Positions 1 through 44,652 of a stretch of DNA of 44,652 bases are shown piece by piece. Every line of letters begins with the position of its first letter. Within the stretch, counting starts at the first letter, position 1. Both the position numbers and the translations under genes were made by a program. The notes below the pieces were generated by a model. That model had not been told where the DNA came from. It saw only the letters and a program-made list of their open reading frames with translations, and did not search any database. The DNA is from a virus. Lineage: Duplodnaviria; Heunggongvirae; Uroviricota; Caudoviricetes. Location of the stretch: IMG/VR virus record IMGVR_UViG_3300045988_039442, positions 1-44,652 of that record; one strand, given 5' to 3'.

Positions 1-55
1 AGTGACGTCTATGTGGTGCGCGCGTTTTGGGGGTTGGTATGAAATATATATATAT
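1..55. repeat. Terminal direct repeat, left copy (identical to 44598-44652)
   Basis: Exact 55-bp identity between the two window ends; 55 is a common assembler k-mer, so this may be a circularisation overlap. Confidence 0.9.
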
Positions 56-244
56 GTTTATCACTATAACGCCGTATCAGAGGGTGGCAGGTCTTCGGTG
101 GCGGGGGTAGCACAACTATGTTTCCGAATAAAATCGCAGGAGGATGCGGAGAAACTTAAACGTATGATTGATTGTGATGGATTTACCGCTGCCGCGATTA
201 CATCTCTTTCATATCTAGGAAGAGAGAACGACGATGAGGACTAA
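11..244 (+). CDS. hypothetical early protein; ORF starts inside the terminal repeat and spans the circular junction
   Basis: Open frame 2..244 in the ORF track; ATG at 11 (GTG at 2); no clear RBS, start uncertain. Confidence 0.3.
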   Translation: MWCARFGGWYEIYIYVYHYNAVSEGGRSSVAGVAQLCFRIKSQEDAEKLKRMIDCDGFTAAAITSLSYLGRENDDED

Positions 245-246
245 GG

Positions 247-390
247 TATGAGAGAAGCATTCGAACGATGGGCCGTCGTTGAGGGTCTGCCGGTTAACAA
301 GGGTTCGAAGAAAGAGTACCTGAACGTTAAGACGCGTCTCGCGTGGCGGGCGTGGAAAGCTGGTGTGTTGTTTATCGCGAATCAGAGGTG
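247..390 (+). CDS. hypothetical small early protein (47 aa)
   Basis: ATG 4 nt after the upstream stop, same strand as neighbours; below the ORF-track size cut-off. Confidence 0.3.
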
Positions 391-394
391 AGAT

Positions 395-598
395 ATGGGA
401 GAGTGGATTAAGTGTAGTGAGCGGATGCCGGAGCCGGGCCAACCAGTTTTGGTCGTCAGTAGTATGGGTGGTGTGGTCCAGAACAATGTGTACGAGTGGG
501 ATGGGGTAACTTGGTGTGATTTCCGTGCTGACTACGGGGAATTAGAGCAGGAAGTGTTTTCCCACTGGATGCCGTTACCTGGGCCGCCGGAAGTGTGA
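395..598 (+). CDS. DUF551-like phage protein
   Basis: RBS GAGGTGA before the ATG; ERMPEPG ... HWMPLPGPP pattern typical of the DUF551 family. Confidence 0.6.
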   Translation: MGEWIKCSERMPEPGQPVLVVSSMGGVVQNNVYEWDGVTWCDFRADYGELEQEVFSHWMPLPGPPEV

Positions 599-632
599 TG
601 TTCAATAGTTTGGGATTTTACTGAGTGACTTA

Positions 633-660
633 CGCTGCTACACAGCAGCGTATCATTTTT
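633..660 (+). terminator. rho-independent terminator
   Basis: Perfect hairpin CGCTGCT-ACAC-AGCAGCG followed by a T-rich tract. Confidence 0.55.
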
Positions 661-722
661 CTCATTTTTGTTCTATTTCACCAAACGCAACAATCGAAGC
701 GACTATTGCGGGAGATGCAACA

Positions 723-896
723 ATGATTACTAAAGAACAGGCTGAACGACTAATCGCGTTAATAGATACGATGATTGATGTAAAAACAGATTTAGCGACG
801 GCAACAGAGGAATCCGCTACCTGGTCGCTTGAGGAAAGAGAAGCAGAAGCGGAGCGCGAGTTACTGGCGTTCATCGACTCTATAACACACCGATAA
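723..896 (+). CDS. hypothetical small early protein (57 aa)
   Basis: RBS GGGAGA before the ATG; co-oriented with the early block. Confidence 0.4.
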   Translation: MITKEQAERLIALIDTMIDVKTDLATATEESATWSLEEREAEAERELLAFIDSITHR

Positions 897-903
897 AATT
901 TAC

Positions 904-935
904 TTGCACACTAAAATAGAATAGGCTACTATTCA
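904..935 (+). promoter_or_regulatory. Copy of the conserved promoter/operator element, rightward orientation
   Basis: TTGCACACTAAAATAGAATAGGCTACTATTCA closely resembles the 44040-44071 element; sits upstream of the gene at 964. Confidence 0.45.
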
Positions 936-963
936 TTTACACAAACGAGAGGAGAGACAGAAG

Positions 964-1083
964 ATGGGTTGGTACGGTAGCTGGACCTTAGGCGAACTGG
1001 TAGATGCTTACGAAATAATGGGTAGCACTTCTGTGTGCGACGGCGACACTAAAGCGATAACAATGGGGGTTGATGATGAGTAA
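964..1083 (+). CDS. hypothetical small protein (39 aa)
   Basis: RBS GAGGAGAGA before the ATG. Confidence 0.35.
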   Translation: MGWYGSWTLGELVDAYEIMGSTSVCDGDTKAITMGVDDE

Positions 1084-1696
1084 CAAAAACGAAGTATTCG
1101 AGTACTTGGTAGCGGCAATGCACCTAACACTGGACGAACGTAAGGTGCACAAGCAACAGTGCGAAGACCTGGCGCATGAGGTGCTGTCACTTAAGAATCA
1201 GTTACGTGATGCGTCGGCGCAGATTAAGGAGTTGCAGGAAGACAACATTAGGAAATCCGAGCACATATCACATATGACCGGGCAATCGTCCGCATATCGT
1301 AATGACGCGTTGCGCTTTCAAGCGCAAGTTGATGACCTGGTAAAACGACTGGCTACCGCTACCGGTGATGCAGAGGCGTACAAACTTGCGCGCAAGGGTG
1401 CGCTTGTCCCCGAGCGATCTGGCTGCCGTAAAGAGGATGCGCATATCACGGAACCGTGGGTTAAGTGGGAAGGTGGTGAGTGTCCGGTGCCGAAAGATAC
1501 TATTGTACAAATCAGGATGCGTGACGGGACCAGTGCATGTGAACCTGGAGTAGCGGGGGAGCTGCGCTGGGACCATCGCGGATGGCGTGGTGACATTACC
1601 CGCTACCGTGTAGTCAAGCCAGAGTGTGAACACGAATGGCAATTTTACGGAGTCGGGTTTCCACGTATGTGCATTAAATGCGGGCTAAAGAGATGA
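1073..1696 (+). CDS. hypothetical protein with coiled-coil N-terminus and Cys-rich C-terminus
   Basis: ORF track 1070..1696; first ATG at 1073; C-terminal cysteine pairs CPVP ... CEPG ... CEHE ... CIKCG suggest a zinc ribbon. Confidence 0.5.
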   Translation: MMSNKNEVFEYLVAAMHLTLDERKVHKQQCEDLAHEVLSLKNQLRDASAQIKELQEDNIRKSEHISHMTGQSSAYRNDALRFQAQVDDLVKRLATATGDAEAYKLARKGALVPERSGCRKEDAHITEPWVKWEGGECPVPKDTIVQIRMRDGTSACEPGVAGELRWDHRGWRGDITRYRVVKPECEHEWQFYGVGFPRMCIKCGLKR

Positions 1697-1896
1697 CCAG
1701 CATCTTATTTATCTGGGTGCTGTCCGCGGGTCAGATGCAACTAGCGGCAGCAGAAACGTTTTACTCGATGGAGGCGTGCCAGTCAGCGGCACGCGCCGCA
1801 GAGAACGCGCACTTCCTGTTTCAGGGTGACAAGCCCAACGATTCAGAGGTACGAGCTATCTGCTCACCTAAGCGACTTGGTAAACAGGAGAAGTGA
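1693..1896 (+). CDS. hypothetical protein with hydrophobic N-terminus (possible signal or TM segment)
   Basis: ORF track 1678..1896; ATG at 1693 overlaps the upstream stop. Confidence 0.4.
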   Translation: MTSILFIWVLSAGQMQLAAAETFYSMEACQSAARAAENAHFLFQGDKPNDSEVRAICSPKRLGKQEK

Positions 1897-2189
1897 TGAG
1901 CCTTGCAACTGACATCCTGAAACGTAGCGGCCTTGTGCCGCTGTCACCGAGAGCTAAAACACAGATATACAAGCGTCGGGGTAACGCGCTGTACCCTGAG
2001 ATTCAGGCCAGACGTAAAGCTGTCCGCGACTGCGGATTCCAGAACGGGAAGGCCGTTAATCTCGGTGAGTTTAAAACACAGGAACGCGCCGCTATCGCTA
2101 ATCGGCTATTTAATTACTGGAAATCGCTGGGATACGATGATATTCCGACGAAACCGCAGAGACGCCAATACATCTGGAGGCACAAATGA
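1893..2189 (+). CDS. hypothetical basic protein
   Basis: ORF track entry; start overlaps the upstream stop. Confidence 0.45.
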   Translation: MMSLATDILKRSGLVPLSPRAKTQIYKRRGNALYPEIQARRKAVRDCGFQNGKAVNLGEFKTQERAAIANRLFNYWKSLGYDDIPTKPQRRQYIWRHK

Positions 2190-2626
2190 CTACAATCGCG
2201 TTTGATGGAAAGACAATGGCCTGCGATACACGTGTTGTGTGCGGAAGTAACTGTTACAACACAGACACAAAGATATATGAGAATGATTTTGCTGTTATCG
2301 GGGTAGCGGGCGATGCGGGGGTAGGGGCTATGCTTATCGATTGCCCTGATATTCTTCAGGCAAAGCACTATGATTTTGATTTCGAAGCTCTGGTATTCGT
2401 GAAAGACACAGAAAAGGTGTATAAAGTCTCGTTTTATAAATCGTGGGATTGCGCACTTAGTTCGGTTATTCCGATTGCCGATAGCTTTGCCGCCGTTGGT
2501 TCCGGTTCTCCCTACGCACTGGCGGCCATGGAATGTGAATATTCAGCACATGGCGGTGTAGCCGTTGCATCGAAGTTTGACACTAACACCGGCGGCAAGA
2601 TTATTACCAAACAACTATTAGGATAA
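2186..2626 (+). CDS. HslV/proteasome beta-subunit-like Ntn-hydrolase peptidase homologue
   Basis: N-terminal MTTIAFDG (Thr at position 2 as candidate nucleophile), AVIGVAGDAG and GSGSPYALAA motifs resemble HslV; recalled from memory, not searched. Confidence 0.5.
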   Translation: MTTIAFDGKTMACDTRVVCGSNCYNTDTKIYENDFAVIGVAGDAGVGAMLIDCPDILQAKHYDFDFEALVFVKDTEKVYKVSFYKSWDCALSSVIPIADSFAAVGSGSPYALAAMECEYSAHGGVAVASKFDTNTGGKIITKQLLG

Positions 2627-2685
2627 TTCCTACCCGTGGTATCCTCCAGTTACTGCATACTTAATACGCACCTGGAGGATTCATC

Positions 2686-2994
2686 TTGGATAAATTTACT
2701 GAAACAGTGACAGGCTGGCTTCTCGCTGCCGCACTCGCCGGAGGGGTCATCGGACTACGACAACATAAGTCCGTTATTTCTGGCCCTATCGACGGCTTCT
2801 GCTTTATTGCAACTGGCTTCACCTGCGCCGTATTTGGCGCACCTCTCGCGGCTCAATGGTTCGGTATCACGGGCGACCGTGAAATCGCGGGCCTGGGCTT
2901 CATCATCGCGGTTCTCTGGATGCCTATCTATTCCCGTCTCTCCGGTATCGTCGCCGGAGAATACATCCCACGTCGAGGAGGCCCAGATGAATGA
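2686..2994 (+). CDS. putative holin (three predicted TM segments, charged C-terminus)
   Basis: TTG start 6 nt after GGAGGA; three hydrophobic helices; immediately upstream of the endolysin. Confidence 0.5.
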   Translation: MDKFTETVTGWLLAAALAGGVIGLRQHKSVISGPIDGFCFIATGFTCAVFGAPLAAQWFGITGDREIAGLGFIIAVLWMPIYSRLSGIVAGEYIPRRGGPDE

Positions 2995-3259
2995 GTTATT
3001 CTGGTTCGGCGGTATGCTGGCAATAGGGGGCACATCGCTGTTTAATGTATATCATCCCAGCGTGGATGACGGACTATTTGGTCGGGTGCTCTATATCCTG
3101 ACCGCTATCGTCTGCGCCGCCGGATGTATCCACCTGCTACAGGGCAGCATGTCGCCTACGCTGCCTGAGACATTAATCACATTAGTTGCGCTGCGTCAGA
3201 TTCGTCAGGCGTGGCTGTCATACGGAGGACATAAGCGTGTCTCGAAACATTTCAGATAA
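2987..3259 (+). CDS. small membrane protein, two TM segments (holin/antiholin-like partner)
   Basis: ATG at 2987 overlapping the holin stop; two hydrophobic segments; lies between holin and endolysin. Confidence 0.4.
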   Translation: MNELFWFGGMLAIGGTSLFNVYHPSVDDGLFGRVLYILTAIVCAAGCIHLLQGSMSPTLPETLITLVALRQIRQAWLSYGGHKRVSKHFR

Positions 3260-3725
3260 TGGGTTGCATTTCACCGCCGCGTTCGAGGGATTCCGTAGAA
3301 CCGCGTACCGCGCTACCCCGAACGAGAAGTACCTGACTATTGGTTACGGTCATTACGGACCGGACGTAACCCCAGGTAAGACCATCACTCCCGGGCAAGG
3401 CCTCCTATTACTGAATCGTGATATGGCTAAAGCCGTAGCTGCGGTTGACGCTGCAGCGCACCACTCCTTGACACAGGCGCAGTTCGATGCAGTATGCGAC
3501 CTGGTCTATAACGCTGGTGCTGGCGTGATTGCAGTTACTACCGGCACTGGCAAGGCCCTGCGTTCCGGTGATATTGCGACGCTGCGTGCTAAGCTGGCGT
3601 TGTTCATCAACCAGAACGGCAAACCACTACTCGGTCTGCGTCGCCGTACTGCGGGTCGTCTGGCGTTGTTCGACGGTAAGCCGTGGCAAGAGGCAGAGGC
3701 TATTGGGCGCACGGTGAAAGGTTGA
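3237..3725 (+). CDS. endolysin, GH24 lysozyme family
   Basis: FEGFRRTAY ... TIGYGH ... QFDAVCDLVYNAG pattern resembles lambdoid/P22-type lysozymes; GTG start at 3237 assumed (ATG at 3186 is the alternative). Confidence 0.75.
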   Translation: MSRNISDNGLHFTAAFEGFRRTAYRATPNEKYLTIGYGHYGPDVTPGKTITPGQGLLLLNRDMAKAVAAVDAAAHHSLTQAQFDAVCDLVYNAGAGVIAVTTGTGKALRSGDIATLRAKLALFINQNGKPLLGLRRRTAGRLALFDGKPWQEAEAIGRTVKG

Positions 3726-3791
3726 CACCTAAGACTAATCCGACGATACTTAAATCACCTCCTGTTCCATCCCTCTACTCTCCAGTTTTAT

Positions 3792-3821
3792 CCCGGCCCT
3801 GACCCAGCCGGGATTTTTTTT
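3792..3821 (+). terminator. rho-independent terminator
   Basis: CCCGGC-N9-GCCGGG hairpin followed by T8. Confidence 0.7.
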
Positions 3822-3843
3822 ATCTATTTTCTGCTATGACTAG

Positions 3844-3872
3844 TTGACTATTACTCTTACACCAATTATATT
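3844..3872 (+). promoter_or_regulatory. sigma70-type promoter
   Basis: TTGACT, 17-bp spacer, TATATT; about 35 bp upstream of the gene at 3906. Confidence 0.6.
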
Positions 3873-3905
3873 TACTCCATCGACAACGAGAACGGAGTAG
3901 AGAAG

Positions 3906-4055
3906 ATGAAAATCACAGATGTCGAAGCATTCAAAGATGCACAACTGATGGCCCGCATCGCCGTCAGTAACCTTAGCAACAGCATCCCAGCGGCCGCGTT
4001 CTGGTTCGCCGCGATGCAGACACTTAAAGCAGCTTATGCAGGAGAGAAGAAATGA
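3906..4055 (+). CDS. hypothetical small protein (49 aa)
   Basis: RBS GGAGTAGAGAAG before the ATG; stop overlaps the next start. Confidence 0.45.
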   Translation: MKITDVEAFKDAQLMARIAVSNLSNSIPAAAFWFAAMQTLKAAYAGEKK

Positions 4056-4246
4056 AAAATATAGTTACGGAAGTTGGTAAAGGTTGTTTCGTTGTTTCTT
4101 TTTTCAACGGGGATGAGTATGTTGATTGCGGCCAGTTTCACCAATCTGGAGATGCGGGGGCTTACGCGGCAAAGCTAGTAGGTACTACGCCCCTGGAAAA
4201 CGTTCGTATTGTATTCAATATGGAACTCGCAGGAGAGAAGAAATGA
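4052..4246 (+). CDS. hypothetical small protein
   Basis: ORF track entry; ATGA overlap with both neighbours. Confidence 0.5.
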   Translation: MKNIVTEVGKGCFVVSFFNGDEYVDCGQFHQSGDAGAYAAKLVGTTPLENVRIVFNMELAGEKK

Positions 4247-4404
4247 GTGAACAAGGTCCAGCAAGCCAGCCATTACGGGTAGGCCGTAAAGTCAGTCATA
4301 CCCCGTTCCCGACACGCGAGGAACTGATGAAACGCAACAGTTTCCCGGGGCCGGACAAGAACAAGTATCTAAATCGCATGTGGGGGAGCGTAAAGAATGA
4401 CTAA
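4243..4404 (+). CDS. hypothetical small protein
   Basis: ATG at 4243 in the 4126..4404 frame, preceded by GGAGAGAAG. Confidence 0.45.
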   Translation: MSEQGPASQPLRVGRKVSHTPFPTREELMKRNSFPGPDKNKYLNRMWGSVKND

Positions 4405-4570
4405 CAACGAATACGAGAAACTTAGCGTAGAAGCGGCGACCGGGCAAGCGTGGCTTAAAGGCGCGGACGAGATGATCGAACACCTGGAAAAACAACTCGC
4501 AGAGTGGCAAGAGCACCGCCGCGAGCTAATTAACCGATTCAACCTGAACAAGGGTGACGCCAATGCCTAA
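4397..4570 (+). CDS. hypothetical small protein (57 aa)
   Basis: ATG overlaps the upstream stop; same-strand tight packing. Confidence 0.4.
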   Translation: MTNNEYEKLSVEAATGQAWLKGADEMIEHLEKQLAEWQEHRRELINRFNLNKGDANA

Positions 4571-4748
4571 AATCACAATCGCATCACTCGAACGCCGTAT
4601 TACGGTGCTTGAGTCAGAGAAACAGACGTTAGGCGGGCGACTGTCGATTAACGGAGAGTTTCAACTGGAAGCGTTTAAGATGCTACTTGAGCGCATGAAG
4701 GATGAGGAAGATTGGGCGCATTCCTTGCAAGACCTCTGGCAATACTAA
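4563..4748 (+). CDS. hypothetical small protein
   Basis: Internal ATG of ORF 4554..4748. Confidence 0.45.
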   Translation: MPKITIASLERRITVLESEKQTLGGRLSINGEFQLEAFKMLLERMKDEEDWAHSLQDLWQY

Positions 4749-4750
4749 AC

Positions 4751-4933
4751 ATGAAAGCGCCTGAACCAGTAGTAATTGACGGCGTCCTGTGGAAACCATA
4801 CTCGGTTAACCACATCGACGCCGACGGGAAGAAGTTTAGCTTCTACATTTTTGCGATTAGCCGAGAGCACGCCGCTTGTGTGGTAGACGATATACGAGAA
4901 ACGGCGTGGCTTGGTGATGAGATAGTGGGGTGA
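4751..4933 (+). CDS. hypothetical small protein
   Basis: ATG at 4751 in the 4712..4933 frame, just after the upstream stop. Confidence 0.45.
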   Translation: MKAPEPVVIDGVLWKPYSVNHIDADGKKFSFYIFAISREHAACVVDDIRETAWLGDEIVG

Positions 4934-4935
4934 GT

Positions 4936-5106
4936 ATGTTCAATGACACCAACGCAGCAATCGAAGAGGCAATATGGCGCCGCTACAACGGTGAGCAACA
5001 GCGCCACTTCTGCCTGGTGCAACGCGGTAACATGATTGCCGTAGTGCAGGACCGCGATAACAAATATCCGAATGCGATGTGGACAACGAGGAATTTCTTA
5101 GGATGA
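4936..5106 (+). CDS. hypothetical small protein (56 aa)
   Basis: RBS GGGGTGAG before the ATG. Confidence 0.4.
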   Translation: MFNDTNAAIEEAIWRRYNGEQQRHFCLVQRGNMIAVVQDRDNKYPNAMWTTRNFLG

Positions 5107-5339
5107 TTACCAGCATTCCGAACCTGATTAAAGAATACGGCACGATGGCGGAGACATGCCGACAAACCGGCATCAACGAAATGACGATTGCGAAGTACAG
5201 CAAAGACGTTAACTGTGAGCGCCATGTAATTTATAACAACCGTCTCATGACGCACGTTAAGACAAGCCCAGTGCTATTCACGCGCCGGGGTATCACTAAA
5301 ACTGAACAACGCATTGCTAAAGGGGAGAGCGGGGAATGA
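5103..5339 (+). CDS. hypothetical small protein with possible HTH segment
   Basis: ATG at 5103 in the 5079..5339 frame; the AETCRQTGINEMTIAKYS stretch is helix-turn-helix-like. Confidence 0.4.
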   Translation: MITSIPNLIKEYGTMAETCRQTGINEMTIAKYSKDVNCERHVIYNNRLMTHVKTSPVLFTRRGITKTEQRIAKGESGE

Positions 5340-5524
5340 ACGAATTTTATGCCGTAGTCGATGCCTCTGGTGGTATCGTGTCCGTTACCAATAAAGATTA
5401 TGATACACTCAAAGCTATATTCTTCTCTAAGGAAGAAGCAGAAAAAGCTATAGCGAAGGCCAAACAGAAGGCCCCTCAAATATACCTTAGGGTTGAAAGG
5501 GTAGGGATTCTGGGGCTGGGTTAA
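5336..5524 (+). CDS. hypothetical small protein
   Basis: ORF track entry; ATGA overlap with the upstream gene. Confidence 0.45.
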   Translation: MNEFYAVVDASGGIVSVTNKDYDTLKAIFFSKEEAEKAIAKAKQKAPQIYLRVERVGILGLG

Positions 5525-5630
5525 ATGAAACTGTTAATCATCCCTAACGCCTGGGCAATCGCGGTAGCTAACGACCACTACAGCGGCGACGGCAAAAGAG
5601 CACCACGACACGGCCTATATAACTGATACA

Positions 5631-5653
5631 AGCCCTCTACGGAGGGCTTTTCT
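5631..5653 (+). terminator. rho-independent terminator at the end of the early block
   Basis: AGCCCTC-TACG-GAGGGCT hairpin followed by TTTTCT. Confidence 0.65.
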
Positions 5654-5747
5654 GTACATCCCGCCCAATCCCCTTATATAATCCCTTTAGACGCGTAGGG
5701 CGCGTCTGATGCGCTCTGATGGTCAGACGCATATGCAAGGGGATTCT

Positions 5748-6293
5748 ATGAAGCTGAAACTTAAGCAGCCATCGCCAGAGGTGGTGCAAGCTGCACATGA
5801 AGAAGCTGTTAGCGCAAACCGTCGCCGTAAACGACCACGCGGTAAACAGAGCCTTTATCAATCATCCCGTAATTCCGCCGCGTTGTGGGACCCGGACTAT
5901 TGCGACGCGCTAATCGAGTTCTTCGACCGCACGTCATGGGAGCTTGTGCCTACGTCTAAGGGCGACGAACGTCCACTTATTCAGGATAAACCCCCGTCAC
6001 TGGCCCGCTTCGCCTTACACATCGGCGTAACTATCCCGATTATTAAGCTGTGGCTGCGTGAGATTCCCGCATTTGCAGAAGCCTGGGAGACCGCACAGGC
6101 GCTGGAAGAGGCGTACTTCACCGAGACCGGGGCCGCAGGTATCTCTGCTACGTTTGCTGCGGCGAAGCTGGGCCTCAGCAAAGAGAAACCAGTTGAATCA
6201 ACAGAAGAAACAGCACCGACTGAGATTATTTTCAGTGTCGCGGAGCCTGTGGGTAAAATCGTAACAACGAACATGGGCGAGGTAGAGGAATGA
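5748..6293 (+). CDS. terS: terminase small subunit (putative)
   Basis: Immediately upstream of TerL with overlapping stop/start; basic N-terminus and an HTH-like segment; ATG at 5748 chosen within ORF 5709..6293. Confidence 0.6.
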   Translation: MKLKLKQPSPEVVQAAHEEAVSANRRRKRPRGKQSLYQSSRNSAALWDPDYCDALIEFFDRTSWELVPTSKGDERPLIQDKPPSLARFALHIGVTIPIIKLWLREIPAFAEAWETAQALEEAYFTETGAAGISATFAAAKLGLSKEKPVESTEETAPTEIIFSVAEPVGKIVTTNMGEVEE

Positions 6294-7540
6294 GTATTCA
6301 GCTATCCGCCCCGCAGGCACTGTTCCTGAATTGCGATAACAAATACAAAGCCTATGTCGGGGGATTCGGCAGCGGCAAGACATTTGTTGGCTGTCTGGAC
6401 CTGCTTACATTCATGCTCAAGCACCCAGGTGCGCGCCTGGGCTACTTCGGGCCGACGTACCCGGCCATCCGCGACATCTTCTACCCGACATTCGAGGAAG
6501 CGGCTAACCTGCTCGGCCTTGATGTGCTGGTTAAATCCGGCGACAAAGAGGTCGTTGTCACTCGCGGTAAGACGGTGCTCGGTACGGTTATCTGCCGTTC
6601 GATGGATAACCCTGGCTCTATCGTCGGCTTCAAAATCGCCGCCGCGGTCGTGGATGAGCTCGACGTATTGAGTCGCGAGAAAGCTGAGCTGGCGTGGAAC
6701 AAAATCGTAGCCCGTATGCGTCTGGTTATTCCTGGCGTAACCAACCACATCTCCGTCACCACGACGCCGGAAGGGTTCAAGTTCGTCTACGCCAAGTTCA
6801 AAGAGAACCCGACGCCGAGTTACTCAATGGTGCAGGCATCAACTCATGAGAATGCGAGATTCCTGCCGCCGGATTACATTAGCTCGCTGACGGAGACTTA
6901 CCCGGCACAGTTGATTAACGCGTATCTGAACGGCGAGTTCGTTAACCTGACATCCGGCAGCGTGTATTACGCGTATGACCGTCGCAAGCACCGCAGCAAA
7001 GAGACTATTCAACCGGGCGACACGCTGTACATCGGGCAGGACTTCAACGTTACGAAGAACGCGAGCGCCGTGTATGTGCAGCGTAAAGACGGCTGGCACG
7101 CGGTGGCAGAACTGAAAGGTCTGTTCGATACGCCGGATACTGTGCGCGTCATTACCGAGAAGTGGAAATCGCAAGGCCACCGCATCGTCGTTTACCCCGA
7201 CGCCAGCGGCAAGAACCGCAAAACCAACTCAGCGTCAATCTCTGATATCGCGTTACTCCAGCAGGCCGGGTTCGATGTTCGCGCTAAATCCGCCAACCCC
7301 CCGGTTAAAGACCGTGTTTTAGCCGTGAATACCGCGCTGGAAAAAGGTAAGCTGTGGGTTAACGACCACTTATGCCCCGAGATAGCGAAGACGCTGGAGC
7401 AGCAGGCATATGACGATAACGGAGAGCCAGATAAAGACGGCATCATCGACCATATGGCGGATGCTCTCGGCTATCCTGTAGTTTACGAGATGCCGGTGGT
7501 TAAACCAGTAATCAACATCCCCGTTACTTTTTCTCTGTGA
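6290..7540 (+). CDS. terL: terminase large subunit
   Basis: Walker A GFGSGKTF near the N-terminus, about 416 aa, followed by the portal gene. Confidence 0.85.
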   Translation: MSIQLSAPQALFLNCDNKYKAYVGGFGSGKTFVGCLDLLTFMLKHPGARLGYFGPTYPAIRDIFYPTFEEAANLLGLDVLVKSGDKEVVVTRGKTVLGTVICRSMDNPGSIVGFKIAAAVVDELDVLSREKAELAWNKIVARMRLVIPGVTNHISVTTTPEGFKFVYAKFKENPTPSYSMVQASTHENARFLPPDYISSLTETYPAQLINAYLNGEFVNLTSGSVYYAYDRRKHRSKETIQPGDTLYIGQDFNVTKNASAVYVQRKDGWHAVAELKGLFDTPDTVRVITEKWKSQGHRIVVYPDASGKNRKTNSASISDIALLQQAGFDVRAKSANPPVKDRVLAVNTALEKGKLWVNDHLCPEIAKTLEQQAYDDNGEPDKDGIIDHMADALGYPVVYEMPVVKPVINIPVTFSL

Positions 7541-7546
7541 GGATTT

Positions 7547-7771
7547 ATGGACCAACTAGCTATAGCTTTCACTGGCGTAATAGCCATCTTCCTTACCCAG
7601 CAATCCAACCAGAAGTGGAAGAGATTCGCTTGTTTGTTTGGAATTGCTGGGCAGCCTTTCTGGATTTATAGCGCGATAGTAAACCAGCAATGGGGTATTC
7701 TTGTGCTGTGCCTTTTCTACGCCTATAGCTGGGGGCTTGGCGTTTACAATAATTGGATTAAGAAGGCATAA
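7547..7771 (+). CDS. small integral membrane protein between terminase and portal
   Basis: ORF track entry; two or three hydrophobic helices. Confidence 0.45.
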   Translation: MDQLAIAFTGVIAIFLTQQSNQKWKRFACLFGIAGQPFWIYSAIVNQQWGILVLCLFYAYSWGLGVYNNWIKKA

Positions 7772-7815
7772 ACGCGGCAACAGTGCGCACTAACGCACTC
7801 TAAGAGGACTACTCA

Positions 7816-9285
7816 ATGTTAACTATGAACGGTCAGAATCAGGGTGTTAAGACAAAACACCGGGAATGGCTGCATCACTTCGATAAATGGCAGAAGGTGC
7901 GACACGCGCTGGAAGGCGACCTTATCCGCTATCTTCGCAACGTCGGGAAGAACGAGCCAGACCCAACCTACGCAGCGCAGCGCCAGGAAGAATACGAGAA
8001 CGGCGCTATCTGCTACAACTTCACTAAACGTACCCTGGCGGGGATGGTCGGTAGCGTCATGCGCAAAGACCCCGAACAGATTATTCCGCCTGAGATGGAG
8101 TACCTGCTACGTAATGCTGACGGTTCCGGTGTCGGGCTGTGGCAGCACGCGCAGGATACGCTGATGGAGATTGACTCGGTAGGTCGTGGCGGGTTGCTGG
8201 TTGATGCCCCAGAGACCGCCGCCGCGACGGCAGCCGAACAGAACGCAGGGTTATTAAACCCGGTCATCGCATTCTATACCGCAGAGAACATCATCAACTG
8301 GCGACTGACACGCGTAGGTTCAGTGAACCGTGTGACTATGGTCGTGCTGCGTGAGGCATGGGAATACTCAGAACCGGGTGCGGAGTTCGAAACCAAGTTT
8401 GGCGAGCAATACCGCGTCCTTGACCTGATTGACGGTCGCTACCGCCAGCGCATTTACCGCTTCGATGCCGAAGGCGGCGCTCAGGACGAAGTAATCGAAA
8501 TATTCCCGGAACTGGGCGAACAGTTGCGCGGTAAAATCCCATTTACGTTCATTGGTGCGAGCAACAACGATGCAACAATTGACGATGCACCTTTGCTGCC
8601 GTTGGCTGAGCTTAATATCGGGCATTTCCGTAACAGCGCAGACAATGAAGAGTCCAGCTTCGTGGTAGGCCAGCCTACTTTGTTCATTGCGCCGGGCGAG
8701 AACATGAGCATGGAACAGTGGAAAGAAGCCAACCCTCACGGCGTGCGTATGGGGTCGCGTTCAGGCCACAACATTGGTTACGGCGGCAATGCGTTTCTGG
8801 TTCAGGCGGGGGAGAACAACCTCGCTAAGCAGAACATGCTGGATAAAGAGAATCAGGCTATCCAGATTGGTGCGCAGCTTATCACCCCGACGCAGCAAAT
8901 CACCGCTGAATCGGCCAGACTGCAACGCGGTGCGGATACGTCAGTTATGGCGACAATCGCGCGGAACGTAAGCATGGCGTACACCGATGCGTTGCGCTGG
9001 GTGGCTGCGATGCTAGGGCTGCGTGAAGGCACAGAGATTGAGTTCAAGCTGAATATGGAGTTCTTCTTGCAACCGATGACCGCCCATGACCGTGCGCAGT
9101 GGATGGCAGACATTAATGCCGGTTTGCTGCCCGCCACTGCTTACTATGCAGCATTGCGTAAGGCTGGCGTAACTGACTGGACGGACGAGGACATTCAGAA
9201 CGCAATCGAGGATGCACCACTGCCGTTAGGTGCTGTTACTCAGGTGGAGGGGGAGATTCCGCAGTCGGCACAGCAACAGGAGTAG
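7816..9285 (+). CDS. portal protein
   Basis: 489-aa protein directly after the terminase genes; RBS AAGAGGA before the ATG. Confidence 0.8.
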   Translation: MLTMNGQNQGVKTKHREWLHHFDKWQKVRHALEGDLIRYLRNVGKNEPDPTYAAQRQEEYENGAICYNFTKRTLAGMVGSVMRKDPEQIIPPEMEYLLRNADGSGVGLWQHAQDTLMEIDSVGRGGLLVDAPETAAATAAEQNAGLLNPVIAFYTAENIINWRLTRVGSVNRVTMVVLREAWEYSEPGAEFETKFGEQYRVLDLIDGRYRQRIYRFDAEGGAQDEVIEIFPELGEQLRGKIPFTFIGASNNDATIDDAPLLPLAELNIGHFRNSADNEESSFVVGQPTLFIAPGENMSMEQWKEANPHGVRMGSRSGHNIGYGGNAFLVQAGENNLAKQNMLDKENQAIQIGAQLITPTQQITAESARLQRGADTSVMATIARNVSMAYTDALRWVAAMLGLREGTEIEFKLNMEFFLQPMTAHDRAQWMADINAGLLPATAYYAALRKAGVTDWTDEDIQNAIEDAPLPLGAVTQVEGEIPQSAQQQE

Positions 9286-9317
9286 CGAAAAAGGCCCCGT
9301 TATGGGGCCTTAGTTTT
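9286..9317. terminator. bidirectional hairpin terminator between convergent portal and DpdA-like genes
   Basis: AAGGCCCC-GTTAT-GGGGCCTT with flanking A and T tracts. Confidence 0.65.
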
Positions 9318-10034
9318 AAGTAGCCATTCCTCTACTGTAGGGGGTTTAACCATCTCTATGGTATGCCTCATTATGGCAGTTCGATGCAGTTTGTCCGTTA
9401 TGTCAGGTAGTCTTGCCTTAGTTTTCGGCACATTTATAGCTACGTTTGTGCTGTCAGCGCTGTCGAAAGGGTAGCGGCTCAAGGCCCGCCCATCCAGCAT
9501 TCTAAGGCCGTGGAGTTTTACATCCAATTTCCTGTTTCTATAAACCGCATTAAATGCCTGGTCCATTCTTTTCCCCCATGACTTAGACCGTATGGCCCTG
9601 TGCGGTCCGCAGCAACCTATCGCTACCCGATTGAACCCACGGCACAGTTTTACCAGTCTTCTTATACTTTCATCGCTGTGCCACACCGGGACCGCCTTAG
9701 ACCTTAACCAATCGGGGACAGTTTCTATTAATGCGTCGTTCTCTTCCTCCGTGCCCTCTATAACGTCCGGTATTATGAACCACTCAATACGACTGAACCA
9801 CTCTCCGACAAAATCATAATATCCTGCCCAGTGGGCGCTCCAGTCTATGTTGTCCGGTGCTTTCTTCCACGTCGAAAAAGCTCCGTTGTCCAACACTAAT
9901 TTACATCTCGTGGCGGCTATCTTTCGTATTTGATCGGGGCGGGCGTATGATACCAGAGCACCACCACCTCGGTACAATGCTTCTATAAGCTCATCCCCAC
10001 CCCAAATAGGGCCTCCGTGGTAATGCACTGTCAT
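9300..10034 (-). CDS. tRNA-guanine transglycosylase/DpdA-like protein (candidate 7-deazaguanine DNA base-exchange enzyme)
   Basis: LVLDNGAFS segment resembles the TGT catalytic-Asp region (LTDSGGFQ) and HGLRMLD a second Asp region; no CxCxxC zinc motif seen; assigned from memory of the fold, not by search. Confidence 0.4.
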   Translation of the reverse strand: MTVHYHGGPIWGGDELIEALYRGGGALVSYARPDQIRKIAATRCKLVLDNGAFSTWKKAPDNIDWSAHWAGYYDFVGEWFSRIEWFIIPDVIEGTEEENDALIETVPDWLRSKAVPVWHSDESIRRLVKLCRGFNRVAIGCCGPHRAIRSKSWGKRMDQAFNAVYRNRKLDVKLHGLRMLDGRALSRYPFDSADSTNVAINVPKTKARLPDITDKLHRTAIMRHTIEMVKPPTVEEWLLKTKAP

Positions 10035-10495
10035 TTAATTTTCCTCAGCAAGAACGACCATAAAGCTCCGCCAAAAACCTTAGCCACGAATTGGCCCAGT
10101 ACGACTAGCGGCATGAAGGCCCCGAAAGCTATTAGTGGGAAAATAAAAGAGTCCACCGCCGAGGCCGCTGTATTACTTACGTTTGACTTAACCAACCACT
10201 TTTTATTGATCAGTGCCTGGTAGACAACGGCATCTATGGCGGCTGCAAAAGCGAAGGCAACAACGCTTGCCATAGCAATCTTGCCGGTTGCCGGGTTTAT
10301 GGAGAAACTTATAATGCCAGTTACTAGTATCAGTATGAATATTTTTTGTACACCAATCCTCTCGTGCAACTTATCTCTTATTACGAAATCAAGCCCAATA
10401 AGTAGAAAGGCGTTTACCGGTGTCGCCCACGGACCAAACACAGTTACCGAAAAGTTAGCGGCGCATATCGCCGCTACGTAAATTGCATACATCAT
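10031..10495 (-). CDS. small polytopic membrane protein, possibly YhhQ/COG1738-type queuosine-precursor transporter
   Basis: Four to five TM helices; stop overlaps the start of the downstream DpdA-like gene (ATGA); SNVSNTAASAVDSFIFPLIAF resembles a DUF165 motif as I recall it. Confidence 0.35.
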   Translation of the reverse strand: MMYAIYVAAICAANFSVTVFGPWATPVNAFLLIGLDFVIRDKLHERIGVQKIFILILVTGIISFSINPATGKIAMASVVAFAFAAAIDAVVYQALINKKWLVKSNVSNTAASAVDSFIFPLIAFGAFMPLVVLGQFVAKVFGGALWSFLLRKIK

Positions 10496-10499
10496 CTTA

Positions 10500-10658
10500 T
10501 CACCCCCAGTTACGGGCAGCGTTTGCGGCTAGTGCAATCGTTTCTTCAAAAATGTAGTCTAGTTTAACAATCTGGCGCATTTTACGGCGGAACTTACGTT
10601 TGTCTCCGTTTTTCGAACTTAAATTAGTATTTACGGTAATTCTTTTTGCTAATTTCAT
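10500..10658 (-). CDS. small basic protein (52 aa), first gene of the leftward operon
   Basis: ATG at 10658 preceded by AGGAGACG; the same leader is found at 12463 and 43623. Confidence 0.4.
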   Translation of the reverse strand: MKLAKRITVNTNLSSKNGDKRKFRRKMRQIVKLDYIFEETIALAANAARNWG

Positions 10659-10682
10659 TTTTCGTCTCCTGTTTAAGTTAAC

Positions 10683-10714
10683 TGAATAGTACCCTATTAT
10701 ATTGGTGTCTGCAA
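10683..10714 (-). promoter_or_regulatory. conserved promoter/operator element, copy 1, leftward
   Basis: TGAATAGTACCCTATTATATTGGTGTCTGCAA; minus strand reads TTGCAGAC ... TATAAT; contains the AATAG-N4-CTATT palindrome. Confidence 0.55.
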
Positions 10715-10758
10715 TTATTATTTTTATGCGGTACACTGTCGATACTACAGGAGGGCTT

Positions 10759-11802
10759 ATGAGCTTACTTACATCCCTAATCAGCCACCAGATATGGCTG
10801 CAACGCGCCGCGTCCGGTGAGGTGAAAGACCTCGCGCCGTTCCTTCAGGAGATGAGGGACGAAATCAAACGGCAGGTGCTGTTATTCGGCGACGACGGGC
10901 GTAGCACCGCGCGACTGAATAAACTGTTACGCGACCTGGAAGAAGCACTGAGCGGACTTACAGGCGACTGGCAAACAAAGCTGACAGAAGACCTTAAGGA
11001 ACTAGCGGCGTATGAGGCGGAGTGGAATGTAAAAACGCTGACGGCTAGCGTTAACGCGGAATTTGTTACACCTACCGCTGAACAGGTGTGGTCCGCTGCC
11101 GAGTTTCAACCGCTCTCATTAAGCGACAAACCAGTTGATTTCACCAAGCTGATGTCGGGCTGGAGTGAAACAGAAGTCGCGCGCCTTGTAACCGGCGTTA
11201 AAATGGGTTTCGTACAAGGCCAAACCACACGGCAGATTGTTAAAAGCGTAGTCGGCGCTGGCGGACTGGCAGACATCTCGGAACGAAACGCAGCTACAGT
11301 AATACGTACTGCGCTGTCTCATGTGTCCAACGAAGCCCGTAACGAGACGTACCGCCAGAACGACGACATCATTGAGAAATACGAAATAGTCGCCACACTC
11401 GACAGCCGTACATCAACAATATGCCGTAGCCTGGACGGGCAGGAATACGAAATCGGCAAAGGTCCGAGACCCCCTTTCCATCCTAACTGCAGAACGACCA
11501 CTGCGCCCGTAATCAGTTCCGAGTTCGATTTCCTGGATAAAGGAGCGAAACGCGCAGCTAAGGGCGCAGAAGGCGGTACTCAGGTAAGCGCGGACACAAC
11601 CTATTACGAGTTCCTTAAACAACAACCGGCGTGGTTTCAGGATGAAGCGATCGGCCCGGTGCGGGGTAAGATTTTCCGCAACAGCGGTATATCGCCGGAA
11701 GAGTTTCGCGTAATATCTGTAGATGGTTTCGGGAATCCGCTCACGCTTAAGCAGATGGCGGAACTCGATAAACGTGTTGCTGATTATCTGAAAGGAGAAT
11801 AA
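10759..11802 (+). CDS. head morphogenesis protein (minor head protein, SPP1 gp7/Mu F-like)
   Basis: Position after the portal; about 348 aa; ATG at 10759 with RBS ACAGGAGGG. Confidence 0.6.
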   Translation: MSLLTSLISHQIWLQRAASGEVKDLAPFLQEMRDEIKRQVLLFGDDGRSTARLNKLLRDLEEALSGLTGDWQTKLTEDLKELAAYEAEWNVKTLTASVNAEFVTPTAEQVWSAAEFQPLSLSDKPVDFTKLMSGWSETEVARLVTGVKMGFVQGQTTRQIVKSVVGAGGLADISERNAATVIRTALSHVSNEARNETYRQNDDIIEKYEIVATLDSRTSTICRSLDGQEYEIGKGPRPPFHPNCRTTTAPVISSEFDFLDKGAKRAAKGAEGGTQVSADTTYYEFLKQQPAWFQDEAIGPVRGKIFRNSGISPEEFRVISVDGFGNPLTLKQMAELDKRVADYLKGE

Positions 11803-12263
11803 TGATGGGCTTTTTCAAAGTAACTGATGTTCCGTCACGTCGCGTAGTCCAGTACGCCCGCGTGTCTGGCTCTGGTGAGAACGCGGTGTTTATTGAAGAT
11901 GAAAGTGTACTAGGTACACCGGTAGACGATATGCCGTTTGCAGATAAAACCGGTATTGCACTGCCTGCGGCGGGTATGCTTTACGAGATTCCGTATCTGG
12001 AAGACGCGGGCGACGTGTATTTCTCTGTGCAACCGAAAGACGCGGAACTGGTAGACGGAAGCGCGGTAATCACGGTAGAAGTTAAGGCGGGTAAAGCTCC
12101 GTACGCTCTGACCTGGTACAAAGACGGGAAGGAAGTTGTCAACGCGCCAGAAGAGGCTTTATCTCTGACAGTAAACGCGGTTGGTGAATACTTCGTTAAA
12201 GTTACTGATGCTGATGGTGTAGAGGCCGTCAGTAAAGCGGCGAAGGTAACTAAGCCGGAATGA
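11802..12263 (+). CDS. hypothetical virion-associated protein with Ig-like segment
   Basis: ORF track entry; the WYKDGKEV stretch is Ig-like. Confidence 0.45.
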   Translation: MMGFFKVTDVPSRRVVQYARVSGSGENAVFIEDESVLGTPVDDMPFADKTGIALPAAGMLYEIPYLEDAGDVYFSVQPKDAELVDGSAVITVEVKAGKAPYALTWYKDGKEVVNAPEEALSLTVNAVGEYFVKVTDADGVEAVSKAAKVTKPE

Positions 12264-12290
12264 TAAAAGGCCCCGAAAGGGGCCTTAGCT
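12263..12290. terminator. bidirectional hairpin terminator
   Basis: AAGGCCCC-GAAA-GGGGCCTT. Confidence 0.6.
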
Positions 12291-12463
12291 TATACATCTC
12301 TACTCGCTAGATAATCGCAGCGGGCTATCGCTAAATATAAGCTAGCGTATGCGCTATCAGCTTTAGCATGGGTAAACCCAGAAATCATTACGTAGTACAC
12401 TCCTTTATCGTTTAGAACCCAGTATTTACCGTTTTCGTGCATTATGTCTTTTTCTTTGAACAT
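12290..12463 (-). CDS. hypothetical small protein (57 aa)
   Basis: ATG preceded by AGGAGA within the same conserved leader as at 10658; below the ORF-track cut-off. Confidence 0.4.
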   Translation of the reverse strand: MFKEKDIMHENGKYWVLNDKGVYYVMISGFTHAKADSAYASLYLAIARCDYLASRDV

Positions 12464-12487
12464 TTTTCATCTCCTGTTTAAGTTAAA

Positions 12488-12519
12488 TGAATAGTACCCT
12501 ATTATATTGGTGTCTGCAA
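12488..12519 (-). promoter_or_regulatory. conserved promoter/operator element, copy 2, leftward
   Basis: Identical over 32 bp to 10683-10714. Confidence 0.55.
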
Positions 12520-12585
12520 ACTATTTATTTACCTATTCCGGTTATTCCACCCAATTGTAAATGTTGGAATAAACTATTCGAATAG

Positions 12586-12729
12586 TTGACTTTTCACTAA
12601 AAATGTGCTAAGCTCCACCTGAGCTTGTGAAGTATGAACAAGCGACCGCGGTGCGGCAGGAGAACGGAGCGGTGCGTTAGCACTGAGTGTAGTGTCGCTG
12701 CCCGCATTCGGAAGGGCCATACTCTATTG
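12586..12729 (+). ncRNA. conserved structured non-coding element, paralogue A
   Basis: About 80% identical to 43731-43873; own TTGACT-N17-TAAGCT promoter; indels not in multiples of 3; hairpins with compensatory changes. Confidence 0.45.
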
Positions 12730-12792
12730 CTTGTGTAAAAAGTAGCTGGTTTACTGAGATTACGCCGTTTCTATGTTTAAATGATAAGGACT

Positions 12793-12820
12793 AGCGCCCC
12801 GCTTTAAGGCGGGGCTTTAC
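12793..12820 (+). terminator. rho-independent terminator
   Basis: GCCCCGC-TTTAAG-GCGGGGC followed by TTTACTT. Confidence 0.55.
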
Positions 12821-12839
12821 TTATCGAGAAAGGAGAAAC

Positions 12840-13226
12840 ATGAATCTTAAAGCAACTGTCGTAGCGGGAGCATGTTTCATCATCCTGGCTTACGCACACG
12901 GCATCTACCAGTACCGCAGCGGCTGGAACGAAGGCCGCGCTAATCTTGTTTCTCAGCAACAGCAGAAAGCACAGGTTGAGCTGGCGAAGAAAACACAACG
13001 GCAGCAGCAGGATGAATCAAAGGCTGCAGCCGCTGACAACGAAGGCAAGACGAAATCAGAGGTGATCACCCGTGAAGTCGTTAAGTACATTAAAACGCCT
13101 GGCCGCAGCGTGTGCACTTTCGACGATGCTCGCGTCCTGCTCAAGTCCCGCGCCGTCGCCAACGCCAACTCCATCCCCGGATATGACGATGATGCAGCCG
13201 CCGTGCAAACTGGCGCAGCCAAGTAG
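12840..13226 (+). CDS. i-spanin (Rz-like)
   Basis: N-terminal TM segment, Gln-rich coiled-coil periplasmic region; RBS AGGAGAAAC; contains an overlapping lipoprotein gene in another frame. Confidence 0.6.
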   Translation: MNLKATVVAGACFIILAYAHGIYQYRSGWNEGRANLVSQQQQKAQVELAKKTQRQQQDESKAAAADNEGKTKSEVITREVVKYIKTPGRSVCTFDDARVLLKSRAVANANSIPGYDDDAAAVQTGAAK

Positions 13227-13335
13227 CGACGCTGATGAGGATTTAGCTATTGACGTCCAGAACGCTGAATGCGTACGGCAACTGAGGCTGAAAGTGTTCA
13301 TGTTGCAGGATTACGTGAGGAATATTCTGGAATAG
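13072..13335 (+). CDS. o-spanin (Rz1-like lipoprotein) overlapping Rz in another frame
   Basis: GTG start after GAGGTGA; signal peptide with lipobox LASC; Pro-rich mature region. Confidence 0.55.
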   Translation: MKSLSTLKRLAAACALSTMLASCSSPAPSPTPTPSPDMTMMQPPCKLAQPSSDADEDLAIDVQNAECVRQLRLKVFMLQDYVRNILE

Positions 13336-13417
13336 TTGCCTTGCATATTGGAATAATTTATTCTTGACATGTAAATCCGGGTGGCCCGGATTCCAACGTC
13401 CAGGGGACATACTGACT

Positions 13418-14119
13418 ATGAATCGTTTTTTACGTTATCCGTTCCAGGAAGAAGCTGGGGCAGAAGATAAAGCTGGTGGCGGTGACGCGCCGAAAATGTT
13501 CACCGCTGAAGAAGTTCAGGCGCTGATTGAGAAAGAAGTTGCCGGGCTTAAGGCTAATCAGGAAGCATTGCTCGCGGAGAAGAAAGAAGCCGCTCGTAAA
13601 GCAAAAGAAGCCGAAGAAGAACGGCAGCGTGCGCACCAGGAGGCGTTAAAAGCCGCTGGTAAGATGGACGAGTTCGAAAAGACGATTCGTAGCCAGTATG
13701 ACCCGGTGTTAGCCGAGAAAGATGGCCGCATCTCCAAAATGGCAGAGCGCATCCTCGGTAGCGAACGTAAAGCGGTGTTAGGCTCTTTCGCGGGCGACTT
13801 TATTACCCCGGAAGCAGTAGACATTCTCGCACCGTTCGTTAAGACTGAGTTCGAAGGCGATGATGTGGTTACTAAGTTTGTCGGCGCAGACGGCAACGTA
13901 ATCACGACTGACCCTGAACAGTTCCGCAAATATCTGCGGGAACACAAAGCGTTTTCGCATTTGATTAAAGCAAATGCAGCTTCCGGCGGCGGGGCTTCCG
14001 GTGGCAAAGGCGGCGGGGCCGCACCAGCGTTTAAAGACATGAGTGAAGCGGAGCGTTTAGCTCTGTATAAATCGAACCCTGCCGAATTTGAACGGCAACT
14101 TAAAGCCCTGAGGAAATAA
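13418..14119 (+). CDS. scaffolding protein (putative)
   Basis: Directly upstream of the major capsid gene; Ala/Glu/Lys-rich predicted coiled coil; ATG at 13418 within ORF 13364..14119. Confidence 0.55.
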   Translation: MNRFLRYPFQEEAGAEDKAGGGDAPKMFTAEEVQALIEKEVAGLKANQEALLAEKKEAARKAKEAEEERQRAHQEALKAAGKMDEFEKTIRSQYDPVLAEKDGRISKMAERILGSERKAVLGSFAGDFITPEAVDILAPFVKTEFEGDDVVTKFVGADGNVITTDPEQFRKYLREHKAFSHLIKANAASGGGASGGKGGGAAPAFKDMSEAERLALYKSNPAEFERQLKALRK

Positions 14120-14121
14120 TA

Positions 14122-15171
14122 ATGGCAATTACCACTATCGGCGATATCGTAACTGGCAACATCCCGGTCCTGGCGTCTTATATGACCGAAGACCCGGTAG
14201 AAAAAACCGCGTTCTTCCAGTCCGGTATTCTGACCCCGACTCCGTACGCCGCAGAGATTGCCCGCGGCCCGTCCAACATCGCCAACATTCCTTTCTGGAA
14301 AGCGATTGATACGTCTATCGAGCCTAATTACTCGAACGACGTGTATCAGGACATCGCTACCCCGCGTAATGTGCAAACCGGCGAGATGATGGCCCGTGTT
14401 GCCTACCTGAACGAAGGTTTTGGTCAGGCGGATTTGACTGTCGAACTGACCAGCCAGAATCCGCTGCAATCCGTAGCGTCCCGTCTGGATAACTTCTGGC
14501 AACGTCAGGCACAACGCCGTCTGATTGCCACCGCGCTCGGTCTGTACAACGACAACGTAGCTGCTACCGATGCTTACCACGAGCAGAATGACATGGTAAT
14601 CGACGTGTCCGCTACTCTGGGCTTCGACTCCAGTGCGTTCATCGACGCAACCCAGACCATGGGTGATGCGCTGATTGGTAACGGCGGCGAAGTATTGGGC
14701 GCTATCGCTATGCACAGCTTCGTTTATGCGCAGGCGCGTAAACAGCAACTTATTGACTTCATCAAAGATGCTGACAACGACACCCTGTTCGCCACCTACC
14801 AGGGCTACCGTGTGATCGTTGACGACAGCATGACCGTAGTTGGTACTGGCGGCGGCCGTAAGTTCATCTCCATCATCTTCGGCAACGGCGCTATCGGTTA
14901 CGGTGAAGGTTCTCCGTCCAACCCGCTGGAATATGAACGCGAAGCATCCCGTGGTAACGGCGGCGGCGTTGAAACCCTGTGGACTCGTAAGACCTGGTTG
15001 CTGCACCCGCTGGGCTACAGCTTCACCAGCGCGGTAATCACCGGTAATGGCACCGAGACGGTTGCACGTTCCGCTTCCTGGCAGGACCTGGCGAACGCCT
15101 CCAACTGGAACCGTGTGGTTGAGCGTAAGCATGTACCGATTGCCTTCCTGGTAACTGGTGTCGGTGCTTAA
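14122..15171 (+). CDS. major capsid protein
   Basis: 349 aa following the scaffold gene; strong RBS; terminator immediately downstream as expected for a highly expressed gene. Confidence 0.8.
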   Translation: MAITTIGDIVTGNIPVLASYMTEDPVEKTAFFQSGILTPTPYAAEIARGPSNIANIPFWKAIDTSIEPNYSNDVYQDIATPRNVQTGEMMARVAYLNEGFGQADLTVELTSQNPLQSVASRLDNFWQRQAQRRLIATALGLYNDNVAATDAYHEQNDMVIDVSATLGFDSSAFIDATQTMGDALIGNGGEVLGAIAMHSFVYAQARKQQLIDFIKDADNDTLFATYQGYRVIVDDSMTVVGTGGGRKFISIIFGNGAIGYGEGSPSNPLEYEREASRGNGGGVETLWTRKTWLLHPLGYSFTSAVITGNGTETVARSASWQDLANASNWNRVVERKHVPIAFLVTGVGA

Positions 15172-15187
15172 GGTTAAGATATAATCG

Positions 15188-15214
15188 AGAGGGACTTCGG
15201 TCCCTCTTTTCATT
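15188..15214 (+). terminator. rho-independent terminator after the capsid gene
   Basis: AGAGGGAC-TTCG-GTCCCTCT followed by TTTT. Confidence 0.7.
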
Positions 15215-15230
15215 TACTAAGAGGTAATTT

Positions 15231-15530
15231 ATGGCTAAGACCGGAAAAGGCTTGCCGCGCAGCCTTGAGAATGTCGACTTCGGCGACTTTGACATCCCAG
15301 TAACGCCGGCTACTACCAGCGTAGTTGGTGGGGTTAAAAAGTCAGCTACTGTAGCCACGCCCGCAGCCATTACCGCTGGCGTAGGGGCGCAGTCTGTTGA
15401 TGCCCCGACTAAGCTCGAGTTCGATGCTCTTGTGGCGGAGTACAACAAACTTTTAACTGATGTTACCGCGCTGCGCACTACCGTAGAAAATCTGTTGACT
15501 GCGCTTAAAAACGCAGGAACCGTAAGCTAA
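15231..15530 (+). CDS. hypothetical head-associated protein
   Basis: ORF track entry; RBS AAGAGG. Confidence 0.5.
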   Translation: MAKTGKGLPRSLENVDFGDFDIPVTPATTSVVGGVKKSATVATPAAITAGVGAQSVDAPTKLEFDALVAEYNKLLTDVTALRTTVENLLTALKNAGTVS

Positions 15531-15542
15531 AGGAGCTTAAAA

Positions 15543-15884
15543 ATGGTTGATGTAATTAAACGTCGTATTACTGGTGTGTCCACCGATACCGTTGGTGCTA
15601 AAATCGATATGGCAAATATCTCGCCAGCGTCTTTCTCTTCCGCGCTGGCGGCTACTACCTCCGTTACCGCAGGTGAAACCATGACACTGACCGTAACCGT
15701 AACGGGCGGTCTGGAGCCGTATTCCTACCAGTGGCACAAGAACAACAACGCTATCGCCGGGGCGAACGCTGCTTCCTATGTGAAGGCGTCCACTACTACC
15801 GCAGATTCCGGTACGTATAAAGTGGTTGTTCACGATGTGTATGGTAATATTATCTCCAGCAGCACTGTAGCAACTGTGTCTTAA
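15543..15884 (+). CDS. Ig-like domain protein (possible capsid decoration)
   Basis: YQWHKNN ... DSGTYKVVVHD pattern is Ig-like; RBS AAGGAG. Confidence 0.5.
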   Translation: MVDVIKRRITGVSTDTVGAKIDMANISPASFSSALAATTSVTAGETMTLTVTVTGGLEPYSYQWHKNNNAIAGANAASYVKASTTTADSGTYKVVVHDVYGNIISSSTVATVS

Positions 15885-15920
15885 TGCAACGGCCCTTCGG
15901 GGCCGTAATAAGGAAAGGTC

Positions 15921-16100
15921 ATGGCAGATAATTATGTAATCCGCGAAAAGTACACCCACGTTGATGTTGTTGATGGGCAGGTGATGCCGGTTCGCGGTGT
16001 TGTAGAAGCGGATGAGCTGGTTGCAACCCAACCGGGCAACGAAGAAGCGCACAACAACGGTGGTGGTACTAAGCGTCGCCGCCGTAAGTCAGAGGAATAA
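15921..16100 (+). CDS. hypothetical small protein (59 aa) with basic C-terminus
   Basis: RBS AAGGAAAGG before the ATG; below the ORF-track cut-off. Confidence 0.4.
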   Translation: MADNYVIREKYTHVDVVDGQVMPVRGVVEADELVATQPGNEEAHNNGGGTKRRRRKSEE

Positions 16101-16103
16101 TTT

Positions 16104-16616
16104 ATGCCGCTAATCGTGGAAGATGGGTCAATAGTACCTGGCGCTGACAGTTACATTAGCCTAGCTGACGCCCGCGCGTTAGCGGCTAATTATGGTCTTG
16201 AGTTACCCGCGGACGATACCGCCGCAGAGGTGGCCTTGCGCAACGGCACTACCTATGTCGGGCTTGCAGAACCGCAGATGTGTGGACGTCGGGTGTCCGC
16301 TGAACAGTCTCTGGCGTATCCACGCACCGGTGTTACGTTGAATGGTTTCCCTGTAGCAAACGATGTTATCCCTAAGCCGGTAATTCTTGCGCAGGTAATC
16401 GCCGCCGTTACATATGGCGCAGGTACTGAGGTACGAGCTAACTCAGATGGGCGCGCTGTACAGACCGAGCGCGTAGAGGGCGCAGTAACCGTGACGTACT
16501 TCAACAACGGCAGCAGTGGCGCTACGACCGCGATTACCGCCGCAGACGATGCCTTACGCCCATTACTGTGCGGGGGTCTTAACAATGGCTTCTCGTTTAA
16601 CGTGTACCGGGGTTAA
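16104..16616 (+). CDS. head-tail connector/adaptor (putative)
   Basis: Position in the connector cluster; ORF track entry. Confidence 0.45.
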   Translation: MPLIVEDGSIVPGADSYISLADARALAANYGLELPADDTAAEVALRNGTTYVGLAEPQMCGRRVSAEQSLAYPRTGVTLNGFPVANDVIPKPVILAQVIAAVTYGAGTEVRANSDGRAVQTERVEGAVTVTYFNNGSSGATTAITAADDALRPLLCGGLNNGFSFNVYRG

Positions 16617-16618
16617 AA

Positions 16619-17233
16619 ATGGCGAAGACTAAAACAGAGATGTTTACCCTTATCGGTGCAAATCTTCCCGATAACACTACCGGCCTTATCACCCCAGCCG
16701 CATTGCGCGAGGTAATGACGCAGATGGCTGACTCACCTATTTACGCCACTCCAGGCGTTAAAGAGGTTGAAGTTCTCCGTGCTGTATCGACAGTAATGCA
16801 AGCACCCACCGCAGTAGATACGGCATTGCAGTTAACCTTCGGCTCTGCCCAGGGTAGCGCATCTGACCCGGTAATGATTAATGCCGCGGGGCTTGTTACG
16901 TTCAACACTGCGGGCAGCTATGCCGTTCGCATCAAGTTACAGGCTGGGCGCACTGGGGCAAGCGGCACGTCTATTTTGTTATCACGCATTCTGGTAAACG
17001 GTGCTCAGTACGGCTCACCGGCAGCTACGAAACTGGTAAGTGCCGACACCACAATCCCGATTGAGTCTCGCGTTGTTATTAACCCGACAGCAGGCCAGAC
17101 GTTTGCCGTTCAGATTATGCGAGATAGCGCCGGGAGTAACTTCGGAGGTGTATATCCTCAAGCGGCTACCGTAACCGCATGGGGTACCGCGCCATCTGCG
17201 CTACTGGTTATCTCGAGACTGGAGGCTGCGTAA
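16619..17233 (+). CDS. hypothetical structural protein
   Basis: ORF track entry; tight packing in the connector cluster. Confidence 0.5.
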   Translation: MAKTKTEMFTLIGANLPDNTTGLITPAALREVMTQMADSPIYATPGVKEVEVLRAVSTVMQAPTAVDTALQLTFGSAQGSASDPVMINAAGLVTFNTAGSYAVRIKLQAGRTGASGTSILLSRILVNGAQYGSPAATKLVSADTTIPIESRVVINPTAGQTFAVQIMRDSAGSNFGGVYPQAATVTAWGTAPSALLVISRLEAA

Positions 17234-17592
17234 TGAACACCGCCTTTAGTAAACGTATGCAAGGCGTAGGTACACGCCTGCTAACCAAATTCGGTAGCAC
17301 GGTATCCCTTGTTCGTGCTGGCTCGAAAGTATGGGACGAAGTCCTCGGTGAGTACGTATGGTCCGCGGATGAAGTGTTGCCGTTGAAAGCTGTTCCGGTT
17401 CCGGTAAACGCTGGACTGGTAAACGGTACGACGATTCAGGCTGGTGACATGATTGTTAAAGCCGATTGCAGTGTCGTCCCTAAGATGGAAGACAAGGTGC
17501 AATTCGGCAGCGAGCAATGGTCTGTCGTAGCCATCGAGAAGAAGATGGTTAACGATGATGTCGTGGCATACTTTATTCAGGTGAGAAAATGA
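17233..17592 (+). CDS. head closure/head-tail joining protein (putative)
   Basis: ATG at 17233 overlapping the upstream stop, within ORF 17179..17592. Confidence 0.45.
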   Translation: MNTAFSKRMQGVGTRLLTKFGSTVSLVRAGSKVWDEVLGEYVWSADEVLPLKAVPVPVNAGLVNGTTIQAGDMIVKADCSVVPKMEDKVQFGSEQWSVVAIEKKMVNDDVVAYFIQVRK

Positions 17593-17984
17593 GTTTCGCG
17601 CTTGACGTCTCTAAGTTCGTGGAAAAGGCGAAGAAGAATCCTGAGAAGGTAATGCGTCAGGTGTCTATCAAGCTGTTTTCCGCTATTATAAAGGCGAGTC
17701 CGGTGGATACTGGCCGCTTTCGTATGAACTGGATGGCATCCGGCGGTACTCCTGCTTTCGGAACTACGGACGCTACGGATAAATCAGGAAACATAGCAAC
17801 CGGAAACGCTACGAGTTTCGTGCTGAAAGCCGCAGACTGGCGCGAGTTCACGCTGACAAACAACCTGCCGTATGCTCAACGGCTGGAGTATGGCTGGTCG
17901 CAACAGGCTCCGCAAGGATTTGTCAGGGTAAATGTGTCTCGCTTCCAGCAACTCATTAACGAAGAAGCCAACAAGGTGAAATGA
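17589..17984 (+). CDS. HK97 gp10-like tail component
   Basis: The IKASPVDTGRFRMNW motif resembles the HK97 gp10 family signature. Confidence 0.55.
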   Translation: MSFALDVSKFVEKAKKNPEKVMRQVSIKLFSAIIKASPVDTGRFRMNWMASGGTPAFGTTDATDKSGNIATGNATSFVLKAADWREFTLTNNLPYAQRLEYGWSQQAPQGFVRVNVSRFQQLINEEANKVK

Positions 17985-18397
17985 TGGGCTACTTTGAGGA
18001 TTTAACAAAAGCGTTCGATGTGCCGCTGGTAGCCTTCGGAACCGCCAACGGCATCAAGGTTGCTCTTGAAAACATCGACGCGCCGACGTCAACCAATACC
18101 CCGTATCTGGCAAGTTACATGTTGCTGGCAGATACGGAGCAGGCGGATTTGTTCTTCACGGAACAACGCGCCGGTGTCTATCAGGTAGATATTAACTACG
18201 CATCTGTGAAAGGTAGCGCGCCAATCAATAAAATGGCAGACTTACTTAACACGGCGTTTAAAGCAGGTAAGTCATTTTCACGTAACGACATCTGCGCCGA
18301 GGTTCAATCGGTTAGCCTGGGGCCGCTGATTGTAGAAAACGGATGGGCCAAAAGACCATTGTCAATTAACTTTATTGCATTCACCAAGAGGCTGTGA
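17981..18397 (+). CDS. tail terminator/tail completion protein (putative)
   Basis: Position immediately upstream of the major tail gene. Confidence 0.45.
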   Translation: MMGYFEDLTKAFDVPLVAFGTANGIKVALENIDAPTSTNTPYLASYMLLADTEQADLFFTEQRAGVYQVDINYASVKGSAPINKMADLLNTAFKAGKSFSRNDICAEVQSVSLGPLIVENGWAKRPLSINFIAFTKRL

Positions 18398-18399
18398 AT

Positions 18400-19566
18400 A
18401 TGGCTACAACTCCTTTTAAGGGCGCGACTACCGCGCAATTCTATGTGGCGGAAACTACCCCGGGCGTAACTCCAGACAACCCTGTCTGGTCGCCGTTGCG
18501 TAACACTGGCGGTGTTCCTGCTATTACCCGCGACACGCTGACCTCCAATGAACTTGACGGCAGCCGTGAAACTACGTCCATCCGCACCGGCAACAAACAG
18601 GTTAGCGGAGAATACGCCATCGAGCTTAGTTCGAAAAGCCAGGATGACTGGCTGGCAGGTGCTTTAGGCTCTACGTGGCAATCCGGTGCATCGCTGTCCG
18701 GGCTGTCGATTACCGTCGCACCTGAAGGCAAGACGTTCACCCGTGCCGAAGGTAGCTTTATTTCTGACGGCGTTGAGGTAGGCGACCTGATTGCGTTTAC
18801 CGACTTAACCGGCGACAACGCAAAACCGTTTATCGTCACTGCGGTAACCGCCACGGTTGTTACTGGCGCAGGTATCCAACACCCTCTGACCGTCGAGACA
18901 AAAACCAGTAAGGCTAAGACAGGCGACAAACTGGAAACCGGCAGTCAGTGTAAGACGTTCTCTATTCTCACGTGGTACAAAGGCCAGTGTGGTGGGGCCG
19001 ACGCGTACACGCTGACAAAAGGTGTGGAAGTTTCCGGTTTTACCATCGAACAAGCTGTTAACGCGATGGTAACTGGCAGCTTCCCGTTCATCGGGCGCGG
19101 CCAGGAGATTCTCACTACGCCACCGTCTGGTTCTGACTTCTCCTCTGTTACGTTTGGTGATGAGCCGTTCTCCTCCGTTGACGTTTCCGTGTTTGACGGC
19201 TCTACACCGTTGCGTTGCGATAGTCTGGCCATCACCAACGACAACAGCGCGTCCGCACAGTTCGAACTCGGCAACACTAACGTAGCGTTTGTGGAGCGTA
19301 GCCGCGCGGCTAACACCTTCTCCATCTCCGGCAAGCTGTACGACATGGCTATGATTCAGAAGTTTATCAACGAGCAGCAGGTAGAGATTAATTCTATTCT
19401 GGCGGGGGTAAACGGAGCTATGTCTTTCAGTTTAAAACGTGCAGAGCTTACGGCGGTTACGCCTGAGATTGGCGGGCCTGAGTCAATCACTCAGTCCATT
19501 GAAGGCCAGGCTACCGGTAACCAGTACCAGTCGTCTATTGTTATCCAGCGTATCACCTACGCATAA
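18400..19566 (+). CDS. major tail protein with C-terminal Ig-like extension
   Basis: About 390 aa upstream of the chaperone/tape-measure genes; ATG at 18400 after AAGAGG (GTG at 18394 is the alternative). Confidence 0.65.
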   Translation: MATTPFKGATTAQFYVAETTPGVTPDNPVWSPLRNTGGVPAITRDTLTSNELDGSRETTSIRTGNKQVSGEYAIELSSKSQDDWLAGALGSTWQSGASLSGLSITVAPEGKTFTRAEGSFISDGVEVGDLIAFTDLTGDNAKPFIVTAVTATVVTGAGIQHPLTVETKTSKAKTGDKLETGSQCKTFSILTWYKGQCGGADAYTLTKGVEVSGFTIEQAVNAMVTGSFPFIGRGQEILTTPPSGSDFSSVTFGDEPFSSVDVSVFDGSTPLRCDSLAITNDNSASAQFELGNTNVAFVERSRAANTFSISGKLYDMAMIQKFINEQQVEINSILAGVNGAMSFSLKRAELTAVTPEIGGPESITQSIEGQATGNQYQSSIVIQRITYA

Positions 19567-19596
19567 AACTAAGGCCCCTTTCGGGGCCTTTTCTTA
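19566..19596. terminator. bidirectional hairpin terminator
   Basis: AAGGCCCC-TTTC-GGGGCCTT followed by TTCTT. Confidence 0.65.
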
Positions 19597-19759
19597 CTCC
19601 TTCAATTGCATAGGGTAGAAGTTAACGAGTTCTCCTTTATCCCGAAGCCTTGAATACTCATCTAATGCCTCTTCCAGGCTACTTACGGCTTAGATATCAC
19701 TCCATTCGTCCCATTCTTTGTCGTATACGCTGATTACAAATATTGTCCCCATTGTACAT

Positions 19760-20329
19760 TCACGCATTTGGATAAATCCCCAGGATTCTATTAGCAATCG
19801 CAGCCGCTGTTAATGTAATCTCGCCTGGGATGACCACAACGTCATGGCATACCGCACCATCAATATCGTACAGGTAACCACGACTATCCCCGTCAAACGT
19901 ATAGCCGTCTCTGTGCAAGCGAACGATTCTTACATCATGCCCCGCGGCGACGATGGGGGCCACTTCACTGGCGAATCCACCGTCGGACACTACAAAAACT
20001 TCGTCGCCGTCGGACAAGTTTCCGGCAAGATACTTACCGAAATAATCGTCACCGAATACCGGTTTAATGAATTGCTCAGAAATGGCAATCATGAACTGAC
20101 GACGTGACAACCCATTAAGAAAACCCTCTGGCTTTTCTTTCCGCGCCCTGTCGTCGTAGCCGTCGAGAAACTCGTGGTAAGTATCCGGGCCTAACGCTGC
20201 AAGAGCGATATTGAACATTGGATTCTTGAAACTGGTAGTCGCATTCGCAAAGCCCATTTCTACCAGCGCCATAGCGAGTGTGTCTTTTCCGCAGCCCGCA
20301 GGACCATTAAGAATGATTACCTTAGCCAT
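19760..20329 (-). CDS. P-loop nucleotide kinase, dNMP-kinase-like (T4 gp1-like GKDT Walker A)
   Basis: N-terminal VIILNGPAGCGKDT; small (189 aa); last gene of the leftward operon. Confidence 0.5.
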   Translation of the reverse strand: MAKVIILNGPAGCGKDTLAMALVEMGFANATTSFKNPMFNIALAALGPDTYHEFLDGYDDRARKEKPEGFLNGLSRRQFMIAISEQFIKPVFGDDYFGKYLAGNLSDGDEVFVVSDGGFASEVAPIVAAGHDVRIVRLHRDGYTFDGDSRGYLYDIDGAVCHDVVVIPGEITLTAAAIANRILGIYPNA

Positions 20330-20814
20330 TATTTATTGCTCCCGTGTGGTTTTAAGTGAGTAGAGTTCCCGTTACAGTCGTATTCAGTAACCGCGTGCGT
20401 CGTGATTCCTAAGCCACGGAAATGCTTTATCACCGCTGGGGAGTCATCGAACGCACACAAGATTCTTTCCAGCCCGATAGCGCGCAACACCTCTTCTTTA
20501 ATTACGATGTCTTTTCTGTTGTCGTGTTTGCTGCGCATGATTAGCTGATAAAATTCGACGCGGTGGCGCTGCAACCACATTCTGGTTTCTTTTTCTGCGT
20601 CATCACTGCGACCGGTTAAAATAATAGCGGCGTATCGCCGATTAAGGGCGTTACACAGCTCGATATTATCTCTAATTGGTTCATCATCTTTGCACGCCAT
20701 GTTAAATGGCTTCCACGCCCATGTTTCGTTGTAGTTATCTTTCGGCAGAAGGTGCAAACGATGTGTCCCATCCGCCAATGTCCCGTCTAAATCGAAAATT
20801 ACAATATCTTTCAT
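20329..20814 (-). CDS. HAD-family phosphatase resembling the polynucleotide kinase 3'-phosphatase domain
   Basis: DLDGTL motif at the N-terminus; the RKDIVIKEEV ... FDDSPAVI segment resembles the T4 Pnk phosphatase domain from memory. Confidence 0.5.
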   Translation of the reverse strand: MKDIVIFDLDGTLADGTHRLHLLPKDNYNETWAWKPFNMACKDDEPIRDNIELCNALNRRYAAIILTGRSDDAEKETRMWLQRHRVEFYQLIMRSKHDNRKDIVIKEEVLRAIGLERILCAFDDSPAVIKHFRGLGITTHAVTEYDCNGNSTHLKPHGSNK

Positions 20815-21941
20815 CCCAACATCTCCGGTGAAATAGTTAAACGTGCAACCTCGCCGTATTCGGCGCTATAAGTAATTACATTTGCACTGCGTCCCGACAT
20901 CCACCCACCGCGAGAAGCATATGCATCTTTCGCCGCGAGAGTGCGATGCTGCTCAACAATCATGTTACGGCTTTCTACAATCTTCTGGTGGTGCAGGTGC
21001 CCAACGTGGGCGTAGCTATAAACGCTCTCGCCGAACGCTTTGCGGAACTTAGCAATCATAACCGGTTCGATAGCGTCAAATCGCGCCTTATGCCCGTGGT
21101 GAAAGAACAATGTCGTTTTGCCGTGTTGCACCATCTTGTAAACATCCGGCGATGTATCCACTGTCACTCGGCTGTCGTTTGAGTATAAAGTCGTGAACAT
21201 TTCCGCCAGCCATACAGACCCTACAGGGTCGTGATTTCCTTGCACGATAAGCAAGCGAACAGATTTATGCTTAACCAGTGCCATATCAACAACACGGCGA
21301 ACCATACGAATCATGTAGCGGACAAGTTTCTGGTAGCGAGTGTCTGCGTCCAACACATGACGCGACTCAGGGGTAACGGCATCAAGACTATCGAAGTGTG
21401 CGAAGTCCCCCAGCAGGTTAATAACCCCAGTTCCAGCATCTGGTGCTTTCTGAAACGCCGCATCGAACCAACGGGAGAACAAGTCTTCAGCAATCTTCAT
21501 ATCCCAGTCGTCGCCGCTCTCGTCGGCCCAGGCCAGCATACCGAGATGGAAATCAGATACAGTGTAAAGATTGAGTAGTTTATCGTCACGTTTGGTGCGA
21601 GCGGCTTTAACAGGTGCAACCGGCGTAATCTCCGACTTCATACCTTCGATTACGGCTTTCATTAATTCTACCTGACGTTCGGCATCGGTGTCGGTCTTAA
21701 CCCATTGCAACTTAGTATTGCCGAACTCGTCCACCAGAGACGACGTGCCTTTAATCTTGTAGCCGTCCGGAACAAGGTGGCTAACGTCCAGCCCGTGGCC
21801 TACGCCTTTCTTTGCCAGCTTCGCTTTACGGATTCTGATAACGCGGTCTGAGACGCCGTATTTACGAGCTATATCGATATTCCTCACACCGGCGTTCAAT
21901 TCTTCCTGTAACTGCTCGTCGGTTATTTTCTTCCGGGCCAT
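20811..21941 (-). CDS. calcineurin-like metallophosphoesterase with N-terminal HTH domain
   Basis: Motifs SDFHLG, GDFAHF, GNHD, HHGH and GHLHH; RBS ACGAGGAAG. Confidence 0.6.
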   Translation of the reverse strand: MARKKITDEQLQEELNAGVRNIDIARKYGVSDRVIRIRKAKLAKKGVGHGLDVSHLVPDGYKIKGTSSLVDEFGNTKLQWVKTDTDAERQVELMKAVIEGMKSEITPVAPVKAARTKRDDKLLNLYTVSDFHLGMLAWADESGDDWDMKIAEDLFSRWFDAAFQKAPDAGTGVINLLGDFAHFDSLDAVTPESRHVLDADTRYQKLVRYMIRMVRRVVDMALVKHKSVRLLIVQGNHDPVGSVWLAEMFTTLYSNDSRVTVDTSPDVYKMVQHGKTTLFFHHGHKARFDAIEPVMIAKFRKAFGESVYSYAHVGHLHHQKIVESRNMIVEQHRTLAAKDAYASRGGWMSGRSANVITYSAEYGEVARLTISPEMLG

Positions 21942-22006
21942 GCTTACTTCCTCGTGTTTAGGATTTGTCCTATTTAACCATAGTGCATTCCTTTAAATAA
22001 AGGCGA

Positions 22007-22333
22007 CTATTTACTTTCCGCGCCTATCGCCCACCCGGTCATTACCATTTGCAGACGGGTAGCCGTTAGTAGGCTGTAAAACGCGTCTCCGTTTTTCTCT
22101 ACCGAACGTATTACCGTGTATGTTACGGCTTGAGGAGGTAAGCCCGATTTACCAACCTCTACGGCAGCCTCACACTCGCCAACTGTAGAGTCCTTAAATG
22201 CCTTTACGATAGTAGTGTCGGCTTTCTCAAGCACGCCAGAAGTCATAAGAACAGATTCACTAAATACCTGTTCGCACGGGGACCCAAAAGTAGCAAAAGA
22301 CATAAACCCCAGAGCCAATACTAATTTACGCAT
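22007..22333 (-). CDS. small secreted/periplasmic protein with signal peptide
   Basis: N-terminal MRKLVLALGFMSFATFG signal-like segment; first gene after the conserved promoter. Confidence 0.5.
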   Translation of the reverse strand: MRKLVLALGFMSFATFGSPCEQVFSESVLMTSGVLEKADTTIVKAFKDSTVGECEAAVEVGKSGLPPQAVTYTVIRSVEKNGDAFYSLLTATRLQMVMTGWAIGAESK

Positions 22334-22358
22334 AATTATTTCCTCAGTAAGTTACAGG

Positions 22359-22390
22359 TGAATAGTACCCTATTATATTGGGGTGTGCAA
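22359..22390 (-). promoter_or_regulatory. conserved promoter/operator element, copy 3, leftward
   Basis: TGAATAGTACCCTATTATATTGGGGTGTGCAA; drives the four-gene leftward operon 22333 to 19760. Confidence 0.55.
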
Positions 22391-22497
22391 GTAGTGTGCT
22401 AGAATAAGTTTGCGCCTAGTGTCGCACACGAAAAGCGGGTGGTTCCCGTCTGGCGCATTTTCCTTAACCTGTAACCTCTTAACCAAAGGATCAAAGA

Positions 22498-22914
22498 ATG
22501 AAACTTTCTGATTTTTATTTTGCGGACCGCCATGCTGTAGGCACTAAAATGCCTATCCTTCTGCCGAGTGGTAAAGATTCCGGTGAATGGCTGCAGGTGA
22601 TTGGCCCTGATTGTGACGAGGGTGTTCGCGCAGGCCGCGCCTACACAACGGCAATTCGACGCCTTACGGAAGAGCTTGCACCCTTAGATAAAGAGTGCGA
22701 GGCACTGAATAACTGGGCGCGCTATAACGATGAAAAGGGCTGGCGGGTGATGGACCTGAACAAGCAGCTTGCCGTGGAAATCGTCACCGGTTGGTCATTC
22801 GACGAACCGTTCAGCAAAGAAGCGCTGGCTAACCTGTTCGACCAGTACAGTGGGCTGGCGGAGGCCGTAGTTAAGCATCACACCGACAGTCGTGAGAAAC
22901 TCTCGGAAAAGTAA
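22498..22914 (+). CDS. tail assembly chaperone (G-like)
   Basis: Located between the major tail and tape-measure genes; RBS AAGGA. Confidence 0.6.
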   Translation: MKLSDFYFADRHAVGTKMPILLPSGKDSGEWLQVIGPDCDEGVRAGRAYTTAIRRLTEELAPLDKECEALNNWARYNDEKGWRVMDLNKQLAVEIVTGWSFDEPFSKEALANLFDQYSGLAEAVVKHHTDSREKLSEK

Positions 22915-23276
22915 AAGCGCTGTATGAATTTGCGCAATGGTGCTTTGTCGACCGCCACAAACGTAAGCAATTCGACGACATCGCGGCGGGGCACCAGGCG
23001 GCTTTGATTGCAATGGGCGTGATTAAAGAACCGCAGATGAAAGAAACGACGGGGCCTGAATGCCCCGTTTCTCTTATCGACGTGTTCGAGAAATACCGCG
23101 CCATTAAATTCCTACAGCGTGAAACAGATGATACTATCGTTATAATCCCGCGCGATGCGCTCAAATGGCAAGATTTGGTAGCGTTTCGTGATGTCGCCGG
23201 TTACGGCATAAGTTTGTTCGAAGCCGAGGTTATCATGGGCTTAGACGGAATATTTGAGGGCAGAGAAGATGGCTGA
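22498..23276 (+). CDS. tail assembly chaperone GT-like fusion via putative -1 programmed frameshift near 22905-22911
   Basis: The -1 frame is open from 22896 to 23276 and overlaps the end of the G frame; G GAA AAG sits just before the G stop; the extension ends at the tape-measure start. Confidence 0.45.
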
Positions 23277-25581
23277 TACGGCTTCCCTAATTGCCAGAGT
23301 AAAAACAGAAGGCGCTGACGTAGCCGCCAAACAGCTTGACGCTATGGCGGCATCCGCAGACCGGGCGGACACATCTGTAAACAAACTAACGCCTGACGTT
23401 AATAAAGTAAACTCCGCTACGTCTAAAGCGGCCTCTGACGGTTTCGCTAAATTCCGTAACGCCGCTGGGCAGGTTGGCTTCCAGGTGCAGGACATGGTTG
23501 TCCAGTTGCAATCTGGTACGTCCGCATTCGTCGCGATAGGACAGCAAGGTTCACAGCTTGCGGGGGCCTTCGGCCCTGGTGGTGCGGTGCTGGGGGCTGT
23601 AATTGCTCTCGCGTCAGCAATCGGTGGTGTCCTGTACAAATCGCTAACCGAAGCAGAAGGCAGTTCAAAAGACCTCGAAGCCGCACAGAAACAGTTGAAA
23701 GATACTTTTCAGCAAACAGCATCCGGCTCTCTCGAACTGACAGACGGCCTTATCCAGCTTACCCAAATCAGCAGAGAAGCGGCTGAGACTCAGCTTGCTC
23801 TGGCTAAGGCTAACGCAGACCTTATCGCGCAGCAAACAGCTAAAGCCGTTCGTGAGGACGCAGAATCATGGGAAACATGGAAAGCCTCCACGGCATCGGC
23901 TATTAGCCAGTATGACGCGCTGGTCTCTAAGGGTGCGGATGTAGGCGACACGTTAGAAAAACTAGGCGGCACCTACGAGGGCAACATCGTAGGCGTCAAC
24001 ATGCTGGCACAGAATATCGCGGAGCTTAGTAGTAAGTTCGGAGTTAACCGCGACCAGGCCCTGGAGATGATAGCGGCGCAGAGCGCGTTTAATAAAGAGC
24101 CAACAGCCGAGAATGCCCGTCGCATCGCCGATGTGTTTACCGACTGGCTCGGTAATACAAAACAGTTGAACCCGGAACTTATCCGCCTGACCGACAATGC
24201 CAACAAGAACGCCACGGCACTGGAGAACGCAGAGAAGTCAGCAAACGCGGCGGCAGAGGCTCAAAAGAATCTTGGTCGTAACGTTAACTCAACCACGCAG
24301 AGATTCCAGGAACAGAACGAAGCTATCGTCAAGAATCAGCAAATTGCCATCTTAAGCGACCGTGAGCGTATCCGGGCGCAAGCTGAACTTGATAAGCAGG
24401 CATTCGCTAAACGTGAAGCTGTCACCAAAGAGCAGATAGCCGCGTATAACGCGGCCCGGGATGCGGAAGCGCGGCAAGACATCGCTCGCATCGACGCGAC
24501 CGAAAAAGCGAAGGCAGACCGAGAGGCTAAATCGAACGAGAAACGTCTGGCTGCGCAGGCCAAACGTGAAGAAACGGCAGCAGAACGTCAGAAAAAAGCG
24601 GCGGAAGATTTCCTCGCTACGGTTGACCGCACAACTGGAGACGAAATTTCACGCATCACAGCGGCAGAAGAACAGAAACTGGCGAAACTGGAGGAGTTCA
24701 ACCGTGCCGGAACGATAAGCCAGCAGCAGTACGAAAACGCCAAAACTCAAATTATGCTCACAGCCGAGCAGGCCAGACAGGAAGAACTGGATAAGAAAAG
24801 AAAAGAAGCCCAGGAAAAGCAGCAGAAAGGCGACGACTTCATGGCCCAGATTATGGGTCAGAACGCCGCCGAGCTTGAGCTTCTCGACATCCAGGAACAG
24901 CAGAAACTGGCGGTGGCGGATAAGTACCGTGAGCAGGGTCTGATTAGCGAGAAGCAGTATCAGGCTGCGCTTAACGCCATCAACGAGCAGTACGCCACAA
25001 AGCGTGCCGACGCAACGGCAACCGCCTTTGGTAACATGGCTTCAAACATCGGGTCTGCGTTGGGCGAGGCTTCTGGCGCGTACAAGGCATTTGCTATCGT
25101 ACAGGCCACCATAGCCACGTACACCGCAGCTATTGAGGCGTACAAGTCCACGGCAGCTATCCCTGTAGTCGGTCCGTTCCTGGCACCTGTAGCCGCCGCC
25201 GCTGCCGTTGGGGCGGGTATGGCGCAGATTTCCGCTATCAGATCTGCGCGTGAACAGGGCGGTCAGTTATCCGCGGGGCAGGCTTCCACCATCGCCGAAC
25301 GTGGTAAACCTGAGGTTATCATGCCCGCTGGCGCATCGCGTGTTCGCACCGCGCAGCAGATGAAAGAAATTATGGGGCAAAACGGGTCTTCTTCCGGCCC
25401 GTCTAATGTTACCATCGTAAACAACACGAGTTCTCAGATTGGCAACGTATCCACTGAACAAGATGATGAAGGCCGTTTGCGTATCATCATTGAAGAGCAA
25501 GTGGCGGCCTCTTTGCAGAACAGCAACAGTAAGATTAGCAAGGCCCGCAAGGCCACAAGAAACGCGCCGGGGTTCAAATAA
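23269..25581 (+). CDS. tail tape measure protein
   Basis: About 770 aa, Ala/Gln/Glu-rich predicted coiled coil with a hydrophobic Gly-rich segment; canonical position. Confidence 0.8.
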   Translation: MADTASLIARVKTEGADVAAKQLDAMAASADRADTSVNKLTPDVNKVNSATSKAASDGFAKFRNAAGQVGFQVQDMVVQLQSGTSAFVAIGQQGSQLAGAFGPGGAVLGAVIALASAIGGVLYKSLTEAEGSSKDLEAAQKQLKDTFQQTASGSLELTDGLIQLTQISREAAETQLALAKANADLIAQQTAKAVREDAESWETWKASTASAISQYDALVSKGADVGDTLEKLGGTYEGNIVGVNMLAQNIAELSSKFGVNRDQALEMIAAQSAFNKEPTAENARRIADVFTDWLGNTKQLNPELIRLTDNANKNATALENAEKSANAAAEAQKNLGRNVNSTTQRFQEQNEAIVKNQQIAILSDRERIRAQAELDKQAFAKREAVTKEQIAAYNAARDAEARQDIARIDATEKAKADREAKSNEKRLAAQAKREETAAERQKKAAEDFLATVDRTTGDEISRITAAEEQKLAKLEEFNRAGTISQQQYENAKTQIMLTAEQARQEELDKKRKEAQEKQQKGDDFMAQIMGQNAAELELLDIQEQQKLAVADKYREQGLISEKQYQAALNAINEQYATKRADATATAFGNMASNIGSALGEASGAYKAFAIVQATIATYTAAIEAYKSTAAIPVVGPFLAPVAAAAAVGAGMAQISAIRSAREQGGQLSAGQASTIAERGKPEVIMPAGASRVRTAQQMKEIMGQNGSSSGPSNVTIVNNTSSQIGNVSTEQDDEGRLRIIIEEQVAASLQNSNSKISKARKATRNAPGFK

Positions 25582-26081
25582 TGAGCGAAGTATATTTCCC
25601 ACGTAGCCTTAAGCCGGTGGTATCGAAAGGCTACTCAATGACAAGACGTAACAACGTCTGGAGTGTCGATTTAGCCGGTGGCGGAGTGCGCCAGGGCCGT
25701 GACACGTATTACGACGTGTTCCCGATAAGCGTAACCCTGATTACATCCGCGCTGGGGCGGCAGGCGTTTCTGTCGTTCCTTGAGAAAGTAGACGGCGGCG
25801 CGTCAAGTTTCTGGATGGCGCACGACTTCGGTATGGGCATTGAGGATTATCAGGTAACTATCACGTCCACCATCGCCGAGTCCACCGAAGACGGGATTAA
25901 CTGGACGATTACTTTCACGGCAGCCGCCGAGAAGTCACCGTTCCAGGACCTTGAGAATCAGTGTCTTGTTAACAATCTGCCGGATTTGTATGGTTGCTAT
26001 GGTGACGGGCTGGTATGTTTCCTTAAAGCCTACGGGACCGCACAATCAACGTTTCCACGAATTTGGGACCCAATGCAATGA
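25581..26081 (+). CDS. distal/minor tail protein
   Basis: Immediately after the tape measure; overlapping stop/start. Confidence 0.55.
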   Translation: MSEVYFPRSLKPVVSKGYSMTRRNNVWSVDLAGGGVRQGRDTYYDVFPISVTLITSALGRQAFLSFLEKVDGGASSFWMAHDFGMGIEDYQVTITSTIAESTEDGINWTITFTAAAEKSPFQDLENQCLVNNLPDLYGCYGDGLVCFLKAYGTAQSTFPRIWDPMQ

Positions 26082-26593
26082 GCAAGGAATCAGTAGAAGC
26101 AGCCTATCGCCGTAAGCTGGCGTCAAATCCAGACGGCGAGATGGACTATATCACGTTGCAAATCAGCCACCCGTTGCTGTCAAAGACGTACTATCTTGTG
26201 CGCGGGCTGCAGGAACTTACAGCAACGCTGGAGACAGGCGAAACAATCACGTTCGAACCAACCCCGATGGAAGCGGCGGGGGCCGCTAACAACAGTGATA
26301 TGGACCAGACGACAACGTTTACTTTACCGGATATTCTCAATCAACTGGATGATGAGATGGGTAAAATCCCGATGAGTAACACCGAGTTGCCGAAGTTCGT
26401 CTTCCGCCGTTACGTCAGCTCCGACCTGTCTTATCCTGCTGACGGCCCTGTCGTGTACGAGTTACAGGCCATCAACCAAGAGAAAGGTGAGTTCTCCGCT
26501 GATGTCGGTACGCCTATGCTGAACCAACGAAGCACTGGTATACTGATGACACCTAAAGAGATACCGTTATTACGCGGCCTGTTGACCACATGA
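26078..26593 (+). CDS. minor tail protein
   Basis: ATG at 26078 within ORF 26063..26593, overlapping the upstream stop. Confidence 0.5.
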   Translation: MSKESVEAAYRRKLASNPDGEMDYITLQISHPLLSKTYYLVRGLQELTATLETGETITFEPTPMEAAGAANNSDMDQTTTFTLPDILNQLDDEMGKIPMSNTELPKFVFRRYVSSDLSYPADGPVVYELQAINQEKGEFSADVGTPMLNQRSTGILMTPKEIPLLRGLLTT

Positions 26594-26955
26594 ATATTAA
26601 CGACTACACGGGCATACCTTACGACTTTCGTAAACGCAATTGCTGGCATCACGTTCGCATTGTCCGCGCGGATGCCGGATTAGAGACCCCCGCGTTCGAC
26701 GTTACAAGCCCAACGGCGATTAACGATGCGTTCGATGAAGGGCATCGCGATACAAAGGGGCTTACAAAAATCGATAGGCCTGAAAACTTCTGTGCCGTGC
26801 TTATGGGGTATCGCCGTGGTGGTCGTATCGTGTGGCACGCGGGAGTTTACTTTGACGGGATGGTGAGTCATTGCGAACTTGCCTCACGTCAGGTACGGCT
26901 TGACAGGCTGGCGGACCTCAGAGACACGTACACGGAGATTGAATTTTGGCGATAA
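26590..26955 (+). CDS. tail assembly protein with NlpC/P60-like Cys/His motif (lambda K C-terminal-like)
   Basis: Candidate catalytic Cys (RNCWHH) and His (VWHAGVYFDGMVSHC); position before the tip protein. Confidence 0.45.
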   Translation: MNINDYTGIPYDFRKRNCWHHVRIVRADAGLETPAFDVTSPTAINDAFDEGHRDTKGLTKIDRPENFCAVLMGYRRGGRIVWHAGVYFDGMVSHCELASRQVRLDRLADLRDTYTEIEFWR

Positions 26956-29516
26956 TCCTGCACTACACGCGAAACGCCGACGGGGCTTTCGACCGTACAA
27001 AACACGTCGGGATGCCGATGGAGTTTGTCGTTAACCACATTCCCGACGGCGTACCTGTACGCGTCTACCTCGGCGAGATTGGCGATGATACTGATGTCAC
27101 CGACGACTTCGACGCGCTTAAAGACGAAGACGCCGTGTACCACATTATTGAGGGTGCTGGCGGCGGAATTGGCGACGCTATTGGGAGTGTATTCAGTTTC
27201 ATCCTTAAGCCAATCGCCAAATTGTTCGGGATTAACACGGCAGCTAACGCTAATTATTCCGCTACCAACAATCAGGCGGCGTCACCTAATAACAGTCTCA
27301 CTGACCGCTCAAACAAGCCACGACCTTATGAGCGTTCTTATGACATCTGCGGGACAGTGCAGACTATCCCCAATGACCTGATGCAGACATATAAGGTGTT
27401 TAACGCTGCGGGGGCGCTTATTGAGTATGCGTACTATGACGCCGGTCGAGGGTATCTGCATATTGAGGAAGACGGTGTAACTGAGGCAGATACCAGAATA
27501 AGTGAGATAACAGGTTCGTCGGTGGCGGTATATTCTCCTTACACTTCGCCGAATAATACCAGCACCCCCCAATTGCATATTGGCGACCCGATAGACCAGA
27601 AGTTGTACATTACATTTAAAAATGCCGATGTCGATGGCGCTGTCCTTCCCGCACCTAATGACATCGCGATAGACGTCGCTCTGTATACTGTACAACGACA
27701 GGGCCCAACAGGCATTGTCGTTGGTAGTGATGCCGGTTTTGACGAAATAATTTCAGTAGGTGACTTGGTCTATTTTGACAACGTCTACGCAGATACGACT
27801 CCAACCTATCAAGGCGATGAAGTTAACCTGGATGGTCGCTATACGGTACTTTCAGTGAGCGAGACCACACTTATCGTTGATATAAGCCCAAATCAATCGG
27901 TATGGAACCAAATAGGAACCGCCCAATGGGAAATAGACGCCAACGTAGGTAATCATCTTATCGGCCCGGCGGACACTTACGCGGCTTCTCTCTCTGAATG
28001 GGCGTACATCACCCGCGGTACTGTCGACCGTGTTGTAGCCAATGTCGCCGCCAGCAACGGCATGTATAAATACAACGGCGATTATAATCGTGCCTCCGTA
28101 ACGGTGGAACTGCAATACCAGATGGTGGACGAATTGAAACAGCCCGTTGGCGATATATTCACCGTGCAAGGCACTGTTACAGGGAGAAACACTGATTACA
28201 CTGGTATTACCTTATATGGTAGTTTGCCTACTGCTTCCCGATTCCGCGCCCGTATGCGTCGTGTTTCTGACACCGATAAAGATTTTGAGGGTACTGTTAG
28301 TGACGAGGTTACTTTCACTAATCTGTACGGGCAGTCACTGGATACAACCCCGCACTACGGCAACCGCACTACCGTACACTGCGCTCGTAAACAAACGCCA
28401 CGTGCCGCGGAGGTGTCCGAACCGGAACTACGCATGATTGCTACCGAGATGTGCTACAAATACCTCGGAAATGGCGTATTCGATACGGCAATGACACCGA
28501 ACACTCAGGCCGTGCAGTCACTAATCCGCTTGGCTCGCGACCCCGCGGTGGGTAATCTGGAACTGACAACGGCAAACATGGACAAGTTACTCGCCGTTCA
28601 GGAAGAAATTGAGTCTTATTTTGGTAGTAAATTAGCTGGACAATTCTGCTACACGTTCGACGATTACGACACAACTATGCAGGACATTGTTCAGACCATA
28701 GCGGAAGCCGTGTTCTGTACAGCGTACCGTAAAGGTGCAGATATTATGCTGCGATTCGACCGTCCGGTCGCGGGGCCGGAGATGGTGTTCACTCACCGCA
28801 GCAAAACGACCGGTACAGAGAAATGGACGCGCACGTTCAACGATTCGACAACCTACGATAGCCTGTCGTTCTCGTACATCGACCCGGATACGAACGTACA
28901 GGAGACAATTTATATCCCGGAAGAACTCGGTGCAAATACCGAGGAATACGAATCGAAGGGCGTGCGCAACTACCAGCAGGCGTACTGGCTCGCGTGGCGT
29001 CGCTACCAGCGCAACACGTTAAGTAAAGTTGTCGTAGAGTTCGAAGCTACAGAAGAAGGCGCCCTCGCTACCCCTGGCGGTGTAATCAGCGTGGTTAAAG
29101 GTTCACGCATTGCGCCACAAGACGGCTATGTTGTTGCCGTTAATGGGCTTGCGCTTACGCTGTCTCAGCCAGTTACATTTACTCCAGGTGACGACCACTC
29201 CATCATCCTCAAGAAGCGCGACGGCTCGGTGCAAAGCATCTCTGTTATCAAAGGAAGCCACGACCGCGAAGTGATTATGCTCTCTGCGCCGGAGGAGGCA
29301 ATCTACACGGGGAATAGCGCACTAAAAACTGAGTTTTCATTCGGCAACGAAGCAAGGCATAATGCTCAGAAGATAGTTGTTTCTTCAATAGACCCGGGCG
29401 ACGACCGCACGGTCAAGATTACTGGCTACAACTATGATGACGGATTCTACAAATACGACGGCGTCGCGCCATACGGCAGCGGTTTCTCCGACGGATTCAG
29501 CAATGGTTTTAATTAA
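26946..29516 (+). CDS. tail tip/host-specificity protein (J-like)
   Basis: 856 aa at the end of the tail module; TTG start as in the ORF track (ATG at 27012 is the alternative). Confidence 0.6.
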   Translation: MAIILHYTRNADGAFDRTKHVGMPMEFVVNHIPDGVPVRVYLGEIGDDTDVTDDFDALKDEDAVYHIIEGAGGGIGDAIGSVFSFILKPIAKLFGINTAANANYSATNNQAASPNNSLTDRSNKPRPYERSYDICGTVQTIPNDLMQTYKVFNAAGALIEYAYYDAGRGYLHIEEDGVTEADTRISEITGSSVAVYSPYTSPNNTSTPQLHIGDPIDQKLYITFKNADVDGAVLPAPNDIAIDVALYTVQRQGPTGIVVGSDAGFDEIISVGDLVYFDNVYADTTPTYQGDEVNLDGRYTVLSVSETTLIVDISPNQSVWNQIGTAQWEIDANVGNHLIGPADTYAASLSEWAYITRGTVDRVVANVAASNGMYKYNGDYNRASVTVELQYQMVDELKQPVGDIFTVQGTVTGRNTDYTGITLYGSLPTASRFRARMRRVSDTDKDFEGTVSDEVTFTNLYGQSLDTTPHYGNRTTVHCARKQTPRAAEVSEPELRMIATEMCYKYLGNGVFDTAMTPNTQAVQSLIRLARDPAVGNLELTTANMDKLLAVQEEIESYFGSKLAGQFCYTFDDYDTTMQDIVQTIAEAVFCTAYRKGADIMLRFDRPVAGPEMVFTHRSKTTGTEKWTRTFNDSTTYDSLSFSYIDPDTNVQETIYIPEELGANTEEYESKGVRNYQQAYWLAWRRYQRNTLSKVVVEFEATEEGALATPGGVISVVKGSRIAPQDGYVVAVNGLALTLSQPVTFTPGDDHSIILKKRDGSVQSISVIKGSHDREVIMLSAPEEAIYTGNSALKTEFSFGNEARHNAQKIVVSSIDPGDDRTVKITGYNYDDGFYKYDGVAPYGSGFSDGFSNGFN

Positions 29517-29528
29517 AGAGGACTCTAT

Positions 29529-31367
29529 ATGTCAAGCGGATGCGGTGACGTTTTAAGCCTGGCGGATTTACAAACCGCCAAGAAACACCAGATTTTCGAA
29601 GCCGAGGTTATTACTGGTAAATCCGGAGGAGTCGCCGGCGGTGATAATATTGATTACGCGACCAACCAGGTTACAGGGCAGACACAGAAGACGCTCCCCG
29701 CCGTGTTGCGGGATGCATGTTTTTCTCCTGTATCTTGGGACTTTTCTACTGGCGGCACGCTAACCGTTAATGATCGGGACAAAGTGGTTTATGACCCGGT
29801 GGGCAAAACGTGGTACTCGTACGCGGGTACGTTGCCGGTTGTAGTCCCCGCAGCATTTAACCCGGTCGGTAACGCGGACTGGAAACCTCAGACAGACCAT
29901 GATTTACGCGAAGAATTATCCGAAATTGACGGAGAAAAATTAGTAGGAACTTGCCCCGATGTGGCTACACTGCGGACGATAGAACCAACCGTATCTAACC
30001 AAGTTATCACGGTACGAGGCTACTACTCTGACACGCCCGGGCTTGGGGGAGGAACGTTTATAGCCTTTTCCAGTTCTGAGGCAGATGACGGCGTGAATAT
30101 TTTTGTTACCCCCGGCGGTAAGCGCTGGAAGAGAACAGGAAGTCACATCGATATTCCGGTAGAGAACGGGGGCATGATGGCATCTCGTACACCGGAGCAA
30201 AACAGTGAAGCTCTTGAGCGTATTCATTCTTGCCTTCCACAGACTGGAGGTAAATTAAGATTTTCAGATTTTTATGATATTAAGTATGGAGCTATATGTC
30301 CGCCACGCGTCATGTGGGAGGGTATTGGTAGAGACTCATGCGGCTTACGTAAAACAGGTAACGATGTTAAAACCGTTCCAGACCGTATGTGGCAAGGCGC
30401 ACCCCATAGCTTCTCCCTGGATTTTATTGCTGCTATTGACATGGATAGTAGCGTGGCAGGCGACCTTACCGGAAACTTTAGCCGTTCCGGCTGTATTACT
30501 GGTATGAGTTTGATTGGTGCCGCTACTGCAAAAAATGCCTATGGTATTTATAGTGCAATAAGCTATATGGTTCGATTAGAAGACCTGTATATAGAAAACG
30601 TGATGACAGGGTACCGAACAAGTGATAGCTGGCTTCAGGTGTTTGATTCACTTATCATTAAAGATGTTCAAGATGGCATTTCTGTAGACACCGGCGGCAC
30701 AACTTTTAACTTAAATAACGTTTATGTCAGGAATGTATCCCGGTGGGCATATAAGTTTACTAACATTACTTATTCCAATCTTAAAGGTTGTGCAACGGAT
30801 TATGTAACTGGTTCCGCTTATGTGTTCTTAGGGTGCACTAGTGTAGTTATGGACGGCTGCGGGGCAGAAGAGATTCATGGTAGCCTCTTTGAGTGTAATC
30901 AATCTCGCTTATCTATTAATGCCTTTCGTAGTGTTAATCTCACAGATACGGGAAGTGTTGCCTGCATCTTTACTCAATGTGCAGTCACCATTACTGGTAG
31001 CTACCTGCCGGAGTTTGCTGGTTCACCTACTAGCAAATACTGGCAAGTTAATGACACTACCATTAACCTGATTAATACCGTTGCACCGGCAGCCTCCCGT
31101 GTGCTGTGGGCAGCAGGTGTTTCGCAGTTTAACTACTCAGACTGGGGAGGTAATTATACAATCTGGGGTACGTACACATGGACAGCTGCTGGTTACAAAA
31201 TTAACGGCATTGCGCATGTATACGGGGATGCTCCCCCTGATTCTTCAGTCACCCAATTCGGCAATGGTGCGCGATGGGAGCTTCTGACACCAGTTGCTGG
31301 GCGACCTTATAAATGGGTCCATGTTGGCTCTGGTGTGTGGAAGGTTGCTGGTAATGTAACTAGCTAA
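29529..31367 (+). CDS. tail fibre/tailspike with predicted right-handed beta-helix C-terminal domain
   Basis: 612 aa; the C-terminal part is rich in Gly/Ser/Thr/Asn/Tyr repeats typical of beta-helix receptor-binding or depolymerase domains; AT-richer from about 30.2 kb. Confidence 0.55.
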   Translation: MSSGCGDVLSLADLQTAKKHQIFEAEVITGKSGGVAGGDNIDYATNQVTGQTQKTLPAVLRDACFSPVSWDFSTGGTLTVNDRDKVVYDPVGKTWYSYAGTLPVVVPAAFNPVGNADWKPQTDHDLREELSEIDGEKLVGTCPDVATLRTIEPTVSNQVITVRGYYSDTPGLGGGTFIAFSSSEADDGVNIFVTPGGKRWKRTGSHIDIPVENGGMMASRTPEQNSEALERIHSCLPQTGGKLRFSDFYDIKYGAICPPRVMWEGIGRDSCGLRKTGNDVKTVPDRMWQGAPHSFSLDFIAAIDMDSSVAGDLTGNFSRSGCITGMSLIGAATAKNAYGIYSAISYMVRLEDLYIENVMTGYRTSDSWLQVFDSLIIKDVQDGISVDTGGTTFNLNNVYVRNVSRWAYKFTNITYSNLKGCATDYVTGSAYVFLGCTSVVMDGCGAEEIHGSLFECNQSRLSINAFRSVNLTDTGSVACIFTQCAVTITGSYLPEFAGSPTSKYWQVNDTTINLINTVAPAASRVLWAAGVSQFNYSDWGGNYTIWGTYTWTAAGYKINGIAHVYGDAPPDSSVTQFGNGARWELLTPVAGRPYKWVHVGSGVWKVAGNVTS

Positions 31368-31396
31368 AACTAAGGCCCCAAACGGGGCCTTTTCTC
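31368..31396. terminator. bidirectional hairpin terminator between the convergent structural and replication blocks
   Basis: AAGGCCCC-AAAC-GGGGCCTT followed by TTCT. Confidence 0.65.
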
Positions 31397-31533
31397 TACT
31401 CTCCTGATAACTTCTCCAGTATAAACGCCAGTTGCGCATTAGCGGCGTCTCTCTGTTGCCGTAGTCGTAGAACCTCTTCTTCGAGTTCCTTGATACGTTT
31501 TTGCAATGCCGGAATCGGGGCCATGATGTTCAT
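31396..31533 (-). CDS. hypothetical small coiled-coil protein (45 aa)
   Basis: ATGA overlap with the upstream gene; below the ORF-track cut-off. Confidence 0.3.
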   Translation of the reverse strand: MNIMAPIPALQKRIKELEEEVLRLRQQRDAANAQLAFILEKLSGE

Positions 31534-31709
31534 TTCTTAAAATCCTTATACAATTCTGCGACACCGGCAGCCAACAGCATCATTCCCGCGCCCACCATCA
31601 CACCCGCATCAAAGGTTTTTCCGTCCAAGATACCGCACAATAATAATACCGACCCAGGCCCCACTCGGCAAAATAGCCACAAAACTATTAATGCTGTATT
31701 AAATTTCAT
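31530..31709 (-). CDS. small membrane protein (about 59 aa)
   Basis: ATGA overlap with the helicase stop; two hydrophobic segments. Confidence 0.35.
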   Translation of the reverse strand: MKFNTALIVLWLFCRVGPGSVLLLCGILDGKTFDAGVMVGAGMMLLAAGVAELYKDFKK

Positions 31710-33130
31710 TTCTTACCTCGTCTCTTCATGTAATTAAGCAACTCTTCCTGCACCGATTTCTTCTCGTCTGTACGCGCGGCAACAACCTCGTCCAGCGTGT
31801 CTTTAGCGACGATGTGGTAGAGGAACACCGGTCGTTCGTGGCCTGCCTGTTTCTGGCGGACCGGGCCTATACGTTCGACGACCTGCAAATAGTGCTCAAG
31901 GTTCCAGCCCTGCGAAATAAACGCCAGATGATGCCCGCCGTCCTGTAAATTCAAACCATGACCGGCTGACGCAGGATGTACGCATAGGATTTCGATTTCA
32001 CCACGGTTCCACGCTTCCATCTGCTTATTACCCTTAGCGCCTTTAGCAAACGCCTGTGCTTGCGGGAATCGCTTAAGGATGCGCTCCAGTTCGTGCTTGA
32101 ACTGATAGGCCACCAGCAACGGCGCGCCCTGTAACTCCTCAACAATGGACTCAAGCGCATCCAGTTTCGTATCGTGCACTTTCTCCCAGTCTTTCGTTGC
32201 TTCGCCATCCGGTCCTGACACGTACACGGCACCAGAAGCAATCTGCAGGCACTTCGACGTCTTCGCTGCCGCGTTAGCCGCTTCAACTTCTCCGCTCTCC
32301 AGTTCCGCGAATAACTTTTCCTCCATATCTATGTACGCCTGACGCGCTTTCTTCGGCAGGTCGATTTCAACTGGCACAATAATCGGAGCTTCGCAACCAA
32401 ACCACTCGGCGGCGTCAATAGTCAGGCTGATGTCCTTCATCTTCTGGTGAATTTCATTATCTGCTCCCGGGCGTGCGTGGTACTCCCGCGCCATAGCCGA
32501 TTTGCCTTTTTGCACCGAGTTAAACCAGCGGTCGGTGAACGCCGTGTATGAAGAACCGAGGCGCTCGCCTGCGTCTATAAACCAGTTCTGACCCCACAAG
32601 TCCTTGAGGCCGTTCGGTGACGGTGTTCCCGTAAGGTTTATCAGCCTCTTAACATTTCTAAATGCTACTTTACTAAGCGCCTTTGCCCTCTTGCTCCCGC
32701 CTGAACGGCTACGGAATGACTTAAGCTTCGTGCTTTCATCGTTAACTATCACAGTAAAGGGCCAGTCATCTACTCCGTAATAGTCGATAAGCCACTCTAT
32801 AACCTCATAGTTAATACAAATTACATTAGCGTCTGACTCCAGCGCAGCGATGCGGCGCTTTTCTGAACCGGTCGCGTCTATGACGCGCAGACACGGGAAA
32901 CCCCACTTAGTTTGTTCCGCGGGCCATGTACCTGACGCAACGCGCAGCGGGGCGAGTATTAACACGCGGTCGTCATCATTAAGTTGGCCGTTGCGGAACA
33001 GTCGGTTTAATGCCCACAGTACGCTGCCAGTCTTCCCGGCGCCCATGCTCGCCCATATGTTGCAGCGATTGTGCCGCAACATGAACGAGGTCATGAGCTT
33101 CTGGTATTCGCGCCTTTGAAACTTAGACAT
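31706..33130 (-). CDS. SNF2/DEAD-like superfamily 2 helicase
   Basis: Walker A GAGKTGS with downstream helicase motifs; ATG at 33130 chosen 2 nt after the methyltransferase stop (ORF track extends to 33448). Confidence 0.75.
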   Translation of the reverse strand: MSKFQRREYQKLMTSFMLRHNRCNIWASMGAGKTGSVLWALNRLFRNGQLNDDDRVLILAPLRVASGTWPAEQTKWGFPCLRVIDATGSEKRRIAALESDANVICINYEVIEWLIDYYGVDDWPFTVIVNDESTKLKSFRSRSGGSKRAKALSKVAFRNVKRLINLTGTPSPNGLKDLWGQNWFIDAGERLGSSYTAFTDRWFNSVQKGKSAMAREYHARPGADNEIHQKMKDISLTIDAAEWFGCEAPIIVPVEIDLPKKARQAYIDMEEKLFAELESGEVEAANAAAKTSKCLQIASGAVYVSGPDGEATKDWEKVHDTKLDALESIVEELQGAPLLVAYQFKHELERILKRFPQAQAFAKGAKGNKQMEAWNRGEIEILCVHPASAGHGLNLQDGGHHLAFISQGWNLEHYLQVVERIGPVRQKQAGHERPVFLYHIVAKDTLDEVVAARTDEKKSVQEELLNYMKRRGKK

Positions 33131-33806
33131 GATTAGCCTCGTAAACTGCTTTTGCGAAACCGCGCGGAGTAAGGCTGCGGATTGTTTTTGTTCTGGCGCT
33201 CTTTCCGCCGAGTTTAGCCCAACCAGGGTTATCTCCACTATCCGCGCTAACCACGGCAACGTCTGGCATAACAAACCCATTGCCCGTCCACAGGCACGTC
33301 TTTTTAACATACGCATCTCGCGCTGGAATAACATCCGGGAACATTGGATGTGCGTCGCCTTCCGGTAAATATCCACCGTATTCGTACGGATTGAACACGT
33401 AGTCTGGCTTACGCCATAGAGACGAAAGAACGCTAACAGGGTTTTCAATCATATAAGGTACGTTGTATTTTTTAGCCAGACGCGCCGCCACTTTGCATGT
33501 AATTACGGCCTCTACCTGAAAAGTTGGGTTATTCTTCCGCTTCGTTTCAAAATGCGCCGCACCGCTAACGGCTAAATCTGTGCACGGAGGGAACGCAAAA
33601 ATAATATCCGGCGCAACGCCGAAGTCGAATCTATTATCAATCCACGCGTTTATATAATGGATATTTTCATGTACAACTTTTGCACCCAATCGTGCGTAGT
33701 CGCCGTGGTTAGCGCCGTCGTAGTTGAAACAATAGCAAGTATGGCCTGCTTCCGCCCACGGTTGGGCCATAAGGCCCGAACCGTCAAACAAGGACCAGAC
33801 AATCAT
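33123..33806 (-). CDS. short DNA (cytosine-5)-methyltransferase-like protein
   Basis: Motif I LFDGSG, motif IV FPPC, motif VI ENPV, C-terminal GNG; only 227 aa, so the target-recognition region is minimal. Confidence 0.55.
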   Translation of the reverse strand: MIVWSLFDGSGLMAQPWAEAGHTCYCFNYDGANHGDYARLGAKVVHENIHYINAWIDNRFDFGVAPDIIFAFPPCTDLAVSGAAHFETKRKNNPTFQVEAVITCKVAARLAKKYNVPYMIENPVSVLSSLWRKPDYVFNPYEYGGYLPEGDAHPMFPDVIPARDAYVKKTCLWTGNGFVMPDVAVVSADSGDNPGWAKLGGKSARTKTIRSLTPRGFAKAVYEANHV

Positions 33807-33994
33807 TTCGCCACCAGAACTAACTCTTTACGCCCGAACGCCGTAACGTTACCGGTTACATCTTCGATAACCAGTTTACCGTTCGACTCGACGTACACCG
33901 TATCAACGGCGACAGGACGACGTGTCTTAACGTTGAAAATCATGTCACCCGGTACGATGTCACGTGCTGGTTTGCGGTCATATTCGTGTTTCAT
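33803..33994 (-). CDS. hypothetical protein
   Basis: ORF track entry; stop overlaps the methyltransferase start. Confidence 0.45.
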   Translation of the reverse strand: MKHEYDRKPARDIVPGDMIFNVKTRRPVAVDTVYVESNGKLVIEDVTGNVTAFGRKELVLVAK

Positions 33995-34033
33995 TTCTCA
34001 ATTCCTTATAGTTAAGGCCCCGAAGGGCCTGTA

Positions 34034-34288
34034 TTAGTTAGATAATTCGGCTTGAACTTGCTTAATAAGTTCTCCAGCCGTTGTGAAGTCTACAGACAGC
34101 CCTTTAGCGACGTCTTCCGCAAGCACTTTGCGGCCAACTGACCCGAAACCCAGGATACGGTTTACTTCCGAAACCTTCATAGACCATGAGTAATTAACTG
34201 ACGCCCCTGTGTATTTACCGATGCGAACAGATGAATCGATTGAACAGAGAATCATGGTGTTTACTGACAGTTGAAGTTCGATAGTCAT
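34034..34288 (-). CDS. hypothetical protein
   Basis: ORF track entry; co-oriented with the replication block. Confidence 0.45.
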   Translation of the reverse strand: MTIELQLSVNTMILCSIDSSVRIGKYTGASVNYSWSMKVSEVNRILGFGSVGRKVLAEDVAKGLSVDFTTAGELIKQVQAELSN

Positions 34289-34307
34289 TTCATAATTCCT
34301 TATATTG

Positions 34308-34604
34308 TTAGGGTATGTGTTTACTATAATAGTCCGCTATTAGGGTGTCAACCTGTTTAAACGAACCAACGACAAAAACATTCGCGCCGCGTTTACGCAT
34401 CCGCTCGTGCTCGCGTAGCTGGTGCGGGTCGGGCTTCGTGTTTTCGTCTTTCTTAACCTCGACGAACCAGATGATGCCGTCGGGGAGAATTACCAGCAGG
34501 TCGGGAGCACCGGAACGTCCTTCGTAGGAGAGCTTGCGAACGAGGCCCCCCAGGGCCTCGAACCTCTCTTTCGCGTATTTCTGCACGCGACCCTCTTTAG
34601 TCAT
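34308..34604 (-). CDS. VRR-NUC domain nuclease
   Basis: PDLLVILPDG ... WFVEVK is a PD-(D/E)XK core typical of VRR-NUC; ATG at 34604 within ORF 34308..34784. Confidence 0.6.
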   Translation of the reverse strand: MTKEGRVQKYAKERFEALGGLVRKLSYEGRSGAPDLLVILPDGIIWFVEVKKDENTKPDPHQLREHERMRKRGANVFVVGSFKQVDTLIADYYSKHIP

Positions 34605-34753
34605 GACCGCAGAATCCAGGTAATGAAAGCCCCTCCTAGAACGGCAACACCGACAAACTGAAAGAACAGGCCATAACAGAACATCGCGGCTATTCCCGCA
34701 CCGAGCAACAGTGCGAGCATGGTTACGACTGCCCCAAATACAAACATCATCAT
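34601..34753 (-). CDS. small membrane protein (50 aa)
   Basis: ATGA overlap with the VRR-NUC start; hydrophobic throughout. Confidence 0.35.
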   Translation of the reverse strand: MMMFVFGAVVTMLALLLGAGIAAMFCYGLFFQFVGVAVLGGAFITWILRS

Positions 34754-34835
34754 AATACGCACCCCTCACGTTTTGTATGCTCAATACCGCAGCGCGGACA
34801 GATTCGGCAGTCTTCTTCGTAGAACCAGTAAATTT

Positions 34836-34967
34836 TCATTCCAGCACCCACAGATAAATTGCGATGAACATACCCAATACGGCGACCATCATGCCGTATT
34901 GGCCCTCGTGACAGTACACACCGGCGGCAAATCCCGCCAGTACCGCGATAATCAGTTTACTTAGCAT
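34836..34967 (-). CDS. small membrane protein (43 aa)
   Basis: Start overlaps the DNA polymerase stop; followed by a 28-aa CxxC-CxxC ORF (34756-34839). Confidence 0.3.
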   Translation of the reverse strand: MLSKLIIAVLAGFAAGVYCHEGQYGMMVAVLGMFIAIYLWVLE

Positions 34968-37155
34968 AGCGTTTTAACTCCTGCCCTTCCGCTACAAGAG
35001 GGAAGCCTTCTGCCCACTCTGGCAACGCGCACATTAATTTCTCCAGTTCGGCCACCGTGTACTCAGGGGTATCTGGAGTTTCGCATACCAGTTCATCGTG
35101 TACCGAAAGCACGATAGGATATCCGCCACGCTCAACGTTAAGCATCGCATACGCCAGTAAATCACGGCACAGCGCCTGGACAATGTTTTCACATGCTTTA
35201 CCGCCGTGGGTGTATAAGGTAGTCCATTGGCGGGTTAACTGGTTTTCGCCCTGATACTTGATTCGCACATTCGTGTTTACCCGTCCGTCTTCGTCTGTTT
35301 CTTTTGTCACGCTAACGCCGATTCCAGGGTACGAAAGGATGCGGCCTGACGGCAACTCCATACACAACCACCAACCAGGAACCTTCCTACCGGATGAATC
35401 GGTTTCTACTGTTCTCCAGATTCGGATAGCGCGCTCGCCATTCTTGCGCAGATGCGCCCCCGCCCAAAATTCACGACCAGGATTTCTTACAGCGGCTAAA
35501 ATTCCGTCTTTAAGGTCGCGCCAGAACGCTACTGTTTCCGGGTGCGACTCGCGCCACATGCGCTTGATAGCGTCGCAGGTACGCCACACTTTCTTATCCA
35601 GAATATACGACGGTCGGTCGTCCTTTTCACCAGGATGCGGCGGTCGCTTTGCTTCCTGGATACGCGCCCACTCATAACCCCGTGCGGTAGCGGCCCATAT
35701 GTGGTCAGGGAATGTACCATCCATTGTTTTAGCCATCTCAATAAGGTCGAGGCCTAAGTTTTTAGCGAACGTAACGAACGCTCCGACGCCACCCTCATAG
35801 CCGAGGCCCAGTTCGCAGGCCTTACCTATCTGTCTGATTTCCTTGAAGTTTTTCTTAATATCGTCGGGATCCATGCCAAACATCTTACCCGCGGTTACGC
35901 AATAAATATCCAGTCCGGCGCGGAACGTATCAAGCGCGGTTTCTTCACCAGCCAGCCACGCAAGCCCACGACCCTCAACGTTAGAGTAATCGGCGACGAC
36001 AAATTTATGCCCAGCTTCCGGTATGATGCAGCTACGAACCGTCGATGCCGTTAGCTTGGCTACGTCGAAACGGCGATGAGCACGGCCCTTAAGTAGCGCA
36101 GAAATGCCTTTATCCAGTTCATCATCGTGATAGTACCCGCGCGCGAGGTTCTGCGGCTGGAAGCCTTTACCCGCCCATCGCAGAGTCCGTTTTGCCCCGC
36201 CGTACTGTAAACAACCACGACGGCGGTCGTCAGACGAGCGGCCTAACAGCAGCGGGTTATATTTCGTTGATGCCGTGGACGCGGCACCGAGGCGCATTTC
36301 GATAATCGTGCGGGCGTCGTCCGGTAAATCATCATCCGCCAGCAGGTCATTCAGCGTCGACTTCTGCGCATTGTGGATGCGGTGCGCGGGTGCGAGTTCA
36401 CGCAGAATCGGCAGAAAGTCCTTACCAGTAAGCGAGCCGCCGTATTTTAGTTGGGCTTCTTCCTGTAACTGTGCCTTGTGCTTCTCCACGGCTTCAATCG
36501 CGGCTTCTGCCAGCGCTACGTCAACCTTAAACCCACGGTCGTTGATTAATTGGTCAAGTTCAAGTACACGGTCCTCAAACTCCGAGTTACCCCAACGCGG
36601 CAGCTTATGAAAGACTTCACGCATCGCAGTAATGTCGCTCACGGCGTACTTGATGAATAACGCCCACTCGTCTGGGTGCGTTTCTGCGGTGTAGCGGCGA
36701 ATTTTGTAGTTCTTCGGTGTCGGTTTAGAAAAACGCTGAATCAGCGCTTTACCTCGTTTGTCTTTCGCATTGTCGGCGGACACGCCAAGCACTTCACACA
36801 GCGCATCAAGTGACCCCGGCAACGCGTGACGAAACGCCCGAATCATAGTGTCGATGGTATTTCTTGGTTTGATATCCACCCCCCAACAGTGCTTCATAAC
36901 TAGTCTGTCGAACATTAAAAAGTTATGGCCTACGATTCTCATACGTCCGCGCATAACATTACGGAGCGCAACGCGGAGGTTTATCGGCATTACTGGTTCG
37001 GAAGTGCAGTCCCATACTTCTACAGGCCCGTCATCAATGGCGTATGTGCATATTATAATCTCAGTTGTTGCGTGTTCCGCGTACGCGTATGACCCTACTT
37101 TCTTTAGGTCAGCTTCAGAGAATGTTTCAGTATCCAGATACAATAAATTAGGCAT
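34957..37155 (-). CDS. DNA polymerase I-like (family A) with 3'-5' exonuclease domain
   Basis: Exo motif LDTETF; polymerase motif A DYSNVEGR, motif B RQIGKACELGLGYEGG, motif C VHDELV. Confidence 0.9.
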   Translation of the reverse strand: MPNLLYLDTETFSEADLKKVGSYAYAEHATTEIIICTYAIDDGPVEVWDCTSEPVMPINLRVALRNVMRGRMRIVGHNFLMFDRLVMKHCWGVDIKPRNTIDTMIRAFRHALPGSLDALCEVLGVSADNAKDKRGKALIQRFSKPTPKNYKIRRYTAETHPDEWALFIKYAVSDITAMREVFHKLPRWGNSEFEDRVLELDQLINDRGFKVDVALAEAAIEAVEKHKAQLQEEAQLKYGGSLTGKDFLPILRELAPAHRIHNAQKSTLNDLLADDDLPDDARTIIEMRLGAASTASTKYNPLLLGRSSDDRRRGCLQYGGAKRTLRWAGKGFQPQNLARGYYHDDELDKGISALLKGRAHRRFDVAKLTASTVRSCIIPEAGHKFVVADYSNVEGRGLAWLAGEETALDTFRAGLDIYCVTAGKMFGMDPDDIKKNFKEIRQIGKACELGLGYEGGVGAFVTFAKNLGLDLIEMAKTMDGTFPDHIWAATARGYEWARIQEAKRPPHPGEKDDRPSYILDKKVWRTCDAIKRMWRESHPETVAFWRDLKDGILAAVRNPGREFWAGAHLRKNGERAIRIWRTVETDSSGRKVPGWWLCMELPSGRILSYPGIGVSVTKETDEDGRVNTNVRIKYQGENQLTRQWTTLYTHGGKACENIVQALCRDLLAYAMLNVERGGYPIVLSVHDELVCETPDTPEYTVAELEKLMCALPEWAEGFPLVAEGQELKRYAK

Positions 37156-37173
37156 ATTATTTTCGACCCTTAG

Positions 37174-37197
37174 TAAAAAGGCCCAATGAAGGGCCTT
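37174..37197 (-). terminator. rho-independent terminator downstream of the SSB-like gene
   Basis: AGGCCC-AATGAA-GGGCCT followed by T5 on the minus strand. Confidence 0.6.
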
Positions 37198-37216
37198 AGT
37201 TAAATTGATTCAGATA

Positions 37217-37843
37217 TTAGCGGCGGCGACGTTCGCGGCGCGGTGCTCCATCTTCTTCGTCGTCTTCCAGGTCATCGACACTCGCAGCGACTTTAGAACC
37301 ACCGAACGCTTTACCTTCTCCGACGTATTTAATTGCCAGCAGGTTAACACCGAGAACTTTGTATTTCTGGCTGAACCAGATTTCAACGCTTACGTTAGCG
37401 ACGCAGCCGCTGTAAACCTGTTCACCTTCAATCTGTTCGCCGTCTACATTGAAATCCTGCTCTACCTGAGTCTCGCCTTTTTTAGAGGTTACAATCAGAG
37501 GCTGTTTCTGTGCTTTCGCTTTGAAGTAGAAGCCTTCCGGGAAGTCTTCAAACGGATTGTCACGCTCGGCAATGTCCTTAATCGCACATTTATCCATGTG
37601 CTTACCTTCGCCGTAGTTGGACTTCATCCACTTATCGGCGGCGGCTGCACCTAACGCTTCTTCAACTACGGCGTAAACAGTGTCATAGAGTGCATCGATT
37701 TGAGCATGGTCAGACGGCAGGATGATAGTTGCGCTGTACTGCCCCTTAGTGATTGAACCATCATCGTTTTCACGGTCTTTTTCGCGTTCGAATACGTTAA
37801 CCCATGCAGTGTTTACTTTACGCAGATTCAGTTTAATACCCAT
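37217..37843 (-). CDS. ssDNA-binding protein-like (DUF2815/gp2.5-like) with acidic C-terminal tail
   Basis: C-terminal DDLEDDEEDG acidic tail; position in the replication block. Confidence 0.5.
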   Translation of the reverse strand: MGIKLNLRKVNTAWVNVFEREKDRENDDGSITKGQYSATIILPSDHAQIDALYDTVYAVVEEALGAAAADKWMKSNYGEGKHMDKCAIKDIAERDNPFEDFPEGFYFKAKAQKQPLIVTSKKGETQVEQDFNVDGEQIEGEQVYSGCVANVSVEIWFSQKYKVLGVNLLAIKYVGEGKAFGGSKVAASVDDLEDDEEDGAPRRERRRR

Positions 37844-37889
37844 CTTGATTTCTCGCTTTTAAGTTTACTCCGGGAACTGCCCGGCCAGT

Positions 37890-37915
37890 GATTAGAAATA
37901 TAATAGCTAACTATT
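37890..37915 (+). promoter_or_regulatory. degenerate copy of the promoter/operator element (AATAG-N4-CTATT with TATAAT)
   Basis: AAATATAATAGCTAACTATTCAGG; nearly identical to the site at 40491-40516; orientation and function unclear. Confidence 0.35.
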
Positions 37916-37921
37916 CAGGTG

Positions 37922-38080
37922 TCAACGCTTAATTTTAGAAACTTTCTCACACCAATGAACATAGCGTTCTATGGGTTGACTACCTCTAAACTTACAATCT
38001 ATCCAAGCAATAGATGAAGTAAAAGCAGATATAACTACCAATGGTGATAATAAAGCCCAATACACGATTTTACGAATCAT
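37922..38080 (-). CDS. small membrane protein (52 aa)
   Basis: ATG at 38080 overlapping the exonuclease stop, within ORF 37922..38110. Confidence 0.4.
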   Translation of the reverse strand: MIRKIVYWALLSPLVVISAFTSSIAWIDCKFRGSQPIERYVHWCEKVSKIKR

Positions 38081-39318
38081 TCTAAATCCTCCTCGGTTGC
38101 CTGATTCCACTCAGGACGTTTGTCGTCTGCCGTTGCGACGCACGGTGCTCCGGGCTTACGGGTAATGAAGTCTTTCAGTTCTTCTTCCGGCACAACTTTA
38201 ACCGCTTCGGTCGGCGTCATGAGAACTACCTTTTGCAGCATAGTACCGTACTTCTCGAATACCGCATCGGTATCTTTCCACGCACGGTTACCAGGACGAC
38301 CTTCAACCAACTTGTACCCTGGCACTTTCTTACCGGAATGTAACGCAGCTGCCATCGCTTTCTCAACCTTATCGATGTGCTGGCGCAACAACGGCAACTT
38401 CTCATATTCGGCTACAAGTTGCTCCGGTGTCAGTTCCAGCGCAAAGTCGTCCTCCAGTTCTTCCGCCAGTACAGAATTAACCGTCTTTGTACGCGCGGCG
38501 CATTGTTCAGAGAACCGGCACCACTGGCAACCATCGACCGACGGCCTGAAGTCCGACGCTTTCAGGTTCTTCTTGCCGCGGAAATACGCGTCTAGCGCTA
38601 AAAGTGCACGTTTCTGTGCGAACTTAGCGAACAGTTCCAGACCTTCAACCGAGATGTCCCACTCCGACGCACCGCCAGCATACGGCTGGAAGATGACCAG
38701 ACGAACCACGGTGATGTTATAGCGTCTCTTGAGTCGGCGATAGACACCGAGAGCGTAAAGCATAAGCTGTTTGTTTTCTTTCGCTTCAACACGATGCCGT
38801 CCTGTTTTCAGGTCGCCGATAATGAGCATGTGCTCGTCTGTGTTCGCCAGTTCCTGCACGGCAACGAGGTCAGCGGTTCCGAACGTCTCAACGCCTTCAT
38901 AGCCAGGATGCAATACCTCAGTAAGATTGACGCGCATCTCAAGTTTGGCGTAAGTCGCTACGTCGATAATCGGTTTGCAATAGTCGGTGTACTTGCGCAC
39001 CTGCTCAATCATGTCAGCCGTAATCAGTACAGCGCCCTTCATCGGGCTGATTAACGCCTTAATCTGACCTTTACCCTCATCCAGCACGTAAGCGCCGACT
39101 TCACGCTCTAACGGCAGCGCCGTGCCTTTGATGTACTGGTTAAGGTGCATCTCGGCTATGGTGTGCATGGCGGTGCCTAATACGGCTGCTTTACCGGACG
39201 TGTTAGGAATATCTTTTTCACAGGCTAGCGATGCACTGCACGTCAGCCACTTTTTAGCACCCGACGGTGACAGTAAGGCGTGCACATCATTATTGCCGCC
39301 GCGTTCCTTTAAAATCAT
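38077..39318 (-). CDS. PD-(D/E)XK nuclease (Cas4/RecB-like recombination exonuclease, DUF2800-like) with C-terminal Cys cluster
   Basis: About 413 aa; ATG at 39318 after GGGAGAA; C-terminal CQWCRFSEQC cysteines. Confidence 0.6.
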   Translation of the reverse strand: MILKERGGNNDVHALLSPSGAKKWLTCSASLACEKDIPNTSGKAAVLGTAMHTIAEMHLNQYIKGTALPLEREVGAYVLDEGKGQIKALISPMKGAVLITADMIEQVRKYTDYCKPIIDVATYAKLEMRVNLTEVLHPGYEGVETFGTADLVAVQELANTDEHMLIIGDLKTGRHRVEAKENKQLMLYALGVYRRLKRRYNITVVRLVIFQPYAGGASEWDISVEGLELFAKFAQKRALLALDAYFRGKKNLKASDFRPSVDGCQWCRFSEQCAARTKTVNSVLAEELEDDFALELTPEQLVAEYEKLPLLRQHIDKVEKAMAAALHSGKKVPGYKLVEGRPGNRAWKDTDAVFEKYGTMLQKVVLMTPTEAVKVVPEEELKDFITRKPGAPCVATADDKRPEWNQATEEDLE

Positions 39319-39587
39319 ACCCTGTTCTCCCACTGGTCAATTAAATGCCGAGTCTTATGTTCGCAGTGCATAGCCCACCCATACATCGACTCGAAGACAT
39401 AAAAGTCAGGTTTGGCGAAAGTCGTGCGCTTAATCTGTGACACGTGACGGCCTATATCTTTAGGGTGCGGCACTTTGCCTAAGTACGCCATCTCTCCCAT
39501 CTGGTGCGCGCCGGATGGTGCACGCAACAGCCATAGCGCCTCGGTGTTATCCCGCCTGTCTACGGCTCGGTAGAGTTGGTAAATCAT
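39315..39587 (-). CDS. hypothetical protein
   Basis: ORF track entry; overlapping stop/start. Confidence 0.45.
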   Translation of the reverse strand: MIYQLYRAVDRRDNTEALWLLRAPSGAHQMGEMAYLGKVPHPKDIGRHVSQIKRTTFAKPDFYVFESMYGWAMHCEHKTRHLIDQWENRV

Positions 39588-39919
39588 TTCTTGGCCTCCT
39601 GCATTTTAAGAAAGACAATCATTGCTGCGCGTAGAGGATTTGTACCGATAACACATGAGTCGTCTACGTAAATCATACTGGTTGCGTCTCCGGTAATACC
39701 GTCAATAACCGCATTATCCGGTAAAGCAATCCATTCTAAATCTGTAGCTACAATCGAGATATTGTTACCGGTGATAACAGGCCACGCGTCCTCTATCCGA
39801 TTACAATAATCTACTACTCCAGAAGCTAATGCCATCTGATGTCCTCGTGAGACATCGCCGTATAACGCGCGGCTGACGCGTGCATTAATTTCTATGTCTG
39901 TTAAATTTTCGTATTTCAT
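39584..39919 (-). CDS. hypothetical protein (DUF2591-like)
   Basis: ORF track entry; family assignment from memory only. Confidence 0.4.
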   Translation of the reverse strand: MKYENLTDIEINARVSRALYGDVSRGHQMALASGVVDYCNRIEDAWPVITGNNISIVATDLEWIALPDNAVIDGITGDATSMIYVDDSCVIGTNPLRAAMIVFLKMQEAKK

Positions 39920-39962
39920 AATTCCGACCCTCAGTTAAAGCGGCCCGAAGGCCGCAAGATAG

Positions 39963-40463
39963 TTATTCTTCTTCGAAATACTTGTTCTTGATTGCCGTCA
40001 GGCGTTTCAGGTATTCAGCCAGGTCTTCGTCTTTAATCGCGGCAATCTTCATTTTCTTACCGGTGAACTCTTCCAGCAGTTCATCGGAGTCATCGCACGC
40101 GGCATCGCTCGGACCTTCGTTAATCGCATCGTCGATAGCCTGAATCTGGTCACGCAGAGACTGGTAATCAACTTCTTCCTTCTCTTCTTCCGGCTCCGGT
40201 GTTGGTTCCTCTACTTTAGCTTTCCGCGGCTTGCGTTTCGGCTTCTCTTCTTCTGCCGGTTTAGTGTCGACGATGTCTTCACCTTCAACCGGGATTTCTT
40301 TTGTTTCTTCTTCAGCGCACTCGGCTACCGCTTCTTTGGCATACGCTACCGTCTCTACTTCCAGCGGCGCGGAAACCTGAACAACTTGTTTCGCGCTGTT
40401 CGCAGCAATCAGTTCATGAGCAACTACGAAACGTTCCAGTAATGCTAAGAATTTCTCTAACAT
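39963..40463 (-). CDS. acidic hypothetical protein
   Basis: ORF track entry; Glu/Pro/Lys-rich central region. Confidence 0.5.
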   Translation of the reverse strand: MLEKFLALLERFVVAHELIAANSAKQVVQVSAPLEVETVAYAKEAVAECAEEETKEIPVEGEDIVDTKPAEEEKPKRKPRKAKVEEPTPEPEEEKEEVDYQSLRDQIQAIDDAINEGPSDAACDDSDELLEEFTGKKMKIAAIKDEDLAEYLKRLTAIKNKYFEEE

Positions 40464-40490
40464 TTGTTTCTCTCCTCTCGTTTGGTATGG

Positions 40491-40562
40491 GCTAACTATA
40501 ATAGCTAACTATTCACGATGTCAATGGGCTTTTCTAAAATAATTAATATGGTACTATTCACA
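40491..40562 (+). promoter_or_regulatory. promoter/operator region of the XRE regulator: two AATAG-like palindromic sites plus TATAAT
   Basis: TATAAT at 40497-40502 within CTAACTATAATAGCTAACTATTCACG; second site AATATGGTACTATTCAC at 40545-40561 sits between promoter and RBS. Confidence 0.45.
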
Positions 40563-40588
40563 TATCAACTAACTAAGGAGTAATTGAC

Positions 40589-40804
40589 ATGCAACCATCT
40601 GAACTAGGCATCCGTGTAGAACAACGCCGTAAAGAACTCGGCATCTCACAGCGCCGTCTGGCTGTTCTGGCCGGCGTTTCCCAGGGTGCGATTAACCAGC
40701 TTGCGCTCGGCGTAACTCAGGACGTCCGCCCGGCGACGCTGTTTAAACTGGCGGAAGTGCTGGAAGTAGACGCCAAGTGGCTGGCGTTCGGTGAAGGGGC
40801 TTAA
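40589..40804 (+). CDS. XRE-family (Cro/CI-type) helix-turn-helix transcriptional regulator
   Basis: LGISQRRLAVLAGVSQGAINQL HTH; RBS AAGGAG; only + strand gene inside the replication block. Confidence 0.7.
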   Translation: MQPSELGIRVEQRRKELGISQRRLAVLAGVSQGAINQLALGVTQDVRPATLFKLAEVLEVDAKWLAFGEGA

Positions 40805-40826
40805 CGCCCCCCCCCTTTTTTTTTTA
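40796..40826 (+). terminator. terminator hairpin with a C9-T10 homopolymer tract
   Basis: GGGGC-TTAACG-CCCC hairpin followed by T10; C9 at 40807-40815 and T10 at 40816-40825. Confidence 0.6.
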
Positions 40827-40827
40827 C

Positions 40828-43095
40828 CTATTCCAAATCTTCCTCTGTCACTGTCAGCATTTCATTCGGTTCGTATATTGTCTTAGGAATCTTGTTATCA
40901 GTTATTCGGGTATTCAGTCTGTAACGGCCTGGTATTATCTGATTGTTTTCGTCAGTCCCCGGAACAAGATACCCGGCCTCAACCATTTTCTTAATCTTCC
41001 CGCGTTCTATGGCTTCTTTGGAGTTAAACGCCTTTGCGTTGGGGTCAGACTGTGCCAGCTTATTCGCTGCGGCTACCGTGATGCCTTCGTTGCCGTTGTA
41101 GGTTCCTTCCGCCAGTTCGAACGCTGCGAGTATCGTGGCCTCTGAACTGTTGACAGCGTTCTCTACGGTTTTACGTACGTTTTCTTTACCTTCCTTTGTC
41201 AGACCTTCTTCGCGCTCTTTCTCCTCGTCAGTTTTGAACGGCTCGAAACCCCACGGCATCAGAACAAGCGCCTTGTGCGGCTCAGGCAGGTCCAGGTTAA
41301 CGATTGTGCCGTATTCCTCTGTGCTACCCAGGAACTCAACCGCGCGGTACTCTTTCGGGGGTGGCGCTTCACGGAACTGTACCGACTCAAGCACCATGCC
41401 GACAGTTTTTTGTTGTGGGCCGTGTTTGAATTTAGAGTGGTATACGTTTATCTGACGGTCGGTAGCGCGTTCAATTGTCAGTTCCACGTCGACGCCCGCA
41501 TACAGCGCCCCACTGCCGCGGGCTTTCTTTCCACCCTTCGGTGTGTGGTGGACGACGCCCACTGCAGCTTTAGTCGCGTCACGTACTTCTTTCAGGATGG
41601 CGATAACTTTACCCATGCCGATTGCCGTTGATGAACTGTTCTCGTCGAACTTATCAATCGTCAGCGCCAGCGTCTGGTTAAGGGTATCAAACGCGACCAT
41701 ACCGATGGGTTCGTCACCAGCAGTTTCACGCATCAACTTAATAAGGCTTTTCAGTTTTCCGACTTCGCCCATGTCGATGACATGTACATAATCTTTACCT
41801 TCCTCACCATATTTAGCCGCTAGTGCATCAATACGCGTACGTGTGGCTGCGCCGCCCTCACCGTCGATATAGAAATGGTGGCAGCGCTGAGTATCCGCCC
41901 CCGCAAACCGGTATCCGGCGGCGCTCAGGTACATCATCCCCAGCGTATAGAACGATTTGTACGTGCCAGATTCCCCGACAATATCCCAGATACAATCTGA
42001 CGGCATGTACCCTTCAACGACGAAATCCGCCTTTACCGGTTCCGGTAACTCGTCCTCCTCTGAGTCCTCATCGTCTTCCAGGTCGTCCAGGCTGCATGAA
42101 ACAGATTCTCGCGCACCCCAACCGATGGCCTCTGCGACTTCACTGAATGGCATCCCGGTCGCATCGCAAGCGTATTTCCACACCTCTTTCGGCGACATGC
42201 CTTCGGTCGCCGTAATGTCGGTGTCGTGAATCATGGTCACGTTTGGCGCTTCGTACCCCTCTCGCGGGAAGCACAGCAGGAAGTCGTCCGGGCGCGGGGT
42301 AGGGTCGCTGTAGTTTTCGGCGTGTTCTGGTGTAGCGGGCATCTTCAGGCCGCGTGGCGTCATGACACCGCCATACTCGAAGGCCAGTGCCTCGAACGCA
42401 TCAGTAAACGCAGTGCGCAGTTCTTCCGGTATCTGGTAGTCGGATGCGCTGCTAACGTCGACGGCGGGGATACCTTCAAGCAACTCGTACGGGTCAATCA
42501 GGTCGTTGCGGCGAGACCAGATAACCGTAGAGCCAACCGGTGGCAGGTACATCGGCTGCGACAGGGTGAACCCACTGCGGTCAGCACCCATGCCCTTGAA
42601 GAAGTGTTCCAGCAATCCATGACGAACACGGATGATGTCACCACCTTCGACCGGGCGGCCCAGAGGCATGACGACGCGAAAGCGCGGTGACTCGTCGGTA
42701 TGTGATGCCGTGGTGTAAATGCACATTGCCCGGCGGCTGCGCTTAACCAGGCGCACAGCTTCCTGATACTCCTCTGGCGTTGCACTGTCAAAGTCCAGAT
42801 AGGCAAGCGACGATTTGCTTACAGACGCGTCGCAGCGGTAGAAGAAGCCTTTACGCGCTTGCTTAAAGTCGCCTGTTTCCGGGTCTTTTACGGTGCTGTG
42901 CGTCGAGTCGCACGCGGCCGTGATATAGCCAGGCGCGGTCTTAGGGTTAATCCCGCCGCGAACAGCATCGAGCGGCTGGATTAACCCTTTCAGGTCGTCC
43001 AGTGTTGCCGTGTGTGTGGTTCTGACGTTTATATCCTTTTTCTCCGCCCGCGCGTTGCGACGGGACCACGAGTAGGATAAAATCACATCGGACAT
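40828..43095 (-). CDS. replicative primase-polymerase fused to P-loop helicase (AAA_25/RepA-like)
   Basis: Walker A GESGTYKSF in the middle; large N-terminal domain; ATG at 43095 after GAAGGA (ORF track uses GTG at 43137). Confidence 0.7.
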   Translation of the reverse strand: MSDVILSYSWSRRNARAEKKDINVRTTHTATLDDLKGLIQPLDAVRGGINPKTAPGYITAACDSTHSTVKDPETGDFKQARKGFFYRCDASVSKSSLAYLDFDSATPEEYQEAVRLVKRSRRAMCIYTTASHTDESPRFRVVMPLGRPVEGGDIIRVRHGLLEHFFKGMGADRSGFTLSQPMYLPPVGSTVIWSRRNDLIDPYELLEGIPAVDVSSASDYQIPEELRTAFTDAFEALAFEYGGVMTPRGLKMPATPEHAENYSDPTPRPDDFLLCFPREGYEAPNVTMIHDTDITATEGMSPKEVWKYACDATGMPFSEVAEAIGWGARESVSCSLDDLEDDEDSEEDELPEPVKADFVVEGYMPSDCIWDIVGESGTYKSFYTLGMMYLSAAGYRFAGADTQRCHHFYIDGEGGAATRTRIDALAAKYGEEGKDYVHVIDMGEVGKLKSLIKLMRETAGDEPIGMVAFDTLNQTLALTIDKFDENSSSTAIGMGKVIAILKEVRDATKAAVGVVHHTPKGGKKARGSGALYAGVDVELTIERATDRQINVYHSKFKHGPQQKTVGMVLESVQFREAPPPKEYRAVEFLGSTEEYGTIVNLDLPEPHKALVLMPWGFEPFKTDEEKEREEGLTKEGKENVRKTVENAVNSSEATILAAFELAEGTYNGNEGITVAAANKLAQSDPNAKAFNSKEAIERGKIKKMVEAGYLVPGTDENNQIIPGRYRLNTRITDNKIPKTIYEPNEMLTVTEEDLE

Positions 43096-43153
43096 ATTGT
43101 ATATTCCTTCAGCAAGTAATTTGGCCTCGGCGTTCACGCGTCGGGGCTTTCTT

Positions 43154-43444
43154 TTATCTATTGGCCAGGCATTCCATCAAATGTGCGTACTTACGATAAT
43201 AATCTACGACAATCTCATCGCCGAAATACTGATAAACGTACGATAAGTGGTCAGAGACATCAATGGAGGCCGACATTGTGCTGAGTCTTCGGAGACTAAT
43301 CAACTGCAATTCTTCTGTAACGCAAAACGGCGAATAAGAGTCCAGCTTACAAGAAACGTTAAAACACAACGCGTACTTGCCTTGCACTAAATAGACCATA
43401 TAAGAATTGTCGTTCTCTTTATCATGGAATATTACACCTTTCAT
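43154..43444 (-). CDS. hypothetical protein
   Basis: ORF track entry; ATGA overlap with the upstream gene. Confidence 0.45.
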   Translation of the reverse strand: MKGVIFHDKENDNSYMVYLVQGKYALCFNVSCKLDSYSPFCVTEELQLISLRRLSTMSASIDVSDHLSYVYQYFGDEIVVDYYRKYAHLMECLANR

Positions 43445-43623
43445 TTCACGTTCTCCTTAATCCACGCTTCAACTTTATTACGGTCAAATGTACCCGGTAA
43501 ACGGCGGCCCATAACCTTAATACAGCAATCCGGGAATTTACCACTGCGCAACCAGTTATTAATTGTCTGACGGGTCACCCCGATACGTTCTGCTACTTCA
43601 TTCTGGGTCATGTAATGCTGCAT
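43441..43623 (-). CDS. small HTH DNA-binding protein (AlpA/excisionase-like HTH_17), first gene of the replication block
   Basis: MTQNEVAERIGVTRQTINNWL motif; ATG at 43623 preceded by the conserved AGGAGA leader. Confidence 0.55.
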   Translation of the reverse strand: MQHYMTQNEVAERIGVTRQTINNWLRSGKFPDCCIKVMGRRLPGTFDRNKVEAWIKENVK

Positions 43624-43730
43624 TTTTATATCTCCTGTTTGTTTGGTGAAGCTGAGTATAGGATAGCGGGAATGTAAAAGCAACCAAAACGCCACACAAA
43701 GTTACTAAGATACAAAAGATGCTACTGGTA

Positions 43731-43873
43731 TTGACTTTTACTTAAAAATATGCTAAGCTTCACTGAGCTTGTGAGATATCGCAAGCGACCGCGGAGCGGC
43801 AGGGAACGCAACGCGTGCCATTAGGCACTTGAGTGTAGTTCCGCTGGCGCTTTCGGAAGGGCCAAAGTCTATT
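43731..43873 (+). ncRNA. conserved structured non-coding element, paralogue B
   Basis: About 80% identical to 12586-12729, including the TTGACT-N17-TAAGCT promoter. Confidence 0.45.
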
Positions 43874-44039
43874 GTTAATCCCGCCTAAATACCCAAGTCA
43901 CTGATAATTAAAAGTTTCTATAATTGCCGTAAACAAGGTAGAGAGTACTTCACTCCGCTGGGGTGGGCTAACGCCCACCCACTGCGTTGCGTACTCTTTT
44001 AAGAAACGAAAGAATCACAACGGCAACGTAACTATTCTC

Positions 44040-44071
44040 TTGCACACCCCAATATAATAGGATACTATTCA
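44040..44071 (+). promoter_or_regulatory. conserved promoter/operator element, rightward copy driving the early block
   Basis: TTGCACACCCCAATATAATAGGATACTATTCA is the reverse complement of the 22359-22390 element; about 30 bp upstream of the RBS at 44091. Confidence 0.55.
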
Positions 44072-44102
44072 CTTATCGAAACGAGACAGAGGAGTGAGGG
44101 TT

Positions 44103-44177
44103 ATGTTTAAGAAGGGTCAGTTGGTGAAAACGAAACGCGGCGGACATTACGCAATAATTAAACGAGTTTCGAATTAA
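44103..44177 (+). CDS. very small early ORF (24 aa); the same frame continues protein-like after an in-frame TAA to 44270
   Basis: RBS GGAGTGAGGG before the ATG; MFKKGQLVKTKRGG N-terminus; TAA at 44175-44177. Confidence 0.3.
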   Translation: MFKKGQLVKTKRGGHYAIIKRVSN

Positions 44178-44287
44178 GTTCCTGGGTTATGCTATCTCGC
44201 GCATCCAGAATGGTGTTTCGATTTATGGGTCCGGGAGGACGGGATAAAACTCATCGGCAACAATTTTAAATTCAAAGGGGCGAAGTG

Positions 44288-44581
44288 ATGGAAGAATTAC
44301 CGCAATGCGAACGCCAGTTCATTAGTGGGTTTATCCCGGTAAATAATTTAAACATTTCTGATTTGCTGGACCTGAGAGAAAATGGTGCTTTGTGGGTGTG
44401 TAACGCCCGGGATGTAACAAAGGCCAGGGTGTGGAATTTTAGTCTAATGCGCCGCCCTAATAAGTCAGGGGCTGGTGCGGTGACGATGGATTTGTTACAG
44501 CGCAAAGGTAAGCTGTTTATGCGAACGGCATCGAATCATGATGCCAGTGCCGACGACTCTGAGGGAGGTTGCCGTGGATAA
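44288..44581 (+). CDS. hypothetical early protein
   Basis: ORF track 44285..44581; ATG at 44288 after AAAGGGG; ends 17 bp before the terminal repeat. Confidence 0.5.
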   Translation: MEELPQCERQFISGFIPVNNLNISDLLDLRENGALWVCNARDVTKARVWNFSLMRRPNKSGAGAVTMDLLQRKGKLFMRTASNHDASADDSEGGCRG

Positions 44582-44597
44582 GTTTATTTTAATTGTC

Positions 44598-44652
44598 AGT
44601 GACGTCTATGTGGTGCGCGCGTTTTGGGGGTTGGTATGAAATATATATATAT
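44598..44652. repeat. Terminal direct repeat, right copy (identical to 1-55)
   Basis: Exact match to the window start; the window ends inside the repeat. Confidence 0.9.

What the first reader, a model, noticed from the sequence alone, without database searches (positions are those of the whole stretch)
19760..22390. Leftward operon encoding dNMP-kinase-like P-loop kinase, Pnk-like HAD phosphatase and HTH-fused metallophosphoesterase
This four-gene operon splits the tail module and is driven by another copy of the conserved early promoter. The kinase has the GKDT Walker A typical of T4 gp1-type dNMP kinases. The HAD protein (DLDGTL) resembles the 3'-phosphatase domain of polynucleotide kinase. 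The third protein has all five calcineurin-like phosphoesterase motifs plus an N-terminal HTH. Kinase plus phosphatases can mean nucleic-acid end healing (countering anticodon nucleases), nucleotide-pool remodelling for modified DNA, or cyclic-nucleotide signal degradation. No ligase is adjacent, so this is not a classical Pnk/Rnl pair.
Basis: partly seen in the sequence, partly recalled or inferred. Interest (0 to 1): 0.7.

Follow-up and report, generated by a model that had tools for sequence, protein, structure and literature searches.

The report
Phage nuclease–phosphatase–dNMP kinase cassette
This is a widespread, already-annotated three-enzyme phage cassette (probable DNA nuclease, small phosphatase, deoxynucleotide kinase) that most likely recycles DNA breakdown products into building blocks for phage DNA, not an RNA/DNA end-repair system.

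Summary
Four co-directional minus-strand genes lie at 19760-22333, between the tail-tube and tail-chaperone genes of a complete Kagunavirus genome. A recurrent promoter precedes them and a bidirectional terminator follows. The last three genes are translationally coupled.

- **Kinase:** a dNMP kinase. It shares phrog_139 with T4 gp1, its best fold match by TM-score is 1DEK, and it is 49% identical over its full length to Rao1 DNK, which phosphorylates dAMP, dGMP, dCMP and dTMP in vitro.
- **HAD protein:** a standalone PNKP-type phosphatase. It falls in phrog_415 with T5 Dmp, a 5'-dNMP phosphatase. T4 Pnk's own family is phrog_505.
- **Third protein:** a sigma-70-region-4-like helix-turn-helix fused to a metallophosphoesterase. 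All five motifs are invariant, and Mre11 and PolD-DP1 nucleases are the nearest folds.

The same three-gene cassette occurs in Drexlerviridae (Rao1 gp56-58, Klebsiella phage VAC2). One paper has already noted it there with a "nucleotide supply" hypothesis.

Deoxynucleotide salvage and pool management is the best-supported function. It parallels T5's A1, Dmp and DNK. End healing is disfavoured: the kinase is not Pnk-type, close relatives annotate no ligase, and the window holds no tRNA genes.

The cassette is a new member of a known kind. The roles of the HAD protein and the metallophosphoesterase remain untested.

The parts
22362..22390 (-). Sigma-70-type promoter TTGCAC (22390-22385), 17-nt spacer, TACTAT (22367-22362). 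The spacer holds the palindrome AATAG-N4-CTATT (22361-22374).
   Evidence: Repeat family D1. The pattern is found 8 times against 0.02-0.06 expected. Alignment of the 8 sites is. Activity is inferred, not shown.
22007..22333 (-). First gene, 108 aa, with a Sec-signal-like N-terminus. It belongs to phrog_14165 (function unknown). This is a variable slot: most Kagunavirus carry an Imm-like 'superinfection immunity' gene here.
   Evidence: No Pfam, NCBIfam or PADLOC hit.
20811..21941 (-). 376-aa HTH-fused metallophosphoesterase and probable DNA nuclease. Layout: HTH at residues 8-44, beta-hairpin 61-85, helix 87-102, MPE domain about 119-376. Motifs: SDFHLG (129-134), LGDFAHFD (177-184), GNHD (235-238), FHHGHK (280-285), GHLHH (314-318).
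   Evidence: phrog_704 at 9e-163. Conservation across 48 homologues. AF2 mean pLDDT 91.6. Foldseek top hits are Mre11 4o43 at 1e-8, PolD DP1 and Rv0805. 44% identical to Rao1 gp56 and 40% to the VAC2 phosphoesterase.
20329..20814 (-). 161-aa standalone PNKP/Dmp-type HAD phosphatase. Motifs: D8xD10GT, H18-R19, T67-G-R69, D98-N-R-K-D102...K106-E107, D123-D124.
   Evidence: Pfam HAD_PNKP scores 67.5 bits against a cut-off of 27.6. phrog_415 at 1e-64. The A3 profile hits only Pnkp1 and T4 Pnk in the PDB. T5 Dmp is in phrog_415. 57% identical to the VAC2 homologue and 50% to Rao1 gp57.
19760..20329 (-). 189-aa deoxynucleoside monophosphate kinase (DNK). The P-loop is GPAGCGKDT with Lys15.
   Evidence: phrog_139 at 7.5e-47, the same family and profile span as T4 gp1. 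AF2 mean pLDDT 92.7. The highest TM-score in the PDB is to 1dek, at 0.62-0.63. 49% identical over residues 1-182 to Rao1 R1DNK and 49% to VAC2 DNK.
19690..19767 (-). Remnant (25 aa) of a small downstream ORF that is 58 aa in EcoPhCCP1. A TAT-to-TAA change truncates it here.
19571..19590 (.). Bidirectional intrinsic terminator hairpin (AAGGCCCC-loop-GGGGCCTT). It ends both the leftward cassette and the rightward tail-tube gene.
   Evidence: It is conserved in K1H and EcoPhCCP1, and a 90% copy lies at 31365-31395.

Best explanation
This is an early-type cassette for deoxynucleotide salvage and pool management, transcribed from a host sigma-70 promoter. It is made up of three translationally coupled enzymes.

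- **HTH-fused metallophosphoesterase.** It most likely acts on DNA as a nuclease and releases nucleotides or processes DNA ends. This step is inferred.
- **HAD phosphatase.** It removes a terminal or monoester phosphate. The substrate could be 3'-phosphate ends or 3'-dNMPs, as with the Pnk phosphatase domain, or surplus or aberrant 5'-dNMPs, as with T5 Dmp. The substrate is unresolved.
- **Kinase (DNK).** It converts dNMPs to dNDPs, which host Ndk then turns into dNTPs for the phage polymerase. This activity is shown for the 49%-identical Rao1 orthologue and inferred here.

The phage lacks its own ribonucleotide reductase. The cassette would therefore raise dNTP supply from DNA breakdown products. 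T5 shows the same logic with A1 (metallophosphatase, host DNA degradation), Dmp (HAD, dNMP phosphatase) and DNK.
For: **Kinase**
- It falls in the same PHROG, over the same profile span, as T4 gp1.
- T4 dNMP kinase 1dek gives the highest TM-score among PDB hits.
- It is 49% identical over its full length to R1DNK. Zeng et al. (bioRxiv 10.1101/2024.12.20.629578) show that R1DNK phosphorylates dAMP, dGMP, dCMP and dTMP, needs Lys15, and that its deletion lowers dATP during infection.

**HAD**
- It scores above the Pfam HAD_PNKP cut-off.
- Its best PHROG is phrog_415, which also holds T5 Dmp at 3.6e-57.
- hhalign against T5 Dmp gives 85% probability over motifs I-II.
- Homologues sit next to nrdB in T4-like phages.

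**MPE**
- The metal-binding motifs are invariant.
- Motif II is GDFxH, as in the P. putida nuclease MPE (alignment).
- Mre11 and PolD-DP1 exonucleases are the top fold matches.
- A DNA-binding-type HTH is fused to it.

**Linkage**
- The junctions are ATGA and TAATG overlaps.
- The same MPE-HAD-DNK order occurs in Rao1, VAC2 and VAC5 in a different genomic context.
- Of 80 viral loci holding a kinase homologue, 62 have the HAD upstream on the same strand and 24 have all three genes contiguous.

**T5 parallel**
- A1 is a predicted metallophosphatase that is necessary and sufficient for host DNA digestion, and Dmp is a dNMP phosphatase (bioRxiv 10.64898/2026.04.02.716235).

**Genome content**
- The close relative EcoPhCCP1 annotates no RNR, thymidylate synthase or ligase.
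Against: - No activity of the MPE or HAD in this cassette has been measured anywhere I could find.
- The MPE is not specifically related to T5 A1; hhalign gives 30% probability over the motif III segment only.
- Its fold matches also include non-nuclease MPEs such as Rv0805, LpxH and GpdQ.
- A 5'-dNMP phosphatase co-translated with a dNMP kinase would form a futile cycle, unless their specificities differ.
- The MPE is much more widespread than the HAD-DNK pair. In the phage collection, 373 Salmonella phage records hold the MPE against 43 that hold the kinase. It may therefore have an independent role.
- Deleting dnk in Rao1 had no fitness cost in the laboratory.
- Host DNA degradation by Kagunavirus has not been documented here.
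Confidence: 0.5

Rival explanations
1. A split nucleic-acid end-healing system. The HAD removes 3'-phosphates, the MPE opens 2',3'-cyclic phosphates (as in bacterial Pnkp), and the kinase phosphorylates 5'-OH ends. A host ligase then reseals tRNA or DNA cut by a defence nuclease.
For: The only solved relatives of the HAD are Pnkp1 (4xrp, 1.1e-15) and the T4 Pnk phosphatase (3.3e-10). It also matches Pfam HAD_PNKP. From my own knowledge, Clostridium thermocellum Pnkp uses an MPE domain for end healing. In Pectobacterium phage PP99 a kinase homologue lies next to a DNA ligase and a PNK (H39).
Against: - The kinase is a DNK orthologue with demonstrated dNMP substrates.
- It does not hit phrog_505 or phrog_2071, where the T4 Pnk kinase domain falls.
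- Its AAA_33 match is far below the cut-off.
- 1ltq is absent from the top 50 fold hits.
- The HAD's own PHROG is the standalone Dmp-containing phrog_415, not phrog_505.
- No ligase is annotated in the close relative.
- The window has no tRNA genes.
Confidence: 0.12
2. A counter-defence cassette against immunity that senses or depletes nucleotides. The HAD destroys alarm mononucleotides or their precursors (dAMP or dIMP for Kongming, m6dAMP for Metis/PUA-Cal-HAD). The MPE cleaves signalling nucleotides. The kinase refills depleted dNTP pools.
For: T5 Dmp, in the same PHROG as this HAD, is a proven anti-Kongming factor that acts by removing dAMP. Zeng et al. report that Dmp homologues co-occur with DNKs. 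Bacterial Metis pairs a calcineurin-like enzyme with a HAD that hydrolyses m6dAMP. Rv0805, a cyclic-nucleotide phosphodiesterase, is among the top MPE fold hits.
Against: - Rao1 carries the orthologous MPE-HAD-DNK cassette yet is sensitive to Kongming, and escapes only by losing DNK.
- There are no PADLOC matches.
- The HAD is closer over motifs II-IV to Pnk phosphatases than to T5 Dmp: 37 against 18 bits.
- The MPE carries a DNA-binding-type HTH, and its best fold hits are nucleases.
Confidence: 0.15
3. The three genes are neighbours but not one pathway. The HTH-MPE has its own role, for example as a recombination or replication nuclease or a transcription-linked factor. HAD-DNK is a separate accessory nucleotide-metabolism pair that is merely co-transcribed.
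For: The MPE family has 4618 clusters at 50% identity and occurs in 2040 phage records, including 373 Salmonella phages. Only 43 Salmonella records have the kinase. Of 80 kinase loci, 38 have HAD plus kinase with no MPE within 6 kb, and 17 have the kinase alone. In K1H the MPE is annotated as similar to SETP3, but the HAD and kinase are not.
Against: The MPE stop and HAD start overlap (ATGA). The same order recurs in two phage families in different genome neighbourhoods.
Confidence: 0.18
4. The cassette supplies precursors for a modified DNA base.
For: From my own knowledge, T4 gp1 phosphorylates hmdCMP, and dNMP kinases often accompany hypermodification pathways.
Against: The close relative annotates no hydroxymethylase, glycosyltransferase, deazaguanine or thymidine-hypermodification genes, only a DNA methyltransferase. 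R1DNK acts on the four canonical dNMPs.
Confidence: 0.03

Closest known systems
Escherichia phage Rao1 gp56-gp57-gp58 and Klebsiella phage vB_KpnS-VAC2 phosphoesterase / 'polynucleotide kinase' / DNK (Drexlerviridae)
   Same: The three genes are orthologous and in the same order and orientation. Identity to Rao1 is 44/50/49%, and to VAC2 40/57/49%. The PHROGs are the same: 704, 415 and 139. R1DNK is a characterised dNMP kinase, and the VAC2 DNK also triggers Kongming.
   Different: There the cassette sits between replication or methylase genes and the lysis genes, not inside the tail module. It has no 108-aa first gene, and the promoter/operator element found here is absent from Rao1.
Phage T5 A1 + Dmp + DNK
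   Same: The enzyme classes are the same three: a metallophosphatase needed for host DNA degradation, a HAD dNMP phosphatase (phrog_415) and a dNMP kinase. Relatives of A1 also carry N-terminal HTH domains.
   Different: In T5 the genes are dispersed and separated in time (pre-early versus early). A1 (556 aa, phrog_1745) is not specifically related to this MPE. Dmp is 244 aa and aligns confidently only over motifs I-II.
T4 polynucleotide kinase/phosphatase (PseT) and bacterial Pnkp1
   Same: The HAD shares the DxDGT nucleophile motif, the Arg at +11, the T/S-G-R motif and the D-x-R-K-D-x-V-x-K-E-E motif. These are its only solved relatives.
   Different: No Pnk-type kinase domain is fused or adjacent, since the neighbouring kinase is gp1/DNK-type. 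T4 Pnk's own family is phrog_505. No Rnl-type ligase partner is present.
T4 gp1 deoxynucleoside monophosphate kinase (PDB 1DEK)
   Same: GKDT P-loop, same PHROG (139), and the best TM-score.
   Different: Identity is only 18-19%. The hhalign match covers only the N-terminal 75 columns, at 72% probability. T4 gp1 is annotated as not acting on dAMP or dCMP, whereas the closer homologue R1DNK does act on them.
Mre11/SbcD and Pseudomonas putida nuclease MPE
   Same: Calcineurin-like fold, the five motifs, and a GD(F/L)xH motif II.
   Different: No Rad50/SbcC partner is annotated in the relative. Sequence similarity is insignificant (E 0.45-0.9). The N-terminal HTH plus hairpin module and the C-terminal TLAAxDAYAxRGG motif are unique to this family.

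Membership tests
Phage dNMP kinase (DNK; T4 gp1 / T5 DNK / Rao1 R1DNK; phrog_139) | P-loop ending GKDT with the catalytic Lys | tested here: met
   GPAGCGKDT at residues 9-17, with Lys15. It is invariant in 42 homologues. K15A inactivates R1DNK.
Phage dNMP kinase (DNK; T4 gp1 / T5 DNK / Rao1 R1DNK; phrog_139) | Significant profile match to the family that contains T4 gp1 | tested here: met
   phrog_139 at 7.5e-47 over profile positions 82-259. T4 gp1 scores 1.8e-65 over positions 83-261.
Phage dNMP kinase (DNK; T4 gp1 / T5 DNK / Rao1 R1DNK; phrog_139) | Full-length homology to a biochemically characterised member | tested here: met
   49% identity and 66% positives over residues 1-182 to R1DNK, E 8e-62.
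Phage dNMP kinase (DNK; T4 gp1 / T5 DNK / Rao1 R1DNK; phrog_139) | Fold closest to T4 dNMP kinase | tested here: met
   1dek gives TMq 0.62-0.63, the highest among PDB hits. E-values are similar to those of archaeal adenylate-kinase-like proteins.
Phage dNMP kinase (DNK; T4 gp1 / T5 DNK / Rao1 R1DNK; phrog_139) | ATP-dependent phosphorylation of dNMPs | not testable with these tools
   Needs an enzyme assay.
T4 Pnk-type polynucleotide 5'-kinase | Match to Pnk kinase-domain families (phrog_505, phrog_2071, Pfam AAA_33) or to the 1LTQ fold | tested here: not met
   No hit to phrog_505 or phrog_2071, whereas T4 Pnk hits both. AAA_33 scores 13.9 bits against a cut-off of 27. 1ltq is not among the top 50 fold hits.
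PNKP-type HAD phosphatase (Pfam PF25109) | Score above Pfam's gathering threshold, plus the DxDGT nucleophile motif | tested here: met
   67.5 bits against 27.6. D8-L-D10-G-T is invariant.
PNKP-type HAD phosphatase (Pfam PF25109) | Fusion to, or pairing with, a polynucleotide kinase domain | tested here: not met
   It is a standalone 161-aa protein, and the neighbouring kinase is DNK-type.
PNKP-type HAD phosphatase (Pfam PF25109) | 3'-phosphatase activity on polynucleotides | not testable with these tools
   Needs an assay on 3'-phosphorylated oligonucleotides and 3'-dNMPs.
T5 Dmp-type 5'-dNMP phosphatase | Same protein family as T5 Dmp | tested here: inconclusive
   Both have phrog_415 as their best PHROG (1e-64 and 3.6e-57). 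Direct comparison is confident only over motifs I-II: hhalign 85%, HMM 18 bits against 37 bits for T4 Pnk.
T5 Dmp-type 5'-dNMP phosphatase | Protects a DNK-encoding phage from Kongming | not tested
   There is only indirect evidence against. Rao1 carries the 50%-identical gp57 and is Kongming-sensitive.
Calcineurin-like metallophosphoesterase superfamily | Five metal-binding and catalytic motifs: DxH, GD, GNHD/E, H, GHxH | tested here: met
   D130, H132, G178, D179, N236, H237, H282, G314 and H317 are invariant. D238 and H315 are conserved at 90% or more.
Calcineurin-like metallophosphoesterase superfamily | Pfam Metallophos or Metallophos_2 above the gathering threshold | tested here: not met
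   22.5 bits against 27, and 17.3 against 21.5. The family is too divergent for the Pfam models.
Calcineurin-like metallophosphoesterase superfamily | MPE fold | tested here: met
   The AF2 model has mean pLDDT 91.6. There are 142 PDB hits at E<=1e-3, and the 50 best listed are all MPE-fold proteins.
Mre11/SbcD nuclease | Partner Rad50/SbcC ATPase, and significant sequence match | tested here: not met
   No such gene is annotated in the relative's genome. The SbcD match has E 0.9.
T5 A1 host-DNA-degradation protein family (phrog_1745) | Profile-profile homology beyond the generic MPE motifs | tested here: not met
   hhalign of A2 against A4 gives 30% probability over 22 columns around (G/S)NHD.
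Bacterial Pnkp (kinase-MPE-ligase) / Pnkp-Hen1 repair system | Adenylyltransferase/ligase module and a Hen1 partner | tested here: not met
   Neither is in the cassette nor annotated in the relative's genome.

The most novel reading that the evidence does not exclude
The cassette is a self-contained 'degrade, sanitise, rephosphorylate' pathway. The HTH-MPE digests DNA. The HAD selectively dephosphorylates alarm or aberrant mononucleotides released by that digestion, such as m6dAMP, dIMP/dUMP or 3'-dNMPs. The DNK recycles the canonical dNMPs. The phage could then harvest host DNA without tripping mononucleotide-sensing immunity such as Metis/PUA-Cal-HAD. This would be a compact, co-translated counterpart of T5's A1/Dmp/DNK.
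Probability: 0.12. Interest if true: 0.6.

Novelty: new member of a known kind. Interest (0 to 1): 0.27.

Why it matters
The kinase of this cassette family is now known to be a double-edged gene. It boosts dATP supply, but it is also the trigger that Kongming defence hijacks to make dITP.

The two partner enzymes travel with it in many Drexlerviridae and Kagunavirus genomes and have never been assayed. Finding out what they do would have three consequences:
- It would correct the widespread database labels "polynucleotide kinase" and "DNA repair exonuclease".
- It would show whether small siphophages recycle host DNA as T4 and T5 do.
- It would show whether they have a built-in answer to immunity that senses nucleotides.

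For this particular window nothing departs from the family pattern.

Tried and rejected
- **Single-sequence and profile searches of the PDB.** For the kinase and the MPE these gave only P-loop or HTH noise, so fold comparison was needed.
- **Locus search with the MPE alignment.** The search for related loci failed because the alignment had no conserved stretch to search with.
- **Specific homology between this MPE and T5 A1.** I built an A1 family profile (A4) to test this. hhalign gave only 30% probability around motif III, so the link is rejected as homology and kept only as an analogy.
- **The HTH as binder of the promoter palindrome.** I asked whether the MPE's HTH might bind the AATAG-N4-CTATT palindrome in the phage's promoters. 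The palindrome is absent from Rao1, which has an orthologous MPE. There is no support, and the idea is left as speculation.
- **Relation to defence systems.** A PADLOC scan found nothing.
- **BFVD fold search.** It returned only uncharacterised family members and proteins labelled 'DNA polymerase II small subunit'. T5 A1 was not among the top 50.
- **NCBIfam.** No informative hits.
- **Literature.** No paper assays the HAD or the MPE of this cassette.

Full report
**Context**

The window is a complete Kagunavirus (Guernseyvirinae) genome. Its first 55 bases repeat exactly at its end. It is about 89-91% identical to K1H, K1G, EF2-1 and similar coliphages. Structural genes run rightward and replication genes run leftward from about 31.7 to 43.1 kb. 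The finding lies in a leftward island inside the tail module.

**Observation**

Four minus-strand ORFs are present: 22333-22007 (108 aa), 21941-20811 (376 aa), 20814-20329 (161 aa) and 20329-19760 (189 aa). Annotated relatives place the same genes between the tail-tube-type gene and the tail assembly chaperone and tape-measure genes. The last three genes are translationally coupled through ATGA and TAATG overlaps.

Upstream lies TTGCAC-17-TACTAT at 22390-22362. This element is one of five near-identical copies. Eight sites in the genome share the palindrome AATAG-N4-CTATT, against 0.02-0.06 expected by chance. Three of these lie inside the replication cluster, where they read as TTGACA-17-TATA(T/G)T on the coding strand. 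The statement that the operon uses "another copy of the conserved early promoter" therefore holds at sequence level, but expression timing is not shown.

A conserved bidirectional hairpin terminator closes the operon at 19571-19590. A fifth small ORF, 58 aa in EcoPhCCP1, is cut to 25 aa here by a TAT-to-TAA change.

**Kinase**

Pfam and NCBIfam see only the P-loop. PHROGs place the protein in phrog_139 at 7.5e-47. T4 gp1 hits the same family over the same profile positions.

An alignment of 42 homologues of 34-85% identity shows these conserved motifs: LNGPxGxGKDT, R61xxKE, R77, SE, SDGGF, RLHR and GDSRxY. The AF2 model has mean pLDDT 92.7. Its highest TM-score in the PDB is to T4 dNMP kinase 1dek, at 0.62-0.63, and T4 Pnk is not in the top 50.

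The decisive link is to Rao1. The protein is 49% identical over residues 1-182 to Rao1 gp58, called R1DNK. It is also 49% identical to the VAC2 homologue. Zeng et al. (bioRxiv 10.1101/2024.12.20.629578) report the following for R1DNK and its relatives:
- It phosphorylates dAMP, dGMP, dCMP and dTMP, and dIMP weakly.
- The K15A mutant is inactive.
- Deleting dnk lowers dATP during infection.
- The DNKs of Rao1, T5, VAC2 and others trigger the Kongming defence by supplying the kinase step towards dITP.

The kinase is therefore a dNMP kinase with high confidence, not a polynucleotide kinase.

**HAD protein**

It passes Pfam's HAD_PNKP threshold, at 67.5 bits against 27.6. A profile of 23 homologues finds only Pnkp1 (1.1e-15) and T4 Pnk (3.3e-10) among solved structures.

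However, its best PHROG is phrog_415 (1e-64). That is also the only PHROG hit by T5 Dmp, the experimentally characterised 5'-dNMP phosphatase (3.6e-57). T4 Pnk belongs to phrog_505 and hits phrog_415 only secondarily.

Direct comparison puts T5 Dmp at 85% hhalign probability over motifs I-II. By HMM score the cassette HAD is nearer to T4 Pnk over motifs II-IV, at 37 against 18 bits. By eye, all three share the Asp nucleophile, the Arg at +11, the (T/S)-x-R motif, the K-D-x-V-x-K motif and the DD motif. Substrate choice between 3'-phosphate and 5'-dNMP cannot be read from sequence.

Homologues lie next to nrdB in some T4-like phages, which is a nucleotide-metabolism context.

**Metallophosphoesterase**

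Pfam scores are below threshold. The family is nevertheless large: phrog_704 at 9e-163, 4618 clusters at 50% identity, and 2040 phage records. All metal-binding motifs are invariant across 48 diverse members.

The AF2 model has mean pLDDT 91.6. It shows a three-helix N-terminal HTH, a beta-hairpin, a long helix, and the MPE domain from about residue 119. The HTH resembles sigma-70 region 4 and LuxR/GerE.

Foldseek ranks Mre11 (1e-8) and the PolD DP1 proofreading exonuclease first. Non-nuclease MPEs such as Rv0805, LpxH and GpdQ follow closely. Motif II reads GDFxH, as in the P. putida nuclease MPE. A DNA nuclease is the most likely activity, but this is inference.

**The cassette as a unit**

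Rao1 gp56-57-58 and the VAC2 and VAC5 genes form the same MPE-HAD-DNK cassette. Identity to Rao1 is 44/50/49% and to VAC2 40/57/49%. There it sits next to the lysis genes rather than in the tail module.

Among 80 IMG/VR loci with a kinase homologue, 24 have all three genes contiguous, 38 have the HAD upstream of the kinase, and 17 have the kinase alone.

The MPE is commoner than its partners. It occurs in 373 Salmonella phage records, while the kinase occurs in 43. The likely picture is a core MPE with an accessory HAD-DNK pair.

The only paper that mentions the trio (PMC13164509) noted the exonuclease, PNK, dNMP kinase order in Drexlerviridae. It guessed that these genes extend the replication module and enhance nucleotide supply.

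**Mechanism**

Phage T5 offers the closest functional parallel:
- A1 is a predicted metallophosphatase that is necessary and sufficient for host chromosome digestion.
- Dmp is a dNMP phosphatase.
- T5 also has a DNK.

These points come from bioRxiv 10.64898/2026.04.02.716235 and Zeng et al.. A1 relatives also carry N-terminal HTH domains. A1 is not, however, specifically homologous to this MPE.

The close relative EcoPhCCP1 annotates no RNR, no thymidylate synthase, no ligase, and no base-modification genes other than a methyltransferase. The window has no tRNA genes.

The best-supported reading is therefore deoxynucleotide salvage and pool management. DNA is broken down by the MPE (inferred). 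Phosphates are trimmed by the HAD (substrate unresolved). dNMPs are pushed to dNDPs by the DNK (shown in the orthologue). I put this at about 0.5.

**Rivals**

- *End healing (about 0.12).* It would need a Pnk-type kinase and a ligase, and neither is present.
- *Counter-defence against nucleotide-based immunity (about 0.15).* This is attractive because T5 Dmp is anti-Kongming and bacterial Metis pairs a calcineurin-like enzyme with a HAD. Against it, Rao1 carries the orthologous cassette and is still Kongming-sensitive, and PADLOC finds nothing.
- *Independent roles for the MPE and the HAD-DNK pair (about 0.18).* This fits their unequal distributions.
- *Precursor supply for modified DNA (about 0.03).* This lacks any partner genes.

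**Verdict**

The preferred functional reading shifts from end repair or signal degradation to nucleotide salvage.

The cassette is common, annotated in GenBank (often misleadingly as "polynucleotide kinase" and "DNA repair exonuclease"), noted in the literature, and its kinase family is biochemically characterised. This window adds a new member about 90% identical to known ones.

What remains open, and is cheaply testable, is what the HAD and the HTH-MPE actually do.

Noticed in passing
window 1-55 and 44598-44652: An exact 55-nt direct repeat sits at the two ends of the window. The window is therefore a complete phage genome, either with an assembly overlap or with terminal redundancy.
   Followed up: partly
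window 917-933(+), 10685-10701(-), 12490-12506(-), 22361-22377(-), 34325-34341, 37899-37915, 40497-40513, 44053-44069(+): Eight promoter-like sites share the palindrome AATAG-N4-CTATT in the spacer, against 0.02 expected. Five are of type TTGCA(C/G)-17-TACTAT. Three, in the replication cluster, read TTGACA-17-TATA(T/G)T on the minus strand. This looks like a common operator for an unidentified regulator. It is absent from Rao1.
   Followed up: partly
window 9300-10495 (-) with promoter copy at 10685-10701: A second leftward two-gene island (244 aa and 154 aa) interrupts the rightward head and packaging genes. It is preceded by the same promoter. In EcoPhCCP1 the only gene annotated on that strand in the corresponding region is called an amidase, but I did not map it onto these two ORFs.
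   Followed up: no
window 12264-12839, promoter copy at 12490-12506 (-): A 97%-identical copy of the leftward promoter sits in an intergenic gap with no sizeable leftward ORF downstream. It might drive a small gene or an RNA.
   Followed up: no
window 19690-19767 (-): The small ORF after the kinase gene is 58 aa in EcoPhCCP1. Here a TAT-to-TAA change truncates it to 25 aa.
   Followed up: yes
window 22007-22333 (-): The first gene of the operon encodes a 108-aa protein with a Sec-signal-like N-terminus (phrog_14165, function unknown). Most Kagunavirus carry an Imm-like 'superinfection immunity' gene in this position, so this is a variable moron slot.
   Followed up: partly
L091 (Rao1, PQ221054) 36693-39056: Rao1 is the model phage of the Kongming study. 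It carries the whole MPE-HAD-DNK cassette (gp56-58), and only gp58 was studied. gp57 is annotated 'polynucleotide kinase' although it is a phosphatase-only HAD.
   Followed up: yes
hit H39, Pectobacterium phage PP99 NC_047802 about 20121-20687: In this T7-like phage a kinase homologue is annotated next to a DNA ligase and a PNK. In that lineage an end-repair context cannot be dismissed.
   Followed up: no
hits H155 and H156 (T4-like phages vB_EcoM_011D4 and phiS): A standalone HAD homologue, 42% identical, lies beside the aerobic NDP reductase small-subunit gene. This is a nucleotide-metabolism neighbourhood.
   Followed up: no
proteins P0463, P0465-P0467, P0469, P0493, P0505 (relatives of T5 A1): A1-family proteins of about 530 aa and 45-49% identity to T5 A1 carry Pfam HTH domains (HTH_23, HTH_38, HTH_7). 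The HTH-plus-metallophosphatase architecture has therefore arisen in this family too.
   Followed up: partly

What the first reader, a model, noticed from the sequence alone, without database searches (positions are those of the whole stretch)
22896..23276. Putative -1 programmed frameshift producing a G/GT-type tail assembly chaperone
The -1 frame relative to the chaperone gene is open from 22896 to 23276 and overlaps its last 6 codons. The heptamer G GAA AAG sits just before the stop; it is close to but not identical with the lambda G GGA AAG slippery site. The extension ends exactly where the tape-measure gene starts, the conserved arrangement in long-tailed phages.
Basis: partly seen in the sequence, partly recalled or inferred. 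Interest (0 to 1): 0.4.

Follow-up and report, generated by a model that had tools for sequence, protein, structure and literature searches.

The report
Phage tail-chaperone frameshift at a stop codon
This is the usual tail-assembly chaperone frameshift of long-tailed phages, already annotated in close relatives, but here the ribosome slips on a short non-standard signal (A-AAG directly against the stop codon) rather than on the textbook seven-base site.

Summary
The chaperone gene G (22498..22914) ends ...G_GAA_AAG_TAA. The -1 frame is open 22896..23276 and ends in ATGGCTGA, overlapping the tape-measure start (23269). The window is a Kagunavirus-like E. coli siphophage.

RefSeq records of phages K1H (the window's 22400..23400 region is 94% identical to it) and fFiEco03 already annotate the same joined 259-aa product, and PHROG 15027 is a 259-position fused profile. 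The existence of the frameshift is therefore already known as a prediction; I found no experimental proof.

Comparison of 18 lineages (GT 44-99% identical among the 14 that were aligned) supports -1 frameshifting. T is conserved and codon-periodic from its first codon. Its first possible start codon wanders from codon 5 to codon 95. Distant G homologues carry canonical heptamers in the overlap.

It is G_GNA_AAG (fifth base free) always abutting UAG or UAA, never UGA, followed by an invariant GCG-YUG block. These are the only aa-invariant codons in GT without synonymous variation. No conserved downstream structure or Shine-Dalgarno-like stimulator was found.

Side findings are a covarying int-alpA-like RNA in the operon leader and a terminator-like hairpin inside T.

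The parts
22498..22914 (+). Gene G: tail assembly chaperone, 138 aa, 15.65 kDa, zero-frame product ending ...REKLSEK-stop
   Evidence: ORF list. Pfam PF08748 Phage_TAC_4 scores 35.9 bits against a cutoff of 21.1. phrog_15027 positions 1-138, E=5e-65. Mass.
22905..22911 (+). Shift site G_GAA_AAG. The invariant core is the A_AAG tetramer at 22908..22911 plus the G at 22906. Base 22907 is free in relatives (A, U, C or G).
   Evidence: A_AAG is invariant in 18 of 18 lineages, and the preceding codon is GAA, GUA, GCA or GGA.
22912..22914 (+). Stop codon TAA of G, directly abutting the shift site. Relatives use TAG (13) or TAA (5), never TGA. It is the proposed pause element ('shifty stop').
   Evidence: Window-wide stop usage is TAA 28, TGA 25, TAG 7.
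22917..22923 (+). Conserved 3' block GCGCTGT (GCG-YTG in 18 of 18 lineages), encoding Ala141-Leu142 of GT. Role unexplained; candidate linear 3' context element.
   Evidence: of 28 aa-invariant 4/6-fold codon columns, only V139, A141 and L142 use a single codon in the 14 aligned lineages; position +8 is C in 16 and T in 2 of the 18. No structure found.
22911..23276 (+). T extension in the -1 frame (121 aa plus stop TGA at 23274..23276). The frame is open from 22896. The fused CDS is join(22498..22911, 22911..23276), giving GT of 259 aa and 29.4 kDa with junction ...LSEK|VKALYEF.
   Evidence: Pfam PF23812 Phage_TAC_18 scores 64.5 bits against a cutoff of 27. phrog_15027 positions 138-259. Codon-position periodicity and N-terminal conservation.
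23269..25581 (+). Tape measure protein gene. Its ATG overlaps the T stop (ATGGCTGA).
   Evidence: phrog_1538 E=5e-198. The overlap is conserved in most lineages.
22409..22473 (+). Structured leader RNA upstream of G (int-alpA-like). Part of the operon but not of the frameshift signal.
   Evidence: Rfam RF02996 scores 33.5 bits against a gathering score of 35.8. The same position is hit in 7 of 15 relatives. 8 of 14 pairs covary, 100% of cells pair, and 0 of 500 shuffles reach the observed values.
23048..23069 (+). Terminator-like hairpin inside the T coding region (8 bp, 6 GC, then TCTCTTATC).

Best explanation
Most ribosomes translating G terminate at TAA (22912) and release the 15.7-kDa chaperone G. 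A minority slip back one base when tRNA-Lys is on AAG (22909-22911). tRNA-Lys re-pairs with AAA (22908-22910), the next codon read is GUA, and translation continues in the -1 frame to 23276. This yields the 259-aa GT fusion (...LSEK-VKALYEF...).

By analogy with lambda G/GT, the G part would bind the tape measure protein encoded immediately downstream, and the T part would recruit the tail tube protein.

Shown here: the anatomy, the conservation of the shift site, and that T is coding from its first codon without a start of its own.

Inferred: that slippage occurs, that the abutting UAA/UAG slows decoding and acts as the stimulator, that re-pairing of tRNA-Glu on GGA (C:G, U.G, U:A) helps in this particular phage, and the function of the two products.

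The confidence given (0.85) is for a -1 frameshift at A_AAG producing GT. The sub-claim that the stop codon is the stimulator is about even odds.
For: 1. A_AAG directly followed by UAR is invariant in all 49 IMG/VR loci with a G homologue of at least 44% identity whose 3' end lies on the contig, and in 7 GenBank relatives. The last 15 codons of G otherwise vary at 38 of 45 positions.

2. A_AA.G is the most shift-prone -1 tetramer in E. coli (Sharma 2014, PMC4066793). NNA_AAG hexamers are used naturally by IS1222 and B. subtilis cdd (Atkins 2016, PMC5009743). E. coli has a single tRNA-Lys for AAA and AAG, and the phage encodes no tRNA.

3. The T sequence KVxALYxFAxWxFV...KFDxI..GH is conserved from the first -1 codon. 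Mean pairwise difference over the first about 31 codons is 0.28, 0.27 and 0.57 at -1-frame codon positions 1, 2 and 3.

4. The first ATG, GTG or TTG in the T frame sits at codon 5, 11, 13, 32, 35, 48, 58 or 95, depending on lineage.

5. Synonymous variation is absent only at K138, V139, A141 and L142, out of 50 aa-invariant degenerate columns.

6. Distant G homologues (29-35% identity) have canonical heptamers T_TTT_TTC or A_AAT_TTT in their G/T overlap, and L040 has lambda's G_GGA_AAG at the same place.

7. phrog_15027 is a fused 259-position profile. RefSeq records for K1H and fFiEco03 annotate the join.

8. The +1 frame is closed.
Against: I found no experimental detection of GT for this clade.

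The site is not a canonical X_XXY_YYZ heptamer. The Shashou genome announcement states that there is 'no canonical slippery sequence' and annotates T as a separate gene (PMC6776780).

A_AAG alone is barely above background in reporter assays without a stimulator. I found no conserved downstream structure: RNAalifold consensus energy -0.1 kcal/mol, window z-score -0.25, and pairing probability of the 3' block ranging from 0.02 to 0.85 between lineages. I also saw no conserved SD-like motif upstream.

The role of the stop codon and of GCG-YUG is inferred from conservation only. The AlphaFold model of GT was too poor (pLDDT 47) to add structural support.
Confidence: 0.85

Rival explanations
1. 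T is an independent gene. Ribosomes initiate or re-initiate after G's stop at the CTG at 22920 (TTG in Jerseyvirus and Shashou), using GGAA within the 'slip site' as a weak Shine-Dalgarno. Alternatively they start at the internal TTG 23004 or ATG 23013. No fusion protein is made.
For: Several GenBank records annotate it this way: Bas75 from the position equivalent to 22920, EF2-1 from the ATG equivalent to 23013, and S102 and Shashou from a TTG 6 nt after the stop, with an annotated RBS in GGAA. The YTG at +8 is nucleotide-invariant. Gene callers in metagenomes produce T-only ORFs of 76-118 aa.
Against: The codon is CTG, a very poor initiator in E. coli (my own knowledge), in 16 of 18 lineages. 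Lineages ending GCA_AAG or GUA_AAG have no GGA upstream of it.

This model gives no reason for the invariance of A_AAG or of the G at -6 while the rest of G's C-terminus drifts.

The internal Met of IAMG is Ile in four lineages, and the first start codon wanders from codon 5 to codon 95. No SD lies at proper spacing before 23004 or 23013. The 31 conserved, codon-periodic codons upstream of 23004 would be untranslated. Distant homologues carry canonical heptamers.
Confidence: 0.08
2. A frameshift does occur, but as classical lambda-type tandem slippage of two tRNAs on the heptamer G_GAA_AAG with AAG in the A site. The neighbouring stop codon and the GCG-YUG block play no part in it.
For: G at -7 (15 of 18 lineages) and G at -6 (18 of 18) keep first-position re-pairing of the P-site tRNA. 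For GAA->GGA, two Watson-Crick pairs and one G.U pair remain. L040 has the perfect heptamer G_GGA_AAG. V_VV.A_AA.G heptamers are the best in E. coli.
Against: In GUA, GCA and A/C_GCA lineages the P-site tRNA cannot re-pair at one or two positions, yet the arrangement is kept.

Stop adjacency is invariant, and TGA is never used although it would keep Val139 (GTG) and makes up 25 of 60 stops in the window. Synonymous sites of the three codons 3' of the site are frozen.

The product would be identical, so sequence alone cannot separate the two models.
Confidence: 0.3
3. G and T are one gene broken by a sequencing error or a recent inactivating indel (pseudogene). Alternatively, the fusion is made by transcriptional slippage on the A run.
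For: The two frames differ by a single base at a short A run (AAAA).
Against: The same two-frame layout occurs in more than 50 independently sequenced genomes and metagenomic contigs spanning 44-99% protein identity. No in-frame fused homologue appeared among 28 database hits. Four A's are far shorter than the runs of about 8-9 or more that are known to support RNA-polymerase slippage (my own knowledge).
Confidence: 0.02

Closest known systems
Phage lambda G / GT tail assembly chaperones (Levin 1993; Xu, Hendrix & Duda 2004, 2013, 2014; as summarised in PMC5009743)
   Same: Two overlapping ORFs lie directly 5' of the tape-measure gene, with the second in the -1 frame and lacking its own start. 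The slip is on ...A_AAG by tRNA-Lys. A short product and a C-terminally extended fusion are expected at a high:low ratio. No downstream structure was detected here.
   Different: Lambda uses the perfect heptamer G_GGA_AAG. Here the site is G_GAA_AAG (G_GNA_AAG across the clade) and always abuts the stop codon. The major tail gene is not adjacent; four minus-strand genes (19760..22333) intervene. The Pfam families differ from what I recall for lambda G (here PF08748 and PF23812).
ORF19A/ORF19B of Escherichia phage K1H (NC_027994.1) and the 'tail assembly chaperone frameshift product' of fFiEco03 (NC_073315.1); PHROG 15027
   Same: Same genes. K1H is 94% identical in DNA over the window's 22400..23400 region, has an identical shift-site sequence, and annotates a joined CDS of 259 aa.
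   Different: None of substance; this window is another isolate of the same clade. Those records give no signal analysis, and other records of the clade annotate T as a separate gene.
Hexanucleotide/tetranucleotide -1 sites NNA_AAG: IS1222 (G_CGA_AAG), Bacillus subtilis cdd (A_CGA_AAG), IS3 (A_AAG plus pseudoknot)
   Same: Slippage relies on tRNA-Lys moving from AAG to AAA, with little or no re-pairing of the 5' tRNA. The identity of the 5' codon modulates but does not define the site.
   Different: The IS3 site works with a downstream pseudoknot. [quoted passage not shown] Neither kind is detectable here, where the stop codon abuts the site and a short unstructured 3' block is conserved.
'Shifty stop' recoding (Weiss 1987; prfB and antizyme +1 shifts)
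   Same: A stop codon in the A site next to a slippery P-site codon, with slow termination giving time to slip.
   Different: The well-studied natural cases are +1 shifts. Here the shift would be -1, and the involvement of the stop is inferred only from its invariant adjacency and the exclusive use of UAG or UAA.

Membership tests
Lambda-type G/GT tail assembly chaperone pair made by -1 programmed frameshift | Pair of ORFs immediately upstream of the tape measure gene | tested here: met
   G is 22498..22914 and the T frame runs to 23276. The TMP ATG at 23269 overlaps the T stop. TMP matches phrog_1538 with E=5e-198.
Lambda-type G/GT tail assembly chaperone pair made by -1 programmed frameshift | Pair lies directly downstream of the major tail (tube) gene | tested here: not met
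   The probable tube gene (18394..19566; phrog_290; the syntenic gene is called 'tail tube protein' in 37P2 and Shashou) is separated from G by four minus-strand genes, 19760..22333.
Lambda-type G/GT tail assembly chaperone pair made by -1 programmed frameshift | Second ORF overlaps the first in the -1 frame and has no conserved start codon or RBS of its own | tested here: met
   19-nt overlap. The first start codon in the T frame is at codon 32 here and at codons 5-95 in relatives, while T is conserved from codon 1.
Lambda-type G/GT tail assembly chaperone pair made by -1 programmed frameshift | Canonical X_XXY_YYZ slippery heptamer in the overlap | tested here: not met
   The window has G_GAA_AAG. 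Only L040 has G_GGA_AAG. Distant homologues L049-L052 have T_TTT_TTC or A_AAT_TTT.
Lambda-type G/GT tail assembly chaperone pair made by -1 programmed frameshift | Sequence membership of curated tail-assembly-chaperone families | tested here: met
   PF08748 scores 35.9 bits (cutoff 21.1). PF23812 scores 64.5 bits (cutoff 27). phrog_15027 covers both halves. There is no PDB relative by sequence, and the structure model is unusable.
Lambda-type G/GT tail assembly chaperone pair made by -1 programmed frameshift | Fusion protein actually made at a low percentage and required for tail assembly | not testable with these tools
   Needs a western blot, mass spectrometry or genetics. No publication on this clade with such data was found.
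Tetra/hexanucleotide A_AAG (NNA_AAG) -1 shift sites of Enterobacteria | Zero-frame A_AAG inside the overlap, conserved among relatives | tested here: met
   22908..22911, invariant in 18 of 18 lineages.
Tetra/hexanucleotide A_AAG (NNA_AAG) -1 shift sites of Enterobacteria | Host decodes AAA and AAG with one tRNA-Lys (UUU anticodon), and no phage tRNA-Lys(CUU) | tested here: met
   No tRNA gene in the window. The single E. coli tRNA-Lys is established knowledge (PMC5009743). The host is inferred from relatives.
Tetra/hexanucleotide A_AAG (NNA_AAG) -1 shift sites of Enterobacteria | Accompanying stimulator: upstream SD-like sequence or downstream hairpin/pseudoknot | tested here: not met
   No conserved upstream motif. 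RNAalifold gives -0.1 kcal/mol with no covariation. Window fold z-score is -0.25. Per-lineage folds are inconsistent.
'Shifty stop' sites | Stop codon immediately 3' of the slippery codon | tested here: met
   TAA at 22912..22914. Adjacency holds in 18 of 18 lineages: TAG 13, TAA 5, TGA 0.
'Shifty stop' sites | Shift efficiency depends on the stop codon and release-factor level | not testable with these tools
   Needs reporter assays with altered stops or altered RF1 level.
Rfam RF02996 int-alpA RNA (side finding, leader 22409..22473) | Score at or above the family's gathering threshold | tested here: not met
   33.5 bits against 35.8. Relatives score 27.8-34.7 bits.
Rfam RF02996 int-alpA RNA (side finding, leader 22409..22473) | Conserved secondary structure supported by covariation | tested here: met
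   14 pairs, 100% of cells paired, 8 pairs with compensatory changes, 0 of 500 shuffles reach the observed values, and slid controls pair at 64% or less.

The most novel reading that the evidence does not exclude
The Guernseyvirinae chaperone genes may use a distinct, structure-independent class of -1 frameshift signal. It would consist of a relaxed heptamer G_GNA_AAG whose efficiency is set by an abutting RF1-readable stop codon (UAG or UAA, never UGA) and by a short linear 3' element, GCG-YUG, lying 9-14 nt from the first base of the P-site codon. If that position is at the mRNA entry channel, the element would act through contacts with the ribosome rather than through RNA folding. If so, the frozen synonymous sites mark a new kind of 3' stimulator, and the G:GT ratio could respond to release-factor activity.
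Probability: 0.3. Interest if true: 0.5.

Novelty: already known. Interest (0 to 1): 0.27.

Why it matters
For annotation, the clade (504 phage records carry this G gene) is annotated inconsistently. A few records carry the joined CDS. Most list T as a 'hypothetical protein' with arbitrary starts. One paper states that no slippery sequence exists (PMC6776780). The comparative result gives a clear rule for the whole subfamily: join at A_AAG|UAR.

For recoding biology, the site is a natural and deeply conserved example of a non-canonical hexamer/tetramer -1 site abutting a stop codon, with no detectable RNA structure and with a frozen 3' block. That makes it a compact test case for stop-codon-assisted -1 slippage and for 3'-context effects. 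Frameshift predictors trained on canonical motifs and downstream folding energies may well miss it.

Tried and rejected
1. Downstream stimulatory structure. RNAalifold on 14 lineages, a single-sequence fold with shuffles, and per-lineage pairing probabilities of the 3' block showed nothing conserved.

2. Upstream SD-like stimulator. Columns -45 to -8 are variable, apart from a T at -11 (17 of 18 lineages).

3. Rfam scan of 22300..23400 for a known frameshift element. There was none; the only hit was the leader RNA.

4. Structure route. The AlphaFold2 model of GT with 24 sequences gave pLDDT 47 and pTM 0.30, so no fold search was run. phmmer against PDB sequences found nothing.

5. Large protein database searches with GT and with T. 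They returned only G-only and T-only ORF calls, with no natural in-frame fusion and no named proteins.

6. The T-internal hairpin (23048..23069) as a frameshift stimulator. Rejected because it lies 136 nt 3' of the stop. RNAalifold on 16 lineages gave no common register, and it is absent in Jerseyvirus.

7. Key papers could not be read. Xu 2004, Licznar 2003 and Anany 2015 are not held. One literature search returned nothing.

8. The +1 frame as an alternative extension is closed after 4 codons.

Full report
**What is there**

The window's 22400..23400 region is 94-96% identical in DNA to Kagunavirus phages of E. coli (K1H, L AB-2017, Bas70-76 and others).

Gene G runs 22498..22914 (138 aa). 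It matches Pfam Phage_TAC_4 and positions 1-138 of PHROG 15027. It ends CTC TCG GAA AAG TAA.

In the -1 frame there is a TGA at 22893-22895, and the frame is then open to the TGA at 23274-23276. Its translation matches Pfam Phage_TAC_18 and positions 138-259 of the same PHROG 15027. That profile is therefore built from fused 259-aa proteins with the junction ...SEK|VKAL....

The tape-measure gene (phrog_1538, E=5e-198) starts at the ATG at 23269, overlapping the T stop as ATGGCTGA.

**Is it more than chance?**

A 126-codon open -1 frame is unlikely by chance: P is about 9e-5 from the stop density in -1 frames of this window's genes, and 18 of 20000 shuffles stay open. That only shows the frame is coding, because -1 ORFs running past stops are frequent in this packed genome.

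The real question is frameshift versus independent initiation. G is the only one of 60 ORFs here that ends in A_AAG plus stop. The T frame has no ATG, GTG or TTG for 32 codons after the shift point. The +1 frame closes after 4 codons.

**Comparative evidence**

A scan of IMG/VR returned 49 loci with G homologues from 99% down to 29% identity. tblastn found the gene in 504 phage records, mostly Salmonella Jerseyvirus and Escherichia Kagunavirus, that is, Guernseyvirinae.

- **The layout is conserved.** In every locus with at least 44% identity whose G 3' end is on the contig, G ends ...A_AAG_TAR, and the -1 frame continues for 119-121 codons past G's stop to the tape-measure start.
- **T is conserved from its first codon.** In 14 representative lineages (GT 44-99% identical) the T sequence KVxALYxFAxWxFV..K.KFDxI..GHEAALIAMG is conserved from the very first -1 codon.
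- **There is no conserved start.** The first possible start codon sits at codon 5, 11, 13, 32, 35, 48, 58 or 95.
- **The frame is coding immediately after the stop.** Mean pairwise nucleotide differences over the first about 31 codons are 0.28, 0.27 and 0.57 for -1-frame codon positions 1, 2 and 3.
- **The G C-terminus drifts.** It varies at 38 of 45 nucleotide positions, but A A A G T A is invariant.
- **Distant homologues use textbook sites.** The 29-35% identical homologues carry T_TTT_TTC or A_AAT_TTT in their overlaps.

The gene family is therefore frameshift-expressed in general, and this clade has a derived site.

**What the signal really is**

Over 18 lineages the motif is G(-7, 15/18) G(-6, 18/18) N A A A G | U A R | N N G C G Y U G.

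The codon before AAG is GAA (as here), GUA, GCA or GGA (one locus has lambda's exact heptamer).

- **P-site re-pairing.** For GAA the P-site tRNA could re-pair on GGA with one G.U pair. For GUA and GCA it could not.
- **Closest resemblance.** The site is most like the NNA_AAG hexamers and the A_AAG tetramer described for IS1222, cdd and IS3 (PMC5009743). A_AA.G is the best tetramer in E. coli, but it needs a stimulator to exceed background (PMC4066793).
- **No classical stimulator.** There is no conserved SD-like motif. The consensus structure energy is -0.1 kcal/mol with no covariation. The fold z-score is -0.25. Per-lineage folds are inconsistent.
- **The stop codon.** The stop directly abutting the site is conserved instead. 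It is UAG in 13 lineages, UAA in 5 and UGA in none. UGA would preserve Val139 and accounts for 25 of 60 stops in this window.
- **The frozen 3' block.** Among 28 aa-invariant columns with 4- or 6-fold degenerate codons, only V139 (GUA), A141 (GCG) and L142 (CUG) use a single codon in the 14 aligned lineages. Among 22 aa-invariant 2- or 3-fold columns, only K138 (AAG) does. Two further lineages have UUG for L142.

The suppression of synonymous change is thus confined to the shift site and the few codons after it. I read this as a 'shifty stop' with a 3' context element. That part is inference, and the role of GCG-YUG is unexplained.

**Rivals**

Independent initiation of T is what several GenBank records imply, and Shashou's authors wrote that there is no canonical slippery sequence (PMC6776780). 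The proposed start is CUG in 16 of 18 lineages. Several lineages lack any SD-like GGA. The internal Met is not conserved. This model also leaves the invariance of A_AAG unexplained.

Plain tandem slippage without any role for the stop gives the same protein and cannot be excluded from sequence. A sequencing error, a pseudogene or transcriptional slippage is excluded by the conservation across more than 50 genomes and by the short A run.

**What is known already**

RefSeq NC_027994.1 (K1H; ORF19A and ORF19B) and NC_073315.1 (fFiEco03; 'frameshift product') annotate the same joined CDS.

The existence of the frameshift is therefore already known as a prediction. I found no experimental verification. 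What appears not to be written down is the definition of the conserved non-canonical signal.

**Context and side findings**

G heads a rightward tail operon: G-T, the tape measure gene, minor tail genes and a tail tip gene. It follows a block of four leftward genes. The probable tube gene lies 2.9 kb upstream.

The 164-nt leader contains a promoter-like site (22351..22379) and a structured RNA at 22409..22473. The RNA matches Rfam int-alpA just below threshold, here and in 7 of 15 relatives. It shows strong covariation: 8 of 14 pairs, 100% of cells paired, and 0 of 500 shuffles reaching the observed values.

Inside T, a GC-rich hairpin followed by a U-rich tract (23048..23069) recurs in about half of the lineages. 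It is often a convincing intrinsic-terminator shape, but it is absent in Jerseyvirus.

**Verdict**

This is a real and conserved feature, correctly read by the first stage. It is ordinary in kind and already annotated in relatives. It has one modestly interesting twist: a non-canonical, stop-abutting shift signal with frozen 3' codons.

Noticed in passing
window 22409..22473 (+); also L030:1412-1476, L044:1414-1477, L056:711-775, L010:1412-1476, L016:1225-1289, L012:1412-1479, L046:1415-1461: A structured RNA lies in the 5' leader of the G-T-tape-measure operon. It has an outer stem enclosing two hairpins with an invariant GAAAAGCG between them. It matches Rfam RF02996 (int-alpA RNA) just under the gathering score (33.5 against 35.8 bits), at the same place in 7 of 15 relatives. 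8 of 14 pairs show compensatory changes, 100% of cells pair, and 0 of 500 shuffles reach the observed values. Its function is unknown; it may regulate the tail operon.
   Followed up: partly
window 23048..23069 (+), inside the T coding frame: A terminator-like hairpin, GACGGGGCC-TGAAT-GCCCCGTT followed by TCTCTTATC, overlies the conserved G-P-E-C-P motif. In about 9 of 18 lineages the homologous spot is a strong hairpin followed by TTTTTAT (for example L030: 9 bp, -19 kcal/mol). L012 and L015 fold into a hairpin there with a different sequence. It is absent in Jerseyvirus. It could be a partial intrinsic terminator that lowers tape-measure transcription relative to G. This was not tested.
   Followed up: partly
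window 22917..22923 (+): The block GCGCTGT (GCG-YTG in 18 of 18 lineages) just 3' of the stop has frozen synonymous sites without any detectable pairing partner. It is unexplained: it could be a 3' context element for frameshifting, a cryptic YUG start, or a recombination junction.
   Followed up: partly
window 19760..22333 (-): Four leftward genes are inserted between the probable tail tube gene (18394..19566) and the chaperone gene, breaking the usual tube-G-T-TMP order. They are dNMP kinase-like, polynucleotide kinase-like, a DNA repair exonuclease/metallophosphoesterase, and a 108-aa protein whose syntenic neighbours are annotated as superinfection immunity protein.
   Followed up: no
window 22351..22379 (+): A sigma-70-like promoter match (GTTACA, 17 nt spacer, TATATT; 9 of 12) lies in the divergent intergenic region. 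It would place the int-alpA-like RNA in the 5' UTR of the chaperone operon. A second match lies inside T at 23119..23146 (GTGAAA, 16 nt spacer, TATAAT; 10 of 12).
   Followed up: no
L049-L052 (IMG/VR contigs, G homologues of 29-35% identity): Distant members of the same chaperone family carry canonical heptamers (T_TTT_TTC, A_AAT_TTT, T_TTT_TTT) 5-19 codons before the G stop. The clade containing the window has therefore exchanged a canonical site for the stop-abutting A_AAG site during evolution.
   Followed up: partly
GenBank records PQ850596 (Bas75), PQ571290 (EF2-1), NC_073199 (S102), MK931440 (Shashou), NC_069156 (Otaku), ON107243 (37P2): Annotation of T is inconsistent across the subfamily. 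It appears as separate ORFs with starts at four different positions, or is missing altogether (37P2). Only K1H and fFiEco02/03 carry the joined CDS.
   Followed up: yes

Follow-up and report, generated by a model that had tools for sequence, protein, structure and literature searches.

The tailspikes of Kagunavirus phages are modular proteins with horizontally exchanged receptor-binding domains (RBDs) (Pas, Latka, Fieseler & Briers 2023, Virol J, PMC10408124), for which the serogroups O2, O8, O16, O18, O22, O26, O45, O77, O78, O103, O104, O111, O145 and O157 have been reported (PMC10408124). In this genus the tailspike is encoded directly downstream of a J-like protein (PMC11990801). Experiments have shown the tailspikes of Kagunavirus and Kuttervirus to be specific for glycans, in most cases O-antigen (PMC11990801, PMC8432352). 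Host predictions are available for TSP2 and TSP3 of the Kuttervirus STML-13-1, and none for its TSP1 (Sorensen et al., PMC8432352). A host-range change by module swap is well documented for these genera, and the locus described here adds no new concept to it; the likely target of its module, the E. coli O107/O117 O-antigen, apparently has not been assigned before.

The window, that is the whole 44,652-nt stretch of viral DNA analysed, is ~89% identical at the nucleotide level to the Kagunavirus phages M01, K1H and fFiEco02. The gene under study belongs to a virulent siphophage of E. coli, a Kagunavirus, in which it fills the single receptor-binding protein slot. With high confidence, it encodes a Kagunavirus tailspike made of an anchor and an exchanged connector/beta-helix cassette, with the O107/O117 O-antigen as its most likely receptor; the serogroup, the trimeric state, glycan cleavage and hydrolase chemistry are inferred.

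Tailspike gene and module borders

The first-pass annotation labelled the 29529..31367 product a tail fibre; it is a tailspike instead. Its first 15 residues are those of the annotated tailspike of Kagunavirus fFiEco02, the gene at the matching position of M01, K1H and fFiEco02 is annotated as a tailspike, and PHROG tail-spike families match the product with E-values of 2e-49 to 1e-15. As expected of the Kagunavirus receptor-binding slot, the gene sits in the tail-tip block immediately after a J-like protein, which also gives weak Pfam matches to Phage-tail_3 and FNIII-A_GpJ and is the probable attachment platform for the spike. The features of the locus are as follows.

26946..29516, + strand: J-like tail-tip/central-fibre protein, 856 aa (phrog_469 tail protein, E 2.5e-249)
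29529..31367, + strand: tailspike gene, 612 aa plus stop, ATG start (ORF call)
29529..29921, + strand: genus-specific N-terminal anchor, aa 1-131 (GC 0.52, like the remainder of the genome)
29922..30004, + strand: junction or linker, aa 132-158, between the blastn matches to fFiEco02 (ends at 29921) and to the Kuttervirus homologue (starts at 30005)
29946..30158, + strand: conserved connector domain, aa ~140-210, common to tailspikes with different beta-helices
30159..31364, + strand: exchanged receptor-binding module (GC 0.45, GC3 0.38; AF2, Foldseek and homologues)
aa 222-235, + strand: cap helix of the receptor-binding module (AF2 secondary structure)
30249-31028, + strand: predicted right-handed parallel beta-helix, aa ~241-500 (AF2 secondary structure)
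31041-31355, + strand: predicted C-terminal beta domain, aa ~505-609 (AF2 secondary structure)
31372..31391, strand not assigned: GC-rich hairpin (8 bp, 6 of them GC), 5 nt past the stop codon

Nucleotides 1-393 of the gene are ~85% identical to the 5′ ends of ~200 Kagunavirus/Jerseyvirus tailspike genes whose C-termini differ, the combination of conserved anchor and variable C-terminus by which tailspikes are recognized. The identity with fFiEco02 ends at window position 29921, and amino acid identity, at 0.87-1.00 per block up to aa 120, falls beyond that point. The AF2 model places a beta domain at aa 66-120 of the anchor, and Pfam Tail_spike_N matches aa 77-112 below threshold (23.3 bits vs a cut-off of 25). 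At the nucleotide level (blastn), the linker that follows matches neither the Kagunavirus backbone nor the Kuttervirus homologue, and it is modelled as short helices at low confidence (pLDDT 63-75, aa 121-140); many homologues break at aa 140.

The proposal that the first ~200 residues are conserved was approximately right, but the segment comprises two modules, the Kagunavirus-specific aa 1-~131 and the connector at ~140-210, which is shared with unrelated tailspikes. Many Kagunavirus tailspikes with unrelated C-termini align as far as aa 202-207, and PHROG families that comprise various tail fibres and EPS depolymerases match aa 118-235. The family profile matches the connector in the PDB chains of Depo32, DpK2, CBA120 TSP2/TSP4 and WceF, and at the nucleotide level the connector is 0.89-0.98 identical to that of a P22-like prophage tailspike, the remainder of which is 59% identical. 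The connector is likely the 5′ crossover region for module exchange.

At the other end of the gene, the fFiEco02 match resumes at 31367 with 92% identity. The hairpin downstream of the stop codon belongs to the backbone conserved among Kagunaviruses and delimits the swapped cassette on its 3′ side; the homologue in STML-13-1 is followed by a hairpin that differs from it. A terminator scan reported the 31372..31391 site on the minus strand, with a T-run, and called no plus-strand terminator there, where the hairpin is followed by TTTTCTCT. The locus is a clean example of a receptor-binding cassette bounded by an inter-domain linker and a stop codon in a conserved 44.6-kb genome, and its borders and conserved connector would offer convenient splice points for synthetic RBD swaps in a small, engineerable siphophage chassis.

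Composition and exchange of the cassette

The cassette betrays itself by its composition. Windowed GC and third-position values confirm the proposed shift towards AT from about 30.2 kb, with GC 0.522 and GC3 0.534 in nt 1-393 of the gene vs GC 0.459 and GC3 0.392 in nt 509-1839, for a window overall of GC 0.509. In 300-nt windows, GC drops to 0.38-0.42 from 30.5 to 31.0 kb. The lowest values lie in the middle of the module (nt 900-1500 of the gene: GC 0.426, GC3 0.363):

30400..31000, + strand: deepest AT-rich trough, inside the predicted beta-helix (GC 0.38-0.44 in 300-nt windows)

Among the 20 ORFs in the window that encode 200 aa or more (mean GC3 0.559, sd 0.060), GC3 is lowest in the tailspike gene, at 0.425, and of all stretches of the contig with the length of the C-terminal module, only 3% reach its AT-richness. 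The AT-richness is nevertheless not uniform along the module, as the last ~340 nt of the gene are back at GC 0.49, nor is it unique in the contig, where similarly deep patches occur at ~10.2, ~12.2 and ~43.1 kb. The cassette has GC 0.42-0.46 and GC3 0.32-0.40 in all seven backgrounds compared, and it is the 51% GC of the Kagunavirus backbone alone that makes it conspicuous here. As to the Gly/Ser/Thr/Asn/Tyr-rich repeats noted earlier, residue enrichment is mild (S 9.1 vs 6.4%, N 5.3 vs 3.6%, Y 4.7 vs 2.9%) with Gly unchanged, and Tandem Repeats Finder gave only a trivial 19-nt match, ruling out tandem or direct sequence repeats. The repetitiveness lies in the structure, as coils of the beta-helix, and not in the sequence.

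The C-terminal part of the protein is a horizontally exchanged receptor-binding module, as its mosaic structure, borders and distribution show. Searched separately, the N-terminal part finds Kagunavirus/Jerseyvirus siphophages and the C-terminal part finds Kuttervirus myophages and E. coli prophages. In a set of 50,697 phage records, the module matches TSP1 of the Kutterviruses STML-13-1, BRM 13313 and pSC20, with 86% amino acid identity, and nothing else. A prophage of E. coli APEC-O117H42 has a tailspike gene that is 81-82% identical to it in nucleotide sequence. The Kagunavirus isolates in GenBank (INPHARED, Aug 2025) all lack the module. The 1.4-kb interval from 29921 to the stop codon is 79-88% identical to genes in unrelated phages, and the matches to homologues of 51-89% identity, which have different N-termini, begin at aa 43, 72 or 125 of the query. 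Cassette relatives reside in a P22-like prophage with gp7/gp20/gp16/Mnt, in epsilon15-like prophages, in a 71-kb contig with an SU10-type portal and two receptor-binding proteins, and in a 46.5-kb siphophage contig (L009; 88% nucleotide identity). Uniform composition, a fold other than a beta-helix, or the same neighbours for both parts had been named beforehand as refuting the exchange; none of the three was observed.

Along the gene, similarity to the various partners comes in patches and includes one long stretch without mismatches:

30195..30304, + strand: 110-nt exact-identity tract shared with the Uetakevirus-like prophage tailspike of E. coli APEC-O117H42 (overall identity 81%)

This tract overlaps a 95-nt exact run shared with the 46.5-kb siphophage contig. 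In the codon-shuffled controls for the 110-nt comparison, the longest exact run reaches 62 nt at the 99.9th percentile, and the exact runs of 110, 95 and 44 nt all exceed their respective codon-shuffle 99.9th percentiles.

In the mechanism we propose, residues 1-~131 would fix the spike to the tail tip beside the J-like protein, and a short linker would lead into the ~70-residue connector found in many unrelated tailspikes. Residues ~211-612, comprising the predicted beta-helix and C-terminal beta domain, would bind the host surface polysaccharide, and a putative endoglycosidase cleavage would allow the virion to descend to the outer membrane. Connector and beta-helix were inherited apart from the remaining genome; the segment replaced begins with the linker, at about 29922, and ends with the stop codon at 31366. 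They are drawn from a pool of cassettes that recombination moves between at least six phage lineages, namely Kagunavirus, a ~46-kb siphophage, Kuttervirus (as TSP1), a ~71-kb G7C-like podophage, and epsilon15-like and P22-like prophages.

Two other histories were weighed against exchange from such a pool. The AT-richness might instead reflect amino acid and codon constraint, or relaxed codon selection, in a vertically inherited gene: beta-helix coils are rich in Asn, Ser, Thr, Ile and Tyr, which have AT-rich codons, the GC content of first codon positions falls as well (from 0.57 to 0.49), and the genome has the other AT-rich patches described above. Yet the biggest drop, from 0.53 to 0.39, occurs at synonymous third positions, which carry most of the shift, and the Kagunavirus match stops at 29921 and returns exactly at the stop codon, with 1.4 kb of unrelated-phage sequence between. 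Together with the absence of the module from Kagunavirus isolates in GenBank, these border matches refute vertical inheritance, which we regard as scarcely credible. The module might also have come straight from a co-infecting Kuttervirus (Ackermannviridae) phage in a single transfer, a scenario to which the three Kutterviruses, as the only matches among sequenced phage isolates, and the similar GC of the module (0.46) and the Kuttervirus locus (0.44) lend some weight. However, nucleotide identity to the Kuttervirus gene is 79%, third-position identity is 0.3-0.6 over most blocks, and the siphophage contig (88%) and the E. coli prophage (81%, with the 110-nt exact tract) are equally close or closer. 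A single Kuttervirus donor is unsupported by these values and appears improbable; the patchy similarity to several partners points to a shared pool and repeated recombination, with no single identifiable donor.

Predicted fold, activity and receptor

The C-terminal part is predicted to adopt a right-handed parallel beta-helix fold, in agreement with what had been suggested from sequence. The AF2 monomer model has a pLDDT of 86.4 and a pTM of 0.75, with pLDDT >90 in the receptor-binding module and low confidence for the first 60 residues. Foldseek matches the model to 6eu4, 24qi, 6w4q and 5w6h (E 6e-16 to 1e-12), and the family profile matches 6eu4 over profile positions 173-495 (E 5e-11). The hits of this profile in the PDB are mostly P22-type head-binding domains, which dominate because P22-like members are present in the alignment, and its informative matches are those to the connector region and to 6EU4; a direct protein search against the PDB returned nothing meaningful (best hit, AIR synthase, E 0.3). 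No enzymatic family of Pfam or NCBIfam matches the module, and Pectate_lyase_3 (PF12708), Beta_helix (PF13229), P22 tailspike and endosialidase gave no above-threshold match. A precomputed annotation of the identical protein lists PF27114 ‘Phage_tail_beta’, which is absent from our local Pfam scan.

By analogy with solved relatives, the spike is probably a homotrimer, and it would cleave polysaccharide as an endoglycosidase. A hydrolase is favoured over a lyase because the O107/O117 cluster encodes rhamnose and GalNAc pathways without a uronic-acid step of its own, the O unit consists of five neutral or N-acetylated sugars (PMC7685785), and CBA120 TSP2, which is the nearest of the solved neighbours whose activity is stated, reportedly binds the O157 O-antigen and degrades it (PMC8432352).

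The receptor is most likely O-antigen, and specifically E. coli O107/O117, as judged from prophage context and host serogroup; the earlier suggestion had left capsule and O-antigen as alternatives. Prophage copies of the module, in three prophage types, adjoin O-antigen acyltransferase genes or a gtrA/gtrB/gtrC-type glucosylation operon. A spike gene beside O-antigen-modifying genes is the classical layout for phages with an O-antigen receptor. All four complete E. coli genomes that carry the beta-helix DNA at blastn sensitivity, which probably represent one clonal lineage, also carry the O107/O117 wzy, a gene present in 20 of 5,426 complete E. coli genomes; the module is absent from 16 of these 20. 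Clonality is suggested by the near-identical remnant tailspike that the four genomes share (99.9-100% identical), which lies at a tRNA-Arg site in PSS-08-1 and GZ2408P; the remnant in VE-T9 is truncated, with 17% of the query matched at 97.4% identity. We therefore dropped the treatment of the four as independent observations (hypergeometric p ~1e-10), as they share one prophage remnant. The association perhaps stands for 2-3 independent acquisitions, and its basis could be some other surface structure specific to the lineage. The Kuttervirus carriers are Salmonella phages, so the target may also be a Salmonella O-antigen. Our literature search found no published O117-specific tailspike; the one published O117 phage is a 170-kb T4-like phage without a link to the module.

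Two alternative functions bear on the receptor assignment. The module might be a depolymerase of capsule (K-antigen) or exopolysaccharide, and its association with O107/O117 strains would then stem from a single clone with both that O-type and a particular capsule. Some Kagunaviruses, K1G and K1H among them, are K1-capsule phages with an endosialidase as the spike in this slot; capsule depolymerases from phages of Acinetobacter and Klebsiella (24qi, 6eu4, 7vz3 and 8iq5) are the best structural neighbours, and the four E. coli carriers look clonal. Against this stand the acyltransferase or gtrABC genes beside the module in three different prophage types, the targeting of O-antigen by every characterised Kuttervirus TSP, with Taipeivirus 0507KN21 TSP2 as the sole capsule exception in the family as a whole (PMC8432352), and the fact that fold similarity at 14-18% identity is silent on substrate; we consider a capsule substrate unlikely. 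It is also unlikely that the beta-helix is a non-catalytic adhesin that only binds glycan: across homologues of 44-89% identity in the RBD family, D298, D304, D306 and D352 are invariant, with D269, D285, D366 and E447 kept in at least 90% of members, the nearest structural relatives are enzymatic tailspikes, and O16-dependent Kagunavirus spikes are described as enzymatic (PMC11990801).

With O-antigen as the favoured receptor, we tentatively put forward a broader reading, plausible though far from settled, in which the beta-helix is an O107/O117-specific RBD subtype present in at least six lineages, including prophages resident in O117 strains, and the exact tracts reflect virulent phages and prophages that still exchange pieces. 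If the O107/O117 reading is true, ‘Salmonella’ Kutterviruses such as STML-13-1 are predicted to attack E. coli O107/O117, a serogroup that includes avian-pathogenic and Shiga-toxin-producing strains. The prediction covers a Kuttervirus TSP1 subtype as well as Kagunaviruses known only from metagenomes, and might find use in phage typing, diagnostics and depolymerase engineering.

Comparison with described tailspikes

The spike closely resembles the Kagunavirus tailspikes of Pas et al. (PMC10408124) in genus, gene slot and the combination of a conserved N-terminal anchor with an exchangeable C-terminal RBD. Their description agrees with the connector seen here, and also with breakpoints at aa ~140 and ~205, and the exchange partners named here (Kutter-, Uetake- and Lederberg-like phages and probably Gamaleyavirus) are all in their set. 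By contrast, the RBD subtype lies outside their 15 assigned subtypes/serogroups.

The similarity to Kuttervirus TSP1 (STML-13-1 gp128 and its counterparts in BRM 13313 and vB_SenAc-pSC20) is 86% in amino acid sequence over aa 210-612 (beta-helix plus C-terminal domain) and 76% when aa 58-612 are compared, with the same domain order after the anchor. As both values exceed the cut-off of at least 75% identity for a TSP subtype (Sorensen et al. 2021, PMC8432352), the RBD, though not the whole protein, is assigned by sequence to the gp128 TSP1 subtype. Unlike in gp128, the N-terminal ~140 residues are unrelated (per-block amino acid identity 0.07-0.45), with the Kagunavirus anchor in their place. 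The Kuttervirus TSP1 N-terminus docks onto the branched TSP2/TSP4 complex of a 157-kb myophage, whereas the attachment site here is a siphophage tail tip, and the terminator hairpins after the two genes differ.

The solved depolymerases AS12 gp42 (6EU4), Belisarius gp86 (24QI) and CBA120 TSP2 (6W4Q/5W6P) share only 14-18% sequence identity with the spike and act on different substrates, Acinetobacter capsules and the E. coli O157 O-antigen; their catalytic residues are not transferable by alignment. In Lederbergvirus prophages of the P22/Sf6/HK620 type, RBD homologues of 51-59% identity follow a P22-type head-binding domain (PF09008), and the carriers show the P22 gp7/gp20/gp16-Mnt-tailspike-O-antigen-modification layout. 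The P22-type spikes and the spike described here would share the same logic of binding and cleaving O-antigen.

Genome context and the tailspike slot

Nucleotide comparison with phages identifies the window as a Kagunavirus (Guernseyvirinae) siphophage genome, with positions 20000-44652 showing ~89% identity across ~79% of their length to E. coli phages M01, CR01, K1H, fFiEco02 and NTEC3. The contig ends share an exact 55-nt direct overlap (1-55 and 44598-44652), indicating a closed, complete genome of ~44.6 kb. The tailspike gene starts 12 nt past a J-like tail-tip gene, the slot in which the single Kagunavirus tailspike is encoded (PMC11990801).

Genes and features at the tailspike locus
26946..29516, J-like tail-tip protein, 856 aa (phrog_469, E 2.5e-249)
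29529..31367, + strand, tailspike ORF, ATG start, 612 aa
31372-31391, GC-rich hairpin, part of the Kagunavirus backbone

Within the J-like gene, the match to fFiEco02 breaks for ~420 nt at 27602-28022 between flanks of 81-85% identity; this segment could be another variable part of the host-recognition apparatus, possibly subject to exchange. Downstream, 31367-31539 is 92% conserved with fFiEco02, in which two tiny minus-strand ORFs are annotated there. The adjacent helicase ORF (31706-33448, minus strand, 580 aa, TTG start) extends ~100 aa beyond the annotated fFiEco02 homologue (474 aa), and its true start is therefore probably internal.

Architecture and borders of the tailspike module

The first ~115-235 residues of the tailspike match PHROG tail-spike and tail-fibre families. 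Its sole Pfam match is Tail_spike_N at aa 77-112, below threshold, and the protein has no match in NCBIfam or in a sequence search of the PDB. Searching the gene by megablast against 50,697 phage records returned 214 hits, none of which reaches 80% query coverage. Nucleotides 1-393 match Kagunavirus and Jerseyvirus tailspikes at 82-87%, whereas nucleotides 509-1823 match only Kutterviruses STML-13-1, BRM 13313 and pSC20, at 80%. The two parts of the protein thus have different relatives. At the protein level, identity to STML-13-1 gp128 reaches 76% for aa 58-612 and 86% for aa 210-612; gp128 adjoins a 921-aa TSP2, placing it in the TSP1 position.

Local blastn defines sharp borders. The fFiEco02 backbone match ends at 29921 and restarts, at 92%, at 31367, which is the final base of the stop codon. 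Positions 30005-31379 match the Kuttervirus, and 30030-31357 match an E. coli prophage. The STML-13-1 homologue carries another hairpin 3' of the gene, unlike that at 31372-31391. Among 120 homologues, N-terminal-only matches stop at aa 140 (85-89% identity) or aa ~202-207 (66-73%), and matches to the C-terminal module start at aa 43, 72 or 125, after differing N-termini. These end points divide the protein into three parts, and a family profile matches the connector region in PDB chains of Depo32, DpK2, CBA120 TSP2/TSP4 and WceF. An AlphaFold2 model built from a 55-sequence alignment (mean pLDDT 86.4, pTM 0.75, 387 residues with pLDDT of at least 90) is poor at aa 1-41 only, and the module breakpoints fall on its linkers, namely the low-pLDDT helices at aa 121-148 and the stretch preceding the cap helix.

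Parts of the tailspike and elements of the AlphaFold2 model
aa 1-~131, anchor
aa ~140-210, connector, widely shared
aa ~211-612, subtype-specific beta-helix part
aa 66-120, beta domain (model)
aa 124-148, short helices (model)
aa 159-210, small beta domain (model)
aa 222-235, cap helix (model)
aa 241-500, long series of short strands (model)
aa 505-609, beta domain (model)

Composition, distribution and exchange of the cassette

The compositional shift in the gene is real and mostly synonymous. GC and GC3 are 0.522 and 0.534 in nt 1-393 and 0.459 and 0.392 in nt 509-1839, against a contig-wide GC of 0.509; in 300-nt windows GC reaches a minimum of 0.38-0.42 at 30.5-31.0 kb and returns to 0.49 in the final ~340 nt. 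Of the 20 ORFs with 200 aa or more (0.559 +/- 0.060), the tailspike has the lowest GC3, 0.425. The first-pass annotation had placed the AT-rich onset at about 30.2 kb, which agrees with a transition between ~29.9 and 30.2 kb; the residue-rich repeats that it also described are not borne out, as the gene lacks sequence repeats and its Ser/Asn/Tyr enrichment is mild. In all seven backgrounds read, the module keeps a GC of 0.42-0.46 and a GC3 of 0.32-0.40, against 0.43 to 0.51 in the DNA around it, so the contrast arises because a low-GC cassette sits inside a 51%-GC genome.

Other AT-rich patches (~9900-10800, ~11900-12900 and ~42900-44000) equal the tailspike trough in depth (GC 0.44-0.46), with a 600-nt minimum of 0.403 at 43151. 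Their small ORFs, such as a hydrophobic 154-aa ORF (10031-10495, minus strand) and a 96-aa ORF (43154-43444, minus strand, GC 0.40), may be further acquired 'moron'-type genes.

The module occurs at 51-89% amino acid identity in several phage and prophage contexts.

Homologue clusters (P handles) and their contexts
P0002-P0006, other ~38-45-kb Kagunavirus-type contigs, full-length matches at 76-89%
P0007, 46.5-kb siphophage contig with ERF/SSB genes
P0009, 71-kb contig with SU10-type portal and two RBPs, consistent with a G7C-like podophage
P0013, Kuttervirus TSP1
P0010 and P0016, 699-700-aa proteins of epsilon15-like prophages (order: tailspike, acyltransferase, two holins, GH19 endolysin)
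P0025, P22-like prophages (gp7, gp20, gp16, Mnt, tailspike, acyltransferase, integrase)

The window's exact protein is found in one JGI/ENA contig, and a member of its own cluster (P0001, at least 90% identical) in four Logan contigs. GenBank holds no cultured Kagunavirus with this spike, pointing to a sub-lineage so far seen in metagenomes only.

Similarity between the module and its exchange partners is patchy along the gene. Exact tracts of 110 nt (30195-30304, with the APEC-O117H42 prophage), 95 nt (with the 46.5-kb siphophage) and 44 nt (with the P22-like copy) are each longer than the 99.9th percentile in codon-shuffled controls. The pattern fits repeated recombination in a shared pool rather than a single Kuttervirus transfer. 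Conservation of the local sequence could account for part of such tracts. The earlier proposal of a horizontally exchanged receptor-binding module is supported by the differing relatives, the sharp borders and the occurrence in several phage lineages. Elsewhere, APEC-O117H42 (8239-10338 of locus L005) and VE-T9 (5239-7341 of L006) seemingly share one epsilon15-like prophage, which occupies a common chromosomal site beside yfgI. The genes around the two tailspikes are identical but the RBDs are clearly diverged alleles (82% and 76% nucleotide identity to the window, respectively), suggesting RBD replacement in a resident prophage.

Likely receptor and relation to known tailspikes

By megablast and blastn, module DNA is present in four of 5,426 complete E. 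coli genomes (APEC-O117H42, VE-T9, PSS-08-1 and GZ2408P). The APEC-O117H42 O-antigen cluster has wzx and wzy of the O107/O117 family, and the O107/O117 wzy occurs in just 20 of the 5,426 genomes, all four module carriers included. O107 and O117 differ by one sugar and have gene clusters with 98.6% identity (PMC7685785). Prophage copies of the module adjoin O-antigen-modifying genes, either acyltransferases or a gtrA/gtrB/DUF6056 operon, the latter in a remnant beside tRNA-Arg in PSS-08-1 and GZ2408P. Three of the four O107/O117 strains share the remnant tailspike at 99.9-100% identity, and the fourth has a truncated copy; the carriers are therefore probably one clone, and the association amounts to perhaps two or three independent acquisitions instead of four. 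An O-antigen is the likely receptor, and O107/O117 specifically is a tentative assignment. Since the O unit contains no uronic acid, the enzyme would act as a hydrolase and not as a lyase. Invariant (D298, D304, D306, D352) and near-invariant (D269, D285, D366, E447) acidic residues are, from conservation, candidates for the catalytic site.

The remnant itself (6414-11168 of loci L010 and L011, PSS-08-1 and GZ2408P, near tRNA-Arg/intS) holds little beyond a P22-type tailspike belonging to this RBD family, the gtrA/gtrB/DUF6056 O-antigen glucosylation operon and an integrase; prophage decay has spared a cassette for receptor modification together with its cognate spike.

Overall, the first-pass observation is confirmed and its interpretation, which included possible capsule or O-antigen specificity, is supported. 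Experiments by Humolli et al. (2025) show that Kagunaviruses need O-antigen or capsule via this spike (PMC11990801). Sorensen et al. (2021) sorted Ackermannviridae TSPs into subtypes, with no host listed for this TSP1 (PMC8432352), and we found no published tailspike assigned to O117. The principle is not new; what the module offers is a serogroup prediction that can be tested, and swap borders that are clearly defined. Pas et al. (2023) describe precisely this phenomenon, with tailspikes made of an anchor plus horizontally mobile RBDs that are exchanged among Kaguna-, Kutter-, Gamaleya-, Kayfuna-, Justusliebig-, Nouzilly-, Lederberg- and Uetakeviruses (PMC10408124). The tailspike of the window carries an unassigned RBD subtype within a well-known kind of system.

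What the first reader, a model, noticed from the sequence alone, without database searches (positions are those of the whole stretch)
33123..33806. Unusually short C5-cytosine methyltransferase-like protein coupled to the SNF2 helicase
Motifs I (FDGSG), IV (PPC) and VI (ENPV) of C5-cytosine methyltransferases are present, but the protein is only 227 aa, so a normal target-recognition domain cannot fit. Its stop lies 2 nt from the helicase start. It could be a minimal orphan methyltransferase for anti-restriction, or an enzyme acting on a different substrate. Together with the DpdA-like and kinase operons this suggests the phage modifies its DNA in more than one way.
Basis: partly seen in the sequence, partly recalled or inferred. 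Interest (0 to 1): 0.5.

Follow-up and report, generated by a model that had tools for sequence, protein, structure and literature searches.

The report
Short phage cytosine-C5 DNA methyltransferase
This gene belongs to a common, already annotated family of very small phage DNA cytosine-5 methyltransferases; a 61%-identical relative has been shown to make 5-methylcytosine, so the finding is real but ordinary.

The parts
33123..33806 (-). Gene for the 227-aa short C5-cytosine DNA methyltransferase (PHROG 757 family)
33774..33788 (-). Motif I, F7-D-G-S-G11 (SAM-binding loop after strand beta1)
   Evidence: Read from the sequence. Pfam PF00145 aligns residues 3-102 to profile positions 3-98.
33582..33590 (-). 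Motif IV, P73-P74-C75 (catalytic cysteine nucleophile)
   Evidence: C75 is invariant in 76/76 diverse relatives. It corresponds to C82 of the K42/KarlJaspers Dcm.
33435..33446 (-). Motif VI, E121-N-P-V124 (glutamate that contacts the flipped cytosine)
   Evidence: E121 and P123 are invariant in 76/76. E121 corresponds to E128 of the K42 Dcm. hhalign pairs it with the ENV of E. coli Dcm.
33300..33311 (-). Motif VIII-like Y166-V-K168-K169, in place of the canonical Q-x-R-x-R
   Evidence: Y166 76/76 and K168 75/76. K168/K169 correspond to K175/K176, which were mutated in the inactive K42 Dcm. The assignment to motif VIII is inferred.
33192..33272 (-). Hypervariable segment, residues 179-205: a miniature target-recognition region of the 'DNPGW' cassette type
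   Evidence: Its length is 19-39 aa across 76 relatives, and it has the lowest conservation and pLDDT of the C-terminal half. The cassette has been swapped: P0036 is 93.5% identical in residues 1-153 but 58% in 154-208. hz69 carries the GYSxQH type.
33132..33182 (-). Motif IX/X-like I209-R-S-L-T-P-R-G-F-A...N225 and the C-terminal helix
   Evidence: R210 74/76, P214 72/76, G216 74/76. Helix 215-225 appears in the model. The assignment to these motifs is inferred.
33123..33130 (-). 8-nt overlap ATGTCTAA between the MTase stop and the helicase start (translational coupling)
   Evidence: The same arrangement is annotated in hz69.
31706..33130 (-). SNF2-family helicase, 474 aa, next gene downstream
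   Evidence: Pfam SNF2-rel_dom E=1.2e-11, plus sub-threshold Helicase_C, 20.5 bits against a cut-off of 23.5
33803..33994 (-). 63-aa ORF of unknown function (phrog_4879); its stop overlaps the MTase ATG (ATGA)
   Evidence: It is not conserved next to the MTase in other genera.
34034..34288 (-). 84-aa ORF of unknown function (phrog_11050), probably the first gene of the sub-operon
34323..34351 (-). Sigma-70-like promoter candidate (TTGACA-17-TATAGT, 11/12) upstream of the 84-aa ORF
   Evidence: This is a consensus match only, and the number of such sites in the region is no higher than in shuffles.
31372..31391 (-). Terminator-like hairpin (8 bp, 6 GC) at the end of the leftward operon, convergent with the tailspike gene
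   Evidence: consensus match only

Best explanation
The gene encodes an autonomous, SAM-dependent DNA cytosine-C5 methyltransferase of the short phage family PHROG 757, often annotated 'Dcm-like'.

Inferred mechanism, by analogy with C5-MTases:
- Motif I (F7-D-G-S-G11) and the helix after R210-S-L-T-P-R-G hold SAM.
- The target cytosine is flipped out, and Cys75 (PPC) attacks C6.
- Glu121 (ENPV) and Lys168/Lys169 hold the base, and the methyl group goes to C5.
- The roughly 27-residue variable segment (179-205) replaces the usual 80-150-residue TRD. Together with the conserved 139-169 insert it reads a short DNA motif.

The gene is expressed with the replication genes as ORF84-ORF63-MTase-SNF2 helicase, with overlapping stop and start codons. 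Replicating phage DNA, and bystander host DNA, would therefore be methylated. The likely benefit is protection from 5mC-sensitive restriction enzymes. A known cost is that the methylation can trigger retron Ec86 (Eco1).

Shown directly: the ORF, its conservation, the fold and the homology. Shown only for a 61%-identical homologue: 5mC formation and the retron trigger. Inferred: the catalytic roles of individual residues, the TRD assignment, methylation of the phage genome and the anti-restriction benefit. The target sequence is unknown. CCWGG is only an assumption taken from the 'Dcm' name.
For: - PHROG 757 'DNA methyltransferase', E=2.1e-87 over residues 1-226.
- 1,529 phage records hold a homologue, 1,473 of them at 80% coverage or more. 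Many are annotated as cytosine methyltransferase.
- The same gene is annotated 'DNA cytosine methyltransferase' in the Kagunavirus relatives hz69, SZH-1 and phiWAO78-1.
- It is 61% identical (E=1e-107) to KarlJaspers Bas06 gp55. That gene is 711 bp, and its C82/E128/K175/K176 align with C75/E121/K168/K169 here.
- The K42 orthologue of that protein gave high 5mC on msDNA by LC-MS. A C82A/E128A/K175A/K176A mutant did not, and escaper phages had lost the gene (bioRxiv 10.1101/2023.08.16.553469).
- The AlphaFold model has pLDDT 88.2 and pTM 0.88.
- C75, E121, P123, Y166 and W173 are invariant in 76 diverse relatives.
- dN/dS is 0.16.
- The variable segment behaves like a TRD and is exchanged as a cassette.
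- KP36 encodes a homologue (H67), and its DNA resisted EcoRII (PMC3620542). This is consistent with methylation by the phage enzyme but does not show it.
Against: - Curated models do not recognise the protein. PF00145 gives 15.5 bits (cut-off 22, E=0.012), and only 2 of 76 relatives reach E<=0.01. NCBIfam gives nothing. PDB sequence searches find no methyltransferase relative (the profile search, gives only a sub-threshold DNMT2 match, E=0.69).
- Canonical motif VIII (QxRxR) and separate motifs IX and X are absent.
- No assay exists for this protein itself, or for phage genomic DNA of this genus.
- BASEL Kagunavirus isolates are highly sensitive to the RM systems tested, so a protective effect is not evident for those systems.
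- The K42 experiments were done in dcm+ MG1655 and measured total 5mC, so they do not define the target site.
Confidence: 0.85

Rival explanations
1. The enzyme is a C5-transferase that uses another cofactor or installs another group. One example is carboxymethylation from Cx-SAM, as done by phage CmoX. Another is a handle for further hypermodification.
Confidence: 0.03
2. The real substrate is not double-stranded phage DNA. It could be RNA or tRNA (as for DNMT2), or single-stranded or structured DNA, with the tiny variable region reading shape rather than sequence.
Against: DNA C5-MTases rank above DNMT2. The gene lies in DNA replication modules in every lineage examined. The methylated part of msDNA is a double-stranded stem, and mutating its CCTGG abolished defence. 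DNMT3A/B read CpG with a similarly small TRD; this rests on established knowledge and was not tested here.
Confidence: 0.05
3. It is a catalytically dead or regulatory methyltransferase-like protein, comparable to DNMT3L, that serves the adjacent helicase or the replication machinery.
For: It is translationally coupled to the SNF2 helicase. Helicases of several families lie next to the gene in some lineages. BFVD holds a 1,397-aa 'Helicase/UvrB' protein with a domain of this family. A few distant relatives have lost the Cys or the Glu (P0172, P0260).
Against: The catalytic Cys and Glu are invariant in 76/76 relatives and present here. The homologue's effect required those residues. In 20 of 30 locus clusters no helicase relative was detected nearby.
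Confidence: 0.04

Closest known systems
Phage K42 / KarlJaspers (Bas06 gp55) 'Dcm-like C5 cytosine methyltransferase', the trigger of retron Ec86
   Same: Same family and architecture: 227 against 236 aa, 61% identity over the full length. Same catalytic residues (C/E/KK) and the same 'DNPGW' type of variable cassette. Both sit in an early/replication gene block upstream of a helicase.
   Different: Different phage family (Drexlerviridae against Guernseyvirinae/Kagunavirus). In KarlJaspers two small ORFs separate the gene from a different helicase. No experiment has been done on the window's protein.
DNMT3A/DNMT3B catalytic domain (best structural match)
   Different: Only 13-17% identity. DNMT3 domains are about 285 aa, work as DNMT3L-assisted tetramers and read CpG. 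No evolutionary closeness is shown beyond the shared fold.
E. coli Dcm / M.EcoRII-type CCWGG methyltransferases
   Same: Same chemistry (5mC). The family borrows the name 'Dcm', and the K42 study assumed CCWGG.
   Different: E. coli Dcm is 472 aa with a large TRD. The profile comparison is not significant (hhalign E=0.13, probability 0.5%) and aligns only motifs IV-VI. There is no vsr partner. CCWGG specificity is unproven for this family.
Canonical type II C5-MTases M.HhaI and M.HaeIII (Pfam PF00145)
   Different: About 100 residues shorter. Below the Pfam cut-off. Y-x-K-K replaces Q-x-R-x-R. Motifs IX and X appear compressed into one stretch. The variable segment is 19-39 aa instead of a TRD domain.
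CmoX, DNA cytosine C5-carboxymethyltransferase of Synechococcus phage S-B43
   Different: 333 aa, encoded next to CmoA and CmoY, uses Cx-SAM and targets GC. The homologue of the window's protein makes 5mC.

Membership tests
C5-cytosine DNA methyltransferases (fold / Pfam PF00145) | Motif I FxGxG SAM-binding loop | tested here: met
   F7-D-G9-S-G11 is present and aligned by PF00145. In distant relatives the middle Gly is often replaced (consensus F-D-x-T-G).
C5-cytosine DNA methyltransferases (fold / Pfam PF00145) | Motif IV Pro-Cys with the catalytic cysteine | tested here: met
   P73-P74-C75; Cys in 76/76.
C5-cytosine DNA methyltransferases (fold / Pfam PF00145) | Motif VI E-N-V glutamate | tested here: met
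   E121-N-P-V; Glu in 76/76. Aligned to the ENV of E. coli Dcm.
C5-cytosine DNA methyltransferases (fold / Pfam PF00145) | Motif VIII Q-x-R-x-R | tested here: not met
   The corresponding strand reads D-A-Y166-V-K168-K169-T. Lysines replace the arginines. A functional equivalent is suggested by the K175A/K176A changes in the inactive K42 mutant.
C5-cytosine DNA methyltransferases (fold / Pfam PF00145) | A separate target-recognition domain (usually 80 aa or more) between motifs VIII and IX | tested here: not met
   Only a 27-residue variable segment here, 19-39 in relatives.
C5-cytosine DNA methyltransferases (fold / Pfam PF00145) | Score above the Pfam gathering threshold | tested here: not met
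   15.5 bits against 22. Only 2 of 76 relatives reach E<=0.01.
C5-cytosine DNA methyltransferases (fold / Pfam PF00145) | Three-dimensional fold of C5-MTases beyond the generic Rossmann core | tested here: met
C5-cytosine DNA methyltransferases (fold / Pfam PF00145) | Formation of 5-methylcytosine in DNA from SAM | not testable with these tools
   Reported by LC-MS for the K42 orthologue of the 61%-identical KarlJaspers protein. Not measured for this protein.
Short phage 'Dcm-like' methyltransferases (PHROG 757 / K42 Dcm family) | Full-length homology and a length of 200-260 aa | tested here: met
   PHROG 757 E=2.1e-87. 61% identity to Bas06 gp55. Relatives are nearly all 200-260 aa.
Short phage 'Dcm-like' methyltransferases (PHROG 757 / K42 Dcm family) | Residues equivalent to C82, E128, K175 and K176 | tested here: met
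   C75, E121, K168 and K169.
E. coli Dcm orthologues (CCWGG-specific) | Significant sequence similarity to Dcm | tested here: not met
   hhalign E=0.13, probability 0.5%.
E. coli Dcm orthologues (CCWGG-specific) | Methylation of the inner C of CCWGG | not testable with these tools
   The K42 study assumed it and did not map it. The window holds 92 CCWGG sites, which is neither avoidance nor enrichment.
CmoX-type C5-carboxymethyltransferases | Association with CmoA/CmoY and use of Cx-SAM | tested here: inconclusive
   No such genes were seen among the ORFs examined, but the host supplies Cx-SAM. The 5mC measured for the homologue argues against this.

The most novel reading that the evidence does not exclude
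The methyltransferase works physically with the helicase translated from the overlapping gene, so that methylation is coupled to DNA translocation or replication. This would resemble SNF2-coupled DNMT5 and the helicase-methyltransferase fusion proteins of uncultured phages. On this reading the 27-residue cassette alone sets a sequence specificity that is not CCWGG. That would make these the smallest self-contained sequence-specific C5 DNA methyltransferases, with swappable specificity cassettes.
Probability: 0.1. Interest if true: 0.55.

Novelty: new member of a known kind. Interest (0 to 1): 0.2.

Why it matters
For this window it mainly settles an annotation. The phage encodes an orphan cytosine-5 methyltransferase, and also a DpdA-like guanine transglycosylase, so its DNA is probably modified on both C and G.

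More generally, this family is in about 3% of sequenced phages and is invisible to Pfam and NCBIfam. Its target sequence, the way so small a variable segment reads DNA, and its net effect are all unmeasured. The net effect would weigh protection from restriction against triggering retron Ec86 or type IV enzymes. Those questions are modest but tractable.

Tried and rejected
- NCBIfam scan: no hit.
- PDB sequence searches: the single sequence finds no methyltransferase relative. The 76-sequence profile gives only a sub-threshold DNMT2 match, E=0.69.
- Profile comparison with E. coli Dcm: not significant. The name 'Dcm-like' says nothing about orthology or specificity.
- Split-enzyme idea, with a small partner subunit as in M.AquI or M.EcoHK31I: rejected. 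The small ORFs upstream of the gene in five genera share only 9-16% identity.
- Obligatory helicase coupling: rejected as a family trait. The caveat is that only relatives of eight query helicases were searched. L075 has an undetected Walker-A protein next to the gene.
- CCWGG avoidance or enrichment as a clue to specificity: uninformative. There are 92 sites, against 63 expected from a first-order model and 117 from a third-order model.
- The AFDB50 fold library was not available.
- The literature search for 5-methylcytosine in Drexlerviridae returned nothing. Two searches failed on term format.
- The published version of the retron study is cited by many papers but is not held in the library.
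- Model coordinates could not be read, so equivalences for motifs VIII-X and for Arg215 rest on sequence patterns only.

Full report
**Observation**

The ORF at 33123..33806 on the minus strand starts with ATG and encodes 227 aa. Reading the DNA places the motifs as follows:
- F7-D-G-S-G11 at 33774..33788
- P73-P74-C75 at 33582..33590
- E121-N-P-V124 at 33435..33446

The stop codon TAA is at 33125..33123. The ATG of the next gene, MSKFQRREYQ..., is at 33130..33128. The downstream gene is a 474-aa SNF2-family helicase (Pfam SNF2-rel_dom E=1.2e-11). Upstream, the stop of a 63-aa ORF overlaps the MTase ATG (ATGA).

**Where the window comes from**

Bases 31000-35000 are about 90% identical to Kagunavirus genomes (BCH953P1, hz69, SZH-1, phiWAO78-1). 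In hz69 the gene order is the same: DNA polymerase I, small ORFs, VRR-NUC, two small ORFs, "DNA cytosine methyltransferase" (684 bp), "DNA helicase" (1425 bp, 8-nt overlap). It is annotated that way in GenBank. The window's length equals the longest contig that holds the identical protein P0001, so the window is probably a whole contig.

**Family**

- Pfam PF00145 matches only residues 3-102, at 15.5 bits and E=0.012, below the cut-off of 22.
- NCBIfam gives nothing.
- Sequence searches of the PDB find no methyltransferase relative. The profile search gives only a sub-threshold DNMT2 match at E=0.69.
- PHROG 757, "DNA methyltransferase", matches end to end at E=2.1e-87.
- tblastn finds a homologue in 1,529 of 50,697 phage records, 1,473 of them at 80% coverage or more. 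These include Kagunavirus, Jerseyvirus, Dhillonvirus, Drexlerviridae including Webervirus, Vequintavirinae, and records named as Campylobacter or Vibrio phages.
- Against 1.84 billion cluster representatives, 1,294 score E<=1e-3 and 549 score E<=1e-10. Nearly all of the best 150 are 200-260 aa.
- Only 2 of 76 diverse members reach E<=0.01 on PF00145.

This is a large, coherent family of short proteins. Curated domain libraries miss it, but phage annotators already call it a cytosine methyltransferase.

**Experimental anchor**

A preprint on retron Ec86 (bioRxiv 10.1101/2023.08.16.553469) studied phage K42, whose genome is 95.4% identical to KarlJaspers/Bas06.
- All four phage mutants that escaped the retron carried mutations disrupting, or likely to disrupt, a 711-bp "dcm" gene.
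- Expressing that gene was toxic only when Ec86 was present.
- LC-MS showed high 5mC on msDNA with the wild-type gene, and low 5mC with a C82A/E128A/K175A/K176A mutant or an empty vector.

I fetched KarlJaspers. Its gp55 is 711 bp and 236 aa, with C82, E128, K175 and K176 at exactly those positions. It is 61% identical to the window's protein over the full length (E=1e-107). The four residues align with C75, E121, K168 and K169. The function "makes 5mC in DNA" therefore transfers with good confidence.

The specificity does not transfer. The authors assumed CCWGG from the name. They showed only that mutating the CCTGG in the msDNA stem abolished defence, and the host was dcm+. A profile of the family is not significantly similar to E. 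coli Dcm (hhalign E=0.13).

One indirect point comes from my own knowledge and is not a tool result. Expression was not toxic in MG1655 without the retron. MG1655 carries McrA, McrBC and Mrr, so the sites made are probably not RmC-type.

**Structure**

An AlphaFold model built from 54 family sequences is confident (pLDDT 88.2, pTM 0.88).
- Foldseek against the PDB puts DNMT3B/3A, M.HaeIII and the CP-933R prophage methyltransferase on top (E about 1e-5, TM 0.40-0.48).

The margin is moderate, but the ranking is consistent. An hhalign of the family against the DNMT3A catalytic domain aligned motifs I-IV at E=1.6e-4.

**Anatomy and the missing TRD**

In 76 relatives that are 36-59% identical to the query, C75, E121, P123, Y166 and W173 are invariant. 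K168, T170, R210, P214 and G216 are nearly so. The strand that should carry Q-x-R-x-R reads Y-x-K-K. The C-terminus, I-R-S-L-T-P-R-G-F-A-x-A-V, looks like motifs IX and X run together; this is my inference.

Between these two stretches lies the segment 179-205. Its length ranges from 19 to 39 residues, and it has the lowest conservation and pLDDT of the C-terminal half. Among close relatives it comes in two forms:
- "DNPGW", in the window and in KarlJaspers
- "GYSxQH", in hz69 and P0036

Each form is linked to its own version of the preceding FP(D/E)xI...Y-x-KK stretch. P0036 is 93.5% identical to the window's protein in residues 1-153 but only 58% in 154-208. P0039 is 69% and 82% in the same two segments. 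That mosaic is what a swappable specificity module would look like. Against hz69, dN/dS is 0.16.

**Helicase coupling**

- In Kagunavirus the MTase precedes the SNF2 helicase.
- In Dhillonvirus (KarlBarth) a helicase precedes the MTase with a 4-nt overlap.
- In KarlJaspers two small ORFs separate the MTase from a different helicase.
- In Vequintavirinae the MTase precedes an AAA primase-helicase.
- In Webervirus three small ORFs and a DUF3987 protein follow.
- In a Stenotrophomonas phage the neighbours are a kinase and a topoisomerase.

I then took 80 IMG/VR loci holding relatives and grouped them into 30 clusters at 70% identity. A relative of any of eight query helicases lies within 1.5 kb in 8 clusters, farther away in 2, and is undetected in 20. 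One large cluster without a helicase has neighbours resembling a Dam-type methyltransferase and RusA. I judged that from the sequences alone and ran no search on them.

No small neighbouring ORF is conserved across genera. The coupling in the window is ordinary operon packing in a replication module, not a family property. It cannot be fully dismissed, because BFVD contains a 1,397-aa "Helicase/UvrB" protein with a domain of this family (30% identity).

**Operon**

A strong sigma-70-like match (TTGACA-17-TATAGT) lies at 34351..34323. A GC-rich hairpin lies at 31391..31372. Together they bracket ORF84-ORF63-MTase-helicase-two small ORFs. These are consensus matches, no more numerous than in shuffled sequence.

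**Biological role**

Protection from 5mC-sensitive restriction is the standard inference for phage orphan methyltransferases, but it is not shown here. BASEL Kagunavirus isolates are described as highly sensitive to the RM systems tested (PMC11990801).

KP36 DNA has 155 predicted EcoRII sites and was not cut by EcoRII. The authors credited host Dcm because they saw no phage cytosine methyltransferase (PMC3620542). tblastn shows that KP36 does encode a homologue (H67). This fits CCWGG methylation by the phage enzyme but does not prove it.

The window has 92 CCWGG sites, which is neither avoidance nor enrichment. A documented cost of the enzyme is that it triggers retron Ec86.

**Rivals**

- Carboxymethyl transfer as in CmoX is unlikely, because the homologue raised 5mC in cells that contain Cx-SAM.
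- An RNA or non-duplex substrate, or a dead regulatory protein, is unlikely given the invariant catalytic residues, the DNA-MTase ranking and the mutant data.

**Verdict**

It overreaches on the helicase coupling, and the anti-restriction role is unproven. This is a new member of a known and already annotated kind, of low interest. The open questions are its target sequence and how the miniature, exchangeable recognition segment works.

Noticed in passing
window 9300..10495 (- strand): A 244-aa DpdA-like protein lies next to a 154-aa VUT/YhhQ-like membrane protein. The first matches phrog_887 'queuine tRNA-ribosyltransferase' (E=3e-84) and has no Pfam hit. The second matches PF02592 (E=2.5e-9), the family that includes the preQ0 transporter. 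Megablast finds no match to this cassette in any of 50,697 phage records; only the flanking portal-gene end matches. At protein level the DpdA-like gene is 60-66% identical to those of Pectobacterium phage PEAT2 (which also has a VUT neighbour), HK106 and Salmonella phage 7-11. It looks like an inserted 7-deazaguanine module that relies on imported precursor, and it is unusual for this genus.
   Followed up: partly
whole window: GATC is about 13-fold depleted: 11 sites against 143 expected from a first-order model. YGGCCR is about 3-fold depleted: 18 sites against 54-61 expected. CCWGG is not depleted. I did not look for a Dam-like gene in the window.
   Followed up: partly
window 19760..21941 (- strand): Three genes lie in a row: a dNMP kinase-like gene (phrog_139), a PNKP-type HAD phosphatase (PF25109, E=1.8e-18) and a metallophosphatase-like gene (sub-threshold Pfam matches only). 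The kinase-phosphatase stretch searched (19700..20900) is shared at 86-93% nucleotide identity with many Kagunavirus genomes (53 records at 80% coverage or more). It is therefore a genus feature, not special to this phage.
   Followed up: partly
window 33192..33344; L003 (hz69) 21583..22266: Within the genus, the methyltransferase gene is a mosaic. The window carries the 'DNPGW' variable cassette and hz69 the 'GYSxQH' cassette, while the rest of the protein is more than 90% identical. This suggests recombinational exchange of the specificity segment.
   Followed up: yes
BFVD hits A0A6J5SE15_1 (1,397 aa) and A0A6J5NPY6_2 (1,126 aa): Large proteins of uncultured phages carry a domain of this short methyltransferase family (26-30% identity, TM 0.63-0.67). 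One of them is annotated 'Helicase/UvrB, N-terminal'. Their sequences could not be fetched.
   Followed up: no
proteins P0172, P0260, P0233: Some distant relatives have lost the catalytic residues: P0172 reads F-P-E-Y instead of F-P-P-C, and P0260 reads P-P-G and S-N-P. Some carry long low-complexity N-terminal extensions. These may be inactivated or repurposed copies from non-phage sources.
   Followed up: no
Klebsiella phage KP36, JF501022.1 47561..48232 (H67): The 2013 KP36 paper states that the phage has no cytosine methyltransferase and credits host Dcm for the EcoRII resistance of its DNA. The genome does encode a 47%-identical member of this family, annotated 'hypothetical protein'.
   Followed up: partly
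window 31706..33448 (- strand): The mechanical ORF for the helicase runs 106 codons upstream of the real ATG, to a TTG, and so overlaps the methyltransferase gene in another frame. The annotated 474-aa product in relatives starts at the ATG at 33130.
   Followed up: yes

What the first reader, a model, noticed from the sequence alone, without database searches (positions are those of the whole stretch)
40491..40826. XRE-family regulator on the opposite strand of the replication block, flanked by two operator-like palindromes
The only + strand gene in the 12-kb minus-strand replication block is a 71-aa Cro/CI-type HTH protein. Its upstream region carries a TATAAT embedded in AATAG-CTAA-CTATT (40491-40516) and a second half-palindrome AATAT-GGTA-CTATT (40545-40561) between promoter and RBS. 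These are the same half-sites as the genome-wide promoter element. An autoregulated repressor or timing switch in a phage with no integrase is a testable hypothesis.
Basis: partly seen in the sequence, partly recalled or inferred. Interest (0 to 1): 0.55.

Follow-up and report, generated by a model that had tools for sequence, protein, structure and literature searches.

The report
Cro-like repressor with genome-wide promoter operators
A small 434-Cro-like DNA-binding protein of a lytic E. coli phage (Kagunavirus) sits beside two copies of a 16-bp palindrome that also overlaps nearly every other recognisable promoter in the genome, so it most likely shuts off early and middle transcription and limits its own synthesis; this is an ordinary kind of switch, though the operator set appears undescribed.

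Summary
The window is a complete Kagunavirus genome (Guernseyvirinae). Gene 40589-40804 (+) encodes a 71-aa HTH_3/XRE protein. Its closest solved relative is phage 434 Cro, and it is under purifying selection. AATAG-N4-CTATT lies at 40500-40513 and AATAT-GGTA-CTATT at 40545-40558. The motif occurs 11 times in the window against 1.2 expected, always at promoters.

The first palindrome fills the spacer of a near-consensus leftward promoter (TTGACA-N18-TATAGT) for the 166-aa gene and downstream replication genes. The second overlaps the regulator's own extended -10 (TGgTACTAT).

The palindrome meets core promoters in three registers (-10, spacer, -35). Its half-sites are invariant and its centre varies across 33 relatives. 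That pattern indicates a dimeric binding protein rather than a promoter-intrinsic sequence.

Jerseyvirus keeps the motif. Cornellvirus lacks the only other small HTH protein (HTH_17) and carries a shifted motif (TATTAG-N4-nTAWTA) at the same promoter positions. This favours the XRE protein as the binder, but binding is not shown, and Kagunavirus and Jerseyvirus share the operator despite different recognition helices.

Verdict: a new member of a known kind (Cro/434-type repressor-operator circuit in a virulent phage). Interest is moderate.

The parts
40589..40804 (+). XRE/Cro-like regulator gene, 71 aa, monocistronic
   Evidence: ORF. Pfam HTH_3 E 2.3e-12. 434 Cro E 5.4e-7. Five-helix model with pLDDT 80; Foldseek hits to 434 Cro/repressor, SinR, C.AhdI and P22 c2. 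73 synonymous against 13 non-synonymous codon variants among 33 distinct Kagunavirus alleles.
40499..40514 (.). Operator O1, TAATAG-CTAA-CTATTC, in the spacer of the leftward promoter
   Evidence: Exact AATAG-N4-CTATT. All 10 half-site columns are invariant and 3 of 4 centre columns vary among 33 Kagunavirus sequences.
40544..40559 (.). Operator O2, TAATAT-GGTA-CTATTC (1 mismatch), overlapping the regulator's own -10
   Evidence: Half-sites invariant among 33 sequences. The variant T supplies the TG of an extended -10, also kept in the 80%-identical lineage.
40495..40524 (-). Leftward promoter: -35 TTGACA at 40524-40519, 18-nt spacer, -10 TATAGT at 40500-40495; drives the 166-aa gene and downstream replication genes
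   Evidence: 11/12 consensus match. Both hexamers are conserved in relatives. Function is inferred.
40549..40557 (+). Probable promoter of the regulator: extended -10 TGgTACTAT with a weak -35 (40529-40534)
   Evidence: Same layout as the promoters at 920 and 44056, which have TTGCAC 17 nt upstream. TACTAT is conserved in Kagunavirus, a divergent lineage and Jerseyvirus, where a TTGCGT -35 lies 17 nt upstream. Inferred.
40575..40580 (+). Ribosome-binding site AAGGAG, 8 nt before the ATG
   Evidence: Read from the sequence.
40796..40826 (+). Intrinsic terminator after the regulator gene; shields the convergent helicase-primase gene
   Evidence: Terminator scan.
39963..40463 (-). 166-aa acidic protein (phrog_3127), first gene transcribed from the O1-bearing leftward promoter
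37901..37916 (.). Operator in the spacer of leftward promoter TTGACA-N17-TATATT (upstream of the DUF2815 ssDNA-binding protein and DNA polymerase)
34327..34342 (.). Perfect 16-bp operator TAATAG-TCCG-CTATTA in the spacer of leftward promoter TTGACA-N17-TATAGT (upstream of the methyltransferase and helicase genes)
44055..44070 (.). Operator over the spacer and -10 of rightward early promoter TTGCAC-N17-TACTAT
919..934 (.). Operator over the spacer and -10 of the second rightward promoter TTGCAC-N17-TACTAT (small genes and lysis cassette)
10684..10699 (.). Operator over the -10 of the minus-strand island promoter (queuine tRNA-ribosyltransferase-like and YhhQ-like genes)
12489..12504 (.). Operator over the -10 of a minus-strand promoter for a small gene
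22360..22375 (.). Operator over the -10 of the minus-strand island promoter (108-aa protein, metallophosphoesterase, polynucleotide kinase, dNMP kinase)
3838..3853 (.). One-mismatch operator ACTAG-TTGA-CTATT whose centre is the -35 (TTGACT) of the promoter ahead of the terminase and structural operon
   Evidence: The same arrangement is found in Jerseyvirus and Cornellvirus.
12580..12595 (.). One-mismatch operator AATAG-TTGA-CTTTT over the -35 of promoter TTGACT-N17-TAAGCT
43441..43623 (-). 60-aa HTH_17 (excisionase-like) protein, first gene of the helicase-primase operon; rival candidate binder. Its predicted promoter (-35 43683-43678, -10 43660-43655) has no palindrome
   Evidence: Pfam HTH_17 E 1.6e-8. 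phrog_66. Sequence. Absent from Cornellvirus.

Best explanation
The 71-aa protein is a 434-Cro-like dimeric repressor. Its operators are the 16-bp dyads TAATAG-N4-CTATT(C/A).

Proposed mechanism:
1. Host sigma70 RNA polymerase starts at the phage's strong promoters on entry.
2. The regulator is made from its own extended -10 promoter and a strong RBS.
3. As it accumulates it occupies operators that overlap the -10, the spacer or the -35 of 11 promoters. RNA polymerase is then sterically excluded.
4. The perfect operators would fill first. These are the three near-consensus leftward replication promoters (including O1 at 40499-40514), the rightward early promoters and the minus-strand islands.
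5. The one-mismatch operators would fill last. These are its own promoter (O2, 40544-40559) and the sites over the -35 of the promoters at 3838 (terminase/structural operon) and 12580. The result would be early/middle shut-off with negative autoregulation.
6. The helicase-primase/HTH_17 promoter carries no operator and would escape.

Shown here: the gene, fold and family; the motif's enrichment, dyad symmetry and positions on promoters; its conservation.
Inferred: that this protein is the binder, that binding represses, and the order of occupancy.
For: Family and fold:
- 434 Cro is the best solved relative (E 5.4e-7 over residues 6-68).
- The model has five helices. Its Foldseek matches are all dimeric palindrome binders: 434 Cro/repressor, SinR, C.AhdI and P22 c2.

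Operator geometry:
- Half-sites carry about 2 bits per position. The first three of the four central positions carry 0.2-0.6 bits; the fourth (A before CTATT) is conserved at 1.6 bits.
- 31 different centres occur among 253 sites in 37 Kagunavirus loci.
- P22 c2 repressor likewise binds an 18-bp site as a dimer without contacting the central four base pairs (PMC4267663).

A separate factor rather than a promoter feature:
- The dyad sits in three different registers relative to the core promoter (over the -10, in the spacer, over the -35), and in both orientations relative to transcription.
- In the spacer of the leftward promoter at 40495-40524, all 10 half-site columns are invariant. The dyad centre and the 5 nt next to the -35 vary.

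Autoregulatory layout:
- Two sites lie in the 125-bp divergent region. One covers each back-to-back promoter.
- The layout is conserved in Jerseyvirus and Cornellvirus.

Comparative evidence:
- The motif is enriched in Jerseyvirus: 8 sites against 1.1 expected.
- Cornellvirus has no KJ-type 16-mer at 1 mismatch or fewer. It has its own variant, TATTAG-N4-CTAATA: 3 and 2 sites at 1 mismatch or fewer against about 0.03 expected, and 8 and 8 at 2 mismatches or fewer against about 1. These lie at the orthologous promoters.
- Cornellvirus keeps the XRE gene (41-43% identity) but has no HTH_17 homologue even at E = 10.
- Jerseyvirus and Cornellvirus share the host Salmonella yet differ in motif. This argues against a host factor.

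The gene itself is near-universal (563 phage records) and under purifying selection.
Against: - No binding data exist, and none can be produced with these tools.
- Kagunavirus and Jerseyvirus share essentially the same operator although their recognition helices differ (SQGAINQ against SQSLITH). The Jerseyvirus helix is closer to that of Cornellvirus (TQSAISH), whose motif differs. Simple helix-operator covariation is therefore not seen.
- The Cornellvirus motif was derived post hoc from one genome. It is less symmetric (TATTAG on one side, TAATA or TATTA on the other), and its two sites next to the XRE gene are degenerate.
- If every promoter, including the one ahead of the structural genes, carries an operator, a pure shut-off repressor leaves late expression unexplained.
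- Many promoters are near-duplicates of each other (10685, 12490, 22361). The count of independent sites is therefore lower than 11.
Confidence: 0.6

Rival explanations
1. The palindrome is bound by another phage protein. The candidates are the 60-aa HTH_17 (excisionase/AlpA-like) protein encoded at 43441-43623 at the head of the leftward operon, or the NinH/Fis-like protein. The XRE protein would then regulate something else, or only its own locus.
For: - HTH_17 is present in Kagunavirus and Jerseyvirus (62% identity) and absent from Cornellvirus. This matches the presence and absence of the exact AATAG-N4-CTATT motif.
- Its own predicted promoter lacks the palindrome, as expected for an immediate-early regulator of later promoters.
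- The XRE recognition helix differs between Kagunavirus and Jerseyvirus, yet the motif does not.
- NinH-like proteins are annotated in all three genera.
Against: - Cornellvirus still carries a related dyad at the orthologous promoter positions without any HTH_17 gene.
- From general knowledge, excisionase-type HTH_17 proteins usually bind as monomers to direct repeats rather than to 16-bp dyads, and Fis-like proteins prefer an AT-rich centre with G/C at +/-7. The pattern here is the opposite.
- A site between -35 and -10 with an optimal 17-18-nt spacer does not fit MerR-type activation.
Confidence: 0.15
2. The dyad is recognised by a host factor, or is an intrinsic feature of a duplicated promoter cassette, with no dedicated phage repressor. 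The XRE gene would be a relic or would act on host or prophage targets (relatives annotate it as DicA-like).
For: - Several sites are near-identical promoter copies: 10685, 12490 and 22361 share about 35 bp.
- The right half-site overlaps a -10 (TACTAT) in six sites, so part of the conservation is explained by RNA polymerase.
- The flanks are asymmetric (TAT on the left, CA on the right).
Against: - Three registers relative to the core promoter, and both orientations, share only the dyad.
- In the 40500-type promoters the half-sites lie in the spacer. Sigma70 needs no specific sequence there, yet they are invariant while neighbouring spacer bases vary.
- Jerseyvirus and Cornellvirus infect the same host but differ in motif.
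- The XRE gene is under purifying selection and is always adjacent to two sites.
Confidence: 0.15
3. The XRE protein does bind the dyad, but as a dual or graded controller like restriction-modification C proteins. It would set steady-state promoter output, or activate some promoters, rather than act as a temporal shut-off switch.
For: - Fold matches include C.AhdI and C.BclI.
- Two operators of unequal quality lie upstream of its own gene.
- Operators occur on nearly all promoters, including the one preceding the late genes.
Against: - O1 is centred about 57 bp upstream of the predicted start of the regulator's transcript, and inside another promoter. It is not adjacent to the -35 as C-boxes are.
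- Every operator overlaps core promoter elements, which predicts repression only.
- O1-O2 spacing is not conserved: 43, 45 and 55 bp.
Confidence: 0.1

Closest known systems
Phage 434 Cro / 434 repressor N-terminal domain with the 14-bp OR/OL operators
   Same: - Same length (71 aa) and the same five-helix HTH_3 fold.
- 38-40% identity; best sequence match in the PDB.
- The Gln at the start of the recognition helix is conserved.
- The operator is a dyad with conserved outer half-sites and a 4-bp centre of which three positions vary freely (the fourth is conserved).
- The gene is transcribed divergently from another operon, with operators on both promoters.
   Different: - There is no cI partner, no integrase and no tripartite OR.
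- The operators are not confined to an immunity region; they are spread over 11 promoters of a virulent genome.
- The half-site sequence is TAATAG, not ACAA.
- In Kagunavirus and Jerseyvirus the gene is monocistronic and convergent with helicase-primase. In Cornellvirus it heads the helicase-primase operon, the position Cro holds in lambdoid phages.
P22 c2 repressor / P22 operators
   Same: The binding site is a dyad contacted in the outer halves by an HTH dimer, with four central base pairs not contacted (PMC4267663). Fold match.
   Different: c2 has a C-terminal oligomerisation and cleavage domain and maintains lysogeny. This protein is the DNA-binding domain alone.
Restriction-modification controller (C) proteins, e.g. 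C.AhdI, C.BclI, C.PvuII
   Same: A small stand-alone XRE dimer with two unequal operators upstream of its own gene, used as a timing device (fold hits; PMC2647307 listed).
   Different: There is no linked endonuclease or methylase operon. The operators are not adjacent C-boxes, and O1 lies in a different promoter.
GenBank annotations of the orthologue in Guernseyvirinae ('transcriptional repressor DicA', 'Cro', 'XRE family regulator')
   Same: Same gene, 96-100% identical in Kagunavirus records. One genome paper lists it by name only (PMC9787291).
   Different: These annotations rest on homology. No operator, target promoter or role is given in the records or in the papers found.

Membership tests
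Pfam HTH_3 / XRE (Cro/C1-type helix-turn-helix) | Score above the curated Pfam gathering threshold | tested here: met
   47.2 bits against a cutoff of 23, E 2.3e-12, residues 11-65.
Pfam HTH_3 / XRE (Cro/C1-type helix-turn-helix) | Five-helix globular fold with the helix 2-turn-helix 3 motif | tested here: met
   AlphaFold2 model with mean pLDDT 80; helices at 5-17, 21-28, 32-39, 48-57 and 62-66. Foldseek probability 1.00 and TM 0.73-0.80 to 434 Cro/repressor, SinR and CapH.
434-type Cro of a lambdoid immunity region | Sequence homology to 434 Cro | tested here: met
   E 5.4e-7, residues 6-68 aligned to 4-64.
434-type Cro of a lambdoid immunity region | Divergent cI repressor gene and a three-site OR between cI and cro | tested here: not met
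   The divergent neighbour is a 166-aa protein of unknown function that heads replication genes. Only two sites are present.
434-type Cro of a lambdoid immunity region | Temperate context (integrase, lysogeny module) | tested here: not met
   No integrase or CI is annotated in the complete genomes of relatives from three genera.
434-type Cro of a lambdoid immunity region | Dimer binds the dyad operators and represses | not testable with these tools
   Needs EMSA or footprinting and reporter assays.
Repressor-operator regulon (generic) | Dyad-symmetric site statistically enriched, and conserved in half-sites but not in the centre | tested here: met
   11 sites against 1.2 expected. Information profile. 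0 of 20 half-site columns variable against 39 of 125 intergenic columns. 31 distinct centres.
Repressor-operator regulon (generic) | Sites overlap core promoter elements, including the regulator's own promoter | tested here: met
   Promoter scans and contexts. The promoters themselves are predictions.
Repressor-operator regulon (generic) | Regulator and operator co-vary across lineages | tested here: inconclusive
   Cornellvirus has both a divergent XRE protein and a shifted motif. Kagunavirus and Jerseyvirus share the motif although their recognition helices differ.
Type II toxin-antitoxin antitoxin (HipB/HigA-like XRE) | Co-transcribed adjacent toxin gene | tested here: not met
   The gene is monocistronic: a terminator lies at 40796-40826 and the next gene is the convergent helicase-primase.
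Restriction-modification C protein | Linked endonuclease gene downstream and adjacent C-boxes | tested here: not met
   No downstream gene. The operators are 45 bp apart and lie in two different promoters.

The most novel reading that the evidence does not exclude
One 71-aa Cro-like protein and about a dozen operators form the whole temporal programme of a virulent phage that relies on host RNA polymerase throughout. Operator quality and register (spacer, -10 or -35) would set the order in which replication, early, accessory-island and structural promoters are throttled. In Cornellvirus the repressor and its operators would have been re-tuned together (TAATAG to TATTAG). That would be a genome-wide co-evolution of one regulator with all its sites.
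Probability: 0.3. Interest if true: 0.55.

Novelty: new member of a known kind. Interest (0 to 1): 0.4.

Why it matters
Kagunavirus and Jerseyvirus phages are widely isolated for therapy and biocontrol. Their genomes routinely carry a gene annotated as 'repressor', which raises questions about lifestyle. Showing that it is a Cro-type lytic regulator with defined operators on the phage's own promoters, with no CI or integrase partner, would settle that concern. It would also give the first regulatory map for the subfamily: 11 operator-bearing promoters and one escaping promoter. Finally, it would provide a compact repressor/operator pair with natural operators of graded strength for synthetic biology. 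The mechanism itself would be textbook.

Tried and rejected
- TATAAT at 40497 as the regulator's -10: rejected. There is no -35 on the + strand, and the minus strand gives an 11/12 promoter.
- The alternative + promoter TTCACG-N17-TAAAAT: rejected. Its -10 is lost in the 80%-identical lineage, whereas TGnTACTAT is kept.
- The direct repeat GCTAACTAT (40491 and 40504): not enriched, 13 matches against 8.8 expected, and not found at the other sites.
- Whole-genome search for palindromes with one mismatch: too noisy with 5-mers because GC-rich coding palindromes compete. Only the 6-mer and exact versions were informative.
- Recognition-helix against operator covariation between Kagunavirus and Jerseyvirus: ambiguous.
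- Large protein database search: only 20 homologues at E of 1e-6 or lower, all at least 78% identical with an identical recognition helix. No independent lineage was available to test.
- Rfam found nothing in the window.
- Literature searches found no description of the operators and no transcriptome for this subfamily.
- No antirepressor was found among the island proteins scanned.

Full report
**Identity of the window**

The window is a complete, circularly permuted phage genome with an exact 55-bp terminal overlap. It is 89-93% identical at the DNA level to E. coli Kagunavirus phages such as K1H and vB_EcoS_fFiEco02, which belong to the Guernseyvirinae. These phages are described as lytic. 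No integrase or CI is annotated in complete relatives from three genera.

**The gene**

- ORF 40589-40804 (+) encodes 71 aa.
- It passes the Pfam HTH_3 threshold: 47.2 bits against 23.
- Its best solved relative is phage 434 Cro, also 71 aa (E 5.4e-7). The 434 repressor and P22 c2 follow.
- An AlphaFold2 model (pLDDT 80) has the five-helix XRE fold. It matches 434 Cro/repressor, SinR, HipB, the controller proteins C.AhdI and C.BclI, and P22 c2.
- Among 33 distinct Kagunavirus alleles there are 73 synonymous and 13 non-synonymous codon variants, so the gene is under purifying selection.
- tblastn finds it in 563 phage records. Identity is 95-100% in Kagunavirus, about 51% in Jerseyvirus and about 41% in Cornellvirus.
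- Relatives annotate it by homology as 'transcriptional repressor DicA', 'Cro' or 'XRE regulator'.
- It has a strong RBS and a + strand terminator at 40796-40826. It is the only + strand gene in the leftward replication block.

**The palindromes**

- AATAG-CTAA-CTATT is at 40500-40513. AATAT-GGTA-CTATT is at 40545-40558.
- With at most one mismatch the motif occurs 11 times against 1.2 expected; none of 100 shuffles reached 11.
- With 8 exact copies it is the most frequent exact 5-Nx-5 palindrome in this genome, and it is also the most frequent in fFiEco02.
- The full consensus is TAATAG-N4-CTATT(C/A): 7 sites with at most one mismatch against 0.13 expected.
- Half-site positions carry about 2 bits each. 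The first three central positions carry 0.2-0.6 bits.
- Across 37 Kagunavirus loci, 253 sites use 31 different centres but essentially two half-site words, TAATAG and GAATAG.

**Where the sites sit**

| Layout | Sites | Promoter | Position of the dyad |
|---|---|---|---|
| A | 920, 44056, 40545 (+); 10685, 12490, 22361 (-) | TTGCAC-N17-TACTAT | covers the spacer and the -10 |
| B | 34328, 37902, 40500 | TTGACA-N17/18-TATAGT or TATATT, minus strand | lies in the spacer |
| C | 3839, 12581 | TTGACT as -35 | the dyad centre TTGA belongs to the -35 |

The three layout B promoters are the three best sigma70-like matches in the whole window, each 11/12. The dyad therefore meets the core promoter in three registers and in both orientations relative to transcription. 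This argues for an independent binding site and against a by-product of promoter sequence.

- The TATAAT at 40497-40502 has no -35 on the + strand.
- On the minus strand the region reads TTGACA (40524-40519), an 18-nt spacer, then TATAGT (40500-40495). An RBS and the ATG of the 166-aa gene at 40463 follow.
- O1 is therefore the operator of the divergent leftward promoter.
- The regulator's own promoter is best placed at the -10 TACTAT (40552-40557). It aligns base for base with the promoters at 920 and 44056 down to the RBS.
- It lacks a good -35 but has TG at -15/-14 (TGgTACTAT). That TG is created by the very base that makes O2 imperfect (AATAT).
- The TG is kept as TGcTACTAT in a lineage whose protein is only 80% identical.
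- Jerseyvirus has an 11-bp insertion that supplies a TTGCGT -35 at 17 nt.
- O2 thus overlaps the -10. O1 and O2 each cover one of two back-to-back promoters.

**Constraint**

In an alignment of 33 distinct Kagunavirus intergenic sequences, none of the 20 half-site columns of O1 and O2 varies. By contrast, 3 of 4 O1 centre columns vary, 3 of the 5 columns between O1 and the -35 vary, and 39 of 125 intergenic columns vary overall. The O1 half-sites lie in a promoter spacer, where RNA polymerase imposes no sequence requirement.

**Who binds?**

No tool here can test binding, so the argument is comparative.

- Jerseyvirus has the same dyad, TAATAG-N4-CTATTA: 8 sites against 1.1 expected.
- Cornellvirus has none of that type.
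- At the orthologous promoter positions Cornellvirus carries TATTAG-N4-nTAWTA: 17 strand hits against 4.6 expected. The reciprocal counts are and the contexts.
- The only other small HTH protein of the window is a 60-aa HTH_17 protein at 43441-43623, which heads the helicase-primase operon. It is present in Jerseyvirus but undetectable in Cornellvirus even at E = 10. The XRE gene is present in all three genera.
- In Cornellvirus the helicase-primase is a different, inverted gene (27% identity). The XRE gene there heads the rightward operon, which is the position of cro in lambdoid phages.
- Jerseyvirus and Cornellvirus share a host but differ in motif, which disfavours a host factor.

Against a simple story:

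- Kagunavirus and Jerseyvirus share the operator although their recognition helices differ (SQGAINQ against SQSLITH).
- The Jerseyvirus helix resembles that of Cornellvirus (TQSAISH).
- The Cornellvirus motif was derived post hoc and is only partly symmetric.
- The large protein database offered no independent lineage with a different helix.

**Most likely mechanism**

I estimate the probability of this reading at about 0.6.

1. The protein binds the dyads as a dimer, as 434 Cro and P22 c2 do. The P22 repressor does not contact its four central base pairs (PMC4267663).
2. Bound protein sterically blocks RNA polymerase.
3. Perfect operators on the replication, early and island promoters would fill first.
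4. The one-mismatch operators would fill last. These are its own promoter and the sites over the -35 of the promoters at 3838 (structural operon) and 12580.
5. The result is early/middle shut-off with negative autoregulation.
6. The predicted promoter of the HTH_17/helicase-primase operon (TTGCTT-N17-TATACT, 43683-43655) carries no dyad and would escape.

Everything from 'binds' onward is inference.

**Rivals**

- Another phage protein is the binder (HTH_17 or the NinH-like protein): about 0.15.
- A host factor or a promoter-cassette feature explains the dyad: about 0.15.
- The XRE protein binds but acts as a graded or dual controller of the C-protein type rather than as a switch: about 0.1.

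**Comparison with what is known**

The protein is a member of the HTH_3/XRE family and a homologue of 434 Cro. It is not a member of a lambdoid immunity region, because it has no cI, no tripartite OR and no integrase. It is not an antitoxin or an R-M C protein, because it has no partner gene.

The gene is already annotated in hundreds of records. The operator set and the promoter map were not found in the searchable literature. I rate it as a new member of a known kind, of moderate interest.

Noticed in passing
window 1-55 and 44598-44652: There is an exact 55-bp terminal overlap. The window is therefore a circularised assembly of a complete genome of about 44,597 bp.
   Followed up: yes
window 12585-12835 (+) and 43729-44010 (+): A non-coding unit is duplicated, about 74% identical over about 290 nt. 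Each copy is a TTGACT-N17-TAAGCT promoter followed by 200-250 nt without an ORF, ending in a GC hairpin and U run. Rfam gives no hit. The RNA fold z-score is -1.65 for the first copy and -3.98 for the second. Part of it is recognisable in Jerseyvirus SB3. It is a candidate phage small RNA or structured leader. The 12581 copy has the operator over its -35; the 43729 copy has lost the left half-site.
   Followed up: partly
window 9300-10660 (-): A minus-strand island inside the structural module encodes a queuine tRNA-ribosyltransferase-like protein (phrog_887, E 2.9e-84) and a Vut_1/YhhQ-like transporter (Pfam E 2.5e-9). This may be a 7-deazaguanine DNA-modification module. It is driven by an operator-bearing promoter.
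   Followed up: partly
window 19760-22333 (-): A second minus-strand island encodes a dNMP kinase, a polynucleotide kinase, a metallophosphoesterase and a 108-aa protein of unknown function. It lies behind the operator-bearing promoter at 22361.
   Followed up: partly
window 43441-43623 (-) and its promoter at 43655-43683: A 60-aa HTH_17/excisionase-like protein is the first gene of the helicase-primase operon. Its predicted promoter is the only clear one without the palindrome. The gene is absent from Cornellvirus.
   Followed up: partly
L004 34354-37005 (Cornellvirus VSiA) compared with window 40828-43137: The helicase-primase of Cornellvirus is only 27% identical and is inverted relative to Kagunavirus and Jerseyvirus. 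There the XRE gene heads the operon that contains it. This looks like a module replacement at the regulator locus.
   Followed up: partly
L002 25253-27718 and 28312-31410 (Jerseyvirus Ent1): The record annotates inteins in the helicase and DNA polymerase genes of Ent1. The window's orthologues are of normal length, 580 and 732 aa.
   Followed up: no
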